Shown here piece after piece: positions 1 through 64,000 of a DNA stretch of 64,000 nucleotides. The notes under the pieces are model-generated. The model had not been told where the DNA came from. It did no database searches and was given only the letters and a program-made list of their open reading frames with translations. The stretch is from the NCBI GenBank assembly GCA_017624275.1, contig JAGANG010000078.1:45118-109117 (forward strand). The letters run 5' to 3'. The position numbers and the translations under genes are program-made. Source of the stretch: Spirochaetales bacterium. Its GTDB lineage: Bacteria > Spirochaetota > GWE2-31-10. Position 1 is the stretch's first letter. Each line of letters begins with the position of its first letter.

Positions 1-34
1 TTTATTTATATTTTTTTTTACATAGGATTGTGAC

Positions 35-1504
35 ATGGATTATTCAATTTTCTGGACAGGAATACAAAATTATTTATTAAAACAAGATGTTCCAGATATG
101 TTTTTAAATCAACTACAGTATTATTCTTTTTTAGAAAAGGAAAAAAGTTTGACTTTGGTCACACCTAACGATTTCTTAAAAGATTTTATTAATTCCAATT
201 ATAAACAAACTATTGAAAATGCACTTTTGCAGTGTTGGAATCAAAAAATTACTATTGAAATAGTAGTTAATTCGGATTCTTTCATAGCAGAACCTCAAAA
301 AGTAGCAATATCACCTAAAGAAGAAAAAATTACTTTAAATAGACAAGAAGATAATTTTCCGCAAAACAATGCAATTATAAAGGAAGAAATTAAGCTACCT
401 TTACCAGAAAAAGAAGAAACAAAAACTATTATGATAGAAGAAAAGCAACAAAGAATAACCGAATCGGATATTGACGAAGAATGTACTTTCGATTCTTTTT
501 TAACAGATGATACGAATGAATATGCTTTTAGATTGGCACAAACTATTGCCGAAGAACCGGGAAATCCAAAGAGAAACCCTCTATTTTTATGGGGTGAAAG
601 TGGGACAGGAAAAACACATTTAATAAAGGCTATAAAACAACGAGCAGAAAAGTTATTTGAACAAAAGAAAATTATTTATGTTACTTCTGAAAATTTTCTT
701 AATGAATTTTTAGATTCCATCAGAAATAAAGAACAAGATAAACCTAAAATATTCAGAGAAAAATACAGAACCTTAGATATTTTACTTCTTGACGATTTCC
801 AAGCTTTATCAGGAAAGACTGCTTGTCTTAATGAATTATTTAATACTTTTAATGAGCTTTATGACAATAAAACTCAAATGGTTATTACTTGTGATCAACC
901 TATATCCAAAGTAAAGGATGTTGAAAAAAGAATAAAAAGCCGTTTCAGTATGGGAACAACTGTAGAATTGAAACAACCTGACTATGAATTAAAAATGGCA
1001 ATATTAAAAGATTTGGCATTTCAAAATAATATGGAAATAACACTTCAAAATATAGAATATATTTGTACTAATATTTCCGGTAATATAAGAGAAATAAAAG
1101 GAGCTTTCAAAGACCTTTTATCATATACCAGTATAATGAAAATAAAAGAAATAACAATTGATGTTATAAACAAGTGTTTAAAAAATAATTTAACAGCAAT
1201 CAAAGCGGTAGGTTCTATTTCTATAGATAAAATAATGGAAATAGTTGCAAATTATTATGATTTAACAGTTTTAGATATACGTGGTAATAAAAGACCCAAA
1301 TCTATAGCTATAGCAAGACAAATAGCTATGTACCTAAGTACTCAATACACCAGACTTTCCACAACACAAATAGGAAAATATTTTAATAGAGAACATGGTA
1401 CTATTATATATGCAGCTAAAACTATAAAAGAACGAATGGATATAGATAAAAAATTAAAATCAGAAGTTATAAATATTGAAAACAGAATAAAAGAAGGAAT
1501 ATAA
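35..1504 (+). CDS. dnaA: chromosomal replication initiator DnaA
   Basis: 489 aa. AAA+ Walker A GESGTGKTHL, Walker B LLLDDFQ, C-terminal DnaA-box-binding helix-turn-helix. Begins the dnaA-dnaN-recF block. Confidence 0.95.
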   Translation: MDYSIFWTGIQNYLLKQDVPDMFLNQLQYYSFLEKEKSLTLVTPNDFLKDFINSNYKQTIENALLQCWNQKITIEIVVNSDSFIAEPQKVAISPKEEKITLNRQEDNFPQNNAIIKEEIKLPLPEKEETKTIMIEEKQQRITESDIDEECTFDSFLTDDTNEYAFRLAQTIAEEPGNPKRNPLFLWGESGTGKTHLIKAIKQRAEKLFEQKKIIYVTSENFLNEFLDSIRNKEQDKPKIFREKYRTLDILLLDDFQALSGKTACLNELFNTFNELYDNKTQMVITCDQPISKVKDVEKRIKSRFSMGTTVELKQPDYELKMAILKDLAFQNNMEITLQNIEYICTNISGNIREIKGAFKDLLSYTSIMKIKEITIDVINKCLKNNLTAIKAVGSISIDKIMEIVANYYDLTVLDIRGNKRPKSIAIARQIAMYLSTQYTRLSTTQIGKYFNREHGTIIYAAKTIKERMDIDKKLKSEVINIENRIKEGI

Positions 1505-1749
1505 AAACAAAAAAATATTGACTATAAGTTGTTCAATTCGAATAAATAAAATGTTAAAAAGGGAGTTTCTGTTAATAATGTTAATAAGTTGAAAATGTCA
1601 TAAACAAGTTTTCATTAATGGTAAATTGGCTATATAAAACTATTTATCCATGTTATAAACATATCAACAGGAACTACTATTACTTCTTCTAAATTTATAT
1701 AAATTTAGAAATAATAGAGAAAGTAAATAACTAATACGAAGGAGCAACA

Positions 1750-2859
1750 ATGAAATTTTTCTGTTCACTTGAAAGTCTTAACAAAATACTCGGTATATGC
1801 GAAAGCGTAATATCTTCCAAAAACAGCATAACAATACTGTCAAACATACATATTAAGGCAAAAGATAATCAATTAACAATAAAAGCATGCGATACATTGA
1901 TTAGTTTTTACGGAGAAATAGGAGCAGATGTAGAAGAAGAAGGCGAAATTTGTTTAAACTCAAACAAACTCTATTCTATTGCAAGAAAATTACCTTCTGA
2001 TGAAATTGAAATACATAGTGATTCAGATTTAAATATACAAATAAAAGCTAAAGGCAAAAATACTTTGCGTTACAATCTAAAAGGTATATCTCCTGATAAA
2101 TTTCCTGAAATCCTTGATACTTCTAGTGTTAATTATTTCAGTATACCTAAACAGATTTTTGCAGATATGGTAAACAAAACAAAATTTGCAGTATCACAAA
2201 ATGATAACAGAAAATTTGCCATAGGAACTCTTTTTGAATACGAAGAAGGTAAACTAAGAATGGTTACCACTGATGGAAAAAGATTAGCAAAGATAGAAAA
2301 GAATGTAGATGTCAAAAATTCATTCTCTAAAGTCGTTGTACCGCCTAAAATATTACAAGAAGCTCTAAAAATATGTAACGGCGATGATAAAGGCGACCTA
2401 AAAATAGGTATCACCGAAAAAGAAATTTTCATTAATGTCGATAATTGTTTCTTTATTTCAAATCTTTTAGATTCTGGGTTCCCTAGTTATCAATCTGTTA
2501 TACCGACAAATTCTTCTAAACAATTCAAAGTCAACAGAAAAGATTTTAAAGATGCAATAGATCGTGTCAGTGTTATGGGAGAAAAAGATACTCACAAAGT
2601 AATTATATCTTTGATGTCTGATAAAATGAAAATCTATAGTGAAAATATGACTTATGGAGACGGTGAAGAAACTATTGATATAGAATATGACAACGAAGAT
2701 ATCAAAATTGCTTTTAATTTTAGTTATATAACTGATGTTATCAGTGTTATCAAAAATGATAATCTTATTTTCAAGTTTAATAATGCATCAAGTACTATTG
2801 TTATTCTTGAAGAGGATAATCAAGATTATATTTATATAATGATGCCAATGAGTGTTTAA
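1750..2859 (+). CDS. dnaN: DNA polymerase III beta sliding clamp
   Basis: 369 aa, three-domain clamp length, immediately downstream of dnaA. RBS aaggag lies 6 nt before the ATG. Confidence 0.93.
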   Translation: MKFFCSLESLNKILGICESVISSKNSITILSNIHIKAKDNQLTIKACDTLISFYGEIGADVEEEGEICLNSNKLYSIARKLPSDEIEIHSDSDLNIQIKAKGKNTLRYNLKGISPDKFPEILDTSSVNYFSIPKQIFADMVNKTKFAVSQNDNRKFAIGTLFEYEEGKLRMVTTDGKRLAKIEKNVDVKNSFSKVVVPPKILQEALKICNGDDKGDLKIGITEKEIFINVDNCFFISNLLDSGFPSYQSVIPTNSSKQFKVNRKDFKDAIDRVSVMGEKDTHKVIISLMSDKMKIYSENMTYGDGEETIDIEYDNEDIKIAFNFSYITDVISVIKNDNLIFKFNNASSTIVILEEDNQDYIYIMMPMSV

Positions 2860-3945
2860 TTGATATTAAATAAATTAAAAGCTTTAAACTTTCGAAATTA
2901 TAAAACTCTCGATTTATCTTTTGATAAAGAAAGAAATATAAATCTTATTGTTGCAAAAAACGGTATGGGAAAATCTAACATGCTGGAAATGCTCTATTAT
3001 CTGTCACATCTTAGAGCATTTCGAAATGCAACAGACAAAGATCTTATTTTACACGGACAAAAGAACTTTCAACTTTTTTGCGAGTATGAAAACAAAGAAA
3101 TTCATGGTAATGTCAGTGTAAAATTTTCAGGTAAAAAAGAAATCCTTCTAAATGAAAAGCGAATAACTAAACATTCTGAAATACTTGGAAAATTACAAAC
3201 AGTTTTTTTCGGAAGCAATGATATTTCTATTATTTCCGGAGCTCCTGCCGAAAGAAGAGTTTATTTTGATATTTTTTTATCAATACTTGATTATGATTAT
3301 CTTGTAGCCTTAAGAACATATAATCTTTTACTAAAGCAAAAAAATGCGGCTATTAAAAGTAAACGTAATGATATTTTATTTTATTTTGATAAACAAATTG
3401 CGGATGTAGCTTTTATTTTAATAAAAAAAAGAGCGTTTTTAGTAGATAAGGTAAGTGTTTTATTTTCCGAATTATTTAAAAATATTGGTGCTTTTAAAGA
3501 TTTAGCTTTACTAAAATATGTATCTTCCTATGAACGAAATTTTAATACATCAAAAGATTTATTAGATTATATTTTGTATCAAGACAAATTTGATTTTGAA
3601 AAAGGCTATTGCATACAAGGCCCGCATAAAGATAATTATTATTTTATTTTGAATAATACTATTTTTTCAAAATACGCATCTTTAGGTCAAATTCGTCTGG
3701 GAGCATTAATATTAAAATTAGTTCAGGCTAAATGCTATGAAAACAAGTTTAAAACAAGTCCTATATTATTATTAGATGATGTGATATTAGAACTTGATAT
3801 AGAAAAACAACAAAAATTTATGAATGAAATTTGTGCAGATTATCAACTTTTTATTACAGTGACAGATGAAAAATATAGAAAATATTTCAATAATCAGAAT
3901 GCAGTAAGGATAATAAAGGTGAATAATGGAGAAGTACTTCAATAA
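2860..3945 (+). CDS. recF: DNA replication/repair protein RecF
   Basis: 361 aa. Walker A AKNGMGKSN and C-terminal LLLDDV signature. TTG start 1 nt after the dnaN stop. Confidence 0.9.
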   Translation: MILNKLKALNFRNYKTLDLSFDKERNINLIVAKNGMGKSNMLEMLYYLSHLRAFRNATDKDLILHGQKNFQLFCEYENKEIHGNVSVKFSGKKEILLNEKRITKHSEILGKLQTVFFGSNDISIISGAPAERRVYFDIFLSILDYDYLVALRTYNLLLKQKNAAIKSKRNDILFYFDKQIADVAFILIKKRAFLVDKVSVLFSELFKNIGAFKDLALLKYVSSYERNFNTSKDLLDYILYQDKFDFEKGYCIQGPHKDNYYFILNNTIFSKYASLGQIRLGALILKLVQAKCYENKFKTSPILLLDDVILELDIEKQQKFMNEICADYQLFITVTDEKYRKYFNNQNAVRIIKVNNGEVLQ

Positions 3946-4252
3946 AAATTTTTATAATATATCTTCTGTAAAAGATGAAATATCTAAACTTCTTAGTAAA
4001 ACAAATAGTTCTGTTTATTATATGTTTAAATTGGAAAATCTAAGAGGTATTTGGATAGATATTGTAGGTGAAAAATTATGTAATCTGACATACCCTGAAT
4101 ATATTTATAAAAATACATTATGTGTTTATTGCAAACATTCAGGATTAATACAAAGTCTAAATTTTTATAAAAATGAAATATTAAAGAAGATACAAAATAA
4201 AATGCCCGAGTTAAAAATTAAGGATATTTATTTTAGTATGAAGAAAAAATAA
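3926..4252 (+). CDS. DUF721 (DciA-like) zinc-ribbon protein
   Basis: 108 aa. Overlaps the recF 3' end by 20 nt. Position after recF and the small size are typical of DUF721/DciA family members. Confidence 0.55.
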   Translation: MEKYFNKNFYNISSVKDEISKLLSKTNSSVYYMFKLENLRGIWIDIVGEKLCNLTYPEYIYKNTLCVYCKHSGLIQSLNFYKNEILKKIQNKMPELKIKDIYFSMKKK

Positions 4253-4342
4253 ATTAGTAAGTATGACTTGACATTTTAGAATATAAAAGATATGTTCCCG
4301 TTAAAATTTTAAAATCAATCATAATGCGGGAGATTTATATAT

Positions 4343-4480
4343 ATGAAAATGACTTATCAACCATCTAAAATTAAGCGAGTAAGAACTCATGGATTCAGAG
4401 CTAGAATGGCTACAAAAAAAGGTCGTTTAGTTTTAAAAAGAAGAAGAGCAAAAGGCAGAAAACAATTAACAAGAGTTTAA
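4343..4480 (+). CDS. rpmH: 50S ribosomal protein L34
   Basis: 45-aa ORF not in the supplied track: [45 protein letters not shown]. Classic L34 sequence, directly upstream of rnpA. Confidence 0.92.
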
Positions 4481-4490
4481 TTTAAAGATT

Positions 4491-4835
4491 TTGGAAAAAT
4501 TTAGACGTTGTGAAAGGTTAAAAAAAAAGAAAGATTTTGAAGCTGTATTCAAAAATAAATCTTCTTTTTTTAGAAGAACTTTAAATTATAATTTTGTTGT
4601 TAAAAAAAATTCTATTGGTTTTTTGCGAATGGGAATTGTTGCAAAAAAAAATATAGGATGTGCTGTAATAAGAAATCATGAGAAAAGACTTGTTAGAGAA
4701 TTTTTTAGAAAAATGCAATATTCTAAGTCTCTTTCTTATGATTTTGTTTGTATTATAAAAAAGAGTTCTTTTTCCGATAAAGAAAAAGCTTTGGATTTTT
4801 ATGCGTTTATAGAAAGTTTGCAGAGGGGGATATAA
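4491..4835 (+). CDS. rnpA: RNase P protein component
   Basis: 114 aa, basic. Canonical rpmH-rnpA-yidD-yidC order. TTG start. Confidence 0.8.
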   Translation: MEKFRRCERLKKKKDFEAVFKNKSSFFRRTLNYNFVVKKNSIGFLRMGIVAKKNIGCAVIRNHEKRLVREFFRKMQYSKSLSYDFVCIIKKSSFSDKEKALDFYAFIESLQRGI

Positions 4836-4855
4836 TAAAAAAAGTTATTCTTTTT

Positions 4856-5044
4856 ATGATATTCCTTTATCAACATTATATATCCCCACTTTTCCCATCA
4901 TCATGTCGGTTTTACCCCTCTTGTTCAGAATATGCAAAGCAGGCTTTTTTAAAGTATAATTTCGTTAAAGCTTTAGTTTTAACTATATGGCGTATTTTAC
5001 GTTGTAACCCCTTTTCTAAAGGCGGATATGATCCTTTACCATAA
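4856..5044 (+). CDS. yidD: membrane protein insertion efficiency factor YidD
   Basis: 62 aa with the conserved YQ.YISP..P..CRF.PSCS.YA motif. Confidence 0.85.
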   Translation: MIFLYQHYISPLFPSSCRFYPSCSEYAKQAFLKYNFVKALVLTIWRILRCNPFSKGGYDPLP

Positions 5045-5055
5045 AGAGGAAATGT

Positions 5056-6798
5056 ATGGATAGTGCAAATAAAACATTTTTTTTAATGGTTGTTTTAACC
5101 ATGGTTTGTTTTGGTATTACTTTGTACCAATTTTTTAATCCTGTAAAAGATAATGTTGTACAAAATCAAGAAAATCTTAATCTAAATGAAAATAACGAAA
5201 TTAATATATCTGATAAAAAAACAGAATTTTCATTAAAAAATGAAGTGTCTGTATTAAACGAAAAGATTACATATGAAAGTGATAAATTGAAAGTTGTATT
5301 TAATGCGAATAGCGGAGATATAGCGAATATTTTTATTAAAACTTCAGATGATAAATCTTTTGATATAGTAAAAGGTAACGCATTAAATAATGCATTAAAA
5401 TTAAAACTTGGTTCATGGAAAGACGGTGTAGATTTGAATACTTTATTTGATAAAGATTCAATTTATACTTTTTCTAAAGAGAATAATAAGTTTAAATTTG
5501 CATGTGAGTTTAGTTCAGGAATAGATGAAGAAGAAATAGTTTATACATTAGAAAAAATATATACCTTTTATGAAGGTGAAAATTTATTTCATGTAGACTT
5601 AAAATTGTCTAATAATAAAAATAAATCAATGCGATTTGATTCATCTTCTAATGTGTTTTCTTTAGGTTGGGGACCTAGTTTAGGTGTAAGTTCTAATAAA
5701 AATGGTAAAAAAGATGAACGTTATGAACAGTTTAGATATATGTCTAAAGATAAAATTATCAATCTTAATCCTAAACATAAAATATTTAGAGGTACTAATG
5801 GTTTAGTTTCTTTTAGAAAATCATTGAAAGATTCATGGTTAGTATCTGACAGTCATTATTTTACATCTGTTATTATTCCTGATGGTAATGAATATGATTA
5901 TTTTTTTGACTATAGTAAGTCGTCTGATAATTTATATTATTGCGGATTTTCTCTTGTTTCAGATAAATCTGTAATTGAGACTGGATTTAATATTTATTGT
6001 GGACCTAAATCAGGAAAGATATTAAAGAAATATGATGATTTTAAAAACGAAGATGTTTATTTATCGAAAACTGAAATATCTAAAATTGATCCTCCTATAG
6101 TATGGGGATTGGGTAATTTATTAGCTTGGTGTTTAAAAATATTATATTCAGTGGTAAAAAATTATGGACTTGCCATAATAATATTAACAATAATCTTAAA
6201 GCTTATTTTGGCTCCTTTAATGATGAACAGCATGAAAAATTCACAAAAAATGCAATTGTTACAACCTAAGTTAAAGGAATTACAAGTAAAATATAAAGAT
6301 AAACCGGAAATGTTAAGCCAAAAGACAATGGAATTGTATAGAAAAGCCGGTATTAGCCCGATGTCCGGATGTTTACCTATGTTACTGCAAATGCCGTTTT
6401 TGTTTGCTATGTATCAATTGTTGGATAGAATGTTTGAACTTAAAGGTGCGACTTTTTTATGGATAAAAGACTTGGCTATGCCGGATGCTTTAATTAATTT
6501 TGGTTTTACAATACCTTTGTTAAATATTGATTCTTTAAATATATTACCTATAATAATGGTTGTTTCTCAAGTTTTTCAAAGTTTACTTACTCCTGGAATG
6601 GGAAATAATCCGCAAGCAAAAATGATGATTTGGCTTATGCCGTTAATGTTTTTCTTTTTCTTTTACAATGTATCTTCAGGTTTAGTTTTGTATTGGACTA
6701 TAATGAATCTACTTGGTATTGCTCAGCAAATGTTTATGAATAAAACTTTAGCTGTTTCTGATAATACAGTTAATGATAAAGTGAAAAAGAAAAAATAG
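5056..6798 (+). CDS. yidC: membrane protein insertase YidC
   Basis: 580 aa. N-terminal TM helix, large periplasmic domain, C-terminal 5-TM 60-kDa insertase core (PMLLQMPFLFAMY). Confidence 0.9.
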   Translation: MDSANKTFFLMVVLTMVCFGITLYQFFNPVKDNVVQNQENLNLNENNEINISDKKTEFSLKNEVSVLNEKITYESDKLKVVFNANSGDIANIFIKTSDDKSFDIVKGNALNNALKLKLGSWKDGVDLNTLFDKDSIYTFSKENNKFKFACEFSSGIDEEEIVYTLEKIYTFYEGENLFHVDLKLSNNKNKSMRFDSSSNVFSLGWGPSLGVSSNKNGKKDERYEQFRYMSKDKIINLNPKHKIFRGTNGLVSFRKSLKDSWLVSDSHYFTSVIIPDGNEYDYFFDYSKSSDNLYYCGFSLVSDKSVIETGFNIYCGPKSGKILKKYDDFKNEDVYLSKTEISKIDPPIVWGLGNLLAWCLKILYSVVKNYGLAIIILTIILKLILAPLMMNSMKNSQKMQLLQPKLKELQVKYKDKPEMLSQKTMELYRKAGISPMSGCLPMLLQMPFLFAMYQLLDRMFELKGATFLWIKDLAMPDALINFGFTIPLLNIDSLNILPIIMVVSQVFQSLLTPGMGNNPQAKMMIWLMPLMFFFFFYNVSSGLVLYWTIMNLLGIAQQMFMNKTLAVSDNTVNDKVKKKK

Positions 6799-6837
6799 AA
6801 TAAGAAAAAAATTCTCTAAATAAAAGGAGTTTCTTAT

Positions 6838-7479
6838 ATGATAGAAAGAGATTTTACTGGAAAATCAGAAGATGAAGTAATTTCTGCGGCTCTTGATATA
6901 TTAAAGTTAAAAAGAGATCAAGTTGAAATTAAAGTAGAAAATAAGGGTGGTTTTTTAGGGCTTGGAAAAAAAGAAGTTTGCGTGAAAATTTCTTATGATG
7001 AAGATTTATCTTTTGCAAATCGTAGTTTGATGCTTGTTAAAGATTTATTAGAAAGAATGGATATTGAAGCAAAGATTTACTTGATGGAAGAAGATGATGA
7101 AAAAGTATTGATTGATATTGATGCTAAAGATGATTCTGCTATTTTAATAGGTAAACAGGGAAAAACTCTTGAAGCTATCCAAACTATAGTAAATGTTATA
7201 ATGAACAAAGATTACTCTGTATGGACAAAAATTATAATTGATACTTGCGGATACAGAGAAAGAAGAGAAAGAAGTTTAAAAAAGATAGCTCAAGATGCAG
7301 CAAAACAAGTAAAAAGAGATAAAAAATCAATATTATTAGAGCCTATGAATCCTTTTGAAAGAAGAATAATTCATATGACATTAAAAAATGTTGAACAAAT
7401 AGATACAATATCAGAAGGAGAAGGGACTATAAAACGAGTAAAAGTTCTTTTTCAGGAAGAGGTTATTGAAAATCAATAA
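6838..7479 (+). CDS. jag: RNA-binding protein Jag/KhpB (KH + R3H domains)
   Basis: 213 aa. KH-like GKQGKTLEAIQ, R3H-like LEPMNPFERRIIHM. Follows yidC as in many bacteria. Confidence 0.85.
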   Translation: MIERDFTGKSEDEVISAALDILKLKRDQVEIKVENKGGFLGLGKKEVCVKISYDEDLSFANRSLMLVKDLLERMDIEAKIYLMEEDDEKVLIDIDAKDDSAILIGKQGKTLEAIQTIVNVIMNKDYSVWTKIIIDTCGYRERRERSLKKIAQDAAKQVKRDKKSILLEPMNPFERRIIHMTLKNVEQIDTISEGEGTIKRVKVLFQEEVIENQ

Positions 7480-7490
7480 TTCTATAAATA

Positions 7491-7524
7491 GAAAGTAGGA
7501 TTTTATAATCCTACTTTTTTTATT
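7491..7524 (+). terminator. rho-independent terminator after jag
   Basis: Hairpin aagtaggatt-ttat-aatcctactt followed by a T7 run. Confidence 0.6.
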
Positions 7525-7535
7525 GGGAGTGCAAA

Positions 7536-8195
7536 TTGTTTGAAAAAAATAAAAAAATTATAGCGTTTTCTTTTTTTAATTCGTTATTGAGTTCTTTTTT
7601 AGATAATCGTGATATTTCATTTTTAAGATGTGATTTACGTGAAGTAGCCAATTTATTAAATAAAAAAAAGATATCTTCTTTAAAAGAAGAGGATATAAAA
7701 ACATTAACAAGTTCTTATAACGGAAAAATTCCATTGTCTGTAGATGTTCCTTTGTTTTCTTTACTATCTAAGAATGAAATAAGTTTGGAAAAAATGTTAG
7801 CTTTAGCAGAAGTAACAAATGCAGATTATTTATCTATAGATTTAAGCTATTTTGATTTTGATATTATAAAAAAAGGTTGTTCTTTAGGAATGAAGTTTAT
7901 CGGATATTCAACTTATAAAGAATCTAATGCTGATTTTATAAAAGAGAAAGCTATAGAATTTCAGGCAGCAGGCGGAAAATTATTAATATTGGAAGAATTC
8001 CCTGATGATTTTATTCAAATGATTCATTCTACGGTAAAGTGTCCGGTAATTTCAGATAAAGGAAAAAATTGCGACGGAAGTTATATCAGAATAGATAAAA
8101 TGCTTGGACTTACTGATAATGAGAATAGCGATATAAATATGAAAAAAATATTGCTAGATATTGTTGATGAAAAGATATTTAAGATAAAAAAATGA
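7536..8195 (+). CDS. PanB-like (ketopantoate hydroxymethyltransferase-like) protein, N-terminally short
   Basis: 219 aa. C-terminal half resembles the PanB motif GAGPDCDGQVLVxHDMLGL (here DKGKNCDGSYIRIDKMLGL). Shorter than canonical PanB (about 264 aa). Confidence 0.45.
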   Translation: MFEKNKKIIAFSFFNSLLSSFLDNRDISFLRCDLREVANLLNKKKISSLKEEDIKTLTSSYNGKIPLSVDVPLFSLLSKNEISLEKMLALAEVTNADYLSIDLSYFDFDIIKKGCSLGMKFIGYSTYKESNADFIKEKAIEFQAAGGKLLILEEFPDDFIQMIHSTVKCPVISDKGKNCDGSYIRIDKMLGLTDNENSDINMKKILLDIVDEKIFKIKK

Positions 8196-9520
8196 CTAAG
8201 ATAAAAAAAAGATTTGCATGCAATGAATGTGGTTATGTTTCTGGGGCGTGGATGGGTAAATGCCCGGAATGTAACAGTTGGAACTCTTTTGTAGAAGAAA
8301 TAATATCTAATAATGTGGATGTATCACATTCAAAAGATAATAAAGAAACCCAACTTCCAGTAAAAATACAAGAAGTTCAAAATCTAGATGAAGATATTTT
8401 TATTCTTGATAATGATAATATAAATATTTTTTTTGGTTCAGGAATTGTACCTGGATCTGTAATTTTATTGTCAGGTGAACCAGGAGTAGGTAAATCGACT
8501 TTTCTTTTTTTATTGGCAAAATATATCAAGAGATCTAAAAAAATATATTATTTTTCCGGTGAAGAATCTGTAAATCAAATAAAAAAAAGATTTGACCGTG
8601 TAGGAGCTTCTGACTCTTCATTATTTGTTTCTAATATTTCACAAGTTGAAAAGATAAATGAAATTTGTCAAAAAGAAAAGCCTATGTTTGTATTTGTAGA
8701 TTCTATTCAAACATGTTTTTCCTCAGAAGTAGATTCTGCACAAGGGACTATATCTCAAATAAAAAAATGTACTCAAATCTTGATAGATTATGCAAAAATG
8801 TCCAATGCTGTTGTAATAATAGTTTGCCATGTAACCAAATCGGGAGAAATAGCCGGTCCAAAAATAATGGAACATATGGTAGATGTTGTTACGTATTTTG
8901 AAAGTGATTATAAAAATCAATTTAGAATATTACGTTCACGAAAAAATAGATTTGGTAATATTGATGAAATACTTGTATTTGAAATGAAAGAAAACGGACT
9001 TGATATTATCGATAATCCATCGTCTTTTTTTATAGAAAGTGAAAATCTAGAAGATTCATCAATAGGTAAATGCAAATGCGTTATTATAGAAGGTAAAAGA
9101 CCGGTAATTGTGGATATTGAAGCTTTAGTTGTTCCTTCTGCGTATCCTATGCCAAAAAGATTTTCAGAAGGAATAGATGTTTCCAGAATAAATCGTATAT
9201 TAGCTATAATAGATAAACATTTAAATGAAAATTTTAATAATTATGATGTTTATACTAATATATCAGGTGGTATAAGAACGTCTGATATAGGTATAGATTT
9301 AGCTATAGCCGTAGCAATGATTTCATCAAAGAAACAGAAGCCAATCAAGAATGATAATGTTTTTATAGGTGAATTGTCTTTGACCGGCGGAATAAAAAAA
9401 GTAAATCAAATTGAAAAAAGAATAAAAGAAGCTATGCGTTTTGGTTTAAATAACGTTTATTATCAAGATGAAAAAAATCAAATAAAGGGAATAATTTTTT
9501 TGAAAGATTATTTTCAGTAG
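8192..9520 (+). CDS. radA: DNA repair protein RadA/Sms
   Basis: 442 aa. N-terminal C4 zinc ribbon CNECG..CPECNSW, RecA-like Walker A GEPGVGKST, C-terminal Lon-protease-like domain. Confidence 0.9.
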   Translation: MTKIKKRFACNECGYVSGAWMGKCPECNSWNSFVEEIISNNVDVSHSKDNKETQLPVKIQEVQNLDEDIFILDNDNINIFFGSGIVPGSVILLSGEPGVGKSTFLFLLAKYIKRSKKIYYFSGEESVNQIKKRFDRVGASDSSLFVSNISQVEKINEICQKEKPMFVFVDSIQTCFSSEVDSAQGTISQIKKCTQILIDYAKMSNAVVIIVCHVTKSGEIAGPKIMEHMVDVVTYFESDYKNQFRILRSRKNRFGNIDEILVFEMKENGLDIIDNPSSFFIESENLEDSSIGKCKCVIIEGKRPVIVDIEALVVPSAYPMPKRFSEGIDVSRINRILAIIDKHLNENFNNYDVYTNISGGIRTSDIGIDLAIAVAMISSKKQKPIKNDNVFIGELSLTGGIKKVNQIEKRIKEAMRFGLNNVYYQDEKNQIKGIIFLKDYFQ

Positions 9521-9527
9521 GATTGTT

Positions 9528-10556
9528 ATGAAAGGGATAATAAAAGTTTTTTTATTTTGTTATTTATTTTTATTTTCTTCTTTTTCTATAATAGCTCAAT
9601 CGGTGTCTATCGGAGTTGTTAATCCGTTTTTATATCAAAATTCAACAGAAACGTTGTTGATAAAAAGTAATTTAGTCTTTGAACTTTTTAGTGCTAATAA
9701 CGGAGATAAATTTCTTTTAAAAAATCTTAATTGTAACGGAAACTCATTTGAAGATTTACAACAGAATGCGTTTTATACGGCAGCAGATGAATCGTTACGA
9801 TATATTTTTATGTTTAAAACATATAATTTATATGGAAACGTAATACTTCAGGTGTACCTTTTTGATATAAATAAAAACAAAGAATTGTATAAAAAAAATT
9901 ATCCGATAGAATTTAATATAAAAATAAATGAATCAATCGCAGTAGTTGCTGAACAGATAATAACTGATGTATTACAAGTCGATTTTGAAATAGAAGAAGA
10001 TATTATAAAGCCGAAAACAGATAAAACCAAAAAGGCGGAAAAAAAGGAAAATACAGAAGTAGAGAAAGAAAGGATTGAAAATCTGTTAGATAAAGAAAAG
10101 TTTAAGCATGAACTTTTTGTATCTAATGGTTTTTTAAAAGTTAATTCTCAAACTTTAACATTAGCATCTGTTTATACCGGATATAGTTTTTATGCCAGTG
10201 ATTTTATATATATGGATGTTGGTGGATGTTTAGGTTTCGGAAAAAAAGAAGCGTGGTTTGATTTTTCTGATTGGCAATGGAATTCTTTTTATGCCGGTGG
10301 ATTTGCTGGATTTCATTTTTATTTGAAAGGATGGTTTGAACCTAATATTGGCGGTAAAGTTGAAATATTATACAACAGCAATGAAAATGTTTTTTTATCG
10401 ATACCTTTTGAAATTGGATTGAAAATACATTTGGCTAAAAGGCATGTTTTACGAATATCCGGAGTATTTCCGATAATGTCTTTAAATTTAACAGATTATC
10501 AATGGGATAATCAATTAACATTAGGTTTTTTAATAGGTTATGGTGTTAAATTATAG
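9528..10556 (+). CDS. hypothetical secreted/outer-membrane protein
   Basis: 342 aa, N-terminal signal peptide. C-terminal half is rich in alternating aromatic/hydrophobic residues, suggesting a beta-barrel. Confidence 0.55.
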   Translation: MKGIIKVFLFCYLFLFSSFSIIAQSVSIGVVNPFLYQNSTETLLIKSNLVFELFSANNGDKFLLKNLNCNGNSFEDLQQNAFYTAADESLRYIFMFKTYNLYGNVILQVYLFDINKNKELYKKNYPIEFNIKINESIAVVAEQIITDVLQVDFEIEEDIIKPKTDKTKKAEKKENTEVEKERIENLLDKEKFKHELFVSNGFLKVNSQTLTLASVYTGYSFYASDFIYMDVGGCLGFGKKEAWFDFSDWQWNSFYAGGFAGFHFYLKGWFEPNIGGKVEILYNSNENVFLSIPFEIGLKIHLAKRHVLRISGVFPIMSLNLTDYQWDNQLTLGFLIGYGVKL

Positions 10557-11568
10557 AAAAATTTTATTAATTATTATGTTTTTTATTACTTATTCACTTT
10601 ATGGGGACAATAAGAAAATATCTCTTTTTTATGAAAAAGGAGATAATAGCACAGACGAAGAATGTTCTATTATCATGTATATTTTTAATTGCATTGAAAG
10701 TGAAAATCCTATTAAAGAATGTCAGTTTTATTGTGATTATACTTTTGAAGCAATTCCTATAGAAAGACGTGTTTTACTAAATAAAAATAATGCCTTTTAT
10801 ATTTTGCATTTTGAAGAAAAGAATATGATATTTGATATTTATGATGAAAGTGGGAAGAGACTTTCATCTTCAAGTTTTGATTTAGAATCATGTTCTTCTT
10901 TAGATGATTTAAATCTTATAAAAGAAAAAATCTATGATCAAATAGCAAGTGATGTTTTATTAATACCGGATAAAGATGTATTGTTAAATCAAATAAAGCC
11001 AGAAACGAAAGTAAAAAATTATAATCAAGACAAAAAAAATAATCATGATTTTCCATATATAAGCCTTTCGTTAAGCGGTTTATCTTTTCACTTATATTAT
11101 GAGGATTTAAATAATTTTTCTATTTTTCCAATAAATTTATCGTTGTCATTTTATCCGTTTAGATACATGGAGATAAATTTATTCTATAACTTGTCTTATA
11201 AAGATTTTTATTTTGATTTTAGTTCAGCAGAAATGTCTCCGTTTACACAATTTTACGGGATGTCAGTAGGTTTTTCTTTTTTCTATAAGTTAGGTCATTA
11301 TTCTTTTGGATTAAGTTTTTATAATATTTCATCATTTGTAGAATATAAAAATACTTTAAAAAGTGTTCAATCTTATTTCTTGCCGCAATTTTCTTTTTAT
11401 CAAAGGTTAGACATAAAATTATATAAAATGATTTACTATACTATGCTTATAAATTTTCATACAGTGCAAAAATATTCAAATATTGACAATGAATGGAACG
11501 GAAAAATATTTGATTATGATTTGCCGCAACTCGATGTGTCGCTGCTTGGTATTTCAGTATTTTTTTAA
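10540..11568 (+). CDS. hypothetical membrane-associated protein
   Basis: 342 aa, N-terminal hydrophobic segment, Phe/Tyr-rich C-terminal half. Overlaps the previous ORF by 17 nt. Possible paralog of the upstream gene. Confidence 0.5.
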   Translation: MVLNYRKILLIIMFFITYSLYGDNKKISLFYEKGDNSTDEECSIIMYIFNCIESENPIKECQFYCDYTFEAIPIERRVLLNKNNAFYILHFEEKNMIFDIYDESGKRLSSSSFDLESCSSLDDLNLIKEKIYDQIASDVLLIPDKDVLLNQIKPETKVKNYNQDKKNNHDFPYISLSLSGLSFHLYYEDLNNFSIFPINLSLSFYPFRYMEINLFYNLSYKDFYFDFSSAEMSPFTQFYGMSVGFSFFYKLGHYSFGLSFYNISSFVEYKNTLKSVQSYFLPQFSFYQRLDIKLYKMIYYTMLINFHTVQKYSNIDNEWNGKIFDYDLPQLDVSLLGISVFF

Positions 11569-11674
11569 ATTGTAAATATCCAAAGATATAGTACATTTCT
11601 TTTTTATTTTAGAGTAGTATAATTGTTTAATTATTTGTATATTTCTTTTATAAACAAAATGAGGAGTTTTCTTT

Positions 11675-12373
11675 ATGGTGAAAAAAAAGATTTTAATTGT
11701 TGATGATGATAAGAAGTTGACTGATATTGTGCAAAAATATTTTATTCAATATGAGTTCAATGTTGTAATTATAAATGATGGAAAAGATGTTGATCAAGTT
11801 GTAGATACAGAAAAACCAGATATTATTTTATTAGATATAATGTTACCAGGAAAAAATGGTTTGGATTTGTTAAAAGATTTGCAAAAGAAAGTTGATGTTC
11901 CTATTATAATGCTGACAGCAAAAGGTGAAGAAATTGATAAAATAATAGGTTTAGAATTAGGTGCAGATGACTATATAACAAAACCTTTTTCAATAAGAGA
12001 ATTAAGTGCAAGAATAAGAAGTGTTTTAAGACGTTCTGCAAGTACACCTTTTGATTATACTCAAAAGAAAGAATTAGTTTTCGGTAATCTTGTAATTAAT
12101 GCAGACAAAAGAATGTTGATTGTTGATAATAATGAAATGGAATTAACAAAAACAGAATTTGAAATACTTTATTTATTAGCATCAAATCCTGAAAAAACTT
12201 TTACAAGAGAAGAATTATTAAAAGTAATCTCAGATAGAGATTATGAAAGTTTTGACCGTTCTGTAGATATGCATATAAGTCATTTAAGAAATAAATTGAA
12301 ACAACAAAAATCTGAAAATTGCAGTATTAGAACAGTTTGGGGTGCGGGATATAGATTTGAAGTTAAAAAATAA
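11675..12373 (+). CDS. two-component response regulator, OmpR family
   Basis: 232 aa. Receiver domain (ILIVDDD...DLxxLD..LPG) plus winged-helix trans_reg_C. Confidence 0.9.
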   Translation: MVKKKILIVDDDKKLTDIVQKYFIQYEFNVVIINDGKDVDQVVDTEKPDIILLDIMLPGKNGLDLLKDLQKKVDVPIIMLTAKGEEIDKIIGLELGADDYITKPFSIRELSARIRSVLRRSASTPFDYTQKKELVFGNLVINADKRMLIVDNNEMELTKTEFEILYLLASNPEKTFTREELLKVISDRDYESFDRSVDMHISHLRNKLKQQKSENCSIRTVWGAGYRFEVKK

Positions 12374-13748
12374 ACGTATAAAAAGTTCTTTAAGAAAAAG
12401 GATGATAAGCCTTTTTCTTACTTTACTTTGTGTACATGTAGTTTTAACAGCAGTAATATCATTTTTCACATTTAAAAAATTACTAGATTCTCAAATGGCA
12501 GGAATTGATTTTAAAACGACTGCATTAAAATCTCAAATAGAAAAATTTTATGACGGAATAGAAGAAGAACGTTATGATGTTTATGATTTATTGAGTTATA
12601 AAAAAGATAGCGGAACTAGTTTTTTGAAAAATCATGTGGAAAAAACATTTCCCGGGATGGAATTTTCTATAAATAGCGTAGAAGGAGATATTGTTTATAA
12701 AGAGTTTCCTAAGCTAATATATAGAAATGAAACCAAAAGTTATTTATTTGAAATTAAAAGGCAAATAAGTTTTAAATCTAATTTGCCTTTTAAATCTATT
12801 GAATTATCAATTAAATTAAATTTTTTCAAAATAATATTTCAAAGCCTTTTAATAAGTTCTGTTATTTCGGCATTATTTATATTACCTTTTTTAGTTTTTT
12901 ATATAAATAGTGCAATAAAACCGTTATTTGCATTAACAGAAGCTACAGAGCAAATAGCTGTGGGTAAATATGGGGTAAAAGTAAGAAAGCAACCGAAAGA
13001 TGAAATAGGGCAGGTAATAAAATCTTTTAATAACATGTCTGAAGAACTCGTTAAAATGAAAGAAATCAGAGATGATTTACTTGCGACAGTCAGTCATGAA
13101 TTGCGTTCTCCTCTTGGAAGGATTCGTGGTTATACAGAATTGATGCTTGATATAAAGTTATCAGACTTAGAAGAAAAAAAGTTTTATAAATCAATATTAT
13201 CAGAAATCGATTTGTTGAATGACATGATTGGAGAAATTTTAGAAGTATCCAGATTAGAATTAAAGAAAGAGCAATTATTTCTTGAAATATTTGATATGAA
13301 ATATTTCTTTGAAATGTTGAAAAAAGACTTAGAGGTTTTGGAAAAAGCCAAAAATATAGCAATCGAATATAATTGTAATGAAAATCTCGTATGTGAAATA
13401 GATGTAGCAAAAATAAAAAGAGTTATTGTTAATATTATTCAAAATGCGATTAATGCTAAAGCAACTTCTATTATTGTTTCAATGAAAGAAAATGTTGATG
13501 ATAAAATTTGTGAAATCTCAATTGAGAATAATGGTAAAACTTTATCAGAAGATTATTTTCAACTTGTATTTGAAAAATTTTATCGTGTAGATAAAGCACG
13601 GAATAGAGAGTCCGGAGGATTTGGACTAGGACTTGCAATTTGTAAAGGTCTGGTAGAAGAACACAACGGGCGAATATTTTTCACTAAAGTGAAAGAAGGA
13701 ACTAAATTGGTAATGCAACTTCCGCTATATGAAGAAAACGAAACTTAA
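12342..13748 (+). CDS. sensor histidine kinase (HAMP-HisKA-HATPase)
   Basis: 468 aa. Two TM segments, H-box ATVSHELRSPL, N and G boxes. Overlaps the regulator gene. Start codon uncertain (GTG at 12342 or ATG at 12402). Confidence 0.85.
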   Translation: MRDIDLKLKNKRIKSSLRKRMISLFLTLLCVHVVLTAVISFFTFKKLLDSQMAGIDFKTTALKSQIEKFYDGIEEERYDVYDLLSYKKDSGTSFLKNHVEKTFPGMEFSINSVEGDIVYKEFPKLIYRNETKSYLFEIKRQISFKSNLPFKSIELSIKLNFFKIIFQSLLISSVISALFILPFLVFYINSAIKPLFALTEATEQIAVGKYGVKVRKQPKDEIGQVIKSFNNMSEELVKMKEIRDDLLATVSHELRSPLGRIRGYTELMLDIKLSDLEEKKFYKSILSEIDLLNDMIGEILEVSRLELKKEQLFLEIFDMKYFFEMLKKDLEVLEKAKNIAIEYNCNENLVCEIDVAKIKRVIVNIIQNAINAKATSIIVSMKENVDDKICEISIENNGKTLSEDYFQLVFEKFYRVDKARNRESGGFGLGLAICKGLVEEHNGRIFFTKVKEGTKLVMQLPLYEENET

Positions 13749-14338
13749 GTATATTGTTTTTGTTCTATAGCTTTTGACAAAGTGTGCTTATCAGCATATT
13801 CAAGAACCCCTCCCATAGGTAAACCGGTTGCAATTCTTGATATTTTAATATTTTGAAAAGTTGTTTTTATAAGATTTTGAAGGTATAAAAATGTAGCATC
13901 TCCTTCAATTGTAGGATTTGTAGCTACTAATATTTCTTCAAAATCTTTTTGATTTAATCTAAAAAGCAGTTCTTTTATTCTTAATTTTTCAGGAGTACGA
14001 TTTTCTAATGGATTTATTGTTCCGCCTAAAATATGATAAAAACCTGAAAAGACTCCGGTTTCCTCTATAGCTATCATATCTTTTTGTTCTTCAACAATAC
14101 ATAATATCTTACTATTTCTACTGTCGGATGAACAAATAGAGCATTTATCCGAATTGATAATAAAACAACCGCAATCAGAACAAAATTTGATGTTATCTTT
14201 TATATATGAAAGAACTTTTATAAAATCACCGGAATATTCTTTATTATTAACAAAGAAATAAGCAAGTTTAGAAGCTGTTTTTTTCCCGAGTCCCGGCAAT
14301 CGACTTAAAATAGCAATTAAATCTTCTATTTGATACAT
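13745..14338 (-). CDS. recR: recombination protein RecR
   Basis: Start at MYQIEDLIAILSRLPGLGKKTA (HhH), C4 zinc finger CSDCGCF...CSIC, Toprim domain. Its stop codon overlaps the kinase stop codon (convergent). Confidence 0.9.
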   Translation of the reverse strand: MYQIEDLIAILSRLPGLGKKTASKLAYFFVNNKEYSGDFIKVLSYIKDNIKFCSDCGCFIINSDKCSICSSDSRNSKILCIVEEQKDMIAIEETGVFSGFYHILGGTINPLENRTPEKLRIKELLFRLNQKDFEEILVATNPTIEGDATFLYLQNLIKTTFQNIKISRIATGLPMGGVLEYADKHTLSKAIEQKQYT

Positions 14339-14339
14339 A

Positions 14340-14654
14340 TTACTTTCCAAGAATTGAAGAAAAATCACCCAAAGAACTGCCAAAATCATTTTGGATTTTA
14401 TTCTTCATTTTTTCGCAGGCATCGTTTTGAGCACAAATTATTAAGTCTTTAAAAGTTTCTAAATCTTCAGTTATATATTTATTATTTTCATAAGCGATAT
14501 CAAGTATATTAAATTTCCCATTAATTTTAACCTTAACAAAACCACCGCCGGCTTCTCCGGTAACTTCATAAGTTTCTATTTTACTTTTCATTTCATCAGC
14601 TTTTTCTTTCAAAGAGTTAATATTAAAATTTTTTAACAAATCAAACGGTGACAT
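14340..14654 (-). CDS. ybaB: nucleoid-associated protein YbaB/EbfC
   Basis: 104 aa, YbaB family. Conserved dnaX-ybaB-recR order. Its stop is 1 nt before the recR ATG. Confidence 0.85.
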   Translation of the reverse strand: MSPFDLLKNFNINSLKEKADEMKSKIETYEVTGEAGGGFVKVKINGKFNILDIAYENNKYITEDLETFKDLIICAQNDACEKMKNKIQNDFGSSLGDFSSILGK

Positions 14655-14667
14655 TTCATTCTCCTTT

Positions 14668-16182
14668 TTATCTATATTCAGTACATGAAAAAATTTCTTT
14701 TAAGTTCTTTTTATTTATTTCGTAATCAGAAACAGTTTCTTTTTTTTCTGAGATTATTTCATTTTCAACAGGGGAAGAATTAGTAGAATCAATTTCTTTT
14801 TTAATCTCACTTTTTATAGAAACAGAAACTTCATTATTTTTTTTATCAGGTTTTATTACATTTTCAATTTTAGATTGAGATAAATCTTCATTTGGTATTA
14901 CTTCTTCTTTAATAACAGGAACAGTATTTTCAGAAGTAATATTATTTACTTTATTATCAGAAGATTTTTCTTGAACTTTATTGATTGTCGTTTGTTCTGT
15001 TTTACTGATTTCAACTTTTGGAACTTCAGTTAATTTTTTTTTTTCTAAAAATGAAGTTTGAAGCATTTTTATCTGTTTTAAAAGAGTTCCTGGTCTGATG
15101 AAATCTTTATATTTTGAAAGTTTAACCAGAAAGAATTCCAATTCAATTTCTTGATTAATTGAATATTTTAACTTTTCATAAAATTGAAAAGAGAGTTCCA
15201 TAATATTTTCAATATCATAAATGGATAACTTTTCTAATATTTCAGGTGAATAATAATTTGAATTACTTTTTATATCACCGGAAGAAATTTGGGATTTTAA
15301 CAAAAGCAAATCTCTAAAAAAAGAAATAATATCAGCAAGAATTTGTTCTATACGACAACCGGAACTAATCAAAGTTTCTAATTTAATATGAATATCCATA
15401 ATTTGTTCATTTAAAATAGAAGAAACTAATTGAGAAATTTGTTCCTTTCCGGCAAGCCCGAGTTTAGACTGAATCTTTTCAAGAGTTATCTCATTTCCAC
15501 AGAATGAAATAATTTGATCTAACAGCGTATAAGCATCACGCAGTGAACCTTTTCCTTCCTTTGCAATCCATTTAACACCATCATCATCGAATGCAATATT
15601 TTTATCAGTAAGGATTCTTTTAATATTATTTTCGATAATAGATGTAGGAATCAGTCGAAGATTAAACTGCTGACAGCGTGATTTTATAGTTGCCGGAACT
15701 TCATTTAATTCTGTAGTAGCAAAAATAAAAACAACATGTTCAGGAGGTTCTTCAATAGTTTTAAGAAGTGCATTAAAGGCACTTTTTGAAAGCATATGAA
15801 CTTCATCTATAATATAAATCTTATATTTTGCAGCAGCCGGTAAATATTGTATCTCTTCTTGAATCGTTTTAATGTTATTTATACTTGTATTTGAAGCACC
15901 ATCTATTTCAATAACATCACTATTAGTACCTTCTTTAATACTGATACATTGCGGACATTCATTACAAGGTTCTCCGGTAGGCCCGTGAATACAATTTAAA
16001 CCTTTGGCAATTAAACGAGCAGTAGTAGTTTTACCGACACCACGAGGACCGCTAAGTAAAAAGGCATTTGCAATTTTATGAGAGTTTAAAGAATTCTTAA
16101 TAGCAGTCGAGACAAAATCTTGTCCGACAAGAGAAGAAAAATTTTGTGGTCTATATTCAGTAGCTGTTGCTGTATGTGCCAT
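14668..16182 (-). CDS. dnaX: DNA polymerase III subunits gamma/tau
   Basis: 504 aa. AAA+ clamp-loader Walker A GPRGVGKTT, zinc module CNECPQC, SRC motif. Confidence 0.92.
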   Translation of the reverse strand: MAHTATATEYRPQNFSSLVGQDFVSTAIKNSLNSHKIANAFLLSGPRGVGKTTTARLIAKGLNCIHGPTGEPCNECPQCISIKEGTNSDVIEIDGASNTSINNIKTIQEEIQYLPAAAKYKIYIIDEVHMLSKSAFNALLKTIEEPPEHVVFIFATTELNEVPATIKSRCQQFNLRLIPTSIIENNIKRILTDKNIAFDDDGVKWIAKEGKGSLRDAYTLLDQIISFCGNEITLEKIQSKLGLAGKEQISQLVSSILNEQIMDIHIKLETLISSGCRIEQILADIISFFRDLLLLKSQISSGDIKSNSNYYSPEILEKLSIYDIENIMELSFQFYEKLKYSINQEIELEFFLVKLSKYKDFIRPGTLLKQIKMLQTSFLEKKKLTEVPKVEISKTEQTTINKVQEKSSDNKVNNITSENTVPVIKEEVIPNEDLSQSKIENVIKPDKKNNEVSVSIKSEIKKEIDSTNSSPVENEIISEKKETVSDYEINKKNLKEIFSCTEYR

Positions 16183-16204
16183 ATTTTCGACCTATTTTAA
16201 TGTT

Positions 16205-16435
16205 AATATTTAATCGGATAATAAAAAGCCCCTTTACACTCAAAACCGATTACACGCATAAATCTAAAAGGTACCGTTGCTATCTTCCGATCCTGGCGGG
16301 GTTAGTTTCATCATTATCGTATAGAGTCCTGAATTAAAAGAGGCAATTGAGGAATGAGGAATTGAACCTACGTATATCTTTTAGATATGTCAAATCGACC
16401 GATTAACCTTTCTCGCATTTCCCCATAAAAATGAG
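16205..16435 (-). ncRNA. ffs: candidate signal recognition particle RNA (ffs), long form with tRNA-like 5' portion
   Basis: On the minus strand the segment CCGCCAGGAUCGGAAGAUAGCAACGG resembles SRP RNA domain IV (consensus CCAGG..UCCGGAAGGAAGCAGC) with a GGAA tetraloop, compensatory closing pairs and the AGCA loop. The locus sits immediately upstream of dnaX, the conserved ffs position. An adjacent GGTTCAATTCC T-loop-like element may be an Alu-like domain. Boundaries are approximate. Confidence 0.35.
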
Positions 16436-16505
16436 CCAGAGAGGATTCGAACCTCCGACCTTTAGATCCGCAATCTAAAACTCTATCCAGCTGAGCTACT
16501 GGCTC
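16432..16505 (-). tRNA. tRNA-Arg (anticodon GCG as read)
   Basis: Cloverleaf with acceptor GAGCCAG/CTGGCTC, D-loop GCTCAGCTGGATAGAG, T-loop GGTTCGAATCC. Anticodon loop UUGCGGA. No CCA encoded. Confidence 0.8.
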
Positions 16506-16511
16506 GCTCTT

Positions 16512-16598
16512 CGGAAAGTGGGGGATTCGAACCCCCGATACGCACTAACGTATACACGCTTTCCAAGCGTGCACATTCGACCACTCTGACAACTTTCC
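16512..16598 (-). tRNA. tRNA-Ser (GGA)
   Basis: 87 nt, long variable arm, anticodon loop UUGGAAA, T-loop GGTTCGAATCC, acceptor GGAAAGT/ACTTTCC. Confidence 0.85.
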
Positions 16599-16605
16599 AG
16601 TGGAT

Positions 16606-16694
16606 CGGAGAGGAAGGGATTCGAACCCTTGGATCGGGGTAAGCCGATCAACTCCTTAGCAGGGAGCCCGATTCGACCACTCTCGCACCTCTCC
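16606..16694 (-). tRNA. tRNA-Ser (GCU)
   Basis: 89 nt, long variable arm, anticodon loop CUGCUAA, acceptor GGAGAGG/CCTCTCC. Confidence 0.85.
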
Positions 16695-16707
16695 TGTAAA
16701 TAAAAAA

Positions 16708-16794
16708 CGGAGAGCTAGGGATTCGAACCCCAGGTAGCCTCGCGACTACAACGGTTTTCAAGACCGCCTCTTTCAACCACTCAGACAGCTCTCC
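16708..16794 (-). tRNA. tRNA-Ser (UGA)
   Basis: 87 nt, long variable arm, anticodon loop CUUGAAA, acceptor GGAGAGC/GCTCTCC. Confidence 0.85.
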
Positions 16795-17108
16795 AATAGG
16801 TAATGATGAGTATTTAACCTTTTATTTTTTTTTTGTCAATAAAAAAAGATTATTTTTCTTAATAAGATTTATGAAGGGCAAGAATATTCCTGCAATTTAT
16901 CCCCAAAATTAACTTTTTCTCCGGTTGAGTCAGCAAATTTAGTTTAGGCTAAAACACCGTTTAAATAGCATTTCACGAGGCAAAATAAAAAAACTTCAAT
17001 TTTTTTCGTCAAACATGCAATGAAAAAGAAGAAAAGTTCTTTATATATAACGGAGAAATAATTGTTTTTGCACTACAAAAGCAAATTATTGTTTCCTAAT
17101 TTATATTT

Positions 17109-18059
17109 ATGGGAAAAATTATGACAAAAGAAAAAACAAATCATAATTACAAGGACTCGGTCTTTGTTGACCTGTTTGCACACGATGTGACAGCGAAAGA
17201 GAATTTCATTTCGCTCTACAACGCTTTACACGGTACGAATCTTGACGCAAAGACAACGGATGTTCAGCCGGTGATGTTAGAACGTGTACTTTACATGAAG
17301 TATTACAACGATATTGCCATGCTCATTGACGGTAAGATTGTGATTCTGATTGAACATCAATCGACAATCAATCAAAATATGCCCTTTCGGTTTCTGGAAT
17401 ACATCGCAAGAATTTATGAGAAAATCACCACAAAAGACGAGAAGTTCGGGCGTAAATTGGTGAAGTTGCCGATTCCGGAATTCTACGTTTTTTACAACGG
17501 AAAGGACGATTATCCGACAGAAAGTGTGATGAAATTGTCCGACGCATTCATGCAACTTGACGGCGAGTTGAAAAATCAGCTTGAAAATGCAAATTATCCG
17601 CTTGAAATATCCGTGAAAGTAGTTAATATTAACATGGATAAGGAAAACCCGATTTTGAAGCGTTGCGAGACATTAAAGCAATATTCAAAATTTATTGAAC
17701 AGGTGCGTTACAATATTGAGAATGTTGTTCCTGAGCCGTTTACGACTGCGATAAAAGAGGCAATCAAGAAAGGTTTTCTTTCTGATTATTTGAACCGAAA
17801 ATCAACGGAGGTACAAAATATGTTACTAGCAGAATATGATTATGATACAGACATTGCTGTTCAACGAAAAGAAGCCTTTGAAGATGGTATCGCAATCGGT
17901 GAAAAAGTAGGTGAAGAGCGTGGCATTTCTATCGGTTTGTCGCAGGGTGCACATCAAAAAGCTATTGAAACAGCTAGAAATGCATTAACAATGAATTTAT
18001 CTATAGAACAAGTTGCTACTCTTACCGGGCTAGCACCTGAGGAAATCGAAAAGCTTTAA
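17109..18059 (+). CDS. Rpn-family recombination-promoting nuclease / putative transposase (TIGR01784-like)
   Basis: 316 aa. N-terminal PD-(D/E)XK-like nuclease region and C-terminal repetitive tail (DGIAIGEKVGEERGISIG) typical of the multi-copy Rpn/YhgA family described in Treponema. Confidence 0.75.
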   Translation: MGKIMTKEKTNHNYKDSVFVDLFAHDVTAKENFISLYNALHGTNLDAKTTDVQPVMLERVLYMKYYNDIAMLIDGKIVILIEHQSTINQNMPFRFLEYIARIYEKITTKDEKFGRKLVKLPIPEFYVFYNGKDDYPTESVMKLSDAFMQLDGELKNQLENANYPLEISVKVVNINMDKENPILKRCETLKQYSKFIEQVRYNIENVVPEPFTTAIKEAIKKGFLSDYLNRKSTEVQNMLLAEYDYDTDIAVQRKEAFEDGIAIGEKVGEERGISIGLSQGAHQKAIETARNALTMNLSIEQVATLTGLAPEEIEKL

Positions 18060-19190
18060 AACAATAAAGGAAAACATAGATTCCAAAACAAGTTCGGAAG
18101 ACAGGAGCCATACGGATTGGTTCGACAAGCTTACGCTCGGTATTGAACTACCAAATGTTTTAGCGTCTTTTTCTCTTGGGAGTTATAGAGGGTATTCTCT
18201 TTTCATCGCAAAAAAGAGAATACCCTCTAACTTTTACCAACTTTGAACCAAAGTTGCATTTTGAGGCGGACTTGTCCGCAAATTGTCTTTAAACCCGGCG
18301 ACAGCCGAAGCCTTAAACAACAAAAACGCTTCAATGTCGGCTATGCCGACAAATAAAGCTCCAAACCTGCAAAGGTTTATAAAACTTTAAACCAAAGTTG
18401 GCATTTTAACGCCGGGCTACCCCGGCAAAACGTAGAATAACCGAGCGTAAGCCCACTTTCTATTAAAGTTTAGTTTTATGGCGGCGTGCCGAGGAATGGG
18501 GAGGTCATAGGAGGGGAAAACCTGCGGCCTTGCAAAGAGCCGGTGTTCCCCTCCTAAAGATTACACGTTTTGAACCCAAAACGATCTTTAAATGTCGGCT
18601 ATGCCGACAAATAAAGCTCCAAACCTGCAAAGGTTTATAAAACTTTAAACCAAAGTTTGCATTTTAAATGCCGGTATCGCCGGCGAATTGCCACACGGAT
18701 TCGAAATGTCTAACGACATTTCATGAAGTGAAAAAAGTAAGAATAAACTACAAATGTCAGAAGCGTTCTTTTCTTTTAGGGGTATAAGGGGAACTTTTCT
18801 TTTTATCGCAAAAAAGAAAAGCTCCCCTTTAATATTCGTTGTTCTTAGAACAACAAAAACGCTTTAGGGCAGGCTTGTCCGGCAAAACCGATTAAAACCA
18901 AAATGGTTTTATAAAGTTTTGAACCCAAAACGATTTTTTAATGCCTGCCGTCGGCAGGCAAAAGGAACTTTAAACCCAAGTGGGTTTATAAAACTTTGAA
19001 CTAAAGTTGTATTAAAAATGCCTGCCGAAGGCAGGCAAAACGTAGAATATCCGAGCGTAAGCCCTCTACTCCACTGTGGAGAACATCTAAAGTATAATCA
19101 TAGAATTGACAGTTTTTTTTTTTTTTTTACATTCTCTTTGCTTTTCCCCAGCCTTTACTATACTCAAGGGAGAAAAGCGAGGAGTTTAAA
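18060..19190. repeat. mosaic of short repeat and hairpin families
   Basis: Contains a 17-bp-stem hairpin (agagggtattctctttt...aaaagagaataccctct), palindrome arrays (aaactttgaaccaaagtt / gcattttaaatgc / gccggcatcgccggc / tgtcggctatgccgaca), a GGAGGGGAA...TTCCCCTCC hairpin and a ccgagcgtaagccc motif. All recur elsewhere in 18-28 kb in both orientations. Confidence 0.8.
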
Positions 19191-19192
19191 AT

Positions 19193-19927
19193 ATGGCAAA
19201 TAACAATCAATGGCAGGTCTACCTGCGACCGAACACACTCACAAAGGACAACGACAAAGACTGTATCGCCGATGTCCACCTAAACGGTGCGACTCTTACA
19301 AATGAAGACGTAGCACAAAGAATCGTCAGCGAACGAAGCGAATACCGCAAAGACACAATCATCAACATCCTAAATTTACGTGACAATGCAGTAAAGGCAT
19401 TCATTCAAGAATGCTCAAGTTTCCGTGACGGCTTGGTACAAATCACCCCACGTGTCAGCGGAGTATGGGAAAACGAAGCATCTGCATTCGACCCGGCAGT
19501 ACATAAAAGAACAGTAGACCTTGTACCGACAGCAGATCTGCGAAACACATTAGACGCAATATCTGTAAAAGTCATGGGAACGACATCCGCCGCTGCCCGA
19601 ATATCTGCAATCACAGACAGTGCAACGGGACTGAAAGACGGTACAATCACCATCGGAGATGACATCATCATCGACGGAGAAAAAATCAAAATCACAGACG
19701 AAACAGACCAAAATCAAGGTGTATTCATTGTAGATGCAACCGGCACAGAACACCGTGTAACACGCCGACTAACAGTAAACAAACCGAGCCAAATAATCGC
19801 CCGTGTACCGTCATCAGTACCAGCAGGAGCCGTGACAGTAAAAATCAAAACGAACTACAGCGGAAACAAAGCACCACTTTCTGCCATAAGGGAAATATCC
19901 TACGGCTATGAATGCACGGCGGTCTGA
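19193..19927 (+). CDS. HU-like DNA-binding domain protein with DUF4469-like C-terminal domain (Bacteroidetes-type)
   Basis: 244 aa. N-terminus (MANNNQWQVYL...LNGATLTNEDVAQRI...) resembles the Bacteroidetes 'HU family DNA-binding protein' family. GC content is clearly higher than the flanking chromosome. Confidence 0.7.
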   Translation: MANNNQWQVYLRPNTLTKDNDKDCIADVHLNGATLTNEDVAQRIVSERSEYRKDTIINILNLRDNAVKAFIQECSSFRDGLVQITPRVSGVWENEASAFDPAVHKRTVDLVPTADLRNTLDAISVKVMGTTSAAARISAITDSATGLKDGTITIGDDIIIDGEKIKITDETDQNQGVFIVDATGTEHRVTRRLTVNKPSQIIARVPSSVPAGAVTVKIKTNYSGNKAPLSAIREISYGYECTAV

Positions 19928-19947
19928 CTATCTGAAGTACACAGTAT

Positions 19948-20040
19948 GCCTTATGTGAGACCATCACATAAGGTGACCCCCGATGTACAGGACGCTCTAT
20001 GTGAGACCCTCACATAAGACGACCCCTGACATACAAGACG
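19948..20040 (+). repeat. two tandem about-46-nt hairpin units
   Basis: ccttatgtgagaccatcacataaggtgacccccgatgtacaggacg and ctctatgtgagaccctcacataagacgacccctgacatacaagacg. Each contains the inverted repeat tatgtgag...tcacata. Confidence 0.7.
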
Positions 20041-20596
20041 AACGACATCAAGCGTGTCCAAGGAGGGGAGAGGTTATAGGAGAGGGGAACCTTCGGACAT
20101 CGCAACTTTGAGATGGTTCCCCTCTCCTAAAAATTACCAACTTTGAACCCAAAACGATTTTTTAATGCCTGCCTTCGGCAGGCAAAAGGAACTTTAAACC
20201 TTCGTGGTTTAAAAAAGCTTTGAACAAAGCTTTAGCCCGGTGCCGGCATTGCCGGCGAATTGCCACACGGATTCGAAATGTCTAACGACATTTCATGAAG
20301 TGAAAAAAGTGAGAATGAACCACCGCAAGGAGTATGTTTTTTCTCTTTGGGGTTAAAGGGGGACTTCTCTTTTTGATTACAAAAAAAGAGAAATCCCCCT
20401 TAAAAACCTCGTTGTTCTCTGAACAACAAAAAAACTTCAGGGCAGGCTTGCCTGCAAAAGAAGCCTTGAACCTTGCAAAGGTTTAAAAAAACTTTGAACC
20501 AAAGTTGCATCTTAAATGCCGGCATCGCCGGCAAGCCGAAGCCTTAAACCCAGCATGGGTTTAAAAAAAATATTTGTAATAAAAAAAGGAGTACCC
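20041..20596. repeat. mosaic repeat block upstream of the LRR lipoprotein gene
   Basis: Contains the GGAGAGGGGAACC...GGTTCCCCTCTCC hairpin, the gaaatgtctaacgacatttc hairpin, the gggggacttctcttttt/aaaaagagaaatccccc hairpin and palindrome arrays. Its last about 190 nt are roughly 90% identical to 23337..23527. Confidence 0.8.
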
Positions 20597-22972
20597 ATGA
20601 AAAGATTCTTAATCTTGCCGTTAACATTCTTAATGTTAACATCCACCATCATCGGTTGTACGGAAGTACAAGAAAACACAGAAAACACACCCACAACCGA
20701 CGAACAAACTAAAGAGGAAGAAACACCGACAAAAGCCTCTTACACAATAGAACATTACAAACAAAACATTGATGACGACGAATACACCCTTGTAATTGCC
20801 GATACAGAAAACAAAAACGGCAAAATCGAAAATTATACATCAGCAATTGCAAAAGATTACGACGGATTTACATCACAAAAACCGGAACAGCAGAAAATTG
20901 CAGCAGACGGAAGTACAACGGTAAAAATCTATTACGACAGAAAAAAAATCACATTGACATTGAACCTATACGGCGGAAAAGGTGACAAAAGTATTACCGG
21001 CAAATACGGCGAGGCAGTAATCAACGCAACTGTTCCCACAAAGACAGACAGCCTTTTCAACGGCTGGGAACCGGCACTTCCTGCGACATTTCCCCTTGTG
21101 CCCACATTACATACAGCTGTATGGGTAAAAGGAAGCGACACCGTAACAGCAGACGGATGTACATATACAAAAGATATGAAAACTCTGCTGACGGCACAAA
21201 AAGACATTACAACGGCAACAATCCCCGACGGCGTAACTAAAATCGGTGAAAATGCATTTAAAGATTGTACCGCATTGACAAATATAACAATCCCGAACAG
21301 CGTGACAGAAATCGGCTTCTTCACATTTTCAGGTTGCGAAAACTTAGAATACAACGAATACAGCAACGCATTATATATCGGTAACGCCGACAATCCTTAT
21401 CTGATTCTGGTAAAAGCAAAAGACACATCGATAACATCTTGCGAAATCAACAACGACACAAAAATAATCTTATACGCAGCCTTTGACGGATGTAAAAATG
21501 TAGAAACCTTGGCAATCGGCGACGGCATTACATCATTCGACAATCTACCCATAACGCCGGCATTAAAAGAAGTCACAATCGGTAAAGGAATAACTTCAAT
21601 TTGTGATTATGCATTTTTTAATTGCAAGAACCTAACAAATGTAACACTCCCTGACAATGTGACAAAAATCGGAGAATCAGCATTCTCTTGTTGCGACAAC
21701 TTGGTAAATATATCAATCCCCGAAAGCGTAACTGAAATCGGAGACTATGCATTCTACGGCTGTGCAAGCTTGCCGGATATAACAATTCCCGACAACGTGA
21801 CGGAACTCGGAAACTATACTTTCTACGGTTGTAACAGCTTGGCGAGTATAACAATTCCCGACAACGTAACTGAAATCGGAAATCATGTTTTCTACGGTTG
21901 TGACAACTTGGCAAATATAACAATTCCCGACAACGTAACGGAAATCGGAACTCATGCATTCTACGGCTGTGCAAGCTTGGCAAATATAACAATCCCCGAC
22001 AACGTAACAGAAATCGGAAGCCATGCATTCTACAGTTGTGACAAATTGGCAAGTATAACGATTCCCGACAATGTAACTGAAATCAATGACTATACATTCT
22101 CTTGTTGTGACAACTTGGTAAATATATCAATCCCGGACAACGTGACAAAAATCGGAGAATATGCATTCTACGGCTGTGCAAGTTTGACAGACATGACAAT
22201 CCCCGACAGTGTAACTGAAATCGGTTTCAGAGCATTCAACGAGTGCAGTAACCTTACAAGTGTGACAATCGGTAACAGCGTAACTTTTATCGGTTACGAA
22301 GCATTCGAGAATTGCAGTAACTTAGAAAACGTATATATTTTCGATTTAGAAGCTTGGTGTAATATTGAGTTTGAATCCTCTGCAAATCCGCTAAGTAACG
22401 GAGCAAATTTATATTTAAACGGTAACCTGGTAAAAGATTTAGTAATCCCCGACAGCGTAGCTGAAATAAGAGGTGCTTTCGACGGTTGTTCAAGCTTAGA
22501 AAGTGTAATCATTCCTGACGGCAAGACTTCTACCGGTTGGTTCCGTTATTGCAGTAACTTAACAAGTGTTTCCATTCCGGACAGTGTAACTGAAATCAGT
22601 GGCTATGCATTCGAAGGTTGCAGTAGTTTAACAAGCGTAACAATTCCTGATAGCGTGATTACTATCGGCTACTATGCGTTCAGAGGTTGCTCTAGCCTAA
22701 TAAGCATAACAATCCCGGACGGTGTGACTGAAATCTGGAGCAGAGCATTCGAAAAGTGCAGTAGACTAACAAGTGTAATAATCCCTGACAAAGTAACTGA
22801 AATCGGTTTCAGTGCATTCAACGAGTGCAGTAACCTTACAAGTGTGACATTTAAAGATACTGTCGGCTGGAAATATGGCTGGGAAGAGATAGAAATCGAC
22901 GTAACAGATCCGGCACAAAACGCAATTTATTTAAAAGAGACTTATCACGGTAACTCTTGGTACAAAAAATAA
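20597..22972 (+). CDS. BspA-like leucine-rich-repeat surface lipoprotein
   Basis: 791 aa (ATG at 20597 behind RBS aaaggag). Lipoprotein signal MKRFLILPLTFLMLTSTIIGC. At least 20 copies of a 23-aa repeat IPDNVTEIGxYAFYGCxSLxxITIP (LRR_5/BspA type). Confidence 0.85.
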   Translation: MKRFLILPLTFLMLTSTIIGCTEVQENTENTPTTDEQTKEEETPTKASYTIEHYKQNIDDDEYTLVIADTENKNGKIENYTSAIAKDYDGFTSQKPEQQKIAADGSTTVKIYYDRKKITLTLNLYGGKGDKSITGKYGEAVINATVPTKTDSLFNGWEPALPATFPLVPTLHTAVWVKGSDTVTADGCTYTKDMKTLLTAQKDITTATIPDGVTKIGENAFKDCTALTNITIPNSVTEIGFFTFSGCENLEYNEYSNALYIGNADNPYLILVKAKDTSITSCEINNDTKIILYAAFDGCKNVETLAIGDGITSFDNLPITPALKEVTIGKGITSICDYAFFNCKNLTNVTLPDNVTKIGESAFSCCDNLVNISIPESVTEIGDYAFYGCASLPDITIPDNVTELGNYTFYGCNSLASITIPDNVTEIGNHVFYGCDNLANITIPDNVTEIGTHAFYGCASLANITIPDNVTEIGSHAFYSCDKLASITIPDNVTEINDYTFSCCDNLVNISIPDNVTKIGEYAFYGCASLTDMTIPDSVTEIGFRAFNECSNLTSVTIGNSVTFIGYEAFENCSNLENVYIFDLEAWCNIEFESSANPLSNGANLYLNGNLVKDLVIPDSVAEIRGAFDGCSSLESVIIPDGKTSTGWFRYCSNLTSVSIPDSVTEISGYAFEGCSSLTSVTIPDSVITIGYYAFRGCSSLISITIPDGVTEIWSRAFEKCSRLTSVIIPDKVTEIGFSAFNECSNLTSVTFKDTVGWKYGWEEIEIDVTDPAQNAIYLKETYHGNSWYKK
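21700..22210 (+). repeat. near-identical 69-bp tandem DNA repeats encoding the LRR units
   Basis: Repeated units aatataacaattcccgacaacgtaac(t/g)gaaatcggaa...ttctacggctgtgcaagcttggca in tandem. They also produce artefactual minus-strand ORFs. Confidence 0.85.
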
Positions 22973-23527
22973 AGTGAGAACGAACCACCGCAAGGAGTAT
23001 GTTTTTTCTCTTTGGGGTTAAAGGGGGACTTCTCTTTTTGATTACAAAAAAAGAGAAATCCCCCTTAAAAACCTCGTTGTTTCACTTGGTGTTTACAGAC
23101 GTAAACACTTCGTTCGTTCACGCAGTGAACTCACCACTGTTCTCTGAACAACAAAAAAGCTTTAGGGCAGGCTTACGCTCGGTATTTAACTGACGTTAAA
23201 TACTCCGTTCGTTCTACGAACTCACCGTTGCACAGTGACCGAGAGAACGAACTCCCGCTCCAAGCTTGCCAAGGAATGGGGAGGTCATAGGAGGGGAAAA
23301 CCTGCGGCCTGCAAAGAGCCGGTGTTCCCCTCCTAAAAATCCGTTGTTCTTAGAACAACAAAAAAGCTTCAGGGCAGGCTTGCCTGCAAAAGAAGCCTTG
23401 AACCTTGCAAAGGTTCGAAAAAGCTTTGAACCAAAGTTGCATTTTAAATGCCGGCATCGCCGGCAAAAGAAGCCTTAAACCCAAGTGGGTTTATAAAAAA
23501 ATATTTATTTTAAAAAGGAGTCATCTC
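22973..23527. repeat. mosaic repeat block upstream of the second lipoprotein gene
   Basis: Same hairpin and palindrome families as 20041..20596. Includes an 85-bp element (23068..23152) with an inverted copy at 27419..27503. Its 3' about 190 nt duplicate 20405..20596. Confidence 0.8.
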
Positions 23528-25327
23528 ATGAAAAGACTTTTAATTTTATTAACATTATTAATGTTTACTTTACCAAACTGCACAAACACTTCCGAAGACA
23601 GTGAAAACATATTCAACAATAACGAAAACACCACCCAAGACAAAACCGAAGAGGAAGAAGAACAAAAAGAAATCACGTTGACATCAAGCAAATTAACAAA
23701 TGTCACAATCAAAACTCCGCCGGTAAAAACAGAATACACCGCCGGCGAAACATTCGCCCCCGCAGGACTTTATTTGCAGGCAACATATACAGACACATAC
23801 TCCGACGGCACGCAAAAGGAAAACATCGAATTTATAGATTGCGAAACGGGAGCGGTCACATTCACAGGTACAGACTTTGCAGAGGCAGGCACAGCGACCG
23901 TCACAGTGACATACAAAGGGAAAAATGTCACATTCAGCGTAAAGGTAACAGAAAAGCCGGCATTCCCAACAATAGGAAACTACAAAATCACAGGCGAAGA
24001 CATCATAATAAGCGACTTTTCGGACATCACGGTATCGGGAAGCAGTGACGCAGAGTTCAATATATCTTTTCTCGCAACAAAACAGACACAGCTTTCACTG
24101 CCGGAAATAAGCAACATCGCAAAGGCTTTCCCAAACGCTACAATAACAGCAGATGATAAGATTTCATATACAATAAACGGCGGAACAAAAAGGGGAGATA
24201 TACCTGCTGATATTTTCACTTATAATACTTTAGTAGATAATGAATTTAAGGATTTGACAACATTTGCAATTGAAGGAAAAATATTAATTGATGAAACAAC
24301 AGATGTTAATTCCACTGAACACTATGATAATAGACCTGTAAAAATAAGAACTATTACGTTGGACAACGGCACGACTCTTAATATAACAGGAAAATATCTT
24401 GATATCGGACGAAATCGTTTTAAAGTTACTAACAATGCAGTTGTTAATCTGTCTGATGATATAGAAATTACAACATATGATAATAGTGAAAATTCTAGTC
24501 CAACTCATGCAAATATTACTTCCGACATCGCTAATACGCAATTTGACGCATTGGGCCTCACCACCCCAAACTTTGATTTAGCAATCTCTGATGAAAATTT
24601 ATATAATTTCGCTCACAATATTCTTGATAGATATGATAGTTTCGATAAGACAAAGCATAAATTAAAATCATCCTCTTATTTTAATGGTAATTTGAATAAT
24701 TCTACAAATGTTTTATATACAGGAGATGCTCTAGTATCAGAAGAAGATCGTCCAACTTTAAAGTTTTCTAGTGTTAAATATATTTCTGATAAGAATAAGT
24801 TGATAACAATGTATAATCTTGTAATAAATAATAATATTCCTGTAGAGGATAATACTAATCTAGATGTGACTGCAGATTTTACAAATATTGTATTTGAAGG
24901 AGATTTTTCTAATTTTCATAATAAAGGAAGTTTTGAAGGCATATCTCATTTTATGGGTAATCCGATGCAAGGTGTTTCAAATTCTAATGGATATGTAAAA
25001 GTTGATTACGTTGATACTAATGTAGGTGAAATATTTGGAGATATTATAGATCTTACCGACTTGTCAGATGATATAATGTATGATATAGGTTCTAATAGAA
25101 ATATGATGTTAGGAGGAGCTGCTGATGTTATAGGTATCTTTAGAGATGAGAAACAACAAGTTGCGGCTGAAAATATACGTAAGAAAGGTAGTAACCTTGG
25201 TTTTAAGCCTGTTTATTTGCAAGATAATCCTAAGCATAAAAATGAGTTTATTAAAACCCTTGCAGATTGGGAAGTGGAATATAATTCTTCGAAAAAACTT
25301 CAATCTTCAAATACTGCTCAACAGTAA
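23528..25327 (+). CDS. surface lipoprotein with N-terminal Ig-like domain and AT-rich C-terminal region
   Basis: 599 aa (ATG at 23528 behind RBS aaaggag). Lipobox LLMFTLPNC. Residues about 50-190 are GC-rich and look Ig-like (TVTVTYKGKNVTFSVKV). From about nt 24180 the composition switches to AT-rich unrelated sequence. Confidence 0.75.
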   Translation: MKRLLILLTLLMFTLPNCTNTSEDSENIFNNNENTTQDKTEEEEEQKEITLTSSKLTNVTIKTPPVKTEYTAGETFAPAGLYLQATYTDTYSDGTQKENIEFIDCETGAVTFTGTDFAEAGTATVTVTYKGKNVTFSVKVTEKPAFPTIGNYKITGEDIIISDFSDITVSGSSDAEFNISFLATKQTQLSLPEISNIAKAFPNATITADDKISYTINGGTKRGDIPADIFTYNTLVDNEFKDLTTFAIEGKILIDETTDVNSTEHYDNRPVKIRTITLDNGTTLNITGKYLDIGRNRFKVTNNAVVNLSDDIEITTYDNSENSSPTHANITSDIANTQFDALGLTTPNFDLAISDENLYNFAHNILDRYDSFDKTKHKLKSSSYFNGNLNNSTNVLYTGDALVSEEDRPTLKFSSVKYISDKNKLITMYNLVINNNIPVEDNTNLDVTADFTNIVFEGDFSNFHNKGSFEGISHFMGNPMQGVSNSNGYVKVDYVDTNVGEIFGDIIDLTDLSDDIMYDIGSNRNMMLGGAADVIGIFRDEKQQVAAENIRKKGSNLGFKPVYLQDNPKHKNEFIKTLADWEVEYNSSKKLQSSNTAQQ

Positions 25328-25394
25328 CCCTGTAACAGCATTTTAATTATACATACACGCCTGCGGGACTTTTTCGCCCCCGGGCTTTTTTTAT

Positions 25395-26100
25395 GTCCTC
25401 TCCCCCTTTAGCAGGAAGGCTCTTTTCGTCGGCATAGCCGACACAGAGCTAAAGCAGACTTTAAGGTGCAACGGCTTTCGCAGGGTTCGGGGACAATTTG
25501 TCCGCCTACGGCGGACGGCGAGGCTAAAGCTTTCTTCAAAGCAAAACCACGAGGGTTTAAAGTTCCTTTTGCAGGCAAAGCCTGCATTTAGGAATCGTTT
25601 TGGGTTCAAAACGTGTAAATCTTTAGGAGAGGGGAACCATCTCAAAGTTGCGATGTCCGAAGGTTCCCCTCTCCTATAACCTCTCCCTTCCTTGGACACG
25701 CTTGGAGTGGGAGTTCATTCTCACTTCTTGAAATCTCGTAGACGATTGGTGCATTTCGACTACGCTCAATGACCGTTTTTCTTTTATTTTCTGTTTGGTG
25801 AGCCACGGTGAATGTACGTAGTACATGAACGAAATGTTTACTTTAGTAAACATCGAGCGTAAGCCACGGTGAGTTCGTAGAACGAACGGAGTATTTCCGA
25901 TAGGAAATACCGAGAGAAAGCTTGTCGAACCAATCAGTGTGGCTCCTGTCTTCCGAACTTGTTTCGGAATCTCTACTTCCACAGGCTTTTAGATGTCTAC
26001 GGAATATTCTTTACAGCAATGTACATTTTTTATATAAAGCTATCGGAAATGCTTAAGTTTCAGGCGGCGTCTCCCAAACTCAATAATTAATTGAAACAGG
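25395..26100. repeat. mosaic repeat block, reverse-orientation copies
   Basis: Reverse complements of the 18-23.5 kb families (tcgtcggcatagccgaca, gcaggcaaagcctgc, TTTAGGAGAGGGGAACC...GGTTCCCCTCTCC hairpin) plus an about-200-bp unit (25746..25980) repeated directly at 27628..27862. Confidence 0.8.
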
Positions 26101-26111
26101 GAGGCTTGTCT

Positions 26112-26213
26112 ATGACTATAGAATTAGTTTTATCAGTAGTGACTTGTATTGCTACGGTAACTGGTACAGTTATAGCATTGCTCTCTTTCCTAAAAAAGAA
26201 AGATAAAGAGTAA
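26112..26213 (+). CDS. small hydrophobic peptide (type-I-toxin-like), 33 aa
   Basis: MTIELVLSVVTCIATVTGTVIALLSFLKKKDKE. Single TM helix plus charged tail, RBS gggagg 7 nt upstream. Not in the supplied track because it is under 60 aa. Confidence 0.35.
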   Translation: MTIELVLSVVTCIATVTGTVIALLSFLKKKDKE

Positions 26214-26329
26214 AAAATAAAGCCGCCAAAATGACTCGAAACTACTTTTGACGGCTCTTAGCTAAAATCGTGGAGACGACCAAATGAACTTGGGCATTTC
26301 CTTTTTTTAATATACACCTACTAATTCTT

Positions 26330-26560
26330 TTTTGCAAGAACGTTTTCTACTTCCTTTTTTTATATCTCCATGACTACGAAGTATTTAACGTCAGTCATTT
26401 GATGTTTTCTTACGAAAACATCGAGCGTAAGCCACGGTGAGTTCGTAGAACGAACGGAGTATTTCCGATTAGGAAATACCGAACGAGCTTGTCGAAGTAA
26501 TCCGGTGTGGCTCCTGTCTTCCGACTTGTTTCGGAATCTCTACTTCGAAAGGCTTTTTAT
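26330..26560. repeat. third partial copy of the about-200-bp repeat unit
   Basis: catcgagcgtaagccacggtgagttcgtagaacgaacggagtatttccgattaggaaataccga...cttgtttcggaatctctacttcg, matching 25850..25980 and 27735..27850. Confidence 0.75.
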
Positions 26561-26634
26561 TATTGCTGCTGCGTTTGTTTCTTCTAAGACTTTTTGATAT
26601 AATATAGTAATAATTTTTACTTGGAGGTAGAACT

Positions 26635-26850
26635 ATGTCATTAGCGATATTGGAACAAAAAATAGCTACTTTACCAACACTATGTGTTACTGAACTTGAA
26701 GATTATGTTGATTTTCTAATTCAGAAATATTGTACAAATAAAAAAGACGATGAAACAGAATCATATTTTGGAGCTTTAAAAAATAAAATATCATTTATTT
26801 CTTCTGATTTCGATGAGCCTCTCGAAGAAGATTTTAAGGATTATATGTAA
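26635..26850 (+). CDS. DUF2281-like type II antitoxin
   Basis: 71 aa. ATLPTLCVTELEDYVDFLIQKY resembles DUF2281 antitoxins, and the C-terminus is acidic. RBS ggagg. Directly precedes a PIN-domain ORF. Confidence 0.55.
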   Translation: MSLAILEQKIATLPTLCVTELEDYVDFLIQKYCTNKKDDETESYFGALKNKISFISSDFDEPLEEDFKDYM

Positions 26851-27231
26851 TGGAAAAATATCTTTTTAGATACACATGCAATTCTTTGGTATTTTCAAGG
26901 AAATGAAAATCTACCAAAGAAAATACGTACAATTATAGAATCTAAATCATGTTTTTACAGCATTATATCTTTTTGGGAAATTGCAATAAAGCAAAAGTTA
27001 GGCAAATTGGATTCATCTTTTTCAATCCAAGAACTTGAATCCATGTGTACAAAAGCAAATATACAAATTGCTCCTATCACATCAAAATCCATAGAAACAA
27101 CAAAATTTTTGCCTTTAATTCACAGAGACCCTTTCGACCGACTTTTAATTGCTCAAGCAAAAAACTTAAACTTAATATTAATTACCAAAGACATGTTCAT
27201 TCCGCAATACGATGTGAAAATTTTATGGTAA
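26851..27231 (+). pseudogene. vapC: PIN-domain VapC-like toxin gene whose start codon is out of frame
   Basis: The frame from 26851 encodes (W)KNIFLDTHAILWYFQGNENLP...DPFDRLLIAQAKNLNLILITKD, with the PIN signature motifs. It has no in-frame ATG. An ATG at 26850 is +1 out of frame, just upstream of a 5-A run (26854..26858). Confidence 0.6.
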
Positions 27232-27239
27232 ACAGCCCG

Positions 27240-27870
27240 AGGAATTTTTTATTTTCTAAACCTTTGCAAGGTTTGGGGATTCGGCTTGCAGACTGCGATG
27301 GCTGTCGCCGGGTTCAGGGGCATATTGTCCACCTACGGCGGACGGCGGTGCTAAAGCTTTCTTCAAAGCTTTTTTAAACCACGTGGGTTTAAAGTTCCTT
27401 TTGCAGGCAAAGCCTGCCTCATAGCGTTTTTGTTGTTCAGAGAACAGTGGTGAGTTCACAGCGTGAACGAACGAAGTGTTTACGTCTGTAAACACCAAGT
27501 GAAACAACGAGGTTTTAAGGGGGGCTTTTCTTTTTTGCGATAAAAAGAAAAGTTCCCCTTTGACCCCTAAAAGAAAAGAACGCTCCTTTAGGTGAGTTCA
27601 TTTTCACTTTTTAATATCTCATGCGGTTGGTGCATTTCGACTACGCTCAATGACCGTTTTTCTTTTATTTTCTGGTTGGTGAGCCACGGTGAATGTACGT
27701 AGTACATGAACGAAATGTTTACTTTAGTAAACATCGAGCGTAAGCCACGGTGAGTTCGTAGAACGAACGGAGTATTTCCGATTAGGAAATACCGAGAGAA
27801 AGCTTGTCGAAGTAATCCGGAGTGACTTCTGTCATTCCGACTTGTTTCGGAATGTTTTTGCACTACTAAA
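27240..27870. repeat. mosaic repeat block, reverse-orientation copies
   Basis: Contains gtccacctacggcggac, gcaggcaaagcctgc, the inverted 85-bp element (27419..27503), the ggggggcttttctttttt/aaaaagaaaagttcccc hairpin and the direct about-200-bp unit (27628..27862). Confidence 0.8.
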
Positions 27871-27994
27871 AATAAAGATGATTGTTTCACGTGAAACATG
27901 AATATTTTTACATAAATTATTATTTAGTTGGAAAGTAATATTAAAAAATATATAATAGGGAATAAAATTAAAAGCACACTTTGGAGGGTTTTGA

Positions 27995-28333
27995 ATGAGT
28001 GAAGAATTAAGAACAGAGCGTAGAGTATCAGTGGAAATGGTTCCGGAAGATTTAAGAGAGTTTAATTTTTCTGCAGGATTATTTCATGAAAAACAAGCTG
28101 AGCTTGCAAATCTTAGTAAGGGCGGAATCAGCTTTTTAACGGATGATGTAGATAATCATTATGAAATAGGACAAAAGTTAAAAATTATGTTTTCTTCCAG
28201 AAAAATAAAGCTTTCTGGAAAAATTGTTTATGTTTATCGTGTAAATGATACAAAAATGAAAATCGGAATGTTTTTATCTCCGTCTGCCGAGTTAGATGAA
28301 ATAAAAGAAATTATTGATAATATATCAGAATAA
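27995..28333 (+). CDS. PilZ domain protein
   Basis: 112 aa with the c-di-GMP-binding PilZ motifs RTERR (RxxxR) and NLSKGGISF (D/NxSxGG). Confidence 0.7.
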   Translation: MSEELRTERRVSVEMVPEDLREFNFSAGLFHEKQAELANLSKGGISFLTDDVDNHYEIGQKLKIMFSSRKIKLSGKIVYVYRVNDTKMKIGMFLSPSAELDEIKEIIDNISE

Positions 28334-28345
28334 GTAAGGATAAAA

Positions 28346-29479
28346 ATGGAAGACAAACAGCCGGTTATCATTCCAGTAGCCAGTGGAAAGGGTGGAGTAG
28401 GTAAAACTCTTATTTCTGTTAATTTAGCGTATGCACTGGCAAATTTAGGAAAGAAAGTAATTCTAATGGATCTCGATTTCGGAGGGGCTAATATCCATAC
28501 ATGTATGGGATATTCTGTAGCTCCGGACGGAATAGGGAACTTTTTAAATCAGCGGAATTCTAAATTACCTAATTATATCCTTTCTACAGGGAATAAAAAT
28601 TTATCTTTTATTTCCGGTGATGCAGAAATGGTGGGAATTGCAAACATTACAGCTGCTCAAAAAAAGAAGTTGATTTCTCAAATATTTCATTTAGATGCGG
28701 ACTATATTATTTTAGATTTGGGTGCAGGTTCTTCTTATAATACGGTAGATTTTTTTATCTTGAGTTCGTGTGGGATTCTCGTTGCAATGCCGGAATTAAC
28801 TTCTATATTAAATGCATATTCGCTATTAAAAACTTCTGTTTTCAGAAGATTGTTTTTGGAGTTTAAGTCTATTCCGGAAATGAAAGATTTGTTTAATGAA
28901 CAAATTAAAAAAGGCGGCGAAGATGCGTGGAAAGTTTCAGAGCTTTTGCAAATGATAAAAAATGTTTCTCCGGCAACATTTTTAAAAGCTCGTTATTTTG
29001 TTAATGAAATGTCTCCTAAACTGATTATTAACATGGCGACATCTCCCTCAGATTTGGAAATGGGTGAGAAAATTCGCAAAATATCACATTCTTTTTTAAA
29101 TATAGACATGGAGTATTTAGGGTTCTTGTATAGAGATAAAAATGTTCATGATTCTATAAATAAGAGACAGCCCCTTGCTGTTTCTAATCCTACAAATCAG
29201 ACTTATCAATCGATAGCAAAAGTTGCGTATAAAATAGCATCTCTTAACAAACTTCAAAAATCATCTCACGACTATGAAGATTACGAGGAAATTCTTGATG
29301 AAATAACAGAAGATTTGCCGTCAAAGATTTCCGGTTATTCAGAATTAGCAGATGAGAATTTGATTTCTATTAATGATTTAGTGGCTCTTGTTACAAATCA
29401 GGAATATGAAAATCTTATGCTAAAAAAAGAAATAGAATCTTTGAAAAAGCAACTTTTGCAATATGGAAAAAAAGCTTAA
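28346..29479 (+). CDS. MinD/ParA-family P-loop ATPase
   Basis: 377 aa. Deviant Walker A ASGKGGVGKT, MinD/FlhG-like. Adjacent to the PilZ gene. Confidence 0.85.
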   Translation: MEDKQPVIIPVASGKGGVGKTLISVNLAYALANLGKKVILMDLDFGGANIHTCMGYSVAPDGIGNFLNQRNSKLPNYILSTGNKNLSFISGDAEMVGIANITAAQKKKLISQIFHLDADYIILDLGAGSSYNTVDFFILSSCGILVAMPELTSILNAYSLLKTSVFRRLFLEFKSIPEMKDLFNEQIKKGGEDAWKVSELLQMIKNVSPATFLKARYFVNEMSPKLIINMATSPSDLEMGEKIRKISHSFLNIDMEYLGFLYRDKNVHDSINKRQPLAVSNPTNQTYQSIAKVAYKIASLNKLQKSSHDYEDYEEILDEITEDLPSKISGYSELADENLISINDLVALVTNQEYENLMLKKEIESLKKQLLQYGKKA

Positions 29480-29967
29480 CAGAATTTATTTTTTATAGCT
29501 TGGTAAACATTAGGTGGAACTTTATTTGAAATATCTCCGCCTAGTGTTGCCAAGTCTTTTATTAAACTACTGCGTAAATAAAAATATTTCTGATCTGTAA
29601 GTATAAAAACTGTTTCGATATTATTAGATAATTCTCTGTTTGTCATTGCCATTTCGAATTCGTATTCGAAATCTACAAGCGGTCGAATACCTCTTATGAT
29701 AACGGTGATATTATTTTCTTTGCAATATTCTACTAATAATCCTTGATAAGATGCGATTTTGACTTTGTCCTCAAGGTGCATTTCAGCAATTGCTTCTTTT
29801 ATCATTTGGGTTCTTTCTTCAAGTGTAAAGTATGTATTTTTCGAAAGATTTTGAGCTAGAAGCACAGTTACGTTGCCAAACATGTTGGCGGCTCTTTGTA
29901 TGATATCTAAATGTCCGTATGTAAGAGGATCAAATGTGCCGGGATATACAACTTTTGTATTAGTCAT
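29476..29967 (-). CDS. coaD: phosphopantetheine adenylyltransferase
   Basis: 163 aa, VYPGTFDPLTYGHLDI nucleotidyltransferase motif. Confidence 0.9.
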   Translation of the reverse strand: MTNTKVVYPGTFDPLTYGHLDIIQRAANMFGNVTVLLAQNLSKNTYFTLEERTQMIKEAIAEMHLEDKVKIASYQGLLVEYCKENNITVIIRGIRPLVDFEYEFEMAMTNRELSNNIETVFILTDQKYFYLRSSLIKDLATLGGDISNKVPPNVYQAIKNKFC

Positions 29968-30012
29968 TTTCAGTTTCCTTATAAAAAAGTTGATAGATAA
30001 ATATTGTATTTA

Positions 30013-30050
30013 AAAGAAAAAGGCAACCAAAATCGGTTGCCTTTTTTAAC
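30013..30050. terminator. bidirectional rho-independent terminator
   Basis: ggcaacc-aaaatc-ggttgcc hairpin flanked by an A-run 5' and a T-run 3'. Lies between ctpA and coaD. Confidence 0.55.
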
Positions 30051-30063
30051 TATTTTGAATGGA

Positions 30064-31479
30064 TTATTTTTTTAATGAGTATTCACCTTTATTGCTTACA
30101 ATGGAGCCGTCAGTCAGTATTTCCATTGCTTTTTGTAATTGAATGTCGTATTCAAGGTCATAAATCGGAGCAGAACTATTTTCATAGTCTAAAGTATTTT
30201 TTAACAATCGACGCATCATTCTGTCGGTAAATACATATCCTTTTTCTTTGAGGTTGACCAAAAATGAATCAATGTCTTTATCTGTAGGGTTTTTATGTAT
30301 TTTGATAAATTCTTCGATAACTTTGTCTTTATAAATTTTCTTTAGACCTTCACGTTCTTCTTCATTCAATTCTGGTTCTTTTATTGTAATGTCCGGCTCT
30401 ATACCTACGCCGTGTATTGAAACGCCGGACGGAGTATAATATTTAGCTGTTGTCATTTTAAATCCGTCAGTACCGTCCGGTAAAAATTGAATGCTTTGAA
30501 CTGAACCTTTACCGAAAGATTTTTCGCCTACTAATATACCTCGTTTTGTATCTTTCAAAGCTCCGGAAACAATTTCTGATGCACTTGCAGAGCCGTTATC
30601 AATCAATACGACGATAGGAATATCTTTTGCGACAATGGTATTAAAAGAAGTTGCAGAATTAACAGTTTGTTCTTTTAATCTGCGGCCTTTTGTCGAAACT
30701 ATAGTTCCTTTGTCTTGGAAAAAGTCTACTATACTGATTGCAGAACTAAGTAATCCGCCCGGATTCATTCTTAAATCCATAATAATACCTTTTACTTTTT
30801 TTGATTTGAAATCAAGTAAAGCTTCTTTGACATGTTTGTCTGTAGTGCCGGAAAATTGTGTAATACGTAAGTATCCGATTTCGTTATTAATAACATCATG
30901 TTTGACTGTAGGCAAATCTATAATTGCACGAACTAATTCAACTTCATATTTTACTTCATCACGCAAAAATTCAATATTTGCACTTGTACCGGGAGCACCT
31001 TTTAACTTTTCCGCAGCATCAGAAACAGAAACGCCTTTTAAAGATTCGCCGTTTACTGAAATCAAAAGGTCTCCTGATTTCATTCCTTTTCTGTATGCCG
31101 GTGTTCCTTCTATAGGAGAAATAACACCAATGTAATCATCTTTTTCTGTGATAATCATTCCGACTCCGGCAAAAGTTCCGGTAGTCGTAGTTTGTAAATC
31201 TTTAACATCTTTTTCACTTAGATAAACAGTGTAGGGATCTCCTATTGCGTCTAACATGCCTTTTATAGCACCGTTGATCAATGTTTTATCATCAAGTTTA
31301 TCTGCATCTACATAGTCTGATTTGATTGCATTAAAAACACTGATAAATTTGTTCATAAACGGAAACGGTTGTTGACTGAATGTTGCCGTAGCGGCAGTAT
31401 TTACAAAAACAGTGAATGTACAAAATGCTAAAAGTACACAAACAGAACAAATCCAGAAAGTTCGTTCTCTTTTTTTCAT
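30064..31479 (-). CDS. ctpA: carboxyl-terminal processing protease (S41), PDZ domain
   Basis: 471 aa. Signal/TM N-terminus, PDZ domain, S41 catalytic region (GGLLSSA, ASASEI). Confidence 0.88.
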   Translation of the reverse strand: MKKRERTFWICSVCVLLAFCTFTVFVNTAATATFSQQPFPFMNKFISVFNAIKSDYVDADKLDDKTLINGAIKGMLDAIGDPYTVYLSEKDVKDLQTTTTGTFAGVGMIITEKDDYIGVISPIEGTPAYRKGMKSGDLLISVNGESLKGVSVSDAAEKLKGAPGTSANIEFLRDEVKYEVELVRAIIDLPTVKHDVINNEIGYLRITQFSGTTDKHVKEALLDFKSKKVKGIIMDLRMNPGGLLSSAISIVDFFQDKGTIVSTKGRRLKEQTVNSATSFNTIVAKDIPIVVLIDNGSASASEIVSGALKDTKRGILVGEKSFGKGSVQSIQFLPDGTDGFKMTTAKYYTPSGVSIHGVGIEPDITIKEPELNEEEREGLKKIYKDKVIEEFIKIHKNPTDKDIDSFLVNLKEKGYVFTDRMMRRLLKNTLDYENSSAPIYDLEYDIQLQKAMEILTDGSIVSNKGEYSLKK

Positions 31480-31521
31480 TAATAGCTCCTTAATATTTAA
31501 GTGGTAATTTGTTTTATTTTC

Positions 31522-31815
31522 TTATTTAAACCAATTTTCAATTTCGTCCATATTGTCGTTAATAGACTGTGTGAAATCTTTTAATTGAGACAACGTCATG
31601 GTAATCCCTTTTTTAGTAGGTTTAAATTCATCAGTGCTGTCTTTATAATATTTTCGAATGTCTACATATTTTTTATTCATGTAACTGCTCAATGAAATAA
31701 AAATAGGCTCTTTTGCCGGTGGGTCTGTATCAATTCCTATTTTTGCGATAATATTTGCTTCTTCAGACATAATTTCTTCCTTAATATAGTTATATTTTGG
31801 TATGATTTCTGACAT
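31522..31815 (-). CDS. PC4/YdbC-like single-stranded-DNA-binding protein
   Basis: 97 aa. YVDIRKYYKDSTDEFKPTKKGITMTLSQLKDF matches the PC4 (transcriptional coactivator p15) fold signature. Confidence 0.5.
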   Translation of the reverse strand: MSEIIPKYNYIKEEIMSEEANIIAKIGIDTDPPAKEPIFISLSSYMNKKYVDIRKYYKDSTDEFKPTKKGITMTLSQLKDFTQSINDNMDEIENWFK

Positions 31816-31911
31816 AATAACGAATTATTTCATTATAGTGAAGACAAAGCAGGATTTTTTTTTATCAATGTTTTTACCGACAATTTTGTTTGAAAGGAGA
31901 TTGTTTTTTTT

Positions 31912-33450
31912 ATGAAGAAATATTTTTTTAGTTTTATATTTTTGGCTCTTACGTTGTTATCAGCAACAGCAAATGAAGTACGTATTTTATTTTCTGGATC
32001 AACACTTGGTCATTCTTTAAAGTTTATCGATGATAACGGAGAAAATCAAGGTGGTTATCCGGCTCGTAAAACCTTAATCGATGATTTGCGAGAAAACGGT
32101 GAAAATAATATTGTACTTGTTGATACCGGAAATTTTGTCAGTGACTATTATATGTCAGCGATTACTAACCATGTTCCTGATTATACAGCAATGAATATGA
32201 TTGGTTATGATGTAATGGGATTGGGATTTAATGAAATAAACAGAGACTTTGCCAGTTATAATAACCTGAACAAGAAAACATCGTTTAAAAAAATAAATTG
32301 TAACGTAAAAACCTTGAAAGGAAAAAGAGTTGCAGAGCCATATTTTATAAAAGTAGTGAATGGCGTGAAAGTCGGATTTGTATCAGTACTTAATGAAAAT
32401 ATGTATTTGGCATTATCACGTGAAGCAAAAGACTCAATAACAATAGAAGATCCGATTGTGGCTCTTGAAAATGTATTGATGGAATTGGTAGGAAAAGCAG
32501 ATGTAATTGTGGCATTAACCAACTTAGATTATCATGCTGATTTAAAAACCGGTGCCGGGCTTTTAGCGTCAACATATCCGGATATTGATTTGATAATAGA
32601 AGGTTCATACGGAGCGAATAAAAATAAAATCTTTAATGTAAGCGGAACAAGAATTTATACTATTGAAAAAAACGGAATGTATTTAGGAGACGTAACATTT
32701 AAAGTTACAAAAGGTAAAGGTGACGAAAGAAATCGAATAGATATAGTCTCTGAACAATTTTATCCAATTAACGTTCATGTAAACGGCAGACTTGTTTCAG
32801 ACCATATATCTGAAGACAAAAAATTATTGCAACGTTTGGAAAAACTGACAGAAAAAGTAGAAAATAAATTGTCTGTTTCCGGTTCTAACGTAGCAACAAC
32901 AAATTTTTCATCTATCGGGAAAATGGATAATTTCACAAAATTGTGCTGTATTGCTACAGACGCACTTCGAGTAGAAACGGGAGCTGATGTGGCATTTTTA
33001 AATGCCGGGCTGTTTAAAGAAGTAGATTTATCAAAGGAAAAAAACTTGTCGTATACTTTTGCTTCTGACATATTGAAATATAATAACAACGCAGTTATCG
33101 TTAATTTACGTGGAGACGAAATAAAAAATATTATCGAATACTCGATGATTCGCCGTGGTTACGGACAATTTTTAATTTTCAGCGGAATGGAAGTAGAATA
33201 TTCTGTTAAGAAAAAGAAAGTTACTGATTTGCAAATTTATAAGAAAAAAGTTGTAGATGATAAAATTTATAAAATAGCAGTAAGTGATTTCCTTGCAAAC
33301 GGTGGCGATACTTATTACTTCTTTGAACGAGAAAAAAATAAGATTTACACATACAAACCGCTGGAAAATATAATTAATGATTATGTATCAAAAATAGGTA
33401 ATATCTCAAGTGACAGTGTTGATATGAAACGCTTAAAATTAGTAGATTAA
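31912..33450 (+). CDS. 5'-nucleotidase / metallophosphatase family lipoprotein
   Basis: 512 aa. Signal peptide, N-terminal calcineurin-like region and C-terminal 5'-nucleotidase substrate-binding domain (FLNAGLF..., GGD). Confidence 0.65.
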   Translation: MKKYFFSFIFLALTLLSATANEVRILFSGSTLGHSLKFIDDNGENQGGYPARKTLIDDLRENGENNIVLVDTGNFVSDYYMSAITNHVPDYTAMNMIGYDVMGLGFNEINRDFASYNNLNKKTSFKKINCNVKTLKGKRVAEPYFIKVVNGVKVGFVSVLNENMYLALSREAKDSITIEDPIVALENVLMELVGKADVIVALTNLDYHADLKTGAGLLASTYPDIDLIIEGSYGANKNKIFNVSGTRIYTIEKNGMYLGDVTFKVTKGKGDERNRIDIVSEQFYPINVHVNGRLVSDHISEDKKLLQRLEKLTEKVENKLSVSGSNVATTNFSSIGKMDNFTKLCCIATDALRVETGADVAFLNAGLFKEVDLSKEKNLSYTFASDILKYNNNAVIVNLRGDEIKNIIEYSMIRRGYGQFLIFSGMEVEYSVKKKKVTDLQIYKKKVVDDKIYKIAVSDFLANGGDTYYFFEREKNKIYTYKPLENIINDYVSKIGNISSDSVDMKRLKLVD

Positions 33451-33466
33451 TTTTTGGATTTGATAA

Positions 33467-33500
33467 AGGACTTTTACGACAAACAAAAGTCCTTTTTTTG
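33467..33500 (+). terminator. rho-independent terminator
   Basis: aggactttt-acgacaaac-aaaagtcct hairpin followed by a T7 run. Sits between the nucleotidase gene and the convergent XRE gene. Confidence 0.55.
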
Positions 33501-33512
33501 TATGGTATAAAC

Positions 33513-33827
33513 TTATAAATTCTTATCTATAAAATCTTCAATTTGAGCAATAAGCTGAGTTTTCAAAATTTCCTTTGTTCCCGAAACGGTTGTAGAAGCA
33601 TTCCGTAAAAAAAGGTCTGCCGGGTGAATATTCAAAGCCGTCGCAATTTTTTCAATCATCTCAAAAGACGGAAGTTGATTATATGATTCGATACAACCAA
33701 TTGTAGATGTAGCACAGTCGCAAAGTTCTGCGAGTTTTTCCTGTGAAATATGCTTTTCTTTCCTGTAGAATTTTAGGTTCTTAATAAAATCATCTTGAAA
33801 TTTCATACGTATTCTTATTTTAAGCAA
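33513..33827 (-). CDS. XRE-family helix-turn-helix transcriptional regulator
   Basis: 104 aa. HTH_3 ISQEKLAELCDCATSTIGCIE. Divergent from the 34221 operon. Confidence 0.8.
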   Translation of the reverse strand: MLKIRIRMKFQDDFIKNLKFYRKEKHISQEKLAELCDCATSTIGCIESYNQLPSFEMIEKIATALNIHPADLFLRNASTTVSGTKEILKTQLIAQIEDFIDKNL

Positions 33828-33959
33828 GAAAACTTGTATTTTTATTGCTTTAAACTAACAAAATATGCAATAATGTTGGTTGAAACAATATTTCTTAGCC
33901 ATTTATTGTTTTCACAAATAAAAACCGGAGTGCTGAAAAAAATCTGCAAAAATTTTTTT

Positions 33960-34155
33960 GGTCTAGCCGTATATCAGAGACCAGTTATGTTACGGTGAGT
34001 GAAATATAGGTTGCTGATAATGATTGTTGTTTACATTCACTTTCGGAATTTTCTTTATGGAAAATCCTATCGTTCATGTAAACGGTTTCGTTTTCGACTT
34101 TCTGAAGAAAGTCTGCAAATCGAAACCAGAGACCAGTTATGCTACGGTGAGTAGA
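33960..34155 (+). promoter_or_regulatory. two 26-nt direct repeats in the 5' leader of the 34221 operon
   Basis: tctgcaaa...cagagaccagttatgttacggtgagt (33975..34003) and tctgcaaa...cagagaccagttatgctacggtgagt (34123..34152), one mismatch. They lie between the XRE gene and the operon. Confidence 0.5.
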
Positions 34156-34220
34156 TTGCAAAAGGGAAAATCTTTCCGGTAAGGAAAGAAGAAATAAATA
34201 ATAATTTTAAGGAGAAAAAA

Positions 34221-34541
34221 ATGATTCCATTAATTCCATTACTAATAGGTGGAGGACTTATAGCGTGGGCTATAATAACTATTTCAAAACTAATAAACAT
34301 TATAAAGGGAAGATTTCAGAATGCGGCTTATGTGGAAGTAATTTCAAATAAGATAAAATCTAGTCTTGATAATGGGAATGCCAATGTTGTCAGTGTATTA
34401 AAAGTCAAAGCTTATGATTGTGACGGTAATAAACTGGGAAAAGACAAAATAGAAGGAAAATTTGATGAAGAGGTTCGAGATTTAAGAAAGGGAGAGATTC
34501 TTGATTTAGAAGATGGAGAAGTTTATACATATGAAAATTGA
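34221..34541 (+). CDS. small membrane protein (N-terminal TM helix) with LDNGNxNV motif shared with downstream paralogs
   Basis: 106 aa. RBS aaggag. Stop overlaps the start of the AAA+ ATPase gene (translational coupling). Confidence 0.55.
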   Translation: MIPLIPLLIGGGLIAWAIITISKLINIIKGRFQNAAYVEVISNKIKSSLDNGNANVVSVLKVKAYDCDGNKLGKDKIEGKFDEEVRDLRKGEILDLEDGEVYTYEN

Positions 34542-35895
34542 TGAAAATATTGTCTTTTTTCCAGACGGTAGCATTGATGAATTATTTGAAAAGTTTAGAG
34601 ATGATTTGGAAGTTGCATTAAACAAGGCAGAAAAAATCTGTTCAAAAATTCATGTTTATCTAATTAAAAATTATCTTAATTATTTTCCAAACTCAGATCA
34701 GGATATTGTTTTTAAATATTTTGATTCTTCCCGATTTTCCGGAGAAGATGAAGATATTGTTCATAATTTTATAAAAGAAATGAATAATATAAATGAAAGG
34801 TGGAAAATGGGAAACAATGGTCTTAAAAAACATAATCTAAAGATTATCGTTTTCTTTAATTTTCCCAATAAAGAAGCAATAGAAGATTATCTGTTCGGAA
34901 AAAATAGTCCTAAAAACGATAACGGAACTCCGACTTTAAATATTTTACCTTTAGAACCTAAATACAATTTTAATCAAATGGTTCTAAATGAAAGTGTTAA
35001 ATCTTCCTTGGAAAGTTGTAGCACGATGATAAAAAATATGGACAAGATTTATAAAGAATGGGGATTTGAAGAAATCGACCCGGTTCAAAAATCTGTTCTA
35101 AACTTTTTCGGTCCTCCTGGAACGGGAAAAACCATGGCAGCCCATGCAATAGCAGCGGAGCTGGGCAGAAAGATTCTTGCGGTAAATTATGCAGAAATTG
35201 AATCAAAATTTGTCGGTGAGGCACCAAAAAATTTAATTTCAGCATTTGAAATAGCAAAGAAAGAATCATGTGTTTTATTTTTTGATGAGGCAGATTCATT
35301 CCTTGGAAAAAGAATTACAAGTGTAAGCTCCAGCAGTGACCAAGCAGTAAACTCACTCCGAAGTCAGATGTTAATCCTTTTGGAAACATTCGACATCACT
35401 GTAATATTTGCTACCAACCTAAATGAAAACTACGACAAAGCTTTTGACAGTCGAATTTTGTGCAGTATAAAATTCGAATTACCTGACAGAGAATTGCGTA
35501 AACAATCTATTGCAAAAATGATTCCCTCAAAAGCTCCTATCAACAGAGAAATTCTTACAGATGAACTTTTGTATAAATTAAGCGATTTAACAGAAGGATT
35601 CTCACATCGAGAGTTAAAAAATGTTGCTTTGATGGTACTGACTGAATGCTGTAAGAAAGATTCTCAAATCACTGAAGAATTGCTTGTAGATGTATTTACT
35701 CGCAAAAAAGAAGAGTTTGAGGAACGAAAAAACAAGGAGGGAAAGAGAAAAGAAGAACTCGGTAATAAGATTACTGAAAAGCTTAAAAGCGGTGACTACA
35801 ATGTTAGTAAATCAGCAGCTTCAGAATCTACTGATAATTCGGAATCTCAAGCAAATAGTAACGAGGAAAAGACTGAAGATAAAAAGGAGAAATAA
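34513..35895 (+). CDS. AAA+ ATPase with novel about-190-aa N-terminal domain
   Basis: 460 aa. Walker A GPPGTGKT, Walker B VLFFDEAD, sensor-1 ATN, Arg finger DSR. Lys/Glu-rich C-terminal tail. Alternative ATG at 34531. Confidence 0.85.
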   Translation: MEKFIHMKIDENIVFFPDGSIDELFEKFRDDLEVALNKAEKICSKIHVYLIKNYLNYFPNSDQDIVFKYFDSSRFSGEDEDIVHNFIKEMNNINERWKMGNNGLKKHNLKIIVFFNFPNKEAIEDYLFGKNSPKNDNGTPTLNILPLEPKYNFNQMVLNESVKSSLESCSTMIKNMDKIYKEWGFEEIDPVQKSVLNFFGPPGTGKTMAAHAIAAELGRKILAVNYAEIESKFVGEAPKNLISAFEIAKKESCVLFFDEADSFLGKRITSVSSSSDQAVNSLRSQMLILLETFDITVIFATNLNENYDKAFDSRILCSIKFELPDRELRKQSIAKMIPSKAPINREILTDELLYKLSDLTEGFSHRELKNVALMVLTECCKKDSQITEELLVDVFTRKKEEFEERKNKEGKRKEELGNKITEKLKSGDYNVSKSAASESTDNSESQANSNEEKTEDKKEK

Positions 35896-36057
35896 TAGGG
35901 AAATATATTTGAAGATATAGGAAAGTCTTTTCTTTATTTTTGGGATTTAAGGAGACAAGAAAAAAATAAGTGTAGATGATGTTAAGGTGATTCGTGTTTT
36001 TGGTAAAAAAGATGAAAATTACGATTATGAAGACAAATTAAATAAAGGAGATAAAAA

Positions 36058-36579
36058 ATGAAAATAGGATTTAAAGAATTAAACAAAATTAATAAGCACT
36101 TAAATAAGTACTTAAAAAAGTCCGGAAAGGAAATTGGAAAAATTATTGATAAATACGGTAAAGATATAAGTAAAATTGTAGTGGAAGAAGGCGGAAAAAT
36201 CATTGAATATCTAAAAGAAAAAGCCAGTGATATTGATGAAGCAATTGATAATGCCGGCGGACTTGAAAATGTATTAAAAACACTGTGGAATACAGAAGAA
36301 GAAGTAGTTGATGTTTTAACATTAGAAATGATGATTTCTTGGTGTAAACAAAATTTGTCTTCTGATACAGAAAGAGCCAGAGCTGTAATCTTACTTTTGA
36401 AACCGTCTCAATTTCCGGATGATTCAAAAATTGATGACTGTCGTTTTTGTTGCTTTGTAGGTTTTCTTGATAATAACGATGACATTATTGATTCAAAGAA
36501 GAAGTATTTTTACTCCGATACTATGGATTTGAACTTGAAAGAAACTTTCGGTGATAAAGATATGATTATTTTGAATTAA
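36058..36579 (+). CDS. hypothetical protein, paralog family member (C-terminal FGDKDMIILN)
   Basis: 173 aa, RBS aaaggag. N-terminal lysine-rich repeats. C-terminal about 60 aa homologous to 36591 and 36942. Confidence 0.55.
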   Translation: MKIGFKELNKINKHLNKYLKKSGKEIGKIIDKYGKDISKIVVEEGGKIIEYLKEKASDIDEAIDNAGGLENVLKTLWNTEEEVVDVLTLEMMISWCKQNLSSDTERARAVILLLKPSQFPDDSKIDDCRFCCFVGFLDNNDDIIDSKKKYFYSDTMDLNLKETFGDKDMIILN

Positions 36580-36590
36580 AGGAGAGTGAT

Positions 36591-36938
36591 ATGGGATTAT
36601 TAGATTTTATATTTGATATATTTGATGATTTATGGAAAACATTGTGTCGTTTTGGTAAAACAATAAAAAAGGCAATTATTTCATTTACAAAAAATATTGT
36701 ATCTTTTTTCAAAGATCCGAAACGATTTAAAAAACTCGCTAAAACTAAAAAGATTTTGGCAACGACAATAAAAGAAAATTTAGACAACGGAAATGTTAAC
36801 GTGATAAATTGTCTTTATGATACAGAAAAAGAACAAGTTATTGAATTGGAAGAAAATGCTATAGGATACGAAAACGGAGAAATGGATCCAGAACTTGCTC
36901 GTAACTTTGGCAATAAAGACATGATTATTTTGCAATAA
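36591..36938 (+). CDS. hypothetical protein, paralog family member (C-terminal NFGNKDMIILQ)
   Basis: 115 aa, RBS aaaggag. Amphipathic N-terminus. Shares about 90 aa with 36942. Confidence 0.55.
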   Translation: MGLLDFIFDIFDDLWKTLCRFGKTIKKAIISFTKNIVSFFKDPKRFKKLAKTKKILATTIKENLDNGNVNVINCLYDTEKEQVIELEENAIGYENGEMDPELARNFGNKDMIILQ

Positions 36939-36941
36939 GGA

Positions 36942-37349
36942 ATGGGTATGAAAATGGAAAATATAATTACTACTGTTGTTTGGACTGTTATCGGAGCTGT
37001 AGCTGTCGGTTTAATTGGAAGCTTAATATATTTTAGAGCAAAGAAAAATCCTCTGGCTATGTTGAAAGCTAATGCAATAGAAGTGGGAGTGATAAAATTT
37101 CAAGATATTATTGCTTTTTTCAAAAATCCGGCATGTCTTGACACTCTTAAGAAAAATAAAAATCTTCTTGCTGTAGCAATTAGAGAAGAAGAAGCTGACG
37201 GTACTATATTTGTACAGGCTTGTCTTTATGATGAAGAAAAAGAAAAAGTCATTGATATGGAGAATTCTTTTATTGTCTACAAATCAAAGCATATGGATGA
37301 TGAATTAACAAAAAACTTCGGTAATAAAGACATGATTGTTTTGCAATAA
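36942..37349 (+). CDS. hypothetical membrane protein, paralog family member (C-terminal NFGNKDMIVLQ)
   Basis: 135 aa, N-terminal TM helix. Tandem paralog of 36591. Confidence 0.55.
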   Translation: MGMKMENIITTVVWTVIGAVAVGLIGSLIYFRAKKNPLAMLKANAIEVGVIKFQDIIAFFKNPACLDTLKKNKNLLAVAIREEEADGTIFVQACLYDEEKEKVIDMENSFIVYKSKHMDDELTKNFGNKDMIVLQ

Positions 37350-37409
37350 ATTTTTTTTATGTTTCGTTGCAAACTAAATTAAACATCGATATGTAATAAC
37401 AGCATATTT

Positions 37410-37438
37410 TAAGGAGGTAGAAATGCCTCCTTTTTTTA
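37410..37438 (+). terminator. rho-independent terminator ending the 34221-37349 operon
   Basis: aggagg-tagaaatg-cctcct hairpin followed by a T7 run. Confidence 0.6.
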
Positions 37439-37439
37439 A

Positions 37440-37515
37440 TGTTTTATAGAAATACATTTCTAAAAGTTATGAAAAAACAGGAGTTTTAGAAACGTATTTC
37501 TAAAACTTGACTTTT
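37440..37515 (+). promoter_or_regulatory. two near-palindromic 18-20-nt operator-like sites upstream of the 37544 gene
   Basis: ttagaaatacatttctaaaag and ttagaaacgtatttctaaaac, about 45 nt apart, followed by ttgac. Confidence 0.3.
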
Positions 37516-37543
37516 ATGCTCTTTTTGGATATATAATTAATTT

Positions 37544-38785
37544 ATGGAAAATCAAGAAAACTTACTTGTTCGATATGATTATTTGGAAACACTAAAAAGA
37601 TTTAAAGGTAAACAATTAATAAAAGTTATTACCGGGATTCGCCGTTGCGGAAAATCCACTTTGTTTGATTTGTTTATAAATCACTTATTAGAAAATAATA
37701 TTCCAGAACAAAACATTATAAAAATCAATTTTGAATCCCCTGATTTTTTTGAATTGCAAGATTGGCTTTCTGTTTATAAATATATAAAAGAAAAACTTTC
37801 CTCTGATTCAATGAATTATATTTTTCTTGATGAAATTCAAAATGTTCCTGATTTTCAAAAGGCTGTTGATGGTCTTTTTATAATGAAAAATTGCGATATT
37901 TACATAACAGGCTCAAATGCATATTTGCTTTCCGGGGAATTAGCGACTTTGTTGTCTGGTCGCTATGTAGAAATAAAAATGCAGCCACTTTCGTTTAAAG
38001 AATATCTTTCTGCCTATGATGATAAATCTGATTTGCCTTCTAAATATCGAAAGTATATCCAGTTTGGTTCTTTTCCCTATATTCTGCAACTTTCTGAAGA
38101 AAAAGATATTCGGTCGTATTTGGAAGGAATTTACAATACTGTTGTACTAAAGGATATTGTTGCTCGTAGAAAAATTGCTGATGTTGGAATGTTGGAAAAA
38201 GTTATTCGATTTATGTTTGATAATATTGGAAATCCAACTTCTGCCACAAATATTGCCAATACAATGACTTCGACTCGCCAAAAAATTTCTTATCATACTG
38301 TAGAAAATTATCTTTCGGCACTTTTGGATAGTTTTATTTTTTATAAAGCCGAACGATATGATGTAAAAGGAAAGCAATATTTATCTACAAATGCAAAGTA
38401 TTATTTGTGTGATATTGGGCTTAGATATTATTTACTAGGAACAAAACCTGCTGATTTTGGACATATTTTGGAAAATATTGTTTTTTTGGAACTTTTGCGG
38501 CGTGGAAATGAAGTTTATGTTGGCAAAGTTGATGATTCTGAAATTGATTTTGTTGCAATTTATAATGGTGAAAAAACATATTATCAAGTGGCATATACAG
38601 TAATTGATTCAGACAATTCCGTCAAAACATTGACCCGAGAATTAAAGCCGTTAAAATCTGTAAAAGATAATTGTGAAAAGATTTTATTAACGATGGACAA
38701 TATTCCGCCGGTTTCTTACGACGGAATAAAGCAAAAATATGTTTTGGATTGGTTGTTGGAAAAGTTACAGCGAAATCAAAATTGA
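37544..38785 (+). CDS. AAA+ superfamily ATPase with DUF4143 C-terminal domain
   Basis: 413 aa. Walker A GIRRCGKST, Walker B IFLDEIQ. Architecture matches the widespread 'ATP-binding protein' (COG1373) family. Confidence 0.8.
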   Translation: MENQENLLVRYDYLETLKRFKGKQLIKVITGIRRCGKSTLFDLFINHLLENNIPEQNIIKINFESPDFFELQDWLSVYKYIKEKLSSDSMNYIFLDEIQNVPDFQKAVDGLFIMKNCDIYITGSNAYLLSGELATLLSGRYVEIKMQPLSFKEYLSAYDDKSDLPSKYRKYIQFGSFPYILQLSEEKDIRSYLEGIYNTVVLKDIVARRKIADVGMLEKVIRFMFDNIGNPTSATNIANTMTSTRQKISYHTVENYLSALLDSFIFYKAERYDVKGKQYLSTNAKYYLCDIGLRYYLLGTKPADFGHILENIVFLELLRRGNEVYVGKVDDSEIDFVAIYNGEKTYYQVAYTVIDSDNSVKTLTRELKPLKSVKDNCEKILLTMDNIPPVSYDGIKQKYVLDWLLEKLQRNQN

Positions 38786-38979
38786 TAAAAACAGTTTTGT
38801 TATATTTAACGGAGATAAAACAAAAGATTTCAGGAACGGAAAAATCCATTGTACACAAAAACCTCTTCGATTGAAATTACGTAATATCTGTGGTGATGAA
38901 ACTATTTGGTGTGTGTAATGTAAACTTGTTTTTCAAAAATGTGGTATAGTACGCTTTTATAAAATTGGAGGATAGATAT

Positions 38980-39204
38980 ATGGTTAGTTCATTTACATTG
39001 AAGACTGATGAATTAGATAATAACTTTCTTGCTACAATAAAAAAATTATTTGCAGGTAAAGAAATTGAAATTACTATTCAAGACTCTCAAGCTGATACAG
39101 ATTATCTTTTGAAAAATCCAGTAAATAAAGCTCATCTACTTTCTTCTATCTCATCTTTGGAAAAAAATGAAAATATAAAAGTTTTTTCAGGAGATGATTT
39201 TTGA
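38980..39204 (+). CDS. yefM: YefM/Phd-family antitoxin
   Basis: About 74 aa from the ATG at 38980 (RBS ggagg). Overlaps the toxin start by 4 nt. Confidence 0.7.
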   Translation: MVSSFTLKTDELDNNFLATIKKLFAGKEIEITIQDSQADTDYLLKNPVNKAHLLSSISSLEKNENIKVFSGDDF

Positions 39205-39455
39205 ACATAATATTTTCTGAAGAATCTTTCTCAGACTATCACAGTTGGGCATTTGAAGATAAAAAATTCTACAAGAAGATAAATGAATTAATAAAAGATA
39301 TAATTCGTTCCCCTTTTTCTGGAATAGGAAAACCTGAGCCTTTAAAATATGAACTTTCGGGATATTGGTCTCGCAGAATAAACGAAGAACATAGATTGGT
39401 TTATAAAGTAATCGATAATTCTATTTTTATTGCTTCTTGTAAATATCATTATTAA
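39201..39455 (+). CDS. yoeB: YoeB/Txe-family mRNA interferase toxin
   Basis: 84 aa. SWAFEDKKFYKKINELIKDI...RRINEEHRLVYKV matches YoeB. Confidence 0.8.
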   Translation: MNIIFSEESFSDYHSWAFEDKKFYKKINELIKDIIRSPFSGIGKPEPLKYELSGYWSRRINEEHRLVYKVIDNSIFIASCKYHY

Positions 39456-39471
39456 ATAAGGAAATTACACC

Positions 39472-39987
39472 ATGAACGAAACTATTAAAACAATTTTAGC
39501 ACGACGTTCTTGCAGAGCGTTTACCGACCGAGCTGTAAGCGAAGCCGATATTAGACAGATTTTAGATTGTGCCTTATCCAGTGCCAGCGGAATGGGATGG
39601 CAAACTTGGCAATTTACGGCTGTCATGAACAGAGAAAAGATTCAATTGTTGGCAAAGGCTGTCGGCAATGCATTAGGGCGTGAAGAATATGATATGTATA
39701 ATCCGGATGTTTTGATTATTACTTCCAATGATAAGGATTCAAAATATCGTGAAGTAGATAATGCTTGTGCAATACAAAATATTTATATTGCCAGTGAAGC
39801 TCTCGGGTTAGGTTGCGTTTGGATAAATCAACTTTTGGATTGTTGTGATGACCCGCAAGTGCGTGAAATCTTAGATTCATTTGGTGTTCCACAAAATCAT
39901 GGTGTTTACGGTTGTGCAGCAATCGGATATAAAGCACAAGAACCTACACAAAAAGAAATCAAAGGTAAGGCGTGCATTGTCAAATAA
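39472..39987 (+). CDS. nitroreductase-family protein
   Basis: 171 aa, ILARRSCRAF FMN-binding nitroreductase motif. Confidence 0.8.
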   Translation: MNETIKTILARRSCRAFTDRAVSEADIRQILDCALSSASGMGWQTWQFTAVMNREKIQLLAKAVGNALGREEYDMYNPDVLIITSNDKDSKYREVDNACAIQNIYIASEALGLGCVWINQLLDCCDDPQVREILDSFGVPQNHGVYGCAAIGYKAQEPTQKEIKGKACIVK

Positions 39988-40078
39988 AATTTATTGCAAT
40001 GCAGTATAAGACATAAAAAAAAGTGTACCGATGAAGTTTTTTCCTCCAGTGGTACACTTTAAATTTTTATAAGCTTAT

Positions 40079-41068
40079 TTATTTACCGATTCTTTTTTTA
40101 ACAAAAGCTCCGGATGTTACTTGTGATTTTAACTGAGCGAGAGTTTCTTCCATATTAGAATTACCTTCAATCAATACTTTAAAAACTCCGTCTTTATCTT
40201 CTAAAACTACAGATTGAAATCCTTTTTGTCTTATTTCAGTACAGATATTAAATGCATTCTCTTTTTTTACGAATGAACCGATTTGAATATAATAAAGATT
40301 TTTTTGCATTGCGTTTATCATTATTACTTTGTTTGCAGCAGGTACAGGAGTTGTAGTTGTTGACGGTTCAGGAACTACTACAACTTCTTCTTTTGTTACC
40401 GGAGATGACTCTGTAATGCTTGGATTTTTTACTACACTGCCCACTTCTGTATTAGTAGGTAATGCAGGCGGAGCAGAAGTTTTACCGTTTTGAGTAAGAT
40501 TTTTTAGTTTAGCAATCATGTCATGCTTTTTTGTAGCAGTTGCGTCGTTTACATAAATCTCACAAGGACCGGATGCTTTTTTAAATTTGTTATATCCGGA
40601 AACATCTTTTTGATTGTCAAAAAACTCAACTGTAACATAATCAATACTTACATCAGTAATGATAAAAGTAATGTTATTGCTAATCCAGTTGTAGTCTTCT
40701 ACAATATTTTCCGGAAGCATTCTTGTTAATTTATATGTTCCGCTTTCATCTTTTGCATATTTACAAGCGAATCCATCAAAATTCATAAAATAAAAAAAAT
40801 CCCCGTTGGAAGAATCTGTGAATTGATAAGCTTTTTGGTTTTGCAATTTATTTTCTTCGTCAGTAATTTGGAATGCACCGTCAATTGTCCAAGTACAACT
40901 TGTTGCAGTACCGTTTTCTTCTTTCGAAAACTCTCTGATTTGTCCAACGCTCATTGGAAAAAATTGGTTTTTGTTATCTCCGGAATCTTGATTTATTCTG
41001 TTGAATACCGGTGAAGCATTTATGGCTAATGAACAAAATAATAATGTAACAATAAAAATACGTTTCAT
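40079..41068 (-). CDS. secreted protein with C-terminal SPOR (peptidoglycan-binding) domain
   Basis: Signal peptide MKRIFIVTLLFCSLAINA. Pro/Thr-rich linker. C-terminal YYIQIGSF...LIEG SPOR fold. Confidence 0.7.
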   Translation of the reverse strand: MKRIFIVTLLFCSLAINASPVFNRINQDSGDNKNQFFPMSVGQIREFSKEENGTATSCTWTIDGAFQITDEENKLQNQKAYQFTDSSNGDFFYFMNFDGFACKYAKDESGTYKLTRMLPENIVEDYNWISNNITFIITDVSIDYVTVEFFDNQKDVSGYNKFKKASGPCEIYVNDATATKKHDMIAKLKNLTQNGKTSAPPALPTNTEVGSVVKNPSITESSPVTKEEVVVVPEPSTTTTPVPAANKVIMINAMQKNLYYIQIGSFVKKENAFNICTEIRQKGFQSVVLEDKDGVFKVLIEGNSNMEETLAQLKSQVTSGAFVKKRIGK

Positions 41069-41241
41069 AATAATTAAACCTCCCGAATAACGCCATTTAC
41101 TATACCCTGTATACTTCGGTTTTTTTATTTTTTCCTTAACACACAAAATTAATTAAATGAGTTTGTTTTTTAAAATAGAAAAGTAATGATGAAAACTGTA
41201 ATTTTTGCTATAGTACAGTGATTTCTTGGAGGGAAAATATT

Positions 41242-41706
41242 ATGAAAAATATGACAGATATAATCGAAAAAGATGCAATTGCGATTATGGAAAATGTAGA
41301 ACATAAGGCTGTAATTGATAAATTATTAGAGTTATTAAAGAACTCAAAAAAGATAACAAATCATACAAAATTACGAGAATTAATACTTGAAAGAGAAAAT
41401 ATAATTTCTACCGGAATCGGTGTCGGACTTGCGATTCCTCACACTCGTCGCAATATTATAAAAGATTTTGTTGCGTCGGCCGTTTTGATTCGTGGTACAG
41501 GTTGTGAATGGAACTCAATTGATAATCAGCCTGTAAAATTTGCGATTTTAATTGCGTCTCCTCAAGATACTCACAAAGAATATTTAAAAATTCTTGCTAA
41601 TTCCGTGCTTGTTTGGAAAAATGAAGAAAAGAGAAACAAAATTCTTTCAGCCAACACAGAATCAGAAATATATGATGCTTTATCAGTAATCGAGTTTGAT
41701 ATTTAA
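41242..41706 (+). CDS. PTS EIIA type-2 (PtsN-like) regulatory protein
   Basis: GIGVGLAIPHTR with the phosphorylatable His typical of EIIA(Ntr/Fru). Start chosen at the ATG behind RBS ggaggg. Confidence 0.7.
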   Translation: MKNMTDIIEKDAIAIMENVEHKAVIDKLLELLKNSKKITNHTKLRELILERENIISTGIGVGLAIPHTRRNIIKDFVASAVLIRGTGCEWNSIDNQPVKFAILIASPQDTHKEYLKILANSVLVWKNEEKRNKILSANTESEIYDALSVIEFDI

Positions 41707-41715
41707 GTGATATAG

Positions 41716-42192
41716 TTATTTCATTTTACGAGGATACTGTTTGCTGTGGGATTCAAGAAAAATCTCCCAATCGTTTTGTGTCATTCTTTGGCGTGGGGGA
41801 GTTTTCTTTTTCCAAAATGCAACAAGTTTCTTTTCTTGAGTAGAATATTTCATTATAGGGAGTTCTCGTTCATCTGTAATGATGATTTCTACTCTTATTT
41901 TTTCATTATTAAGAGTTATCAGAATTTGCTGGTCATTTATTCCGTTGTTTCCAAAACTAAATAAATAAACTAAATCGACTAATCGATTATTTTCGTTGCG
42001 AAGTTTAAGTACATATTGATCCATTCTGTGGTAATAACGTAAATCTTCAAGTTGTGAAGCTATTAATATTTCATATAATTGCGAATAATCAGACATATGA
42101 TCTAAGAATGAATGGATTCTATATTTTTTTAAAAAATTAAATATAGAAGAAAAAAAGTCTTTTATTTCCGGTAAATCAGCTAAATTATTCAT
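41716..42192 (-). CDS. hypothetical protein
   Basis: 158-aa ORF with no recognisable motif. Lower-case coding support only. Confidence 0.45.
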   Translation of the reverse strand: MNNLADLPEIKDFFSSIFNFLKKYRIHSFLDHMSDYSQLYEILIASQLEDLRYYHRMDQYVLKLRNENNRLVDLVYLFSFGNNGINDQQILITLNNEKIRVEIIITDERELPIMKYSTQEKKLVAFWKKKTPPRQRMTQNDWEIFLESHSKQYPRKMK

Positions 42193-42202
42193 GATTATTC
42201 TC

Positions 42203-42245
42203 CTATAAAAATAAAAACGTCGGATGATTTTTCCGACGCTTTTAT
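42203..42245 (-). terminator. rho-independent terminator downstream of carB
   Basis: On the minus strand, gcgtcgga-aaaatca-tccgacg hairpin followed by tttttattttt. Confidence 0.55.
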
Positions 42246-42256
42246 TTTTTGTAATC

Positions 42257-45200
42257 TTAAGGATTAATTTTTTTTACCGGGTATTTTTCCAAATATTCAT
42301 TTAATGAACAAACCGGAACAGTTTCAGATGATTTTTCACGATCCAAAGCATTTAAGATACTCATAGTCGTATCAAATGATGTAATACATGAAACTTTGTA
42401 TTCTACAGCCAATCGACGGATTTTAAATCCAAGTTTACTGATATTTTTTCCTTTTGTAGGAATATTGATAATAATATCAAAACAATTTTGGCGAATCATA
42501 TCGAGAACATTCGGTGTTGCATCTCCCGGATGAGGTGCTAATGCAACTTCAGAATGACCTCGTTTTTGTAAGAACTCATAAGTTCCTTTAGTAGCAGAAA
42601 GTTTATATCCTAATGATTGTAGTTTAGGAATAAAATCTAACAATTCTTCACGGTCTTTTTGTGCAACGGACAATAAAATATGACCGCTGTCCGGTACTTG
42701 AATACCAGAACCGGTAACGGCATTGTATAATGCGTCCATTCTGTTTGTTCCCAAACCAAGAACTTCTCCGGTAGATTTCATTTCCGGTCCAAGTCCCGGT
42801 TCTACCATTTTCAATTTATCAAAACTGAATACCGGTGCTTTTATTGTACAGTATGCAGGCATTTCTAATAATCCGGAACCGTAACCCAATTCTTTCAATG
42901 TTTTACCAGCCATAATTTTTGTCGCAATTTTTACCATAGGAATATTAGTAACTTTACTCAATACCGGTACGGTTCTACTTGCACGAGGATTTACTTCAAT
43001 ACAATAAACTTTTCCGTCAGAAATAACATACTGTACATTCATCAATCCTATTGTTCCCAATTCTCTACCGAGAGCGATAGTATGACGTTTGATTGTATTT
43101 ATTTCTTCTTCAGATAAATTTGTAGGCGGATATACAGCCATAGAGTCTCCGGAATGTACGCCGGCACGTTCGATATGTTCAAATATTCCCGGAATAAAAG
43201 TATCTGTTCCGTCACAAATTGCGTCAACTTCAACTTCTTTTCCCAACAGATATTTATCAACCAAAACAGGGTGATCCGGAGAAATCTTTGTTGCAAATCG
43301 CATATAAGAAAATAACTCGTCATCGTTATAAACAATTTCCATTGCGTGACCGCCGATAACATAAGACGGACGAACAAGCACGGGATATCCCAAACGATTT
43401 GTAACACCGAGAGCTTCTTCAAAAGAATAAACAGCACGTCCTTCGGCTTGAGGAACTCCGGCACGTTGTAAAATCTGTGAAAATTTATCACGGTCTTCTG
43501 CATCATCTATTGTTTGTACTGATGACCCCAAGATTTTTACGCCGGCATCGTTCAATTTACCGGCTAAATTAATAGCTGTTTGTCCTCCGAATTGAACAAT
43601 TACACCTTCCGGATTTTCTTTTTCTATTACATTTAAAACATCTTCAATATTAAGCGGTTCAAAATACAATTTATCAGATGTATCGAAATCTGTACTTACA
43701 GTTTCAGGATTATTATTAATAATTATAGATTGAATATTTTCCTCTTTAAGTCCCCATACAGAACGAACGGAACAATAGTCAAACTCTATACCTTGTCCGA
43801 TACGAATAGGACCGGCACCTAAAACCATCATTTTTCTTATATCTGTAGCAACTTCAACTTCGTCTTCTTGTTCGTATGTAGAATAATAGTATGGAGTCAT
43901 AGCTTCAAATTCTGCTGAACAAGTATCTACCATTTTGTAAACCGGAATTACATTGCAACGTTTTCGGAATGCACGGAACTCTAAATGGGGAACTCCGATG
44001 GTTTTTGCCAAATAAGTATCACCAAAACCGCAACGTTTTAGGCGTTTAATCAAATCTTTAATGTCATCGCTAGGATTTTGTTCTGCTATTACTTCTGCTG
44101 ATAGTTTTTGCAGTGCTTCTTTTTCCAGAGCGATAATATTTTCAAATTTCTTAACAAAGAAAATATCCATTTTTGTAATTTGGACAATTTTTCCAACAGG
44201 ATAATCTCTTCTTAGTAATTCAAATATTGCAAATAAACGTCTGTCGTCTGCACGGCGAAGCATTTCTTCAAGAGCTTCAGTTTCTTCTTTATCTAAGTCC
44301 GGCATTCTAGGCCCATCGACTTTTATTTCGAGTGAGCGAATTCCTTTCATTATAGAACCTTCGATAGTTCTGTCGATACTCATAATTTCACCGGTAGCTT
44401 TCATTTGAGTACCCAATTTACGATCTGCCGATGTAAATTTGTCAAATGGCCATCTCGGAATTTTTGTAACAATATAGTCAAGTGTAGGTTCAAAACAAGC
44501 AAGTGTCTTTTTTGTTACAGAGTTTTGAATCTCGTCAAGATGAAGTCCGATTGCTATTTTTGCTGAAACTTTCGCAATAGGGTAACCGGTAGCTTTTGAT
44601 GCTAACGCAGATGAACGAGATACACGTGGATTTACTTCTATAATGATGTAGTTTTTTGAATATGGATCAAGTGCGAATTGTACATTACATCCACCTTCAA
44701 TTTTCAACGCATCGATAATTTTCAATGCTGATGTTCGCAGCATTTGATATTCTTGATCACAAAGAGTTTGACTCGGAGCAAGAACGATACTGTCACCTGT
44801 ATGGATTCCTACAGGGTCGATATTTTCCATATTACAAACAGTAATACATGTTCCGTTTGCATCACGCATTACTTCATATTCTATTTCTTTCCAACCGGCT
44901 ACAGATTGCTCTAATAAAACCTGATGAATTCTTGAATGTTTAAGTCCGAGTGAACAGATATTAACAAGTTCTTCTTCGTTATTGGCAATACCGCCGCCGA
45001 GTCCACCCATTGTATACGCAGGACGAACGATTAACGGATAACCGGCTTTATTTGCAAAAGCGACGGCTTCGGTTAAATTATTTACGATTTGGCTGTCAGC
45101 AATAGGTTCTCCGATTTCTTGCATCAAATCTTTGAACATTTCACGGTCTTCAGCCTGTTTGATAGCAGAAAGAGAAGTCCCTAAAAACTTAACATTATAT

Positions 45201-45529
45201 TTATCAAGAATCCCTTTTTCCGATAATTCAACGGCAAGGTTTAGTCCGGTTTGTCCTCCGAGTGTCGGAAGTAAACCATCCGGACGTTCTTTGTCGATAA
45301 TTTTTTCTAAAGAACTGACATTTAACGGTTCCAAATAAGTTGAATCCGCCATATTCAAGTCTGTCATGATTGTGGCAGGATTTGAATTTACGAGTATTAC
45401 ACGTAAACCTTCTTCTTTCAATGCTTTACATGCTTGAGAACCGGCATAGTCAAACTCTGCCGCTTGACCGATGATTATCGGTCCTGAACCTATGATTAAT
45501 ACACTTTTTATTGATTTGTCTAAAGGCAT
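42257..45529 (-). CDS. carB: carbamoyl-phosphate synthase large subunit
   Basis: 1090 aa. Duplicated ATP-grasp halves and MGS-like C-terminal domain. Confidence 0.95.
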
Positions 45530-45544
45530 AAAACCATCCTTAAA

Positions 45545-46621
45545 TTATTCGCAGAGTTTTAAAAAATCTTCAAAAATATATGTGGAATCATGCGGTCCCG
45601 GTCCGGCTTCCGGATGGAATTGAACGCTGCAAACTTTTTTGCTTACACATCTGATTCCCTGTACGGTAAAATCATTTAAATTAATATGTGTAATTTCCAC
45701 ACCTTCAGGGATATTTTCGTTTCTTACGGCATATCCGTGATTTTGAGATGTTATTGTAACTTTTCCGGTAAGTAAATTTTTAACCGGATGATTTGCACCA
45801 CGATGACCGAATTTTAATTTGAAAGTGTCGAGTCCCAGTGCAAGTGATAAAATTTGATGTCCTAAACAGATTCCGCCGATAGGAAGTTTTCCCAGTAAAC
45901 CTTTTACCAATTCTACTCCGTAAGTAGTTTGTTTTGGATCTCCGGGACCGTTAGATAAGACAACAAGATCAAATCCTTTTTGTAAAACATAATCAGCTTT
46001 TACATCAGCTCGCATTACGGTAAGTCTGTGTCCCATAGCTTGCAAAGTACGAATGATACTTTGTTTTATACCGAAATCAACAACTCCGATATTTTTACCG
46101 TTACCTTCTATTACATATTCATTTTCAGTTGTTGCATCCATTACATAATCATGACTTGCAAAATCCGGAACGTTTTGGGCAAGTTGAACCATTTTGTCGT
46201 CGGGCAATTTATTTGTTGTAATAAAACCTTTCATTACTCCGCGGTTTCTGATTCTTTTTGTAATTGCACGAGTGTCAACTCCCTGTATACCGAGTAGATT
46301 ATTCTTTTTTAAATAAGCATCGATAGTTCCTTGGCTTCGGAAATTATTTGGGAAATCCGCAGCTTCTTTTACTACAAATCCTCTCAAAAATGGATGCCGA
46401 GATTCGGTATCACTTTCTATATATCCATAATTTCCAATTTGCGGATAAGTCATTACTACTATTTGACCGCTGTAAGAAGGGTCAGTGAGTAATTCTTGAT
46501 ATCCGGTAACACCGGTATTAAAAACTACTTCGCCCTCAGTATATTCTCCGCTACCAAATGCGGTTCCTTCAAATATGGAACCATCTTCAAGTACAAGATA
46601 CGCTTTTTTACACTCGTCCAA
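45545..46621 (-). CDS. carA: carbamoyl-phosphate synthase small subunit (glutamine amidotransferase)
   Basis: 358 aa. GATase triad context GICLGHQ. Confidence 0.95.
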   Translation of the reverse strand: MDECKKAYLVLEDGSIFEGTAFGSGEYTEGEVVFNTGVTGYQELLTDPSYSGQIVVMTYPQIGNYGYIESDTESRHPFLRGFVVKEAADFPNNFRSQGTIDAYLKKNNLLGIQGVDTRAITKRIRNRGVMKGFITTNKLPDDKMVQLAQNVPDFASHDYVMDATTENEYVIEGNGKNIGVVDFGIKQSIIRTLQAMGHRLTVMRADVKADYVLQKGFDLVVLSNGPGDPKQTTYGVELVKGLLGKLPIGGICLGHQILSLALGLDTFKLKFGHRGANHPVKNLLTGKVTITSQNHGYAVRNENIPEGVEITHINLNDFTVQGIRCVSKKVCSVQFHPEAGPGPHDSTYIFEDFLKLCE

Positions 46622-46623
46622 GA

Positions 46624-47817
46624 TTAAGTCCTTTTTTTAAAGATTTGTTCTAATGCATTAAGCACTAAATCTATTTCTTCTTTTTTTATAATTAACGGTG
46701 GTAAAAATCTAACTACAGAAGTACCTGCAGGAACAGTAACAATATGATGTTCCAGTAATTCTTTTACAAGTTCTGCTGCAGAATAATCGATTTCAATTCC
46801 TAACAGAAAACCGACACCGCGAATATCTTTTATCACATTATATTTCTGCTGCAATTTTTTTAAACTTTCGACAAAATAACTACTGTTTTCTTTTACAGCG
46901 TTAAGAATGTTTTCTTTATTAAATACGTCCAATACAGCATTGGCTGCAGCGGCTACAATCGGATTTCCTCCGAATGTACTGGCGTGGTCACCGGGTTGCA
47001 ATATGTTTTCAGTTTTTTCGTTTACAAAAAAAGCACCCATAGGTAAGCCGCCGGCAAGACCTTTTGCCGTAGTGAAAACATCCGGAGTACAGTCTTTGTA
47101 TTGCATATGACAAAACAAAGAACCGGTACGTCCCATTCCGCATTGAACCTCATCATAAATCAAAAGAGCATCGTGTTTATCACACAAATCACGTACGCCT
47201 TTTAAGAAATCATGGCTTGCCGGATGAACTCCGCCTTCACCTTGAATCGGTTCTAATATAACAGCACAGACATCATCATCCATTAGATTTTTTACAGAAT
47301 CTAAGTCGTTGTATTCTGCATAATAAACATCCGGTAATAATGGATAAAAAGGTTTCTGGTATTTTTCTTGTGCGGTCACAGTTACCGTAGCCATAGTTCT
47401 GCCGTGAAAAGAGTGGTACATGGAAATAATCTTTGTTTTATTTGTTTTCCCGTTTTGCTTTCCGTATTTACGGGCAAGTTTCAATGCTCCTTCATTAGCT
47501 TCAGCTCCGGAATTACAAAAGAAAACACGTTTTGCTCCGGTAGCATTTATTAATTTTTCAGCTAAGTCAGCAACAGGAGTACTATAGTAAAGATTACTCG
47601 TATGCCACAAAGTTTCAGCTTGTTCTTTTACCGCTTTTACAAGTTCCGGATGACAATGTCCTAAAAGGGTAACAGCTATACCGGAACCCATATCTAAGAA
47701 TTTTTCTCCGTCTTTTGTATATAAAAAACAACCTTCCCCTTTTTCAAAAACTACAGGGTAGCGATTGTATGTATTTAGAATATATTTACCAGTTTTTTCT
47801 ATTGTATCCATATTCAA
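46624..47817 (-). CDS. argD: acetylornithine aminotransferase
   Basis: 397 aa class-III PLP aminotransferase (DEVQCGMGRTG). Sits within an arginine gene block. Confidence 0.88.
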   Translation of the reverse strand: MNMDTIEKTGKYILNTYNRYPVVFEKGEGCFLYTKDGEKFLDMGSGIAVTLLGHCHPELVKAVKEQAETLWHTSNLYYSTPVADLAEKLINATGAKRVFFCNSGAEANEGALKLARKYGKQNGKTNKTKIISMYHSFHGRTMATVTVTAQEKYQKPFYPLLPDVYYAEYNDLDSVKNLMDDDVCAVILEPIQGEGGVHPASHDFLKGVRDLCDKHDALLIYDEVQCGMGRTGSLFCHMQYKDCTPDVFTTAKGLAGGLPMGAFFVNEKTENILQPGDHASTFGGNPIVAAAANAVLDVFNKENILNAVKENSSYFVESLKKLQQKYNVIKDIRGVGFLLGIEIDYSAAELVKELLEHHIVTVPAGTSVVRFLPPLIIKKEEIDLVLNALEQIFKKRT

Positions 47818-47829
47818 ATTCCCAGAAGA

Positions 47830-48732
47830 TTAATTTCCTACAACCATTGTTCCTATACCGTGATCAGTAAAGATTTCCAATAAGATTGAATGTTTTTGGC
47901 GACCGTCTACGATATGAGTACGTTTTACTCCGTTAGAAATTCCGTTGATACAAGCACGAACTTTTGGAATCATTCCACCGCTGATTTCTCCTTTTTCAAT
48001 CATTTGTTTTGCACGATGGATTGTAAGAGATTCTATTTTTGTTGCCGGATTACTTGGATTTTCGTAAATGCCGTCAACATCTGTAACCATGATAAGTTTA
48101 TCAGCCTTTAAAGAAACTGCTACTTCACTGGCAACTTCATCGGCATTGATATTGTAGTGTTCTCCGTCAATACCTACTCCGATAGGAGCGATAACAGGGA
48201 TATAACCGTTTTGATTCAACAAGTTTACAAGTGAACTGTCGATTCTTTCAATATCTCCGACAAAACCTAAATCAATATTTTTTTCTTTCTTAGTTTCCGG
48301 ATCGAGAACAGTTTCCATCATTTTCTTTCTTGCTTGGATAATATTTGAATCCGCTCCGGATAGACCGACAGCTTTTCCGCCGAAATGATTAATCATACTG
48401 ACAATGTCTTGATTTGTTTTTCCTACCAAGCTCATTTGAACTGCATCCATTGTTTCTTTATCAGTAACTCGTAAACCATTTACAAAAGTAGTTTCTTTTC
48501 CGATTTTTTGCAGAAAAGATGTAATTTCAGGTCCGCCGCCGTGAACAACAACTACGTTAATACCAATATAGCGAAGCAATATGAAATCTTTGATAATATC
48601 TTGTTTAAGATTATTATCAACCATTGCAGCACCGCCATATTTTATAACAAATGTTTTTGAATGAAATGTCTTAATATATGGCAATGACTCTATTAATACA
48701 TCTGCTTTTTCTTCTAATTTCTCAATCATCAT
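47830..48732 (-). CDS. argB: acetylglutamate kinase
   Basis: 300 aa amino-acid kinase (VIKYGGAAM, VVVHGGGP). Confidence 0.9.
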   Translation of the reverse strand: MMIEKLEEKADVLIESLPYIKTFHSKTFVIKYGGAAMVDNNLKQDIIKDFILLRYIGINVVVVHGGGPEITSFLQKIGKETTFVNGLRVTDKETMDAVQMSLVGKTNQDIVSMINHFGGKAVGLSGADSNIIQARKKMMETVLDPETKKEKNIDLGFVGDIERIDSSLVNLLNQNGYIPVIAPIGVGIDGEHYNINADEVASEVAVSLKADKLIMVTDVDGIYENPSNPATKIESLTIHRAKQMIEKGEISGGMIPKVRACINGISNGVKRTHIVDGRQKHSILLEIFTDHGIGTMVVGN

Positions 48733-48760
48733 CTTTACCTTCCTTTGTCTTTGTTAAAAA

Positions 48761-49975
48761 TTATGAGCGGTAATCCGCATTTATACGAACATATTCGTGA
48801 GAAAGATCTGAAGTCCATACACTCCAGCTTTTACTTCCTTTATCTAAATCAATTATAACTTTAAATGAATCTTTTTTTAATATTTGAGCAGCTTCTGCTT
48901 CATTAAAAGAAGTCGGTTCGCCGTTTTTAAATAACAAAAGATTATCAAAATAAAGTTTTAATTTAGTCGGTTTAAAATCTACGCCGCAATATCCGACAGC
49001 ACACAATATTCTACCGAAATTTGCGTCTTCGCCGTAAAATGCTGTTTTTACCAAACAAGACGTTGCGACAGACATTGCAACCTGTTTTGCTTCTTTTTCT
49101 GTTTTAGCATTTTTTACGTATATTTCCACGAGCTTTGTAGCACCTTCACCGTCTTGAACAATACTTTTTGCCATAGTACAAGCTGTTATTTCTACAGCTT
49201 TTGCGAATAATCTATAATCATCTCCGTTACCGCTGATTTCTTTGTTTCCGGCTAAGCCGCTTGAAATAAGAAATGTAGAGTCGTTTGTACTCATGTCTCC
49301 GTCAACGGTAATACTGTTAAAACTTTTTTCTACTGCGGCACGAAAAGCTTTTTCCAATGCTTTTTTACTGATTTTTGCATCGGTAAAAAGGAAACTCAAT
49401 GTAGTTGCCATATTTGGATGTATCATGCCGGAACCTTTTGCTACTCCGACAATGTGATATTCTTGATCTTTATTTTTAACTGTTACTCCATAGATTTTCA
49501 TGCGAGTATCAGTAGTCATAATTGCTTTTGCAAAATTATTCGGGTTTTGTTCATTAATTATTTTTGCGATTTTACTTAATCCGGAAGATATCGCATTGAA
49601 TGGTAATCTTTGCCCGATAACACCGGTAGACATCGGCAAAACACTGTCTGTAGGAATGTTAAATAGTTCAGAACATTCTTTACACGTATTGTACGCATCT
49701 TCTAATCCTAAATTCCCGGTACAAGCGTTAGCGTTGCCGCTGTTTACGACAACTGCACGTATTTTATTCTTAACATTCTTCTTACAAACTAAAACAGGTG
49801 CAGCTTTTACCTTATTAGTAGTAAACATTCCGGTACCGATACAATCAACATCGGCTAAAACAACACCTAAATCTAAAACGCCTTCTTTTTTGATTCCGGC
49901 GGCAACGCCGTTTGAATGAAAACCTTTTACCATTTCAATAGTAGGGCTTTCGATGAAAGAGATTTTATTATCCAT
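48761..49975 (-). CDS. argJ: bifunctional ornithine acetyltransferase / N-acetylglutamate synthase
   Basis: ATTLSF autoprocessing (ATML-type) motif. Start placed at MDNK behind RBS aaggaaa. A longer ORF to 50002 exists. Confidence 0.88.
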   Translation of the reverse strand: MDNKISFIESPTIEMVKGFHSNGVAAGIKKEGVLDLGVVLADVDCIGTGMFTTNKVKAAPVLVCKKNVKNKIRAVVVNSGNANACTGNLGLEDAYNTCKECSELFNIPTDSVLPMSTGVIGQRLPFNAISSGLSKIAKIINEQNPNNFAKAIMTTDTRMKIYGVTVKNKDQEYHIVGVAKGSGMIHPNMATTLSFLFTDAKISKKALEKAFRAAVEKSFNSITVDGDMSTNDSTFLISSGLAGNKEISGNGDDYRLFAKAVEITACTMAKSIVQDGEGATKLVEIYVKNAKTEKEAKQVAMSVATSCLVKTAFYGEDANFGRILCAVGYCGVDFKPTKLKLYFDNLLLFKNGEPTSFNEAEAAQILKKDSFKVIIDLDKGSKSWSVWTSDLSHEYVRINADYRS

Positions 49976-50280
49976 ACTCATTTCCTTTGAAAATAGGCAC
50001 ATTTCAATCTTATTACAAAAAGGGGAAAATTCTCCTGTACGACCAGTAAAGAAATTTTCCCATATCGGAGATACTTATTTTCAATTCGAAAAAATTTGAT
50101 ACAAAGTACTATATTTCGTTAATTTGTCAAGATGTCATACAAGGAATGAATGAACTGTTTAATGAAATGGAATTGTAATCTTTATAATATAGACGACAGA
50201 CTCAAATTTTATTTGTGACAAAAGCCGAATAAAGAGTTCTCGAAACTATTTGAGTTCCGTCGCCTATCTTGTTTTATAAA

Positions 50281-51045
50281 TTAATTTTCAAGGATGTCTC
50301 TGTGCAGACTTTCCTTATGTTTCAGCATTGCCAAAGGTACATTATAAGCGGCTTCCAGATTTTCTTTTGTAAAGACGTCTTTTGTTTTTCCTACAATAGG
50401 TTTTTCATCCCTTAAAAGAATGCATGCATTATCTGAATATTTTTCGCATAAGTTCAATTCATGAGCACAAAAAAGCAATGACATATCATTTTTATGAGAG
50501 TAGTCGGACAAATATTCTAAAGCTTTTTCTTTTTGATAATCTTCTAATGCAAAAACCGGTTCGTCCATTATTAAACTTTTAGAACCGTAAAGAAGACTGA
50601 ATGCCATTATAATTCGTTGCAATTCTCCTTTGCTGACTTCTTGAGTTTTGCGAGTCAATACATCGGAAAGTTCGAAAACTTGTATCAATTCTTGTAAAAA
50701 ACTTTCTTTCTTTTCTTTGTGAAAACCGTTTTCATAAACATATTGCAGTAAATCGCCGGACGGTTCTTCTGATTCAAATTCCATATTTTGAAAAACAAAT
50801 GATACCGCAGCTTGGCGTTCTTCCATAGAAGTAAAATCTTTCGTATTTTTTCCGCCGATAAAGACATCGCCGCTTTCCGGAAGAACAACGCCGCCGGCTA
50901 AAAGTAACATTGTAGATTTTCCGGTTCCGTTTTCTCCGATTACAGATGTAACGCCTGTGGGGATTTCTACGGAAAAATTTTTCAATGTCGGTTCTTCCAT
51001 ATCCGGATAAGTATAGGTAATATCTTTTAAGATAAATTCATTCAT
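50281..51045 (-). CDS. ABC transporter ATP-binding protein
   Basis: 254 aa. Walker A GENGTGKST, signature SKGELQR, Walker B LIMDEP. Confidence 0.8.
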   Translation of the reverse strand: MNEFILKDITYTYPDMEEPTLKNFSVEIPTGVTSVIGENGTGKSTMLLLAGGVVLPESGDVFIGGKNTKDFTSMEERQAAVSFVFQNMEFESEEPSGDLLQYVYENGFHKEKKESFLQELIQVFELSDVLTRKTQEVSKGELQRIIMAFSLLYGSKSLIMDEPVFALEDYQKEKALEYLSDYSHKNDMSLLFCAHELNLCEKYSDNACILLRDEKPIVGKTKDVFTKENLEAAYNVPLAMLKHKESLHRDILEN

Positions 51046-51196
51046 TATGATTTTCTCCTTAAATCAGTAAAACGTTAATCAATTGTATGTTTCTTAATAA
51101 ATCTCAATTATTGCGAAATATTAAAAAAAGGGTTAATGTGAAGTGTGTATTCTAACAGATTTCCGGTTAAAAGTTTTAACACGAGGCGTATTATTA

Positions 51197-51943
51197 ATGA
51201 AAAAATTATTATTTTTTTTATTATGCAGTCTATTTGTATTCAATTTGGTAGCAAATGAAAAAATAGTATCTGCAAATTTCTCTTTTGACCATTCATTAAA
51301 AACAGATTACAAAAGGAAAGTTTCTGATGATTTCGATATAACTCGACGTATTATTAATTACAATAATTGTAATACTGCCGGTATTTTTCTTTTATCTTAC
51401 AGTATTCCTACTTTTTTATGGTCAGTAGTATCGACATCTGTTTTTTCCGAACTTGTAAAATCCGGAGATGCTGATTTTGATAGTTGGGGAACGATTGCTC
51501 TGACATCCGGCTTGTTGAGTTCCGGATTATTATGCTCGGGTTTGATTTTGTTAATTTTCGGTGCAGTAAAATATCATCGTTATAAAAAATGGGGAAACCG
51601 AGAGATTTTGTATGATGTCTTCGCCGCAAGACAACGTTTATTTTCCTATTTTGCCATAGGCGGCGGTATAGCTTCCGGGATCAGTACAGCATCTCTTATA
51701 AGCTGCGGAGTAGCCATGCTCTTTTTCCCGGAAATAATTTCATCATATATTTTAGGCGGAATAGTTATCACTTCGGCAACCTTATTGACAATAGGATTAC
51801 CGTTGATGATTGTCAGTTTGGCATTAAGAAGTTGGATAAAAAAAGAGTGTAGGCGACTCGATTTCGCAATATCTCAAACAAAAGATAAAGAATTGCGAAT
51901 GTCAGTCAGTATACCGTTTAAAACAACATATACTAAATATTAA
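51197..51943 (+). CDS. hypothetical multi-pass membrane protein
   Basis: Start placed at MKKLLFFLLCSLFV. Several hydrophobic helices. No known motif. Confidence 0.5.
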   Translation: MKKLLFFLLCSLFVFNLVANEKIVSANFSFDHSLKTDYKRKVSDDFDITRRIINYNNCNTAGIFLLSYSIPTFLWSVVSTSVFSELVKSGDADFDSWGTIALTSGLLSSGLLCSGLILLIFGAVKYHRYKKWGNREILYDVFAARQRLFSYFAIGGGIASGISTASLISCGVAMLFFPEIISSYILGGIVITSATLLTIGLPLMIVSLALRSWIKKECRRLDFAISQTKDKELRMSVSIPFKTTYTKY

Positions 51944-51957
51944 CAGTCGGAGAAAAC

Positions 51958-52665
51958 ATGAAATTACCAGTAAAAAATAATCCCGGAAAAACATATAAGG
52001 TGTGTCCGTCAAAAATACTTGCAATCGGACTAAATTACAAAACACATATTGCAGAAAGCGATAAAATTAATGTTCGCGGTTTTACTGCGGAAGAACCTAC
52101 AGAACCGGTAGTTTTTCCAAAAACTCCGAATGCAATAACAGGCAATGCAACTGCAATAAAACTTCCTGCAATAGCAGAAAGTTACGGATTTGAAACGTTG
52201 CGTACTGATTATGAAGGAGAGTTGGCTGTTATTATCGGGAAAAAATGTAAGAATGTAGCACCGGAGAAAGCACTTGATTATGTTTACGGCTATACAATTG
52301 CAAATGATGTAAGTCAGCGTAATATTCAAAATGCTGATAAATCCGGATGGTTTAGAGGTAAATCATTCGATACATTTTTACCTTTAGGACCGGAAGTTCT
52401 ATTGAAAGAAGATGTTGCTGATATCCAAAATCTTCGATTAACAACACGTTTAAACGGCATTCCCGTACAAGACAGTAATACCGGCATGATGATTTTTCCG
52501 GTAAAAGAATTAGTATCATTTTTATCTCGTAATTTTACTTTAGAAGCGGGGGATATCATATTGACCGGAACACCGAGTGGCGTGGGAGAGTTGCACGTGG
52601 GAGATTCCGTAGAAATTGAAATTGAGCAAATCGGGATTTTACGCAATACGGTAGAAAAAGAATAA
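51958..52665 (+). CDS. fumarylacetoacetate hydrolase (FAH)-family protein
   Basis: 235 aa. YEGELAVIIGK...FDTFLPLGP...TGTPSGVG typical of the FAH fold. Confidence 0.8.
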   Translation: MKLPVKNNPGKTYKVCPSKILAIGLNYKTHIAESDKINVRGFTAEEPTEPVVFPKTPNAITGNATAIKLPAIAESYGFETLRTDYEGELAVIIGKKCKNVAPEKALDYVYGYTIANDVSQRNIQNADKSGWFRGKSFDTFLPLGPEVLLKEDVADIQNLRLTTRLNGIPVQDSNTGMMIFPVKELVSFLSRNFTLEAGDIILTGTPSGVGELHVGDSVEIEIEQIGILRNTVEKE

Positions 52666-52757
52666 TAACCGTAAAAAGTTCAGTAAGATTTTTTAACTAG
52701 TACGATAATGCACTTCTAAAGTCGGACAGATAATGTCAGATTTCAGAAGTGCTTTTT

Positions 52758-53321
52758 TTATAAGAATTCTTTTACTCCACCGAAAGTTTTTCGGTGAATC
52801 GGGCTGACTCCGAACTGTTTTATTGCATCACGATGTTCGGCGGTGGGGTAACCTTTATGTTTTGTAAAATTGTATTGCGGATAAATTTCTGCCATTTTTA
52901 GCATATAACGGTCTCGACTGACTTTTGCCAAAATAGATGCCGCCATGATTTCTTGAATCTTACTGTCGCCTTTTACTACGGCTTCTCCCGGGATTTTTAA
53001 TGTTGCAGGGTAGCGATTCCCGTCAACTTGGATAAAAGTCGGCTTTATCTGAAGTTGTTTTACAGCTCGCTGCATTGCAAGAAACGTTGCTTGTAAAATA
53101 TTTAGGCGATCGATTTCTTCCGGACTTGCCCAGGCAATAGCGTAAGCTACAGATTTTTGGATTATTTCATCAAAAAGCAATTCTCGTTTTCGTTCAGAAA
53201 GTTTTTTAGAATCGTTAAGACCTTCTATTTGTACTCCGTGTAAAATTACGGCGGCAGCACATACCGGTCCGGCTAAAGGTCCTCTTCCGGCTTCATCTAC
53301 ACCGGCAATAATAGCATCCAT
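52758..53321 (-). CDS. rnhB: ribonuclease HII
   Basis: 187 aa. [14 protein letters not shown] active-site motif. Confidence 0.9.
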
Positions 53322-53331
53322 TTTATTTTCC

Positions 53332-54336
53332 TTAATTTTTTAAAGTTCCTACAAGAGTAACTTCATCTCTATCATGATAAAGATGGACTACTTTTGCATT
53401 GTTTGTATGTGGCATAAGCAAGCCGCCGGCATGTTCCAATTCTGAAATTAATTTAATCGGATTAACATGACCGAACTTAAAATTTATAACAAAAGAACGA
53501 CACCAACGATTGGCAAACCATTGTGAAATCATTTGCATTACATGATGAGGTTCTTCTACCAAGTCGCAGAACAACCAATCCATCCTTGTATGCGGTACAA
53601 ATTTAAAAGCATCATTTTTTTTATGAATGATGGTATCCCATTGCAATGCACCTTTTTTTAACGGGCCGTTGTCTATGGCAAAAACAGTAGCTCCACGTTT
53701 TGCCGCACTGAAACTCCAACCTCCGGGAGCCGCTCCTAAATCCACAACTAAATCGTTTTGTAACGGAGAATGTTCCAATACTCTGTAGCCTTCTTCTACT
53801 TTTAAATATGAACGTGACGGAGCTAACGGGTCATCCGCCATTCTACATTGCCCGTTATAATGAAAGTTTACTGCAATATTTAACTTGTTAAAATCTGTAA
53901 CATAAACGAGTAAACCAATATGATCTCCCGGTTTTTTAGGGAAATCGTCGACCATTAGTTTTGATACTCGGGACATACGTTTTTTTAATATTTCAAAAAA
54001 TGCATCTTTTATCGATTTCATTCGACGGGACAATCCCGGTTCGGCTCTGGAATCAAGAAAAACAGCATGCCATGAGCTTTCAAATTTTATATTTAACGTG
54101 TTGTTAATAAAATAATCAAATATCCGTCCGGCAAGAGTTTTTACCCCGGTATCTTCTAATATTTCACTGTTGTTTGCAAAAAAATGAGGAAAAACACAAT
54201 TATTTAGTTTGCCGGAATACATTACACATCCCGGAGAATGCGTCAGCGGTTTTACATTACGCAAATCAGCCAATTCATCTCTGGTTAAAGCCTCAAAACC
54301 ATTTTGGCAAATTGCAAATCCATTTTTATCACTCAT
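53332..54336 (-). CDS. rlmM: 23S rRNA (cytidine-2'-O)-methyltransferase RlmM-like
   Basis: 334 aa. C-terminal [10 protein letters not shown]...FCDLVEEP...NFKF matches the RlmM SAM-methyltransferase domain. Confidence 0.75.
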
Positions 54337-54483
54337 TATTTTTTCCTTTATATAGTGTGAAATTGTTTTAATAACATAAGGACTTTTCCTTGTCTACTTT
54401 TCTTGTAGCCTTGAAGAAAATGTTTAAAAAAAGTATTTTCTGTGCTATATGTAAAATCCCTATATTTGATAAAGGCGGAAATC

Positions 54484-55410
54484 GTGACATTCAGAAAAGC
54501 TTTAGTAATTTACGTTCCAAGAGTAGGAAAGCGAAAAAAGATAAAAACGTCGCAGAAATTGTACAACATGATAAAAAAAATATCTGTAGAATCTCCGATT
54601 TTTTTCGAGACTCCGTCAGTAGAAGCGACTCACTCTTTTATTTACGAAAATTTACTAAAGAAAGAATTTGATGTGATATTGGTTGCCGGTGGAGACGGAT
54701 TGGTTTCTTCTGTTTGTAACGGGCTAATGAGTGTTCCCAAAGATTTTCGAGTGCCTTTTTTGCCTTTGGCAATGGGTAGCGGAAATACTTTTTCCGAAGA
54801 TTTAGGAATAAAATCAGTCAAAGATGCGATTCGGTTAATAGAAAAAGCAACAGTCCTTTCAAAAACGGATATTTTAAAAGTTAAAACAAATGAGAAAGTT
54901 TTTTATTGCGTAAATGTTCTCGGCGGCGGTTTTATTACCGATGTAGCAAAGCTTGCAGAAGAAAGCGGAAAGAAGCTGGGAGCATTTACTTATATTTGGG
55001 CTGTTATAAAAGCATTAAAGAAAATGAATAATTATAAAGTAAGATTAACAGGGCGAGATGGAAAAACCTTGTTCCAAAGTTCACGAACAGTTTTGATTTC
55101 ATTTAATAATAATTGCAAAACTGGTGCAGCATTTAAAATGGCTCCGGATGCGTTGATTAATGACGGAGTTGTTGATGTTGTGGTTCTTCATGATATTTCT
55201 CGAATTGAGTTTTTTATCGGTTTTTTAAAACTTTTTAACGGCGAGCATATTTTTTGTCGTGGTTGTGAATATTTTCAGACTGACTATATAAAGGTAGAAT
55301 CTTTACCGGAATTAGCACTTATGCCGGACGGAGAATTGTTCGGTAATTCGCCGTTTGAAGTAGAAGTAGTAAAAAATGAATTAGAGATTGCCTTAACGTT
55401 GAATAATTAA
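54484..55410 (+). CDS. diacylglycerol-kinase-family lipid kinase (YegS-like)
   Basis: DVILVAGGDGLVSSVCNGL DAGK_cat motif. GTG start at 54484 chosen behind RBS aaaggcgga. The longer ATG ORF from 54442 is unlikely. Confidence 0.72.
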   Translation: MTFRKALVIYVPRVGKRKKIKTSQKLYNMIKKISVESPIFFETPSVEATHSFIYENLLKKEFDVILVAGGDGLVSSVCNGLMSVPKDFRVPFLPLAMGSGNTFSEDLGIKSVKDAIRLIEKATVLSKTDILKVKTNEKVFYCVNVLGGGFITDVAKLAEESGKKLGAFTYIWAVIKALKKMNNYKVRLTGRDGKTLFQSSRTVLISFNNNCKTGAAFKMAPDALINDGVVDVVVLHDISRIEFFIGFLKLFNGEHIFCRGCEYFQTDYIKVESLPELALMPDGELFGNSPFEVEVVKNELEIALTLNN

Positions 55411-55475
55411 TACTTTATATAATTAAATAATTACACTTAGTATACATGGCTTTTTAATAAAAGTATAAATTATTG

Positions 55476-55511
55476 ACTTACAAATTAACTTCTTTTATAA
55501 GTAGTGGTTAT
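55476..55511 (+). promoter_or_regulatory. sigma70-like promoter for glyA
   Basis: TTGACT-17 nt-TATAAG about 30 nt upstream of the glyA GTG start. Confidence 0.4.
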
Positions 55512-55539
55512 CTTTTTAATGCGAGAAGGAGAAAGTTAA

Positions 55540-56823
55540 GTGGATAATTTGAAACAGTTTGATCCAGATTTATTTAATGCAATGGAAAAAGAGTTGGGAC
55601 GTGAAAAATACCAGCTTGAAATGATTGCCAGTGAAAATATTGTAAGTAAGAATGTGCTTGATGCTCAAGGAAGTGTTTTGACCAATAAATATGCCGAAGG
55701 ATATCCCGGAAAGCGATATTACGGCGGTTGTGAGTATGTAGATGTAGTAGAAAATCTTGCAATAGAACGAGCTAAGAAATTGTTCGATTGTGAATACGTT
55801 AATGTTCAGCCGCACTCCGGAAGTCAGGCAAATATGGGTGTTTATTTGTCAGTATTAAAACCGGGGGATAAAATATTAGGAATGTCTTTGGCACACGGCG
55901 GACATTTGACTCATGGAGCAACAGTTAATTTTTCAGGAAAAGTATTTAAATCGGTTACTTACGGAGTTTCAAAAGAAACCGGTTATATTGATTATGACGA
56001 ACTTGAAGCAATTGCAAAAAAAGAAATGCCTCAAATTATCGTAGCCGGAGCCAGTGCTTATCCGAGAGTAATTGATTTTAAACGATTCAGAGAAATAGCA
56101 GATAGTGTCGGTGCTTATTTAATGGTAGATATGGCACATATTGCAGGATTAGTTGCAGCCGGAGTTCATCCGTCACCTGTTCCTTATGCTCATTTTGTTA
56201 CTACGACTACACATAAAACTTTACGTGGACCTCGTGGCGGTATGATTTTAATGGGAAAAGATTTTGAAAACAAAATGGGAATTGTGGCTCCGAAAAGCGG
56301 TCGTGTAAAAATGATGAGCGAAATTATTAACAGTACAGTTTTCCCTGGTATTCAAGGCGGTCCGTTAATGCATGTAATTGCAGGAAAAGCTGTAGCATTT
56401 AAGGAAGCATTAGAGCCGTCATTTAAGGATTATCAAAATCAGGTCGTAAAAAACAGTCAGGCATTAGCTAAGAAATTACAAGAATACGGTTTTGATTTAT
56501 TTTCAGGCGGTACGGACAATCATTTGATGTTAATAAATCTAAATAATAAAGGTGTTACCGGAAAACAAGCTGAAGAAGCTCTTGATAAAGCCGGAATCAC
56601 TGTTAATAAAAACGGAATTCCTTTTGATACTCAACCTCCTACAGTTACCGGAGGATTACGAGTAGGAACAGCTGCATTGACAACAAGAGGAATGAAAGAA
56701 GCAGAAATGGAAACGATTGCAAATTGGATGAGTCAGATTATTTCTGATATTGATAATGTTTCACTTCAACAAGAAATTAGAAATGAAGTAAAAGCATTAT
56801 GTGAAAAATTTCCGATTTACTAA
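55540..56823 (+). CDS. glyA: serine hydroxymethyltransferase
   Basis: 427 aa. PLP site [17 protein letters not shown] start behind RBS aaggag. Confidence 0.95.
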
Positions 56824-56843
56824 AAAATATTTGGAGAGTGTTG

Positions 56844-57347
56844 ATGATTCAAGAAAATCTTGCTTTTTTATTGGATAATTTGTCGGGAGTATGGAAAATA
56901 CTTTTTAATCGTGTAATGATATTGAGTTGTTCTTCCCAGATTGTGTCAATGCTTGTGAAGTCTTTGATAAAGTCTGTTAAGAATAAAAAGTTTTCTTTAA
57001 AGGAAATGGCAAGTTATGGTGGAATGCCGTCCAGTCATACAGCATTTATTGTATCGGCAACACTTGGTTTGGGAATCGAATACGGTTGGAATTCCGGAGT
57101 TTTTGGTTTTGCTATAGTATCGGCATTGATAGTACTTGTAGATGCGGTAAAATTACGTGGAACGATAGACAGAGTGAATGAACGCTCTACTTATTTGGCT
57201 AAAGACTGTCCGGAAAGTGAGATAGGAAAAACACCTAAGCATATTGCTCACAAATTTAGTGAAGTTATAGGCGGAATTGTATTTGCGATAATTTATACTT
57301 TCCTATTTTACCTTTGTTTCAAAGGTTTTTTTGATTTTGCAAATTGA
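56844..57347 (+). CDS. divergent PAP2/DUF212-family membrane protein
   Basis: GGMPSSHTA signature of the DUF212 (acid-phosphatase/haloperoxidase-related) family. ATG at 56844 behind RBS ggagag. Confidence 0.7.
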   Translation: MIQENLAFLLDNLSGVWKILFNRVMILSCSSQIVSMLVKSLIKSVKNKKFSLKEMASYGGMPSSHTAFIVSATLGLGIEYGWNSGVFGFAIVSALIVLVDAVKLRGTIDRVNERSTYLAKDCPESEIGKTPKHIAHKFSEVIGGIVFAIIYTFLFYLCFKGFFDFAN

Positions 57348-57373
57348 TATTGTTTTTATCTTTTTTCTGTGGG

Positions 57374-57410
57374 CTCAGGTGACATATTGTTACCTGAGTT
57401 TTTTTTATTT
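57374..57410 (+). terminator. rho-independent terminator
   Basis: ctcaggt...acctgag hairpin followed by a T8 run. Confidence 0.55.
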
Positions 57411-57422
57411 TACCTTCAGGCA

Positions 57423-57456
57423 TAAAAAAAGTGCATATTCTTTAAGAATATGCACT
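57423..57456 (-). terminator. rho-independent terminator downstream of groEL
   Basis: agtgcatattc-tttaa-gaatatgcact hairpin with a T-run on the minus strand. Confidence 0.55.
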
Positions 57457-57480
57457 TTTTGCTTATAAGCTAAATGTATT

Positions 57481-59112
57481 TTAGTACATTCCGCCCATGC
57501 CACCCATACCGCCGGCAGGCATTGCAGGTTCAGGTTTATCAGTTTTTTCTTCAGCTATAAGTGTTTCTGTAGTTAATACTAAAGATGCAACACTTACAGC
57601 ATTTTGTAATGCAGTTCTTACAACTTTTGCAGGGTCAATAACACCGGCTTCAATCATATTAATGATTTGCAATGTTTGAGCGTTAAATCCCATTCCCCAT
57701 TTTTCTTGTTGTAATTTATAAATAATAACGTTTCCGTCTTCTCCGGCATTTTCTGCGATTTGGCGTAACGGATATTTTACAGCATTGAAAACAATTTTTG
57801 CACCCAATTCTTCATCCGGATCAGCAGATTTGAATCCTTCAAGAGCTTGAGCTGCATGAATCAATGTAACACCACCACCAGGAATGATACCTTCTTCTAC
57901 CGCAGCACGAGTAGCGGCAAGAGCATCTTCAGCTCTCATTTTCTTTTCTTTTAATTCTACTTCAGTTGCTGCACCTACAGAAATGATTGCAACACCGTTT
58001 GACAATTTTGCAAGTCTTTCTTGTAATTTTTCTTTATCGTAATCAGAAGTAGCTGTAGAAATAGCAGAACGAATAGCTTTTACTCTGGCTTCTCTGTCTT
58101 CTTCACTTCCGGCACCTTCAGAAATAGTAGTATTTTCTTTGTCGATAGTAATGCGTTTTGCACGTCCTAAGTCAGACAATTCTACTTTTTCAAGAGACAT
58201 TCCCAATTCTTCAGAAATTACACGTCCGCCTGTTAAAGTCGCAATATCACCAAGCATTTCTTTTCTTCTGTCTCCGAATCCTGGAGCTTTTACTGCACAA
58301 ACTTTTAAGCTTGATTGAAGCATATTTACAACTAAAGTAGTAAGAGCTTCTCCTTCAACATCTTCAGCGATGATTAACATTGCTTTTTGCATTTGAAGAA
58401 CTTTTTCTAGAATAGGAACTAAAGGTTTCATTGATGAAATCTTTTTGTCGTAGATTAAGATAAAAGCATCGTCAAAATTTACTACACCGTTTTCTGAACG
58501 AATAGCAAAGTACGGAGAAATATATCCGCGGTCAAATTGCATACCTTTAACAACTTTTACAGAGTTTTCGATTGTTTTAGATTCTTCAAGAGTGATAACG
58601 CCGTCTTTTCCTACTTCATGCATAGCATTAGCAATCAAGTTTCCGATTACTTCATCGTTATTTGCACTGATAGAAGCAACTTTTGCAATATGTGCTTCTT
58701 CTACAGGCTGGCTGTTTTTCTTGATTTCTTCTACAACGATATCACATGCTTTTTGCATACCGCGTTTTAATGACATCGGATTAGCACCGGCAGTAACATT
58801 TTTAATTCCTTCTGTTACAAGAGCTTGTGCTAAAACTGTAGCTGTAGTAGTTCCGTCACCGGCTACATCATTTGTTTTTGTAGAAACTTCTTTCACTAAT
58901 TGAGCACCCATGTTTTCGTATGGATCAGGTAATTCTATTTCTTTTGCAATAGTAACACCGTCATTAGTAACTAAAGGTGCACCGAATTTTTTTTCAAGAA
59001 CAACGTTTCTTCCGCGAGGTCCGAGTGTAACTTTTACCGCATTTGCTACAGCATCGATACCTTTTTTTAAAGCATCTCTTGCTTCGATTGAATACAAAAT
59101 TTGTTTTGCCAT
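57481..59112 (-). CDS. groL: chaperonin GroEL
   Basis: 543 aa. [13 protein letters not shown]-terminal [10 protein letters not shown]. No groES upstream. Confidence 0.95.
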
Positions 59113-59314
59113 GTTTTAAATCCTTTTTATTAACTTAAAATTTTATTTTATTGTTGCTCCCTCAATCATAAAAATAAAAATTGGGGATTTAATTGAAGGG
59201 AAAATAATAATTTTTTTGTAATAAGGCAAGATTTATTTTTTAAAAAAAGTAAGTATAGTTCTTGCTATAAAAATATGATACAAATAACCAAAAATTAAGA
59301 GGGGAAATCTGTAA

Positions 59315-60478
59315 ATGAAAAAGTTATTCAGCTTATTTATTATGATGTTTATTTTGTGTTCTAATGTTTTTGCACAAGATAATAATAAGGAAGAAACTAT
59401 AGAAGTTCCGTATTTTGAAATAAAACCGGAAATAGAATCTGTTACTACGGCAGAATTGGAATTTATGGATGAAGACGACACTGCGGCTGTTTCTCCGGCG
59501 TTGTCAAAATCTTCTCCGTCATTTGAAGAAGAACTATCTGCATTTGTCCGTTTTAATCGTTACGGTTCTGAAAAGTTTGTTTTCGGGCCTTACGGATTCT
59601 ACGACGGAGAAATGACTTTCAGAAAAAATACTGTATTAGATTATGAAACTAACGACCAAGATGAGCTACGTTCTTATTTTCTTCTAAAAAAAATCAACGG
59701 ATTCGGAGGGGCTGGATTTCGTGTAGGTTTTAAAAGAGAAAAAAAAGAATTTAAAGGTTCATCAGTATACATTGGTATTCCGTTTTCAATGTTTTATGAC
59801 ATAAACGACAAAGATACAGCCGCAATAAATTGGGAAGATAAAAAACTTAAAGATATTACAACAAAAAATCCACTTATTCCTACAACTTCAGAAGCTGACT
59901 ATTTTACTTTCTTTTATATCGGAAGCGGTCTTGATGTCAGCGGAAAATTAAAAAGCAAAACTACAAAACTTGAAGTTTCATTAAGCAATCGTTTGCTTTT
60001 CGGTTTTACTCCTTATGCCGTAGCAGACAGAGCCGACAATTTTTACCTAGCCGACACGTTAAATGCAAAGGTAGAATTTTCACCGTTTGATTTCTTTTGC
60101 AAAGCTGTAAATGTAACATTTGAAGTCGGAGACAAACTCGATATCGTTCGTAATACATTTCATATTCAGGTAAAAAATCGAGTATGGCTTGGGTTGACAT
60201 GGAAACCTGTAAAATATTTTAAATTGATAACATTACCTTTCTATTTTAAAAGTAATTGTAAATTCAAAACTGATGATACCGATTATTACTATGATTGGAC
60301 AGAAAATATTTACGGTAAATACGGAGTATATTTTGGATCAGATAATATCGGTTTTGAAATAAATGTTTGTCCAGACTATTGGGCTGCGTACAGAAAAGAT
60401 CCAGCAACTCCGGCTGTATCTAATACAGACAGTACTCGTGTAGTTACAATCAGTGCCGAATTAACATTGAAATATTAA
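59315..60478 (+). CDS. hypothetical outer-membrane protein
   Basis: 387 aa, signal peptide, Tyr/Phe-rich beta-rich sequence. Confidence 0.55.
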   Translation: MKKLFSLFIMMFILCSNVFAQDNNKEETIEVPYFEIKPEIESVTTAELEFMDEDDTAAVSPALSKSSPSFEEELSAFVRFNRYGSEKFVFGPYGFYDGEMTFRKNTVLDYETNDQDELRSYFLLKKINGFGGAGFRVGFKREKKEFKGSSVYIGIPFSMFYDINDKDTAAINWEDKKLKDITTKNPLIPTTSEADYFTFFYIGSGLDVSGKLKSKTTKLEVSLSNRLLFGFTPYAVADRADNFYLADTLNAKVEFSPFDFFCKAVNVTFEVGDKLDIVRNTFHIQVKNRVWLGLTWKPVKYFKLITLPFYFKSNCKFKTDDTDYYYDWTENIYGKYGVYFGSDNIGFEINVCPDYWAAYRKDPATPAVSNTDSTRVVTISAELTLKY

Positions 60479-60479
60479 T

Positions 60480-61595
60480 TTGAGGTTTCTTTTTATGAAG
60501 AGAAAAATTTTGTTTTTTATATTTTCGTTATTTTGTGTAGCGGCATATTCGCAGCCGTTACCTTTTATATTGAATGGCAAATACGGTTACATTAATTGTG
60601 ATAATAATGATGTTATTGTTTCGCCTCGATTTCTTTCTGCCGGAGAATTTAGTGAAGGTTTTGCAGTAGTGCAAGAGTTTCCTACAAGTGGATTCGGCGG
60701 TCAAGTACGTTATGGTTTTATTAATGAAAAGGGAGATTTGCAAATTCCGTTTCAATTTGAAAATGCGACTCGTTTTAAGCGAGGTTTTGCTCGTGTAAAA
60801 CTCGGCGGAGCATGGGGAATGATTAATACGGAAGGTAAAATAGTCGTTCCTACATTGTATGATGACTTGTGGGCATTTCGTGAAGAGCGAGCTTTAGCTT
60901 GGAAAGACGGATATTTTGGTTACATTTCTACTGAAAATAAAATTGTAGCACCTTTTGTTTATACCGGAGGCGGACATTTTCACGACAGCCGGGCTCGTGT
61001 AAAGAAAAATGGTCGCTGGGGATTTATCGACCTTAACGGAGAAATAGTAATTGATTGTTGGTATGAAAAAGTTGATGATTTTAATGAATTGTTTGCCGGA
61101 GTAAGAGATAACGGACGTTGGGGATTTGTTGATTCTAACGGTAAAATTGTGATTGATTGTGTTTATGAAAAAATCAGTAAATTCAATGAAGAATTAGCGG
61201 CAGTTCGAGAGCGTAATCGCTGGGGATTTATTGATAAGAAGGGCGAAAAAGTTATTAAGTGTGAGTATAAGAGCGTAAAAGATTTTAGCGAAGGTTTAGC
61301 TCCGGTAAAAATCAAAGGTTCATGGGGATATATTGATAAAACCGGTAAACTTGTAATAAACAATATTTATCAGAATGCATATCGCTTTCAAGACGGGCTG
61401 GCAAAAATTAAAATTGATGGAAAATATGGTTATATAAACAAAGAAGGACGATTGATTGTAAAACCGGAATATGACAAAGTCGTTCGAATGGATGACGGGA
61501 AAACAATTCTTGTTTGCAAAAATGGATTTTTATCAAAACATTACAATTATCTAAATTGTAACGGAGAAATTGTAGCTGAAAATATTTATCGATAA
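60480..61595 (+). CDS. WG-repeat (KWG) containing protein
   Basis: 371 aa, signal peptide. About 10 repeats of WGFIDxxGKxVI typical of KWG/WG repeats. Confidence 0.75.
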   Translation: MRFLFMKRKILFFIFSLFCVAAYSQPLPFILNGKYGYINCDNNDVIVSPRFLSAGEFSEGFAVVQEFPTSGFGGQVRYGFINEKGDLQIPFQFENATRFKRGFARVKLGGAWGMINTEGKIVVPTLYDDLWAFREERALAWKDGYFGYISTENKIVAPFVYTGGGHFHDSRARVKKNGRWGFIDLNGEIVIDCWYEKVDDFNELFAGVRDNGRWGFVDSNGKIVIDCVYEKISKFNEELAAVRERNRWGFIDKKGEKVIKCEYKSVKDFSEGLAPVKIKGSWGYIDKTGKLVINNIYQNAYRFQDGLAKIKIDGKYGYINKEGRLIVKPEYDKVVRMDDGKTILVCKNGFLSKHYNYLNCNGEIVAENIYR

Positions 61596-61604
61596 TAAAA
61601 AAAC

Positions 61605-61643
61605 AAAAACGCACTCAGATTAAGGAGTGCGTTTTTTTACATA
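61605..61643 (+). terminator. rho-independent terminator
   Basis: acgcactc-agattaag-gagtgcgt hairpin followed by a T7 run. Confidence 0.55.
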
Positions 61644-61662
61644 TAAAGACAAAGGAGAATAT

Positions 61663-62634
61663 ATGAAGATTATAGGAATTAATGAAATTGAAAATATAAA
61701 AATAGGAAATGCCCAAAATGAAGAGGCGGCAACCGGATGTACGGTTATAATATGTGAAAACGGAGCTGTGACCGGACTCGATGTCCGTGGCGGGGGGCCG
61801 GCATCAAGAGAATCTGAACTTGTAAAACCTACGGCTGCGTCTCAATTTATTAACGCCGTTCTTTTAAGCGGGGGAAGTGCTTTCGGTCTTGATGCTGCCG
61901 GCGGTGTAATGAAATATCTGGAAAATAAAAATGTTGGCTTTGATGTGGGAGTAACCAGAGTTCCTCTGGTGTGCCAGTCGTGTATATTTGACTTAACCGT
62001 AGGCGATATGTCGGTCAGACCCGATGCAGCCATGGCAATAAAAGCTTGCGAAAATGCTGAGGAAAATAATCCTAAAATGGGAAATGTCGGAGCCGGTACT
62101 GGAGCCAGTGTAGGAAAACTGGGTGGAATGGAAACAGCCATGAAAAGCGGGCTAGGTTCGTATGCCGTTCAGATAGGAAAGCTAAAAGTTGGGGCAATTG
62201 TTGCAGTAAATGCTGTCGGTGATATATTTGATTATGATACCAATCGGATAATTGCGGGAATGCTTACGCCGGATAAAAAATCTTTTGCTAATACAGAAGA
62301 GGTAATGTATAAGGAATCAAAAAAAGTCTCAACATTGACTATGCAAAATACAACCATCGGTGTTGTAGTAACTAACGGTAAATTTACAAAAGCAGAAATG
62401 AATAAAATTGCCGCAATGGCTCATAATGGATATGCGAGAACGATTAATCCGGTACATACTTCTATGGACGGTGACAGTATATATGCTATGTCTGTCGGAA
62501 ATGTTCAGGCTGATATGGATATGGTAGGAACATTGGCGGCAAATGTAATGGGACACGCTGTTTGTGACGCAGTCCGTAAAGCAACAGATGCTTACGGACT
62601 GATATCAATGACAACATTTGCAAAAGGTGTTTAA
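61663..62634 (+). CDS. DmpA/OAT-fold aminopeptidase (peptidase S58 / P1 family)
   Basis: ATGCTVIICE...GLDVRGGGPASRE and autoproteolytic Gly-Ser context. Start at the ATG behind RBS aaaggag. Confidence 0.78.
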   Translation: MKIIGINEIENIKIGNAQNEEAATGCTVIICENGAVTGLDVRGGGPASRESELVKPTAASQFINAVLLSGGSAFGLDAAGGVMKYLENKNVGFDVGVTRVPLVCQSCIFDLTVGDMSVRPDAAMAIKACENAEENNPKMGNVGAGTGASVGKLGGMETAMKSGLGSYAVQIGKLKVGAIVAVNAVGDIFDYDTNRIIAGMLTPDKKSFANTEEVMYKESKKVSTLTMQNTTIGVVVTNGKFTKAEMNKIAAMAHNGYARTINPVHTSMDGDSIYAMSVGNVQADMDMVGTLAANVMGHAVCDAVRKATDAYGLISMTTFAKGV

Positions 62635-62748
62635 AAAAACAAAGCTGACATCAAGCCAAAATAAAATTGAGCTGTCTAAAAGTCCTTGTCAAACAGGAAT
62701 AAGTATAGAATAACATTATATTTTTTACTTATTAGACAGCTCTTATCT

Positions 62749-63948
62749 TCAATCCCAAATTTGCAATTCTCGTGAAGTATCAATTAAGTCGTTTTCACTT
62801 AAATTATTTTCAGAACCTACTGCGATAATGTAGGATTTTGTGGAAAATGACAGTTCATTAGAATCTAACAAATTTATATACCAAGAATTTGTATCTTCTA
62901 AAGTAGACGGATGATTGTTTTCATTTATATCTATATTCTTTTTTTCTGACATAAACATATTGTGAATGCGACTGGCATTGTAGTCGTAATCCATATCAAA
63001 AAAAGCTAAACTGAATCTATTATCATTTTGATAAAAATAACTGGCAGCTCTCCAATGACCTACTATAGGAACAGACCAATTTGAATAACCTCTTTCACGA
63101 GCGTAATCGTCGCCGACTTTTGATAAAGTAAAATATAAGAAGTCTCGTTGTACTGAATCATTTTTTTCCGGTAGAACAAGCAAGTTTTTACGCAATTGCG
63201 GATAAACCAGTAAATTACTGTCATTTGAAATATTGTTAATAAATGCCATAAATTGATTTTCATCGAAATCTTTGCTTATCATAGCTACAAACATATTTTG
63301 TGATGGATTTATTCCGTACAAATAATAATCAGTACTGTCATTTTTACTGATTGTACAATCAAGTACGTCATCTACAATAGCGAATTGAATTTTATCAGTA
63401 TTTTCTGTTTCTTTGGGAACGAAAGTTCCGTTATCTCCGACTGCGATAAACACTGAAACTTCATTATTGAATAAATCATCTTTATATTTTGCCAAAGACA
63501 CAGCATGAATATTTTCTGTTTCTTCCAGATAAGTATCTTTGATAAAGTCCAAATCTTCAACTTCGGATTTGGTAGCATTGATATTGTCAATGTCAAAAAG
63601 CATTATTTCTTCAATTTGAAAATCTTTATTTATAGGAAATTGAGTGATACATTTTCTTATCCACGGAGAAAATGACGACGGGATGGTATAACTGCCGGTA
63701 TCGTAACTGATTTCATTATTTTCAATCATTTCATTGTATTTTTCTATATCATCAATAATGTCTTCATAGTTAGAAATTTTTGTATCTTCAATTCCTAAAT
63801 CCGCAAGTTTATTTTGCAAATCAAGTCCGTCTTTTTCATCTTCAAATGCTCCAGTATGGAGATTGAATGAGAAATATGACGAATCATCAAAGGTTTTCAG
63901 TACATAAGCATCGATATCATTTTTTGCCAATCGTTCTTTATCATTCAC
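62749..63948 (-). CDS. hypothetical protein
   Basis: 399 aa acidic protein with no recognisable motif. A further minus-strand ORF continues to the window end. Confidence 0.5.
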   Translation of the reverse strand: MNDKERLAKNDIDAYVLKTFDDSSYFSFNLHTGAFEDEKDGLDLQNKLADLGIEDTKISNYEDIIDDIEKYNEMIENNEISYDTGSYTIPSSFSPWIRKCITQFPINKDFQIEEIMLFDIDNINATKSEVEDLDFIKDTYLEETENIHAVSLAKYKDDLFNNEVSVFIAVGDNGTFVPKETENTDKIQFAIVDDVLDCTISKNDSTDYYLYGINPSQNMFVAMISKDFDENQFMAFINNISNDSNLLVYPQLRKNLLVLPEKNDSVQRDFLYFTLSKVGDDYARERGYSNWSVPIVGHWRAASYFYQNDNRFSLAFFDMDYDYNASRIHNMFMSEKKNIDINENNHPSTLEDTNSWYINLLDSNELSFSTKSYIIAVGSENNLSENDLIDTSRELQIWD

Positions 63949-64000
63949 GGCAGCTTGTTCTTCTTTGTAAGAACGTACTAATATTGAATAAGGTTTTTCC

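Follow-up and report, generated by a model that had tools for sequence, protein, structure and literature searches.

According to the logic proposed for effector-associated domains (EADs), homotypic contacts between them bring the effectors of NTPase-centred conflict systems to the NTPase (Kaur, Burroughs, Iyer, Aravind, eLife 2020; PMC7159879). In EAD systems, one small domain is present on several neighbouring proteins, fused to varied modules, and may also be present on the core NTPase; the locus analysed here resembles them, the modules being TM helices, LRAT, and patatin. ESCRT-III/Vps4 (archaeal CdvB/CdvC) is similar to the locus in that a classic AAA+ is encoded with paralogous small membrane-binding subunits having a conserved extreme C-terminal motif. 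IetAS, which is reportedly the defence system of Gao et al. 2020 and a TA pair of pTiC58, likewise has a classic AAA+ with one AAA module and a separate N-terminal domain. The likeness to HORMA–TRIP13 lies in the AAA+ remodeller within the operon, and that to CBASS/Pycsar (patatin CapV, TM effectors) lies in membrane-attacking effectors sharing a common regulatory domain. In the effectors of CBASS, Pycsar, and Thoeris, a killing module (TM helix, patatin, etc.) is fused to a common ligand-binding domain. No description of the present cassette was found in the open-access literature on EAD, IetA, LRAT/patatin/AAA, and TerB/AAA, and with respect to that literature this five-gene cassette of gut bacteria is previously undescribed.

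The window, that is, the whole stretch of 64,000 nucleotides of Spirochaetales DNA that was analysed, contains 34221, 36058, 36591, and 36942, which together with an AAA+ ATPase gene form one self-contained five-gene operon A–AAA+–C–D–E. The features of the operon and its borders are as follows.

33513..33827, − strand: HTH_3 (Xre-type) regulator, divergently transcribed (Pfam HTH_3 1.2e-10)
34221..34541, + strand: gene A, TM helix and divergent copy of the shared domain (Kyte-Doolittle, BLASTP, family HMM)
34513..35895, + strand: AAA+ ATPase, classic clade (Pfam AAA 5e-28)
35749..35805, + strand: ATPase C-terminal motif ELGNKITEKLKSGDYNVSK, conserved across 61 ATPase homologues
36058..36579, + strand: gene C, soluble helical N-terminal half and shared domain (tail FGDKDMIILN at 36547-36576)
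36591..36938, + strand: gene D, N-terminal amphipathic helix and shared domain (tail FGNKDMIILQ at 36906-36935)
36942..37349, + strand: gene E, N-terminal TM helix and shared domain (tail FGNKDMIVLQ at 37317-37346)
37411..37432, + strand: terminator-like hairpin with a T-run, read from the sequence as the 3' close of the operon

The ORFs of C (173 aa), D (115 aa), and E (135 aa) are all on the + strand, with gaps of 11 nt between C and D and 3 nt between D and E. Gene A overlaps the ATPase gene, even at the likely ATPase start, ATG at 34531. The HTH_3 regulator keeps its position in the syntenic relatives L028 and L029 and in the variant L030, and is absent from the Brachyspira and Helicobacter loci; it adjoins the cassette only in the spirochaete lineage of the window. 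An S41/PDZ protease gene at 30064-31479 lies ~3 kb upstream of gene A, as it also does in L028 and L029.

The products of C, D, and E end with TFGDKDMIILN, NFGNKDMIILQ, and NFGNKDMIVLQ, respectively, giving the consensus FG(D/N)KDMI(I/V)L(N/Q)-stop. In a six-frame scan of the window, FG[DN]KDMI[IV]L has three matches and no more, all of them one residue short of a stop, and the tail motif that the sequence-only reading had pointed out in these genes is thus real. An α/β domain of ~90 aa at the C-terminus is common to C, D, and E, and 34221 carries a divergent fourth copy. The ~90 aa earlier noted in both 36591 and 36942 correspond to 47% identity over 92 aa (E 8e-27). For 36058, similarity had been claimed over the last ~60 aa; the similarity is real, but the whole ~90-aa domain is shared. 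Pairwise BLAST detects similarity in the last 35 aa of 36058 only, and an HMM from which all C-type sequences were left out covers residues 62-173 (E 4e-9); the shared domain occupies about residues 83-173, preceded by a helical, soluble N-terminal half. The product of 34221 is related to that of 36591 (BLASTP E 6e-7) and contains LDNGNANVV in the hairpin of its domain copy, as had been stated, but its tail is degenerate (RDLRKGEILDL, followed by 9 extra residues) rather than missing, as in a divergent paralog. In relatives, the gene A protein stops directly after the strand equivalent to the degenerate tail.

The AlphaFold single-chain model of D (pLDDT 92.5, pTM 0.85) is a mixed α/β structure, in which the tail is the last β-strand (residues 111-114, pLDDT ~90). 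Since the model places the tail as the last β-strand of the shared domain, the tail is probably also structural, contrary to the earlier suggestion. In this single-chain model the strand could be exposed or buried, and the tail may take part in an interface. Foldseek with the D model against PDB and BFVD gave nothing below E 0.1 and no HORMA fold match. Membership of the motif in a known domain had been named as a possible objection; Pfam, NCBIfam, PADLOC, and PHROGs gave no match for 36591 and 36942, and sub-threshold noise only for 36058 and 34221. A library scan of 93 family members returned weak matches only, with ComGG in 20/93 (best E 0.0016). Homology to ComGG or pilins was rejected, as the matches probably come from the N-terminal hydrophobic helices and neither a prepilin cleavage motif nor pilus genes are present. 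The shared domain has no known relative and is a new domain.

The family consists of 445 clusters at 50% identity, which are unannotated. Among the best 150 listed of the 445 clusters, the domain match ends at most 2 residues from the C-terminus in nearly all. The tail is the most conserved part of the family (3.18 bits per column, against 1.90 in the remaining domain), and the conserved polar residues are concentrated in the tail and the hairpin. Exactly one residue follows the tail L in 227/232 motif-matching members, and that residue is always polar. The view of an invariant C-terminus behind divergent N-termini therefore holds in that the tail is tied to the extreme C-terminus, but what the paralogs share is the whole domain.

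The genes are adjacent and in tandem, which would suit a recent duplication, the objection (dN equal to dS) raised together with the motif, or gene conversion, in either case with the tail free of selection. Outside the tail, however, the paralogs are only 27-47% identical, and each has its own orthologues in the same order in other phyla, and the paralogs thus represent ancient groups of orthologues rather than products of recent duplication. The tail codons differ synonymously among the paralogs (TTC/TTT, GGT/GGC, GAT/GAC), and the identity of the tail is therefore kept at the protein level and not as copied DNA. Evolution outside the tail is fast: comparison of close strains gives dN/dS values of 0.25-0.79 for A, D, and E, as compared with 0.06-0.17 for the ATPase and a flanking gene. 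D is changed at 43% of the residues outside the tail between strains, whereas the tail is unchanged, with zero non-synonymous changes between close strains against a gene-wide proportion of non-synonymous differences of 0.28. Recent duplication is thus refuted for practical purposes, and these comparisons support strong purifying selection on the tail. The divergence between strains is partly mosaic recombination, and not necessarily positive selection.

The modules N-terminal to the shared domain are a single TM helix in A and E, an amphipathic helix in D, and a soluble helical region in C; they differ, and the identifiable ones are predicted to be membrane-directed. The Kyte-Doolittle value is 2.23 at residues 1-19 of gene A, and the 19-residue mean is 2.22 at residues 8-26 of gene E, in agreement with the TM helix earlier assigned to 36942. 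The helix of E is followed by basic residues, and the hydrophobic moment of the N-terminal helix of D is 0.69. C and D have no signal peptide. The charged and basic residues following the TM helices, as judged by reading the sequence, suggest that the shared domain is cytoplasmic.

Extra paralogs elsewhere have the shared domain fused to a phospholipase of LRAT/PLAAT type (NCEHF motif) or to a patatin (GTSVG and DGG motifs). In addition, an NYN RNase gene is inserted in locus L026, and some loci contain TerB, a domain associated with membrane stress, either linked or as a fusion. Additions of phospholipases and NYN RNases are typical of effectors. Most loci, including that of the window, have no enzymatic effector. 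A homology search with the tail domains of the phospholipase fusions gave 9 hits and no new architecture. A 233-aa ORF that looked like A24_N_bact plus tail (L061) was rejected as a fusion, because it reads into the 3' remnant of an E gene.

By its motifs, the ATPase belongs to the classic clade; its pore loop is intact, as in enzymes that thread and unfold proteins. In the AAA module, Walker A reads GPPGTGKT, the pore loop SKFVGE, and Walker B FFDEAD; SKFVG and both Walker motifs are invariant in 61 homologues. The database homologue P0121 is 454 aa long. The best relatives among solved structures are Cdc48/p97 D2 (5e-35), and the nearest enzymes overall are the Cdc48/Vps4/PAN unfoldases. The N-terminal part is a variable α/β domain, modelled by AlphaFold as b-a-b-b-a-b-a with pLDDT ~90 over residues 1-122, and is less conserved than any other part of the enzyme. 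Foldseek against PDB gave no match for this domain better than E 0.78, and assignments as MIT, PDZ, or Cdc48-N were dropped for this reason. Being the least conserved part and not of an MIT, PDZ, or Cdc48-N fold, the N-terminal domain is ill suited as the receptor of an invariant tail.

The C-terminal part of the ATPase consists of a conserved motif (family consensus L-x-x-x-I-K-x-N-L-x-x-x-N-Y-x-V-x-K) and then an acidic tail. This motif weakly resembles the helix and first β-hairpin of the small-protein domain. The match of the small-protein family to the ATPase family by hhalign is weak (E 6e-4, probability 29%, 42 columns), and hmmsearch recovers this register for the majority of the 61 ATPases, with individual E-values mostly above 0.01.

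The cassette was found in 19 genome loci from several phyla, in addition to metagenome loci. Brachyspira aalborgi and Helicobacter labacensis both have the A–AAA–C–D–E genes together, and cassette genes are also present in Treponema, a Desulfovibrio MAG, and a Clostridium-labelled bin; most carriers are bacteria associated with the gut. Each operon has 3 to 8 paralogs. A-type proteins, some of which match the family HMM, are located directly 5' of the ATPase in most loci, and C-type orthologues directly 3' of it, while the order is C-D-E-AAA in some metagenome loci. The ATPase is present in all 27 intact loci (27/27) having a flank of at least 1.8 kb on both sides; four loci lacking it are 3' remnants of an E gene. 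The distribution is patchy across phyla, and the remnants show loss of the cassette. The purifying selection on the tail, its fixed C-terminal position, and the constant company of the ATPase together fit a functional interface involving the ATPase.

A tblastn search of D against phage and plasmid collections gave no match, and a pattern scan of IMG/VR found no relative of the shared-domain family. This absence from the phage, plasmid, and IMG/VR collections speaks neither for nor against a defence role. Two phage matches to the ATPase are confined to the AAA module; the context in one of them, Moraxella phage Mcat5, is uninformative, and the record of the other is unannotated. When 115 flanking ORFs were scanned with PADLOC and Pfam, PADLOC matches were few and scattered and the neighbours were mostly housekeeping genes; a defence-island context is therefore not claimed.

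Compared with EAD systems, adjacent genes here carry the same domain with varied effector modules (LRAT, patatin, and transmembrane/amphipathic), but the domain matches none of the families described, the core NTPase belongs to the classic AAA+ clade and not to STAND or MoxR-vWA, the copy on the ATPase is at most a partial one of ~40 residues with a weak match, and a strict C-terminal tail is not described for EADs. As for Cdv, the enzyme is a classic-clade AAA+ with an aromatic pore loop (PF00004 5e-28, Cdc48/p97/Vps4 nearest; NCBIfam CdvC on the AAA module, 9e-22). The small proteins are, however, α/β and not helical Snf7, with no Pfam Snf7/PspA match, and the N-domain of the ATPase is α/β and not the MIT three-helix bundle. 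The best PADLOC match of the ATPase is IetA (9e-32, AAA module only) and the top NCBIfam family is IteA, but the score for NF042959 (IteA) is 91.9 bits against an equivalog cutoff of 510, and the partners in the cassette are entirely different. The subtilase/peptidase S8 IetS is found neither in the cassette of the window nor in the annotated related loci nor among the top 25 families of the 115 flanking ORFs. The PADLOC TRIP13 match of the ATPase (2e-9) is generic AAA similarity, and a HORMA assignment was dropped, the small-protein domain having no such fold match. No CD-NTase or cyclase is present in the cassettes examined or in the top 25 families of flanking ORFs. No secretion or sorting machinery (T1SS, T9SS CTD, or sortase-type) is conserved near the cassette, and neither a protease nor a secretion system is conserved around it in the related loci and flanking ORFs.

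We infer, tentatively, that the shared domain serves as an adaptor or assembly module linking membrane-active modules with the Cdc48-like unfoldase, probably as a conflict system. The small proteins would hetero-oligomerise via this domain on the cytoplasmic face of the inner membrane, and the conserved contact surface would be formed by the tail strand, whose free carboxylate is one residue off, together with the NGNY...CLYD hairpin. The ATPase hexamer would dock on the small-protein complex, possibly via its own C-terminal partial copy of the hairpin, and ATP-driven remodelling would make the membrane-active modules alternate between being held and being released. Controlled damage of the cell membrane would be the likely result, on the pattern of abortive infection or of other conflict systems; this step is the least certain. 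A more specific proposal, which is possible but doubtful, is that gut spirochaetes, Helicobacter, and a small number of other gut bacteria have a new membrane-attack system that is driven by the AAA+ and probably serves immunity. A new adaptor fold with the obligatory strand FG(D/N)KDMIVL-x would link TM/amphipathic helices and LRAT/patatin to an unfoldase bearing a partial copy of the fold, and ATP-dependent remodelling would decide membrane damage.

The tail may instead, in a narrower version of the earlier recognition-tag proposal, be a degron-like handle, in which case the ATPase would read the free C-terminus (…IVL-x-COOH) and thread the small proteins from there, pulling them out of the membrane or unfolding them, as ClpX does with ssrA-tagged proteins and Msp1 does with those of membranes. 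The strictly fixed distance to the C-terminus, the ever-adjacent ATPase with its intact aromatic pore loop and its closeness to Cdc48/Vps4/PAN unfoldases, and the membrane anchors of A and E with a predicted cytoplasmic domain all fit this explanation. Nevertheless, the AlphaFold tail is a confident strand in a folded domain and not a free peptide, the single residue after the strand leaves little to engage, and the conservation covers the whole domain and not the tail alone. An invariant tag should also have a conserved receptor, but the N-domain of the ATPase is poorly conserved; the earlier proposal of a recognition tag for the AAA+ ATPase is partly supported. We consider the degron-like handle unlikely. 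The proposal had named a protease or a secretion route as well, that is, the tail as a secretion sorting signal or a C-terminal protease site, for example for the S41/PDZ protease. PDZ proteases read C-terminal hydrophobic motifs, and the protease gene lies close to gene A in the window, L028, and L029. In Brachyspira, Helicobacter, and other loci, however, it is not near the cassette; with no secretion genes conserved nearby, basic residues after the TM helices that suggest a cytoplasmic domain, and no signal peptide on C and D, such a role is very improbable.

It is rather improbable that the cassette is a housekeeping machine for membrane remodelling or repair, like ESCRT-III/Vps4 or PspA, in which the small membrane-binding paralogs would polymerise and be recycled by the classic AAA+. 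Paralogous membrane-anchored subunits beside a classic AAA+, mostly housekeeping neighbours, and the TerB linkages agree with such a machine, which would not be a conflict system. The lack of a Snf7/PspA match in the small proteins and of an MIT-like N-domain in the ATPase, the patchy cross-phylum distribution with remnants of loss, the fast divergence of A, D, and E between strains, and the effector-typical phospholipase and NYN RNase additions argue against it. Slightly less probable still is a sensor for a small-molecule signal, with a pocket formed from K and D of the tail, NGNY, and YD. A TM helix or phospholipase joined to a common C-terminal domain does resemble signalling effectors, and the conserved polar residues cluster where the pocket would be; however, the examined loci contain no cyclase or other signal-making enzyme, 3 to 8 paralogs per operon are unusual for signalling effectors, and the partial domain copy on the ATPase is left unexplained.

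If the adaptor reading is true, the cassette would be a new multi-gene NTPase-plus-effector conflict system built on a classic AAA+ unfoldase, and the new small fold would be a common connector for membrane-damaging modules. The near-absolute one-residue rule after the tail provides an experimental handle, since trimming or extending the C-terminus should break the system. The carriers include Brachyspira, Treponema, and enterohepatic Helicobacter, in which phage defence and membrane stress systems are little known. Even if the defence reading is wrong, a family of 445 clusters with an obligate ATPase partner merits definition as a family.

C, D, and E are three tandem small-protein genes, which form an operon with the AAA+ ATPase gene and a fourth small-protein gene, A. 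The features of the cassette and its downstream flank are as follows.

34221-34541, + strand: A, 106 aa, upstream of C, D, and E; N-terminal module a transmembrane helix; degenerate tail RKGEILDL, with 9 further residues after it
35749-35805: conserved motif near the ATPase C-terminus (ATPase residues 413-431), reading ELGNKITEKLKSGDYNVSK
36058-36579, + strand: C, 173 aa; N-terminal module a soluble helical region; C-terminal end TFGDKDMIILN
36591-36938, + strand: D, 115 aa; N-terminal module an amphipathic helix; C-terminal end NFGNKDMIILQ
36942-37349, + strand: E, 135 aa; N-terminal module a transmembrane helix; C-terminal end NFGNKDMIVLQ
37411-37432: terminator-like hairpin downstream of E
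37544-38785: AAA_14/DUF4143 ATPase directly downstream of the cassette (PADLOC candidate PDC-S01, 5e-162)
38965-39204: 79-aa putative antitoxin
39201-39455: YoeB toxin (PF06769, 1.2e-37)

The AAA+ open reading frame opens at 34513, and A overlaps the start of the gene. The ATPase start is likely at 34531, because its database homologue P0121 is 454 aa long. The gaps are 11 nt between C and D and 3 nt between D and E. In a six-frame scan of the 64 kb, FG[DN]KDMI[IV]L matches three times, each one residue ahead of a stop. The three tandem genes, their tails, and the transmembrane helix of E are thus as the sequence-only reading described.

D and E are 47% identical over 92 aa (E 8e-27). In pairwise BLAST, the alignment of C with D and E is confined to the last ~35 aa. 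However, an HMM from which C-type sequences were left out aligns with residues 62-173 of C (E 4e-9), and therefore the whole domain is present in C, not a shared end of about 60 aa as previously proposed. Judging from its similarity to D (E 6e-7), A is a divergent fourth paralog; its relatedness had been noticed, but the tail described as lacking is present in the degenerate form. The tail codons of the paralogs differ at synonymous sites.

The small proteins have no match in Pfam, NCBIfam, PADLOC, or PHROGs. Searching 1.84 billion representative proteins with a profile (E ≤1e-3) gives a family of 445 clusters. Protein lengths among the best 150 of these are 68-241 aa, and nearly all of the matches end no more than two residues from the C-terminus. 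Across 265 members, the information content is 3.18 bits per column in the last ten columns versus 1.90 in the remaining domain. Among the 232 family tails matching the motif, the residues at positions 1 to 9 are F (232), G (214), D or N (127 and 79), K (224), D (174), M (211), I (181), V or I (140 and 88), and L (217). Exactly one residue follows the L in 227 of the 232, and it is polar (Q, K, N, R, S, E, or T) except in three cases.

The position of the tail in the predicted structure of D should be noted. The AlphaFold2 model (93-sequence alignment; pLDDT 92.5, pTM 0.85) consists of a long N-terminal helix, two short helices, a β-hairpin (IKENL–DNGN–VNVINCLYD), a third strand, a helix, and the tail, which forms the final strand (111-114). 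Foldseek finds no counterpart in PDB (best E 0.65) or BFVD (best E 0.16). In the model, the tail is thus a structural strand, not a free peptide, in a domain without a recognizable relative, contrary to the earlier view of a tag rather than a structural element. The tail is far more conserved than the other strands, including the invariant polar residues G, K, and D, which points to a functional surface.

Divergence was compared between the window and the syntenic relatives L028 and L029, with flanking genes in common (Nei-Gojobori).

dN/dS of window genes versus L028 and L029
DUF4143 flank: 0.14; 0.17
AAA+ ATPase: 0.06; 0.17
A: 0.58; 0.25
D: not defined (one difference); 0.79 (57% amino acid identity)
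E: 0.66; 0.50

The window C and D are nearly identical to their L028 counterparts. Between 36591-36938 and L029:5644-5991, D is 57% identical with its last 18 residues identical, while C is 96% identical and the flank dS is ~0.12. This difference indicates mosaic allele replacement within the operon, and the mosaic pattern implies that recombination contributes. The 11 tail codons of D show no change versus L029, against a gene-wide nonsynonymous difference proportion of 0.28. The tail is strongly constrained while the rest of the protein is changing fast, which answers the question raised with the sequence-only reading: a recent duplication without purifying selection does not explain the conservation.

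In Brachyspira aalborgi and Helicobacter labacensis contigs, gene content and order are as in the window: an A-type transmembrane protein (~95 aa), the AAA+ (~430 aa), and C-type (139 aa), D-type (108-110 aa), and E-type (~120 aa, with a transmembrane helix) proteins. The three small proteins downstream of the ATPase all terminate with FG(D/N)K(D/N/G)MIVL-x or a sequence close to it. Among 185,579 species genomes scanned, 19 loci were found, in Brachyspira, Treponema, Spirochaetales MAGs, five Helicobacter genomes, one Helicobacteraceae MAG, Candidatus Desulfovibrio intestinigallinarum, and one bin labeled Clostridium. The order is AAA-C-D-E wherever the flank is available, and an A-type gene lies upstream in most. 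Since order and content are kept across phyla, the paralogs are old orthologous groups, which excludes recent duplication. The 38 metagenome loci include a further order, C-D-E-AAA.

In 27 of the 31 loci whose flanks extend 1.8 kb or more in each direction, the ATPase lies within 1.5 kb. The other four, which look like decayed cassettes, retain nothing but the 3' end of a Brachyspira-type E gene, 54-57 aa in length. On Brachyspira-like metagenome contigs, the last 54-57 E-type codons occur alone, with neither ATPase nor other paralogs nearby (L062:1948-2109, L064:5989-6150, L066:4021-4191, L067:2822-2992, and L061:796-1497, where a prepilin-peptidase-like ORF runs into the remnant); the remnant resembles a scar left by cassette deletion. 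The behavior of the cassette is that of a self-contained module subject to gain and loss.

The window cassette lies between an Xre-type regulator and the PDC-S01-type gene, which the YoeB gene follows. The toxin pair is absent in L029, and a 74-aa gene is all that lies there in L028, so this spot varies between strains. Flanking genes vary by taxon, and most have housekeeping roles (GroEL, flagellar rod, transporters), with few PADLOC matches among them; a defense-island context is not established by them. The family was not found in phage, plasmid, or IMG/VR collections. Separately, the window G+C content steps sharply from ~26% (1-16000) to ~40% (16000-24000), with a four-tRNA cluster (16432-16795) and the SRP RNA (16236-16333) at the boundary.

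Other N-terminal modules on the domain are an LRAT/PLAAT-type phospholipase/acyltransferase with the catalytic NCEHF motif (P0323, 3e-30; P0378, 4.5e-29; loci L011, L014, L032, L038, and L044) and a patatin phospholipase with GTSVG and DGG motifs (L050, 3.7e-36). Two unrelated phospholipase families together with transmembrane and amphipathic helices on one connector are typical of membrane-acting effector sets. An expanded variant (L026:4108-9984) encodes a TerB protein, A, the AAA+, an NYN-domain RNase, C, and six D/E-type paralogs in a row. TerB also gives a subthreshold match upstream in Helicobacter locus L004, with a similar upstream gene in L021, and a weak match fused to the ATPase in L048; the L055 ATPase has the same length (569 aa). 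Directly upstream of A, four Helicobacter/Treponema loci carry a small CxxCxxCC (PF03692) metal-binding protein gene (L004:5690-5986, L012:2234-2494, L019:3530-3781, and L021:2508-2771); at its place Brachyspira (L001:5649-5900) has an unrelated double zinc-finger protein. A possible sister system lies at L030:4595-8506, where the partner of a related ATPase (P0186, 56% identity) is a D-like protein with the degenerate tail …FRNGNDVIAVRM. Genes for a transmembrane and FGE-sulfatase-domain protein, a putative lipoprotein, and a zinc-ribbon protein come next, and the locus adjoins Fic and ResIII/restriction genes.

With a single AAA+ module (PF00004, 5e-28), the ATPase belongs to the classic clade, and its nearest solved structures are Cdc48/p97 D2 modules (5e-35). 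Across 61 homologues, there is no variation in Walker A, Walker B, or the SKFVG pore loop. Its top defense-library match is IetA (9e-32), yet it reaches 92 bits with NCBIfam IteA, where the cutoff is 510, and the IetS partner is absent, so that it is not a member of IetAS. The C-terminus carries L-x-x-x-I-K-x-N-L-x-x-x-N-Y-x-V-x-K followed by an acidic low-complexity tail. This motif aligns weakly with part of the small-protein domain, its helix and hairpin (hhalign E 6e-4, probability 29%, 42 columns), in an identical register in most of the 61 ATPases. The resemblance is suggestive but weak; if real, the ATPase would carry a partial copy of the connector.

In the best-supported interpretation, the domain is an assembly or adaptor module, which would gather membrane-active modules on the cytoplasmic side of the membrane and couple them to a classic AAA+ remodeler, with the tail strand and the nearby carboxylate forming part of the conserved contact. 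One rival is a modified form of the earlier proposal of a tag for the ATPase, in which the tail serves as a degron or handle recognized from the C-terminal end; neither the protease nor the secretion version is supported. Against this rival, the tail is modeled as a structural strand, and the N-terminal domain of the ATPase, its least conserved portion, is a poor candidate receptor. This domain is modeled as b-a-b-b-a-b-a (pLDDT ~90 over residues 1-122) without a PDB match in the structure search, and MIT, PDZ, and Cdc48-N identities are rejected. A ligand-sensor role for the domain and a housekeeping ESCRT-like role for the cassette are possible, with lower probability than the adaptor interpretation.

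The phospholipase and RNase additions, the patchy cross-phylum distribution, the signs of cassette loss, and the fast-evolving small proteins suggest that a conflict role of the abortive-infection type is likely. The partial connector copy on the ATPase, if real, resembles the effector-associated-domain logic described in other NTPase conflict systems (PMC7159879). No description of the domain or cassette was found in the protein libraries, structure collections, or open-access literature searched. The domain and the cassette appear to be new; since the general logic of an NTPase with connector-sharing effectors is already known, they represent a variant of that logic.
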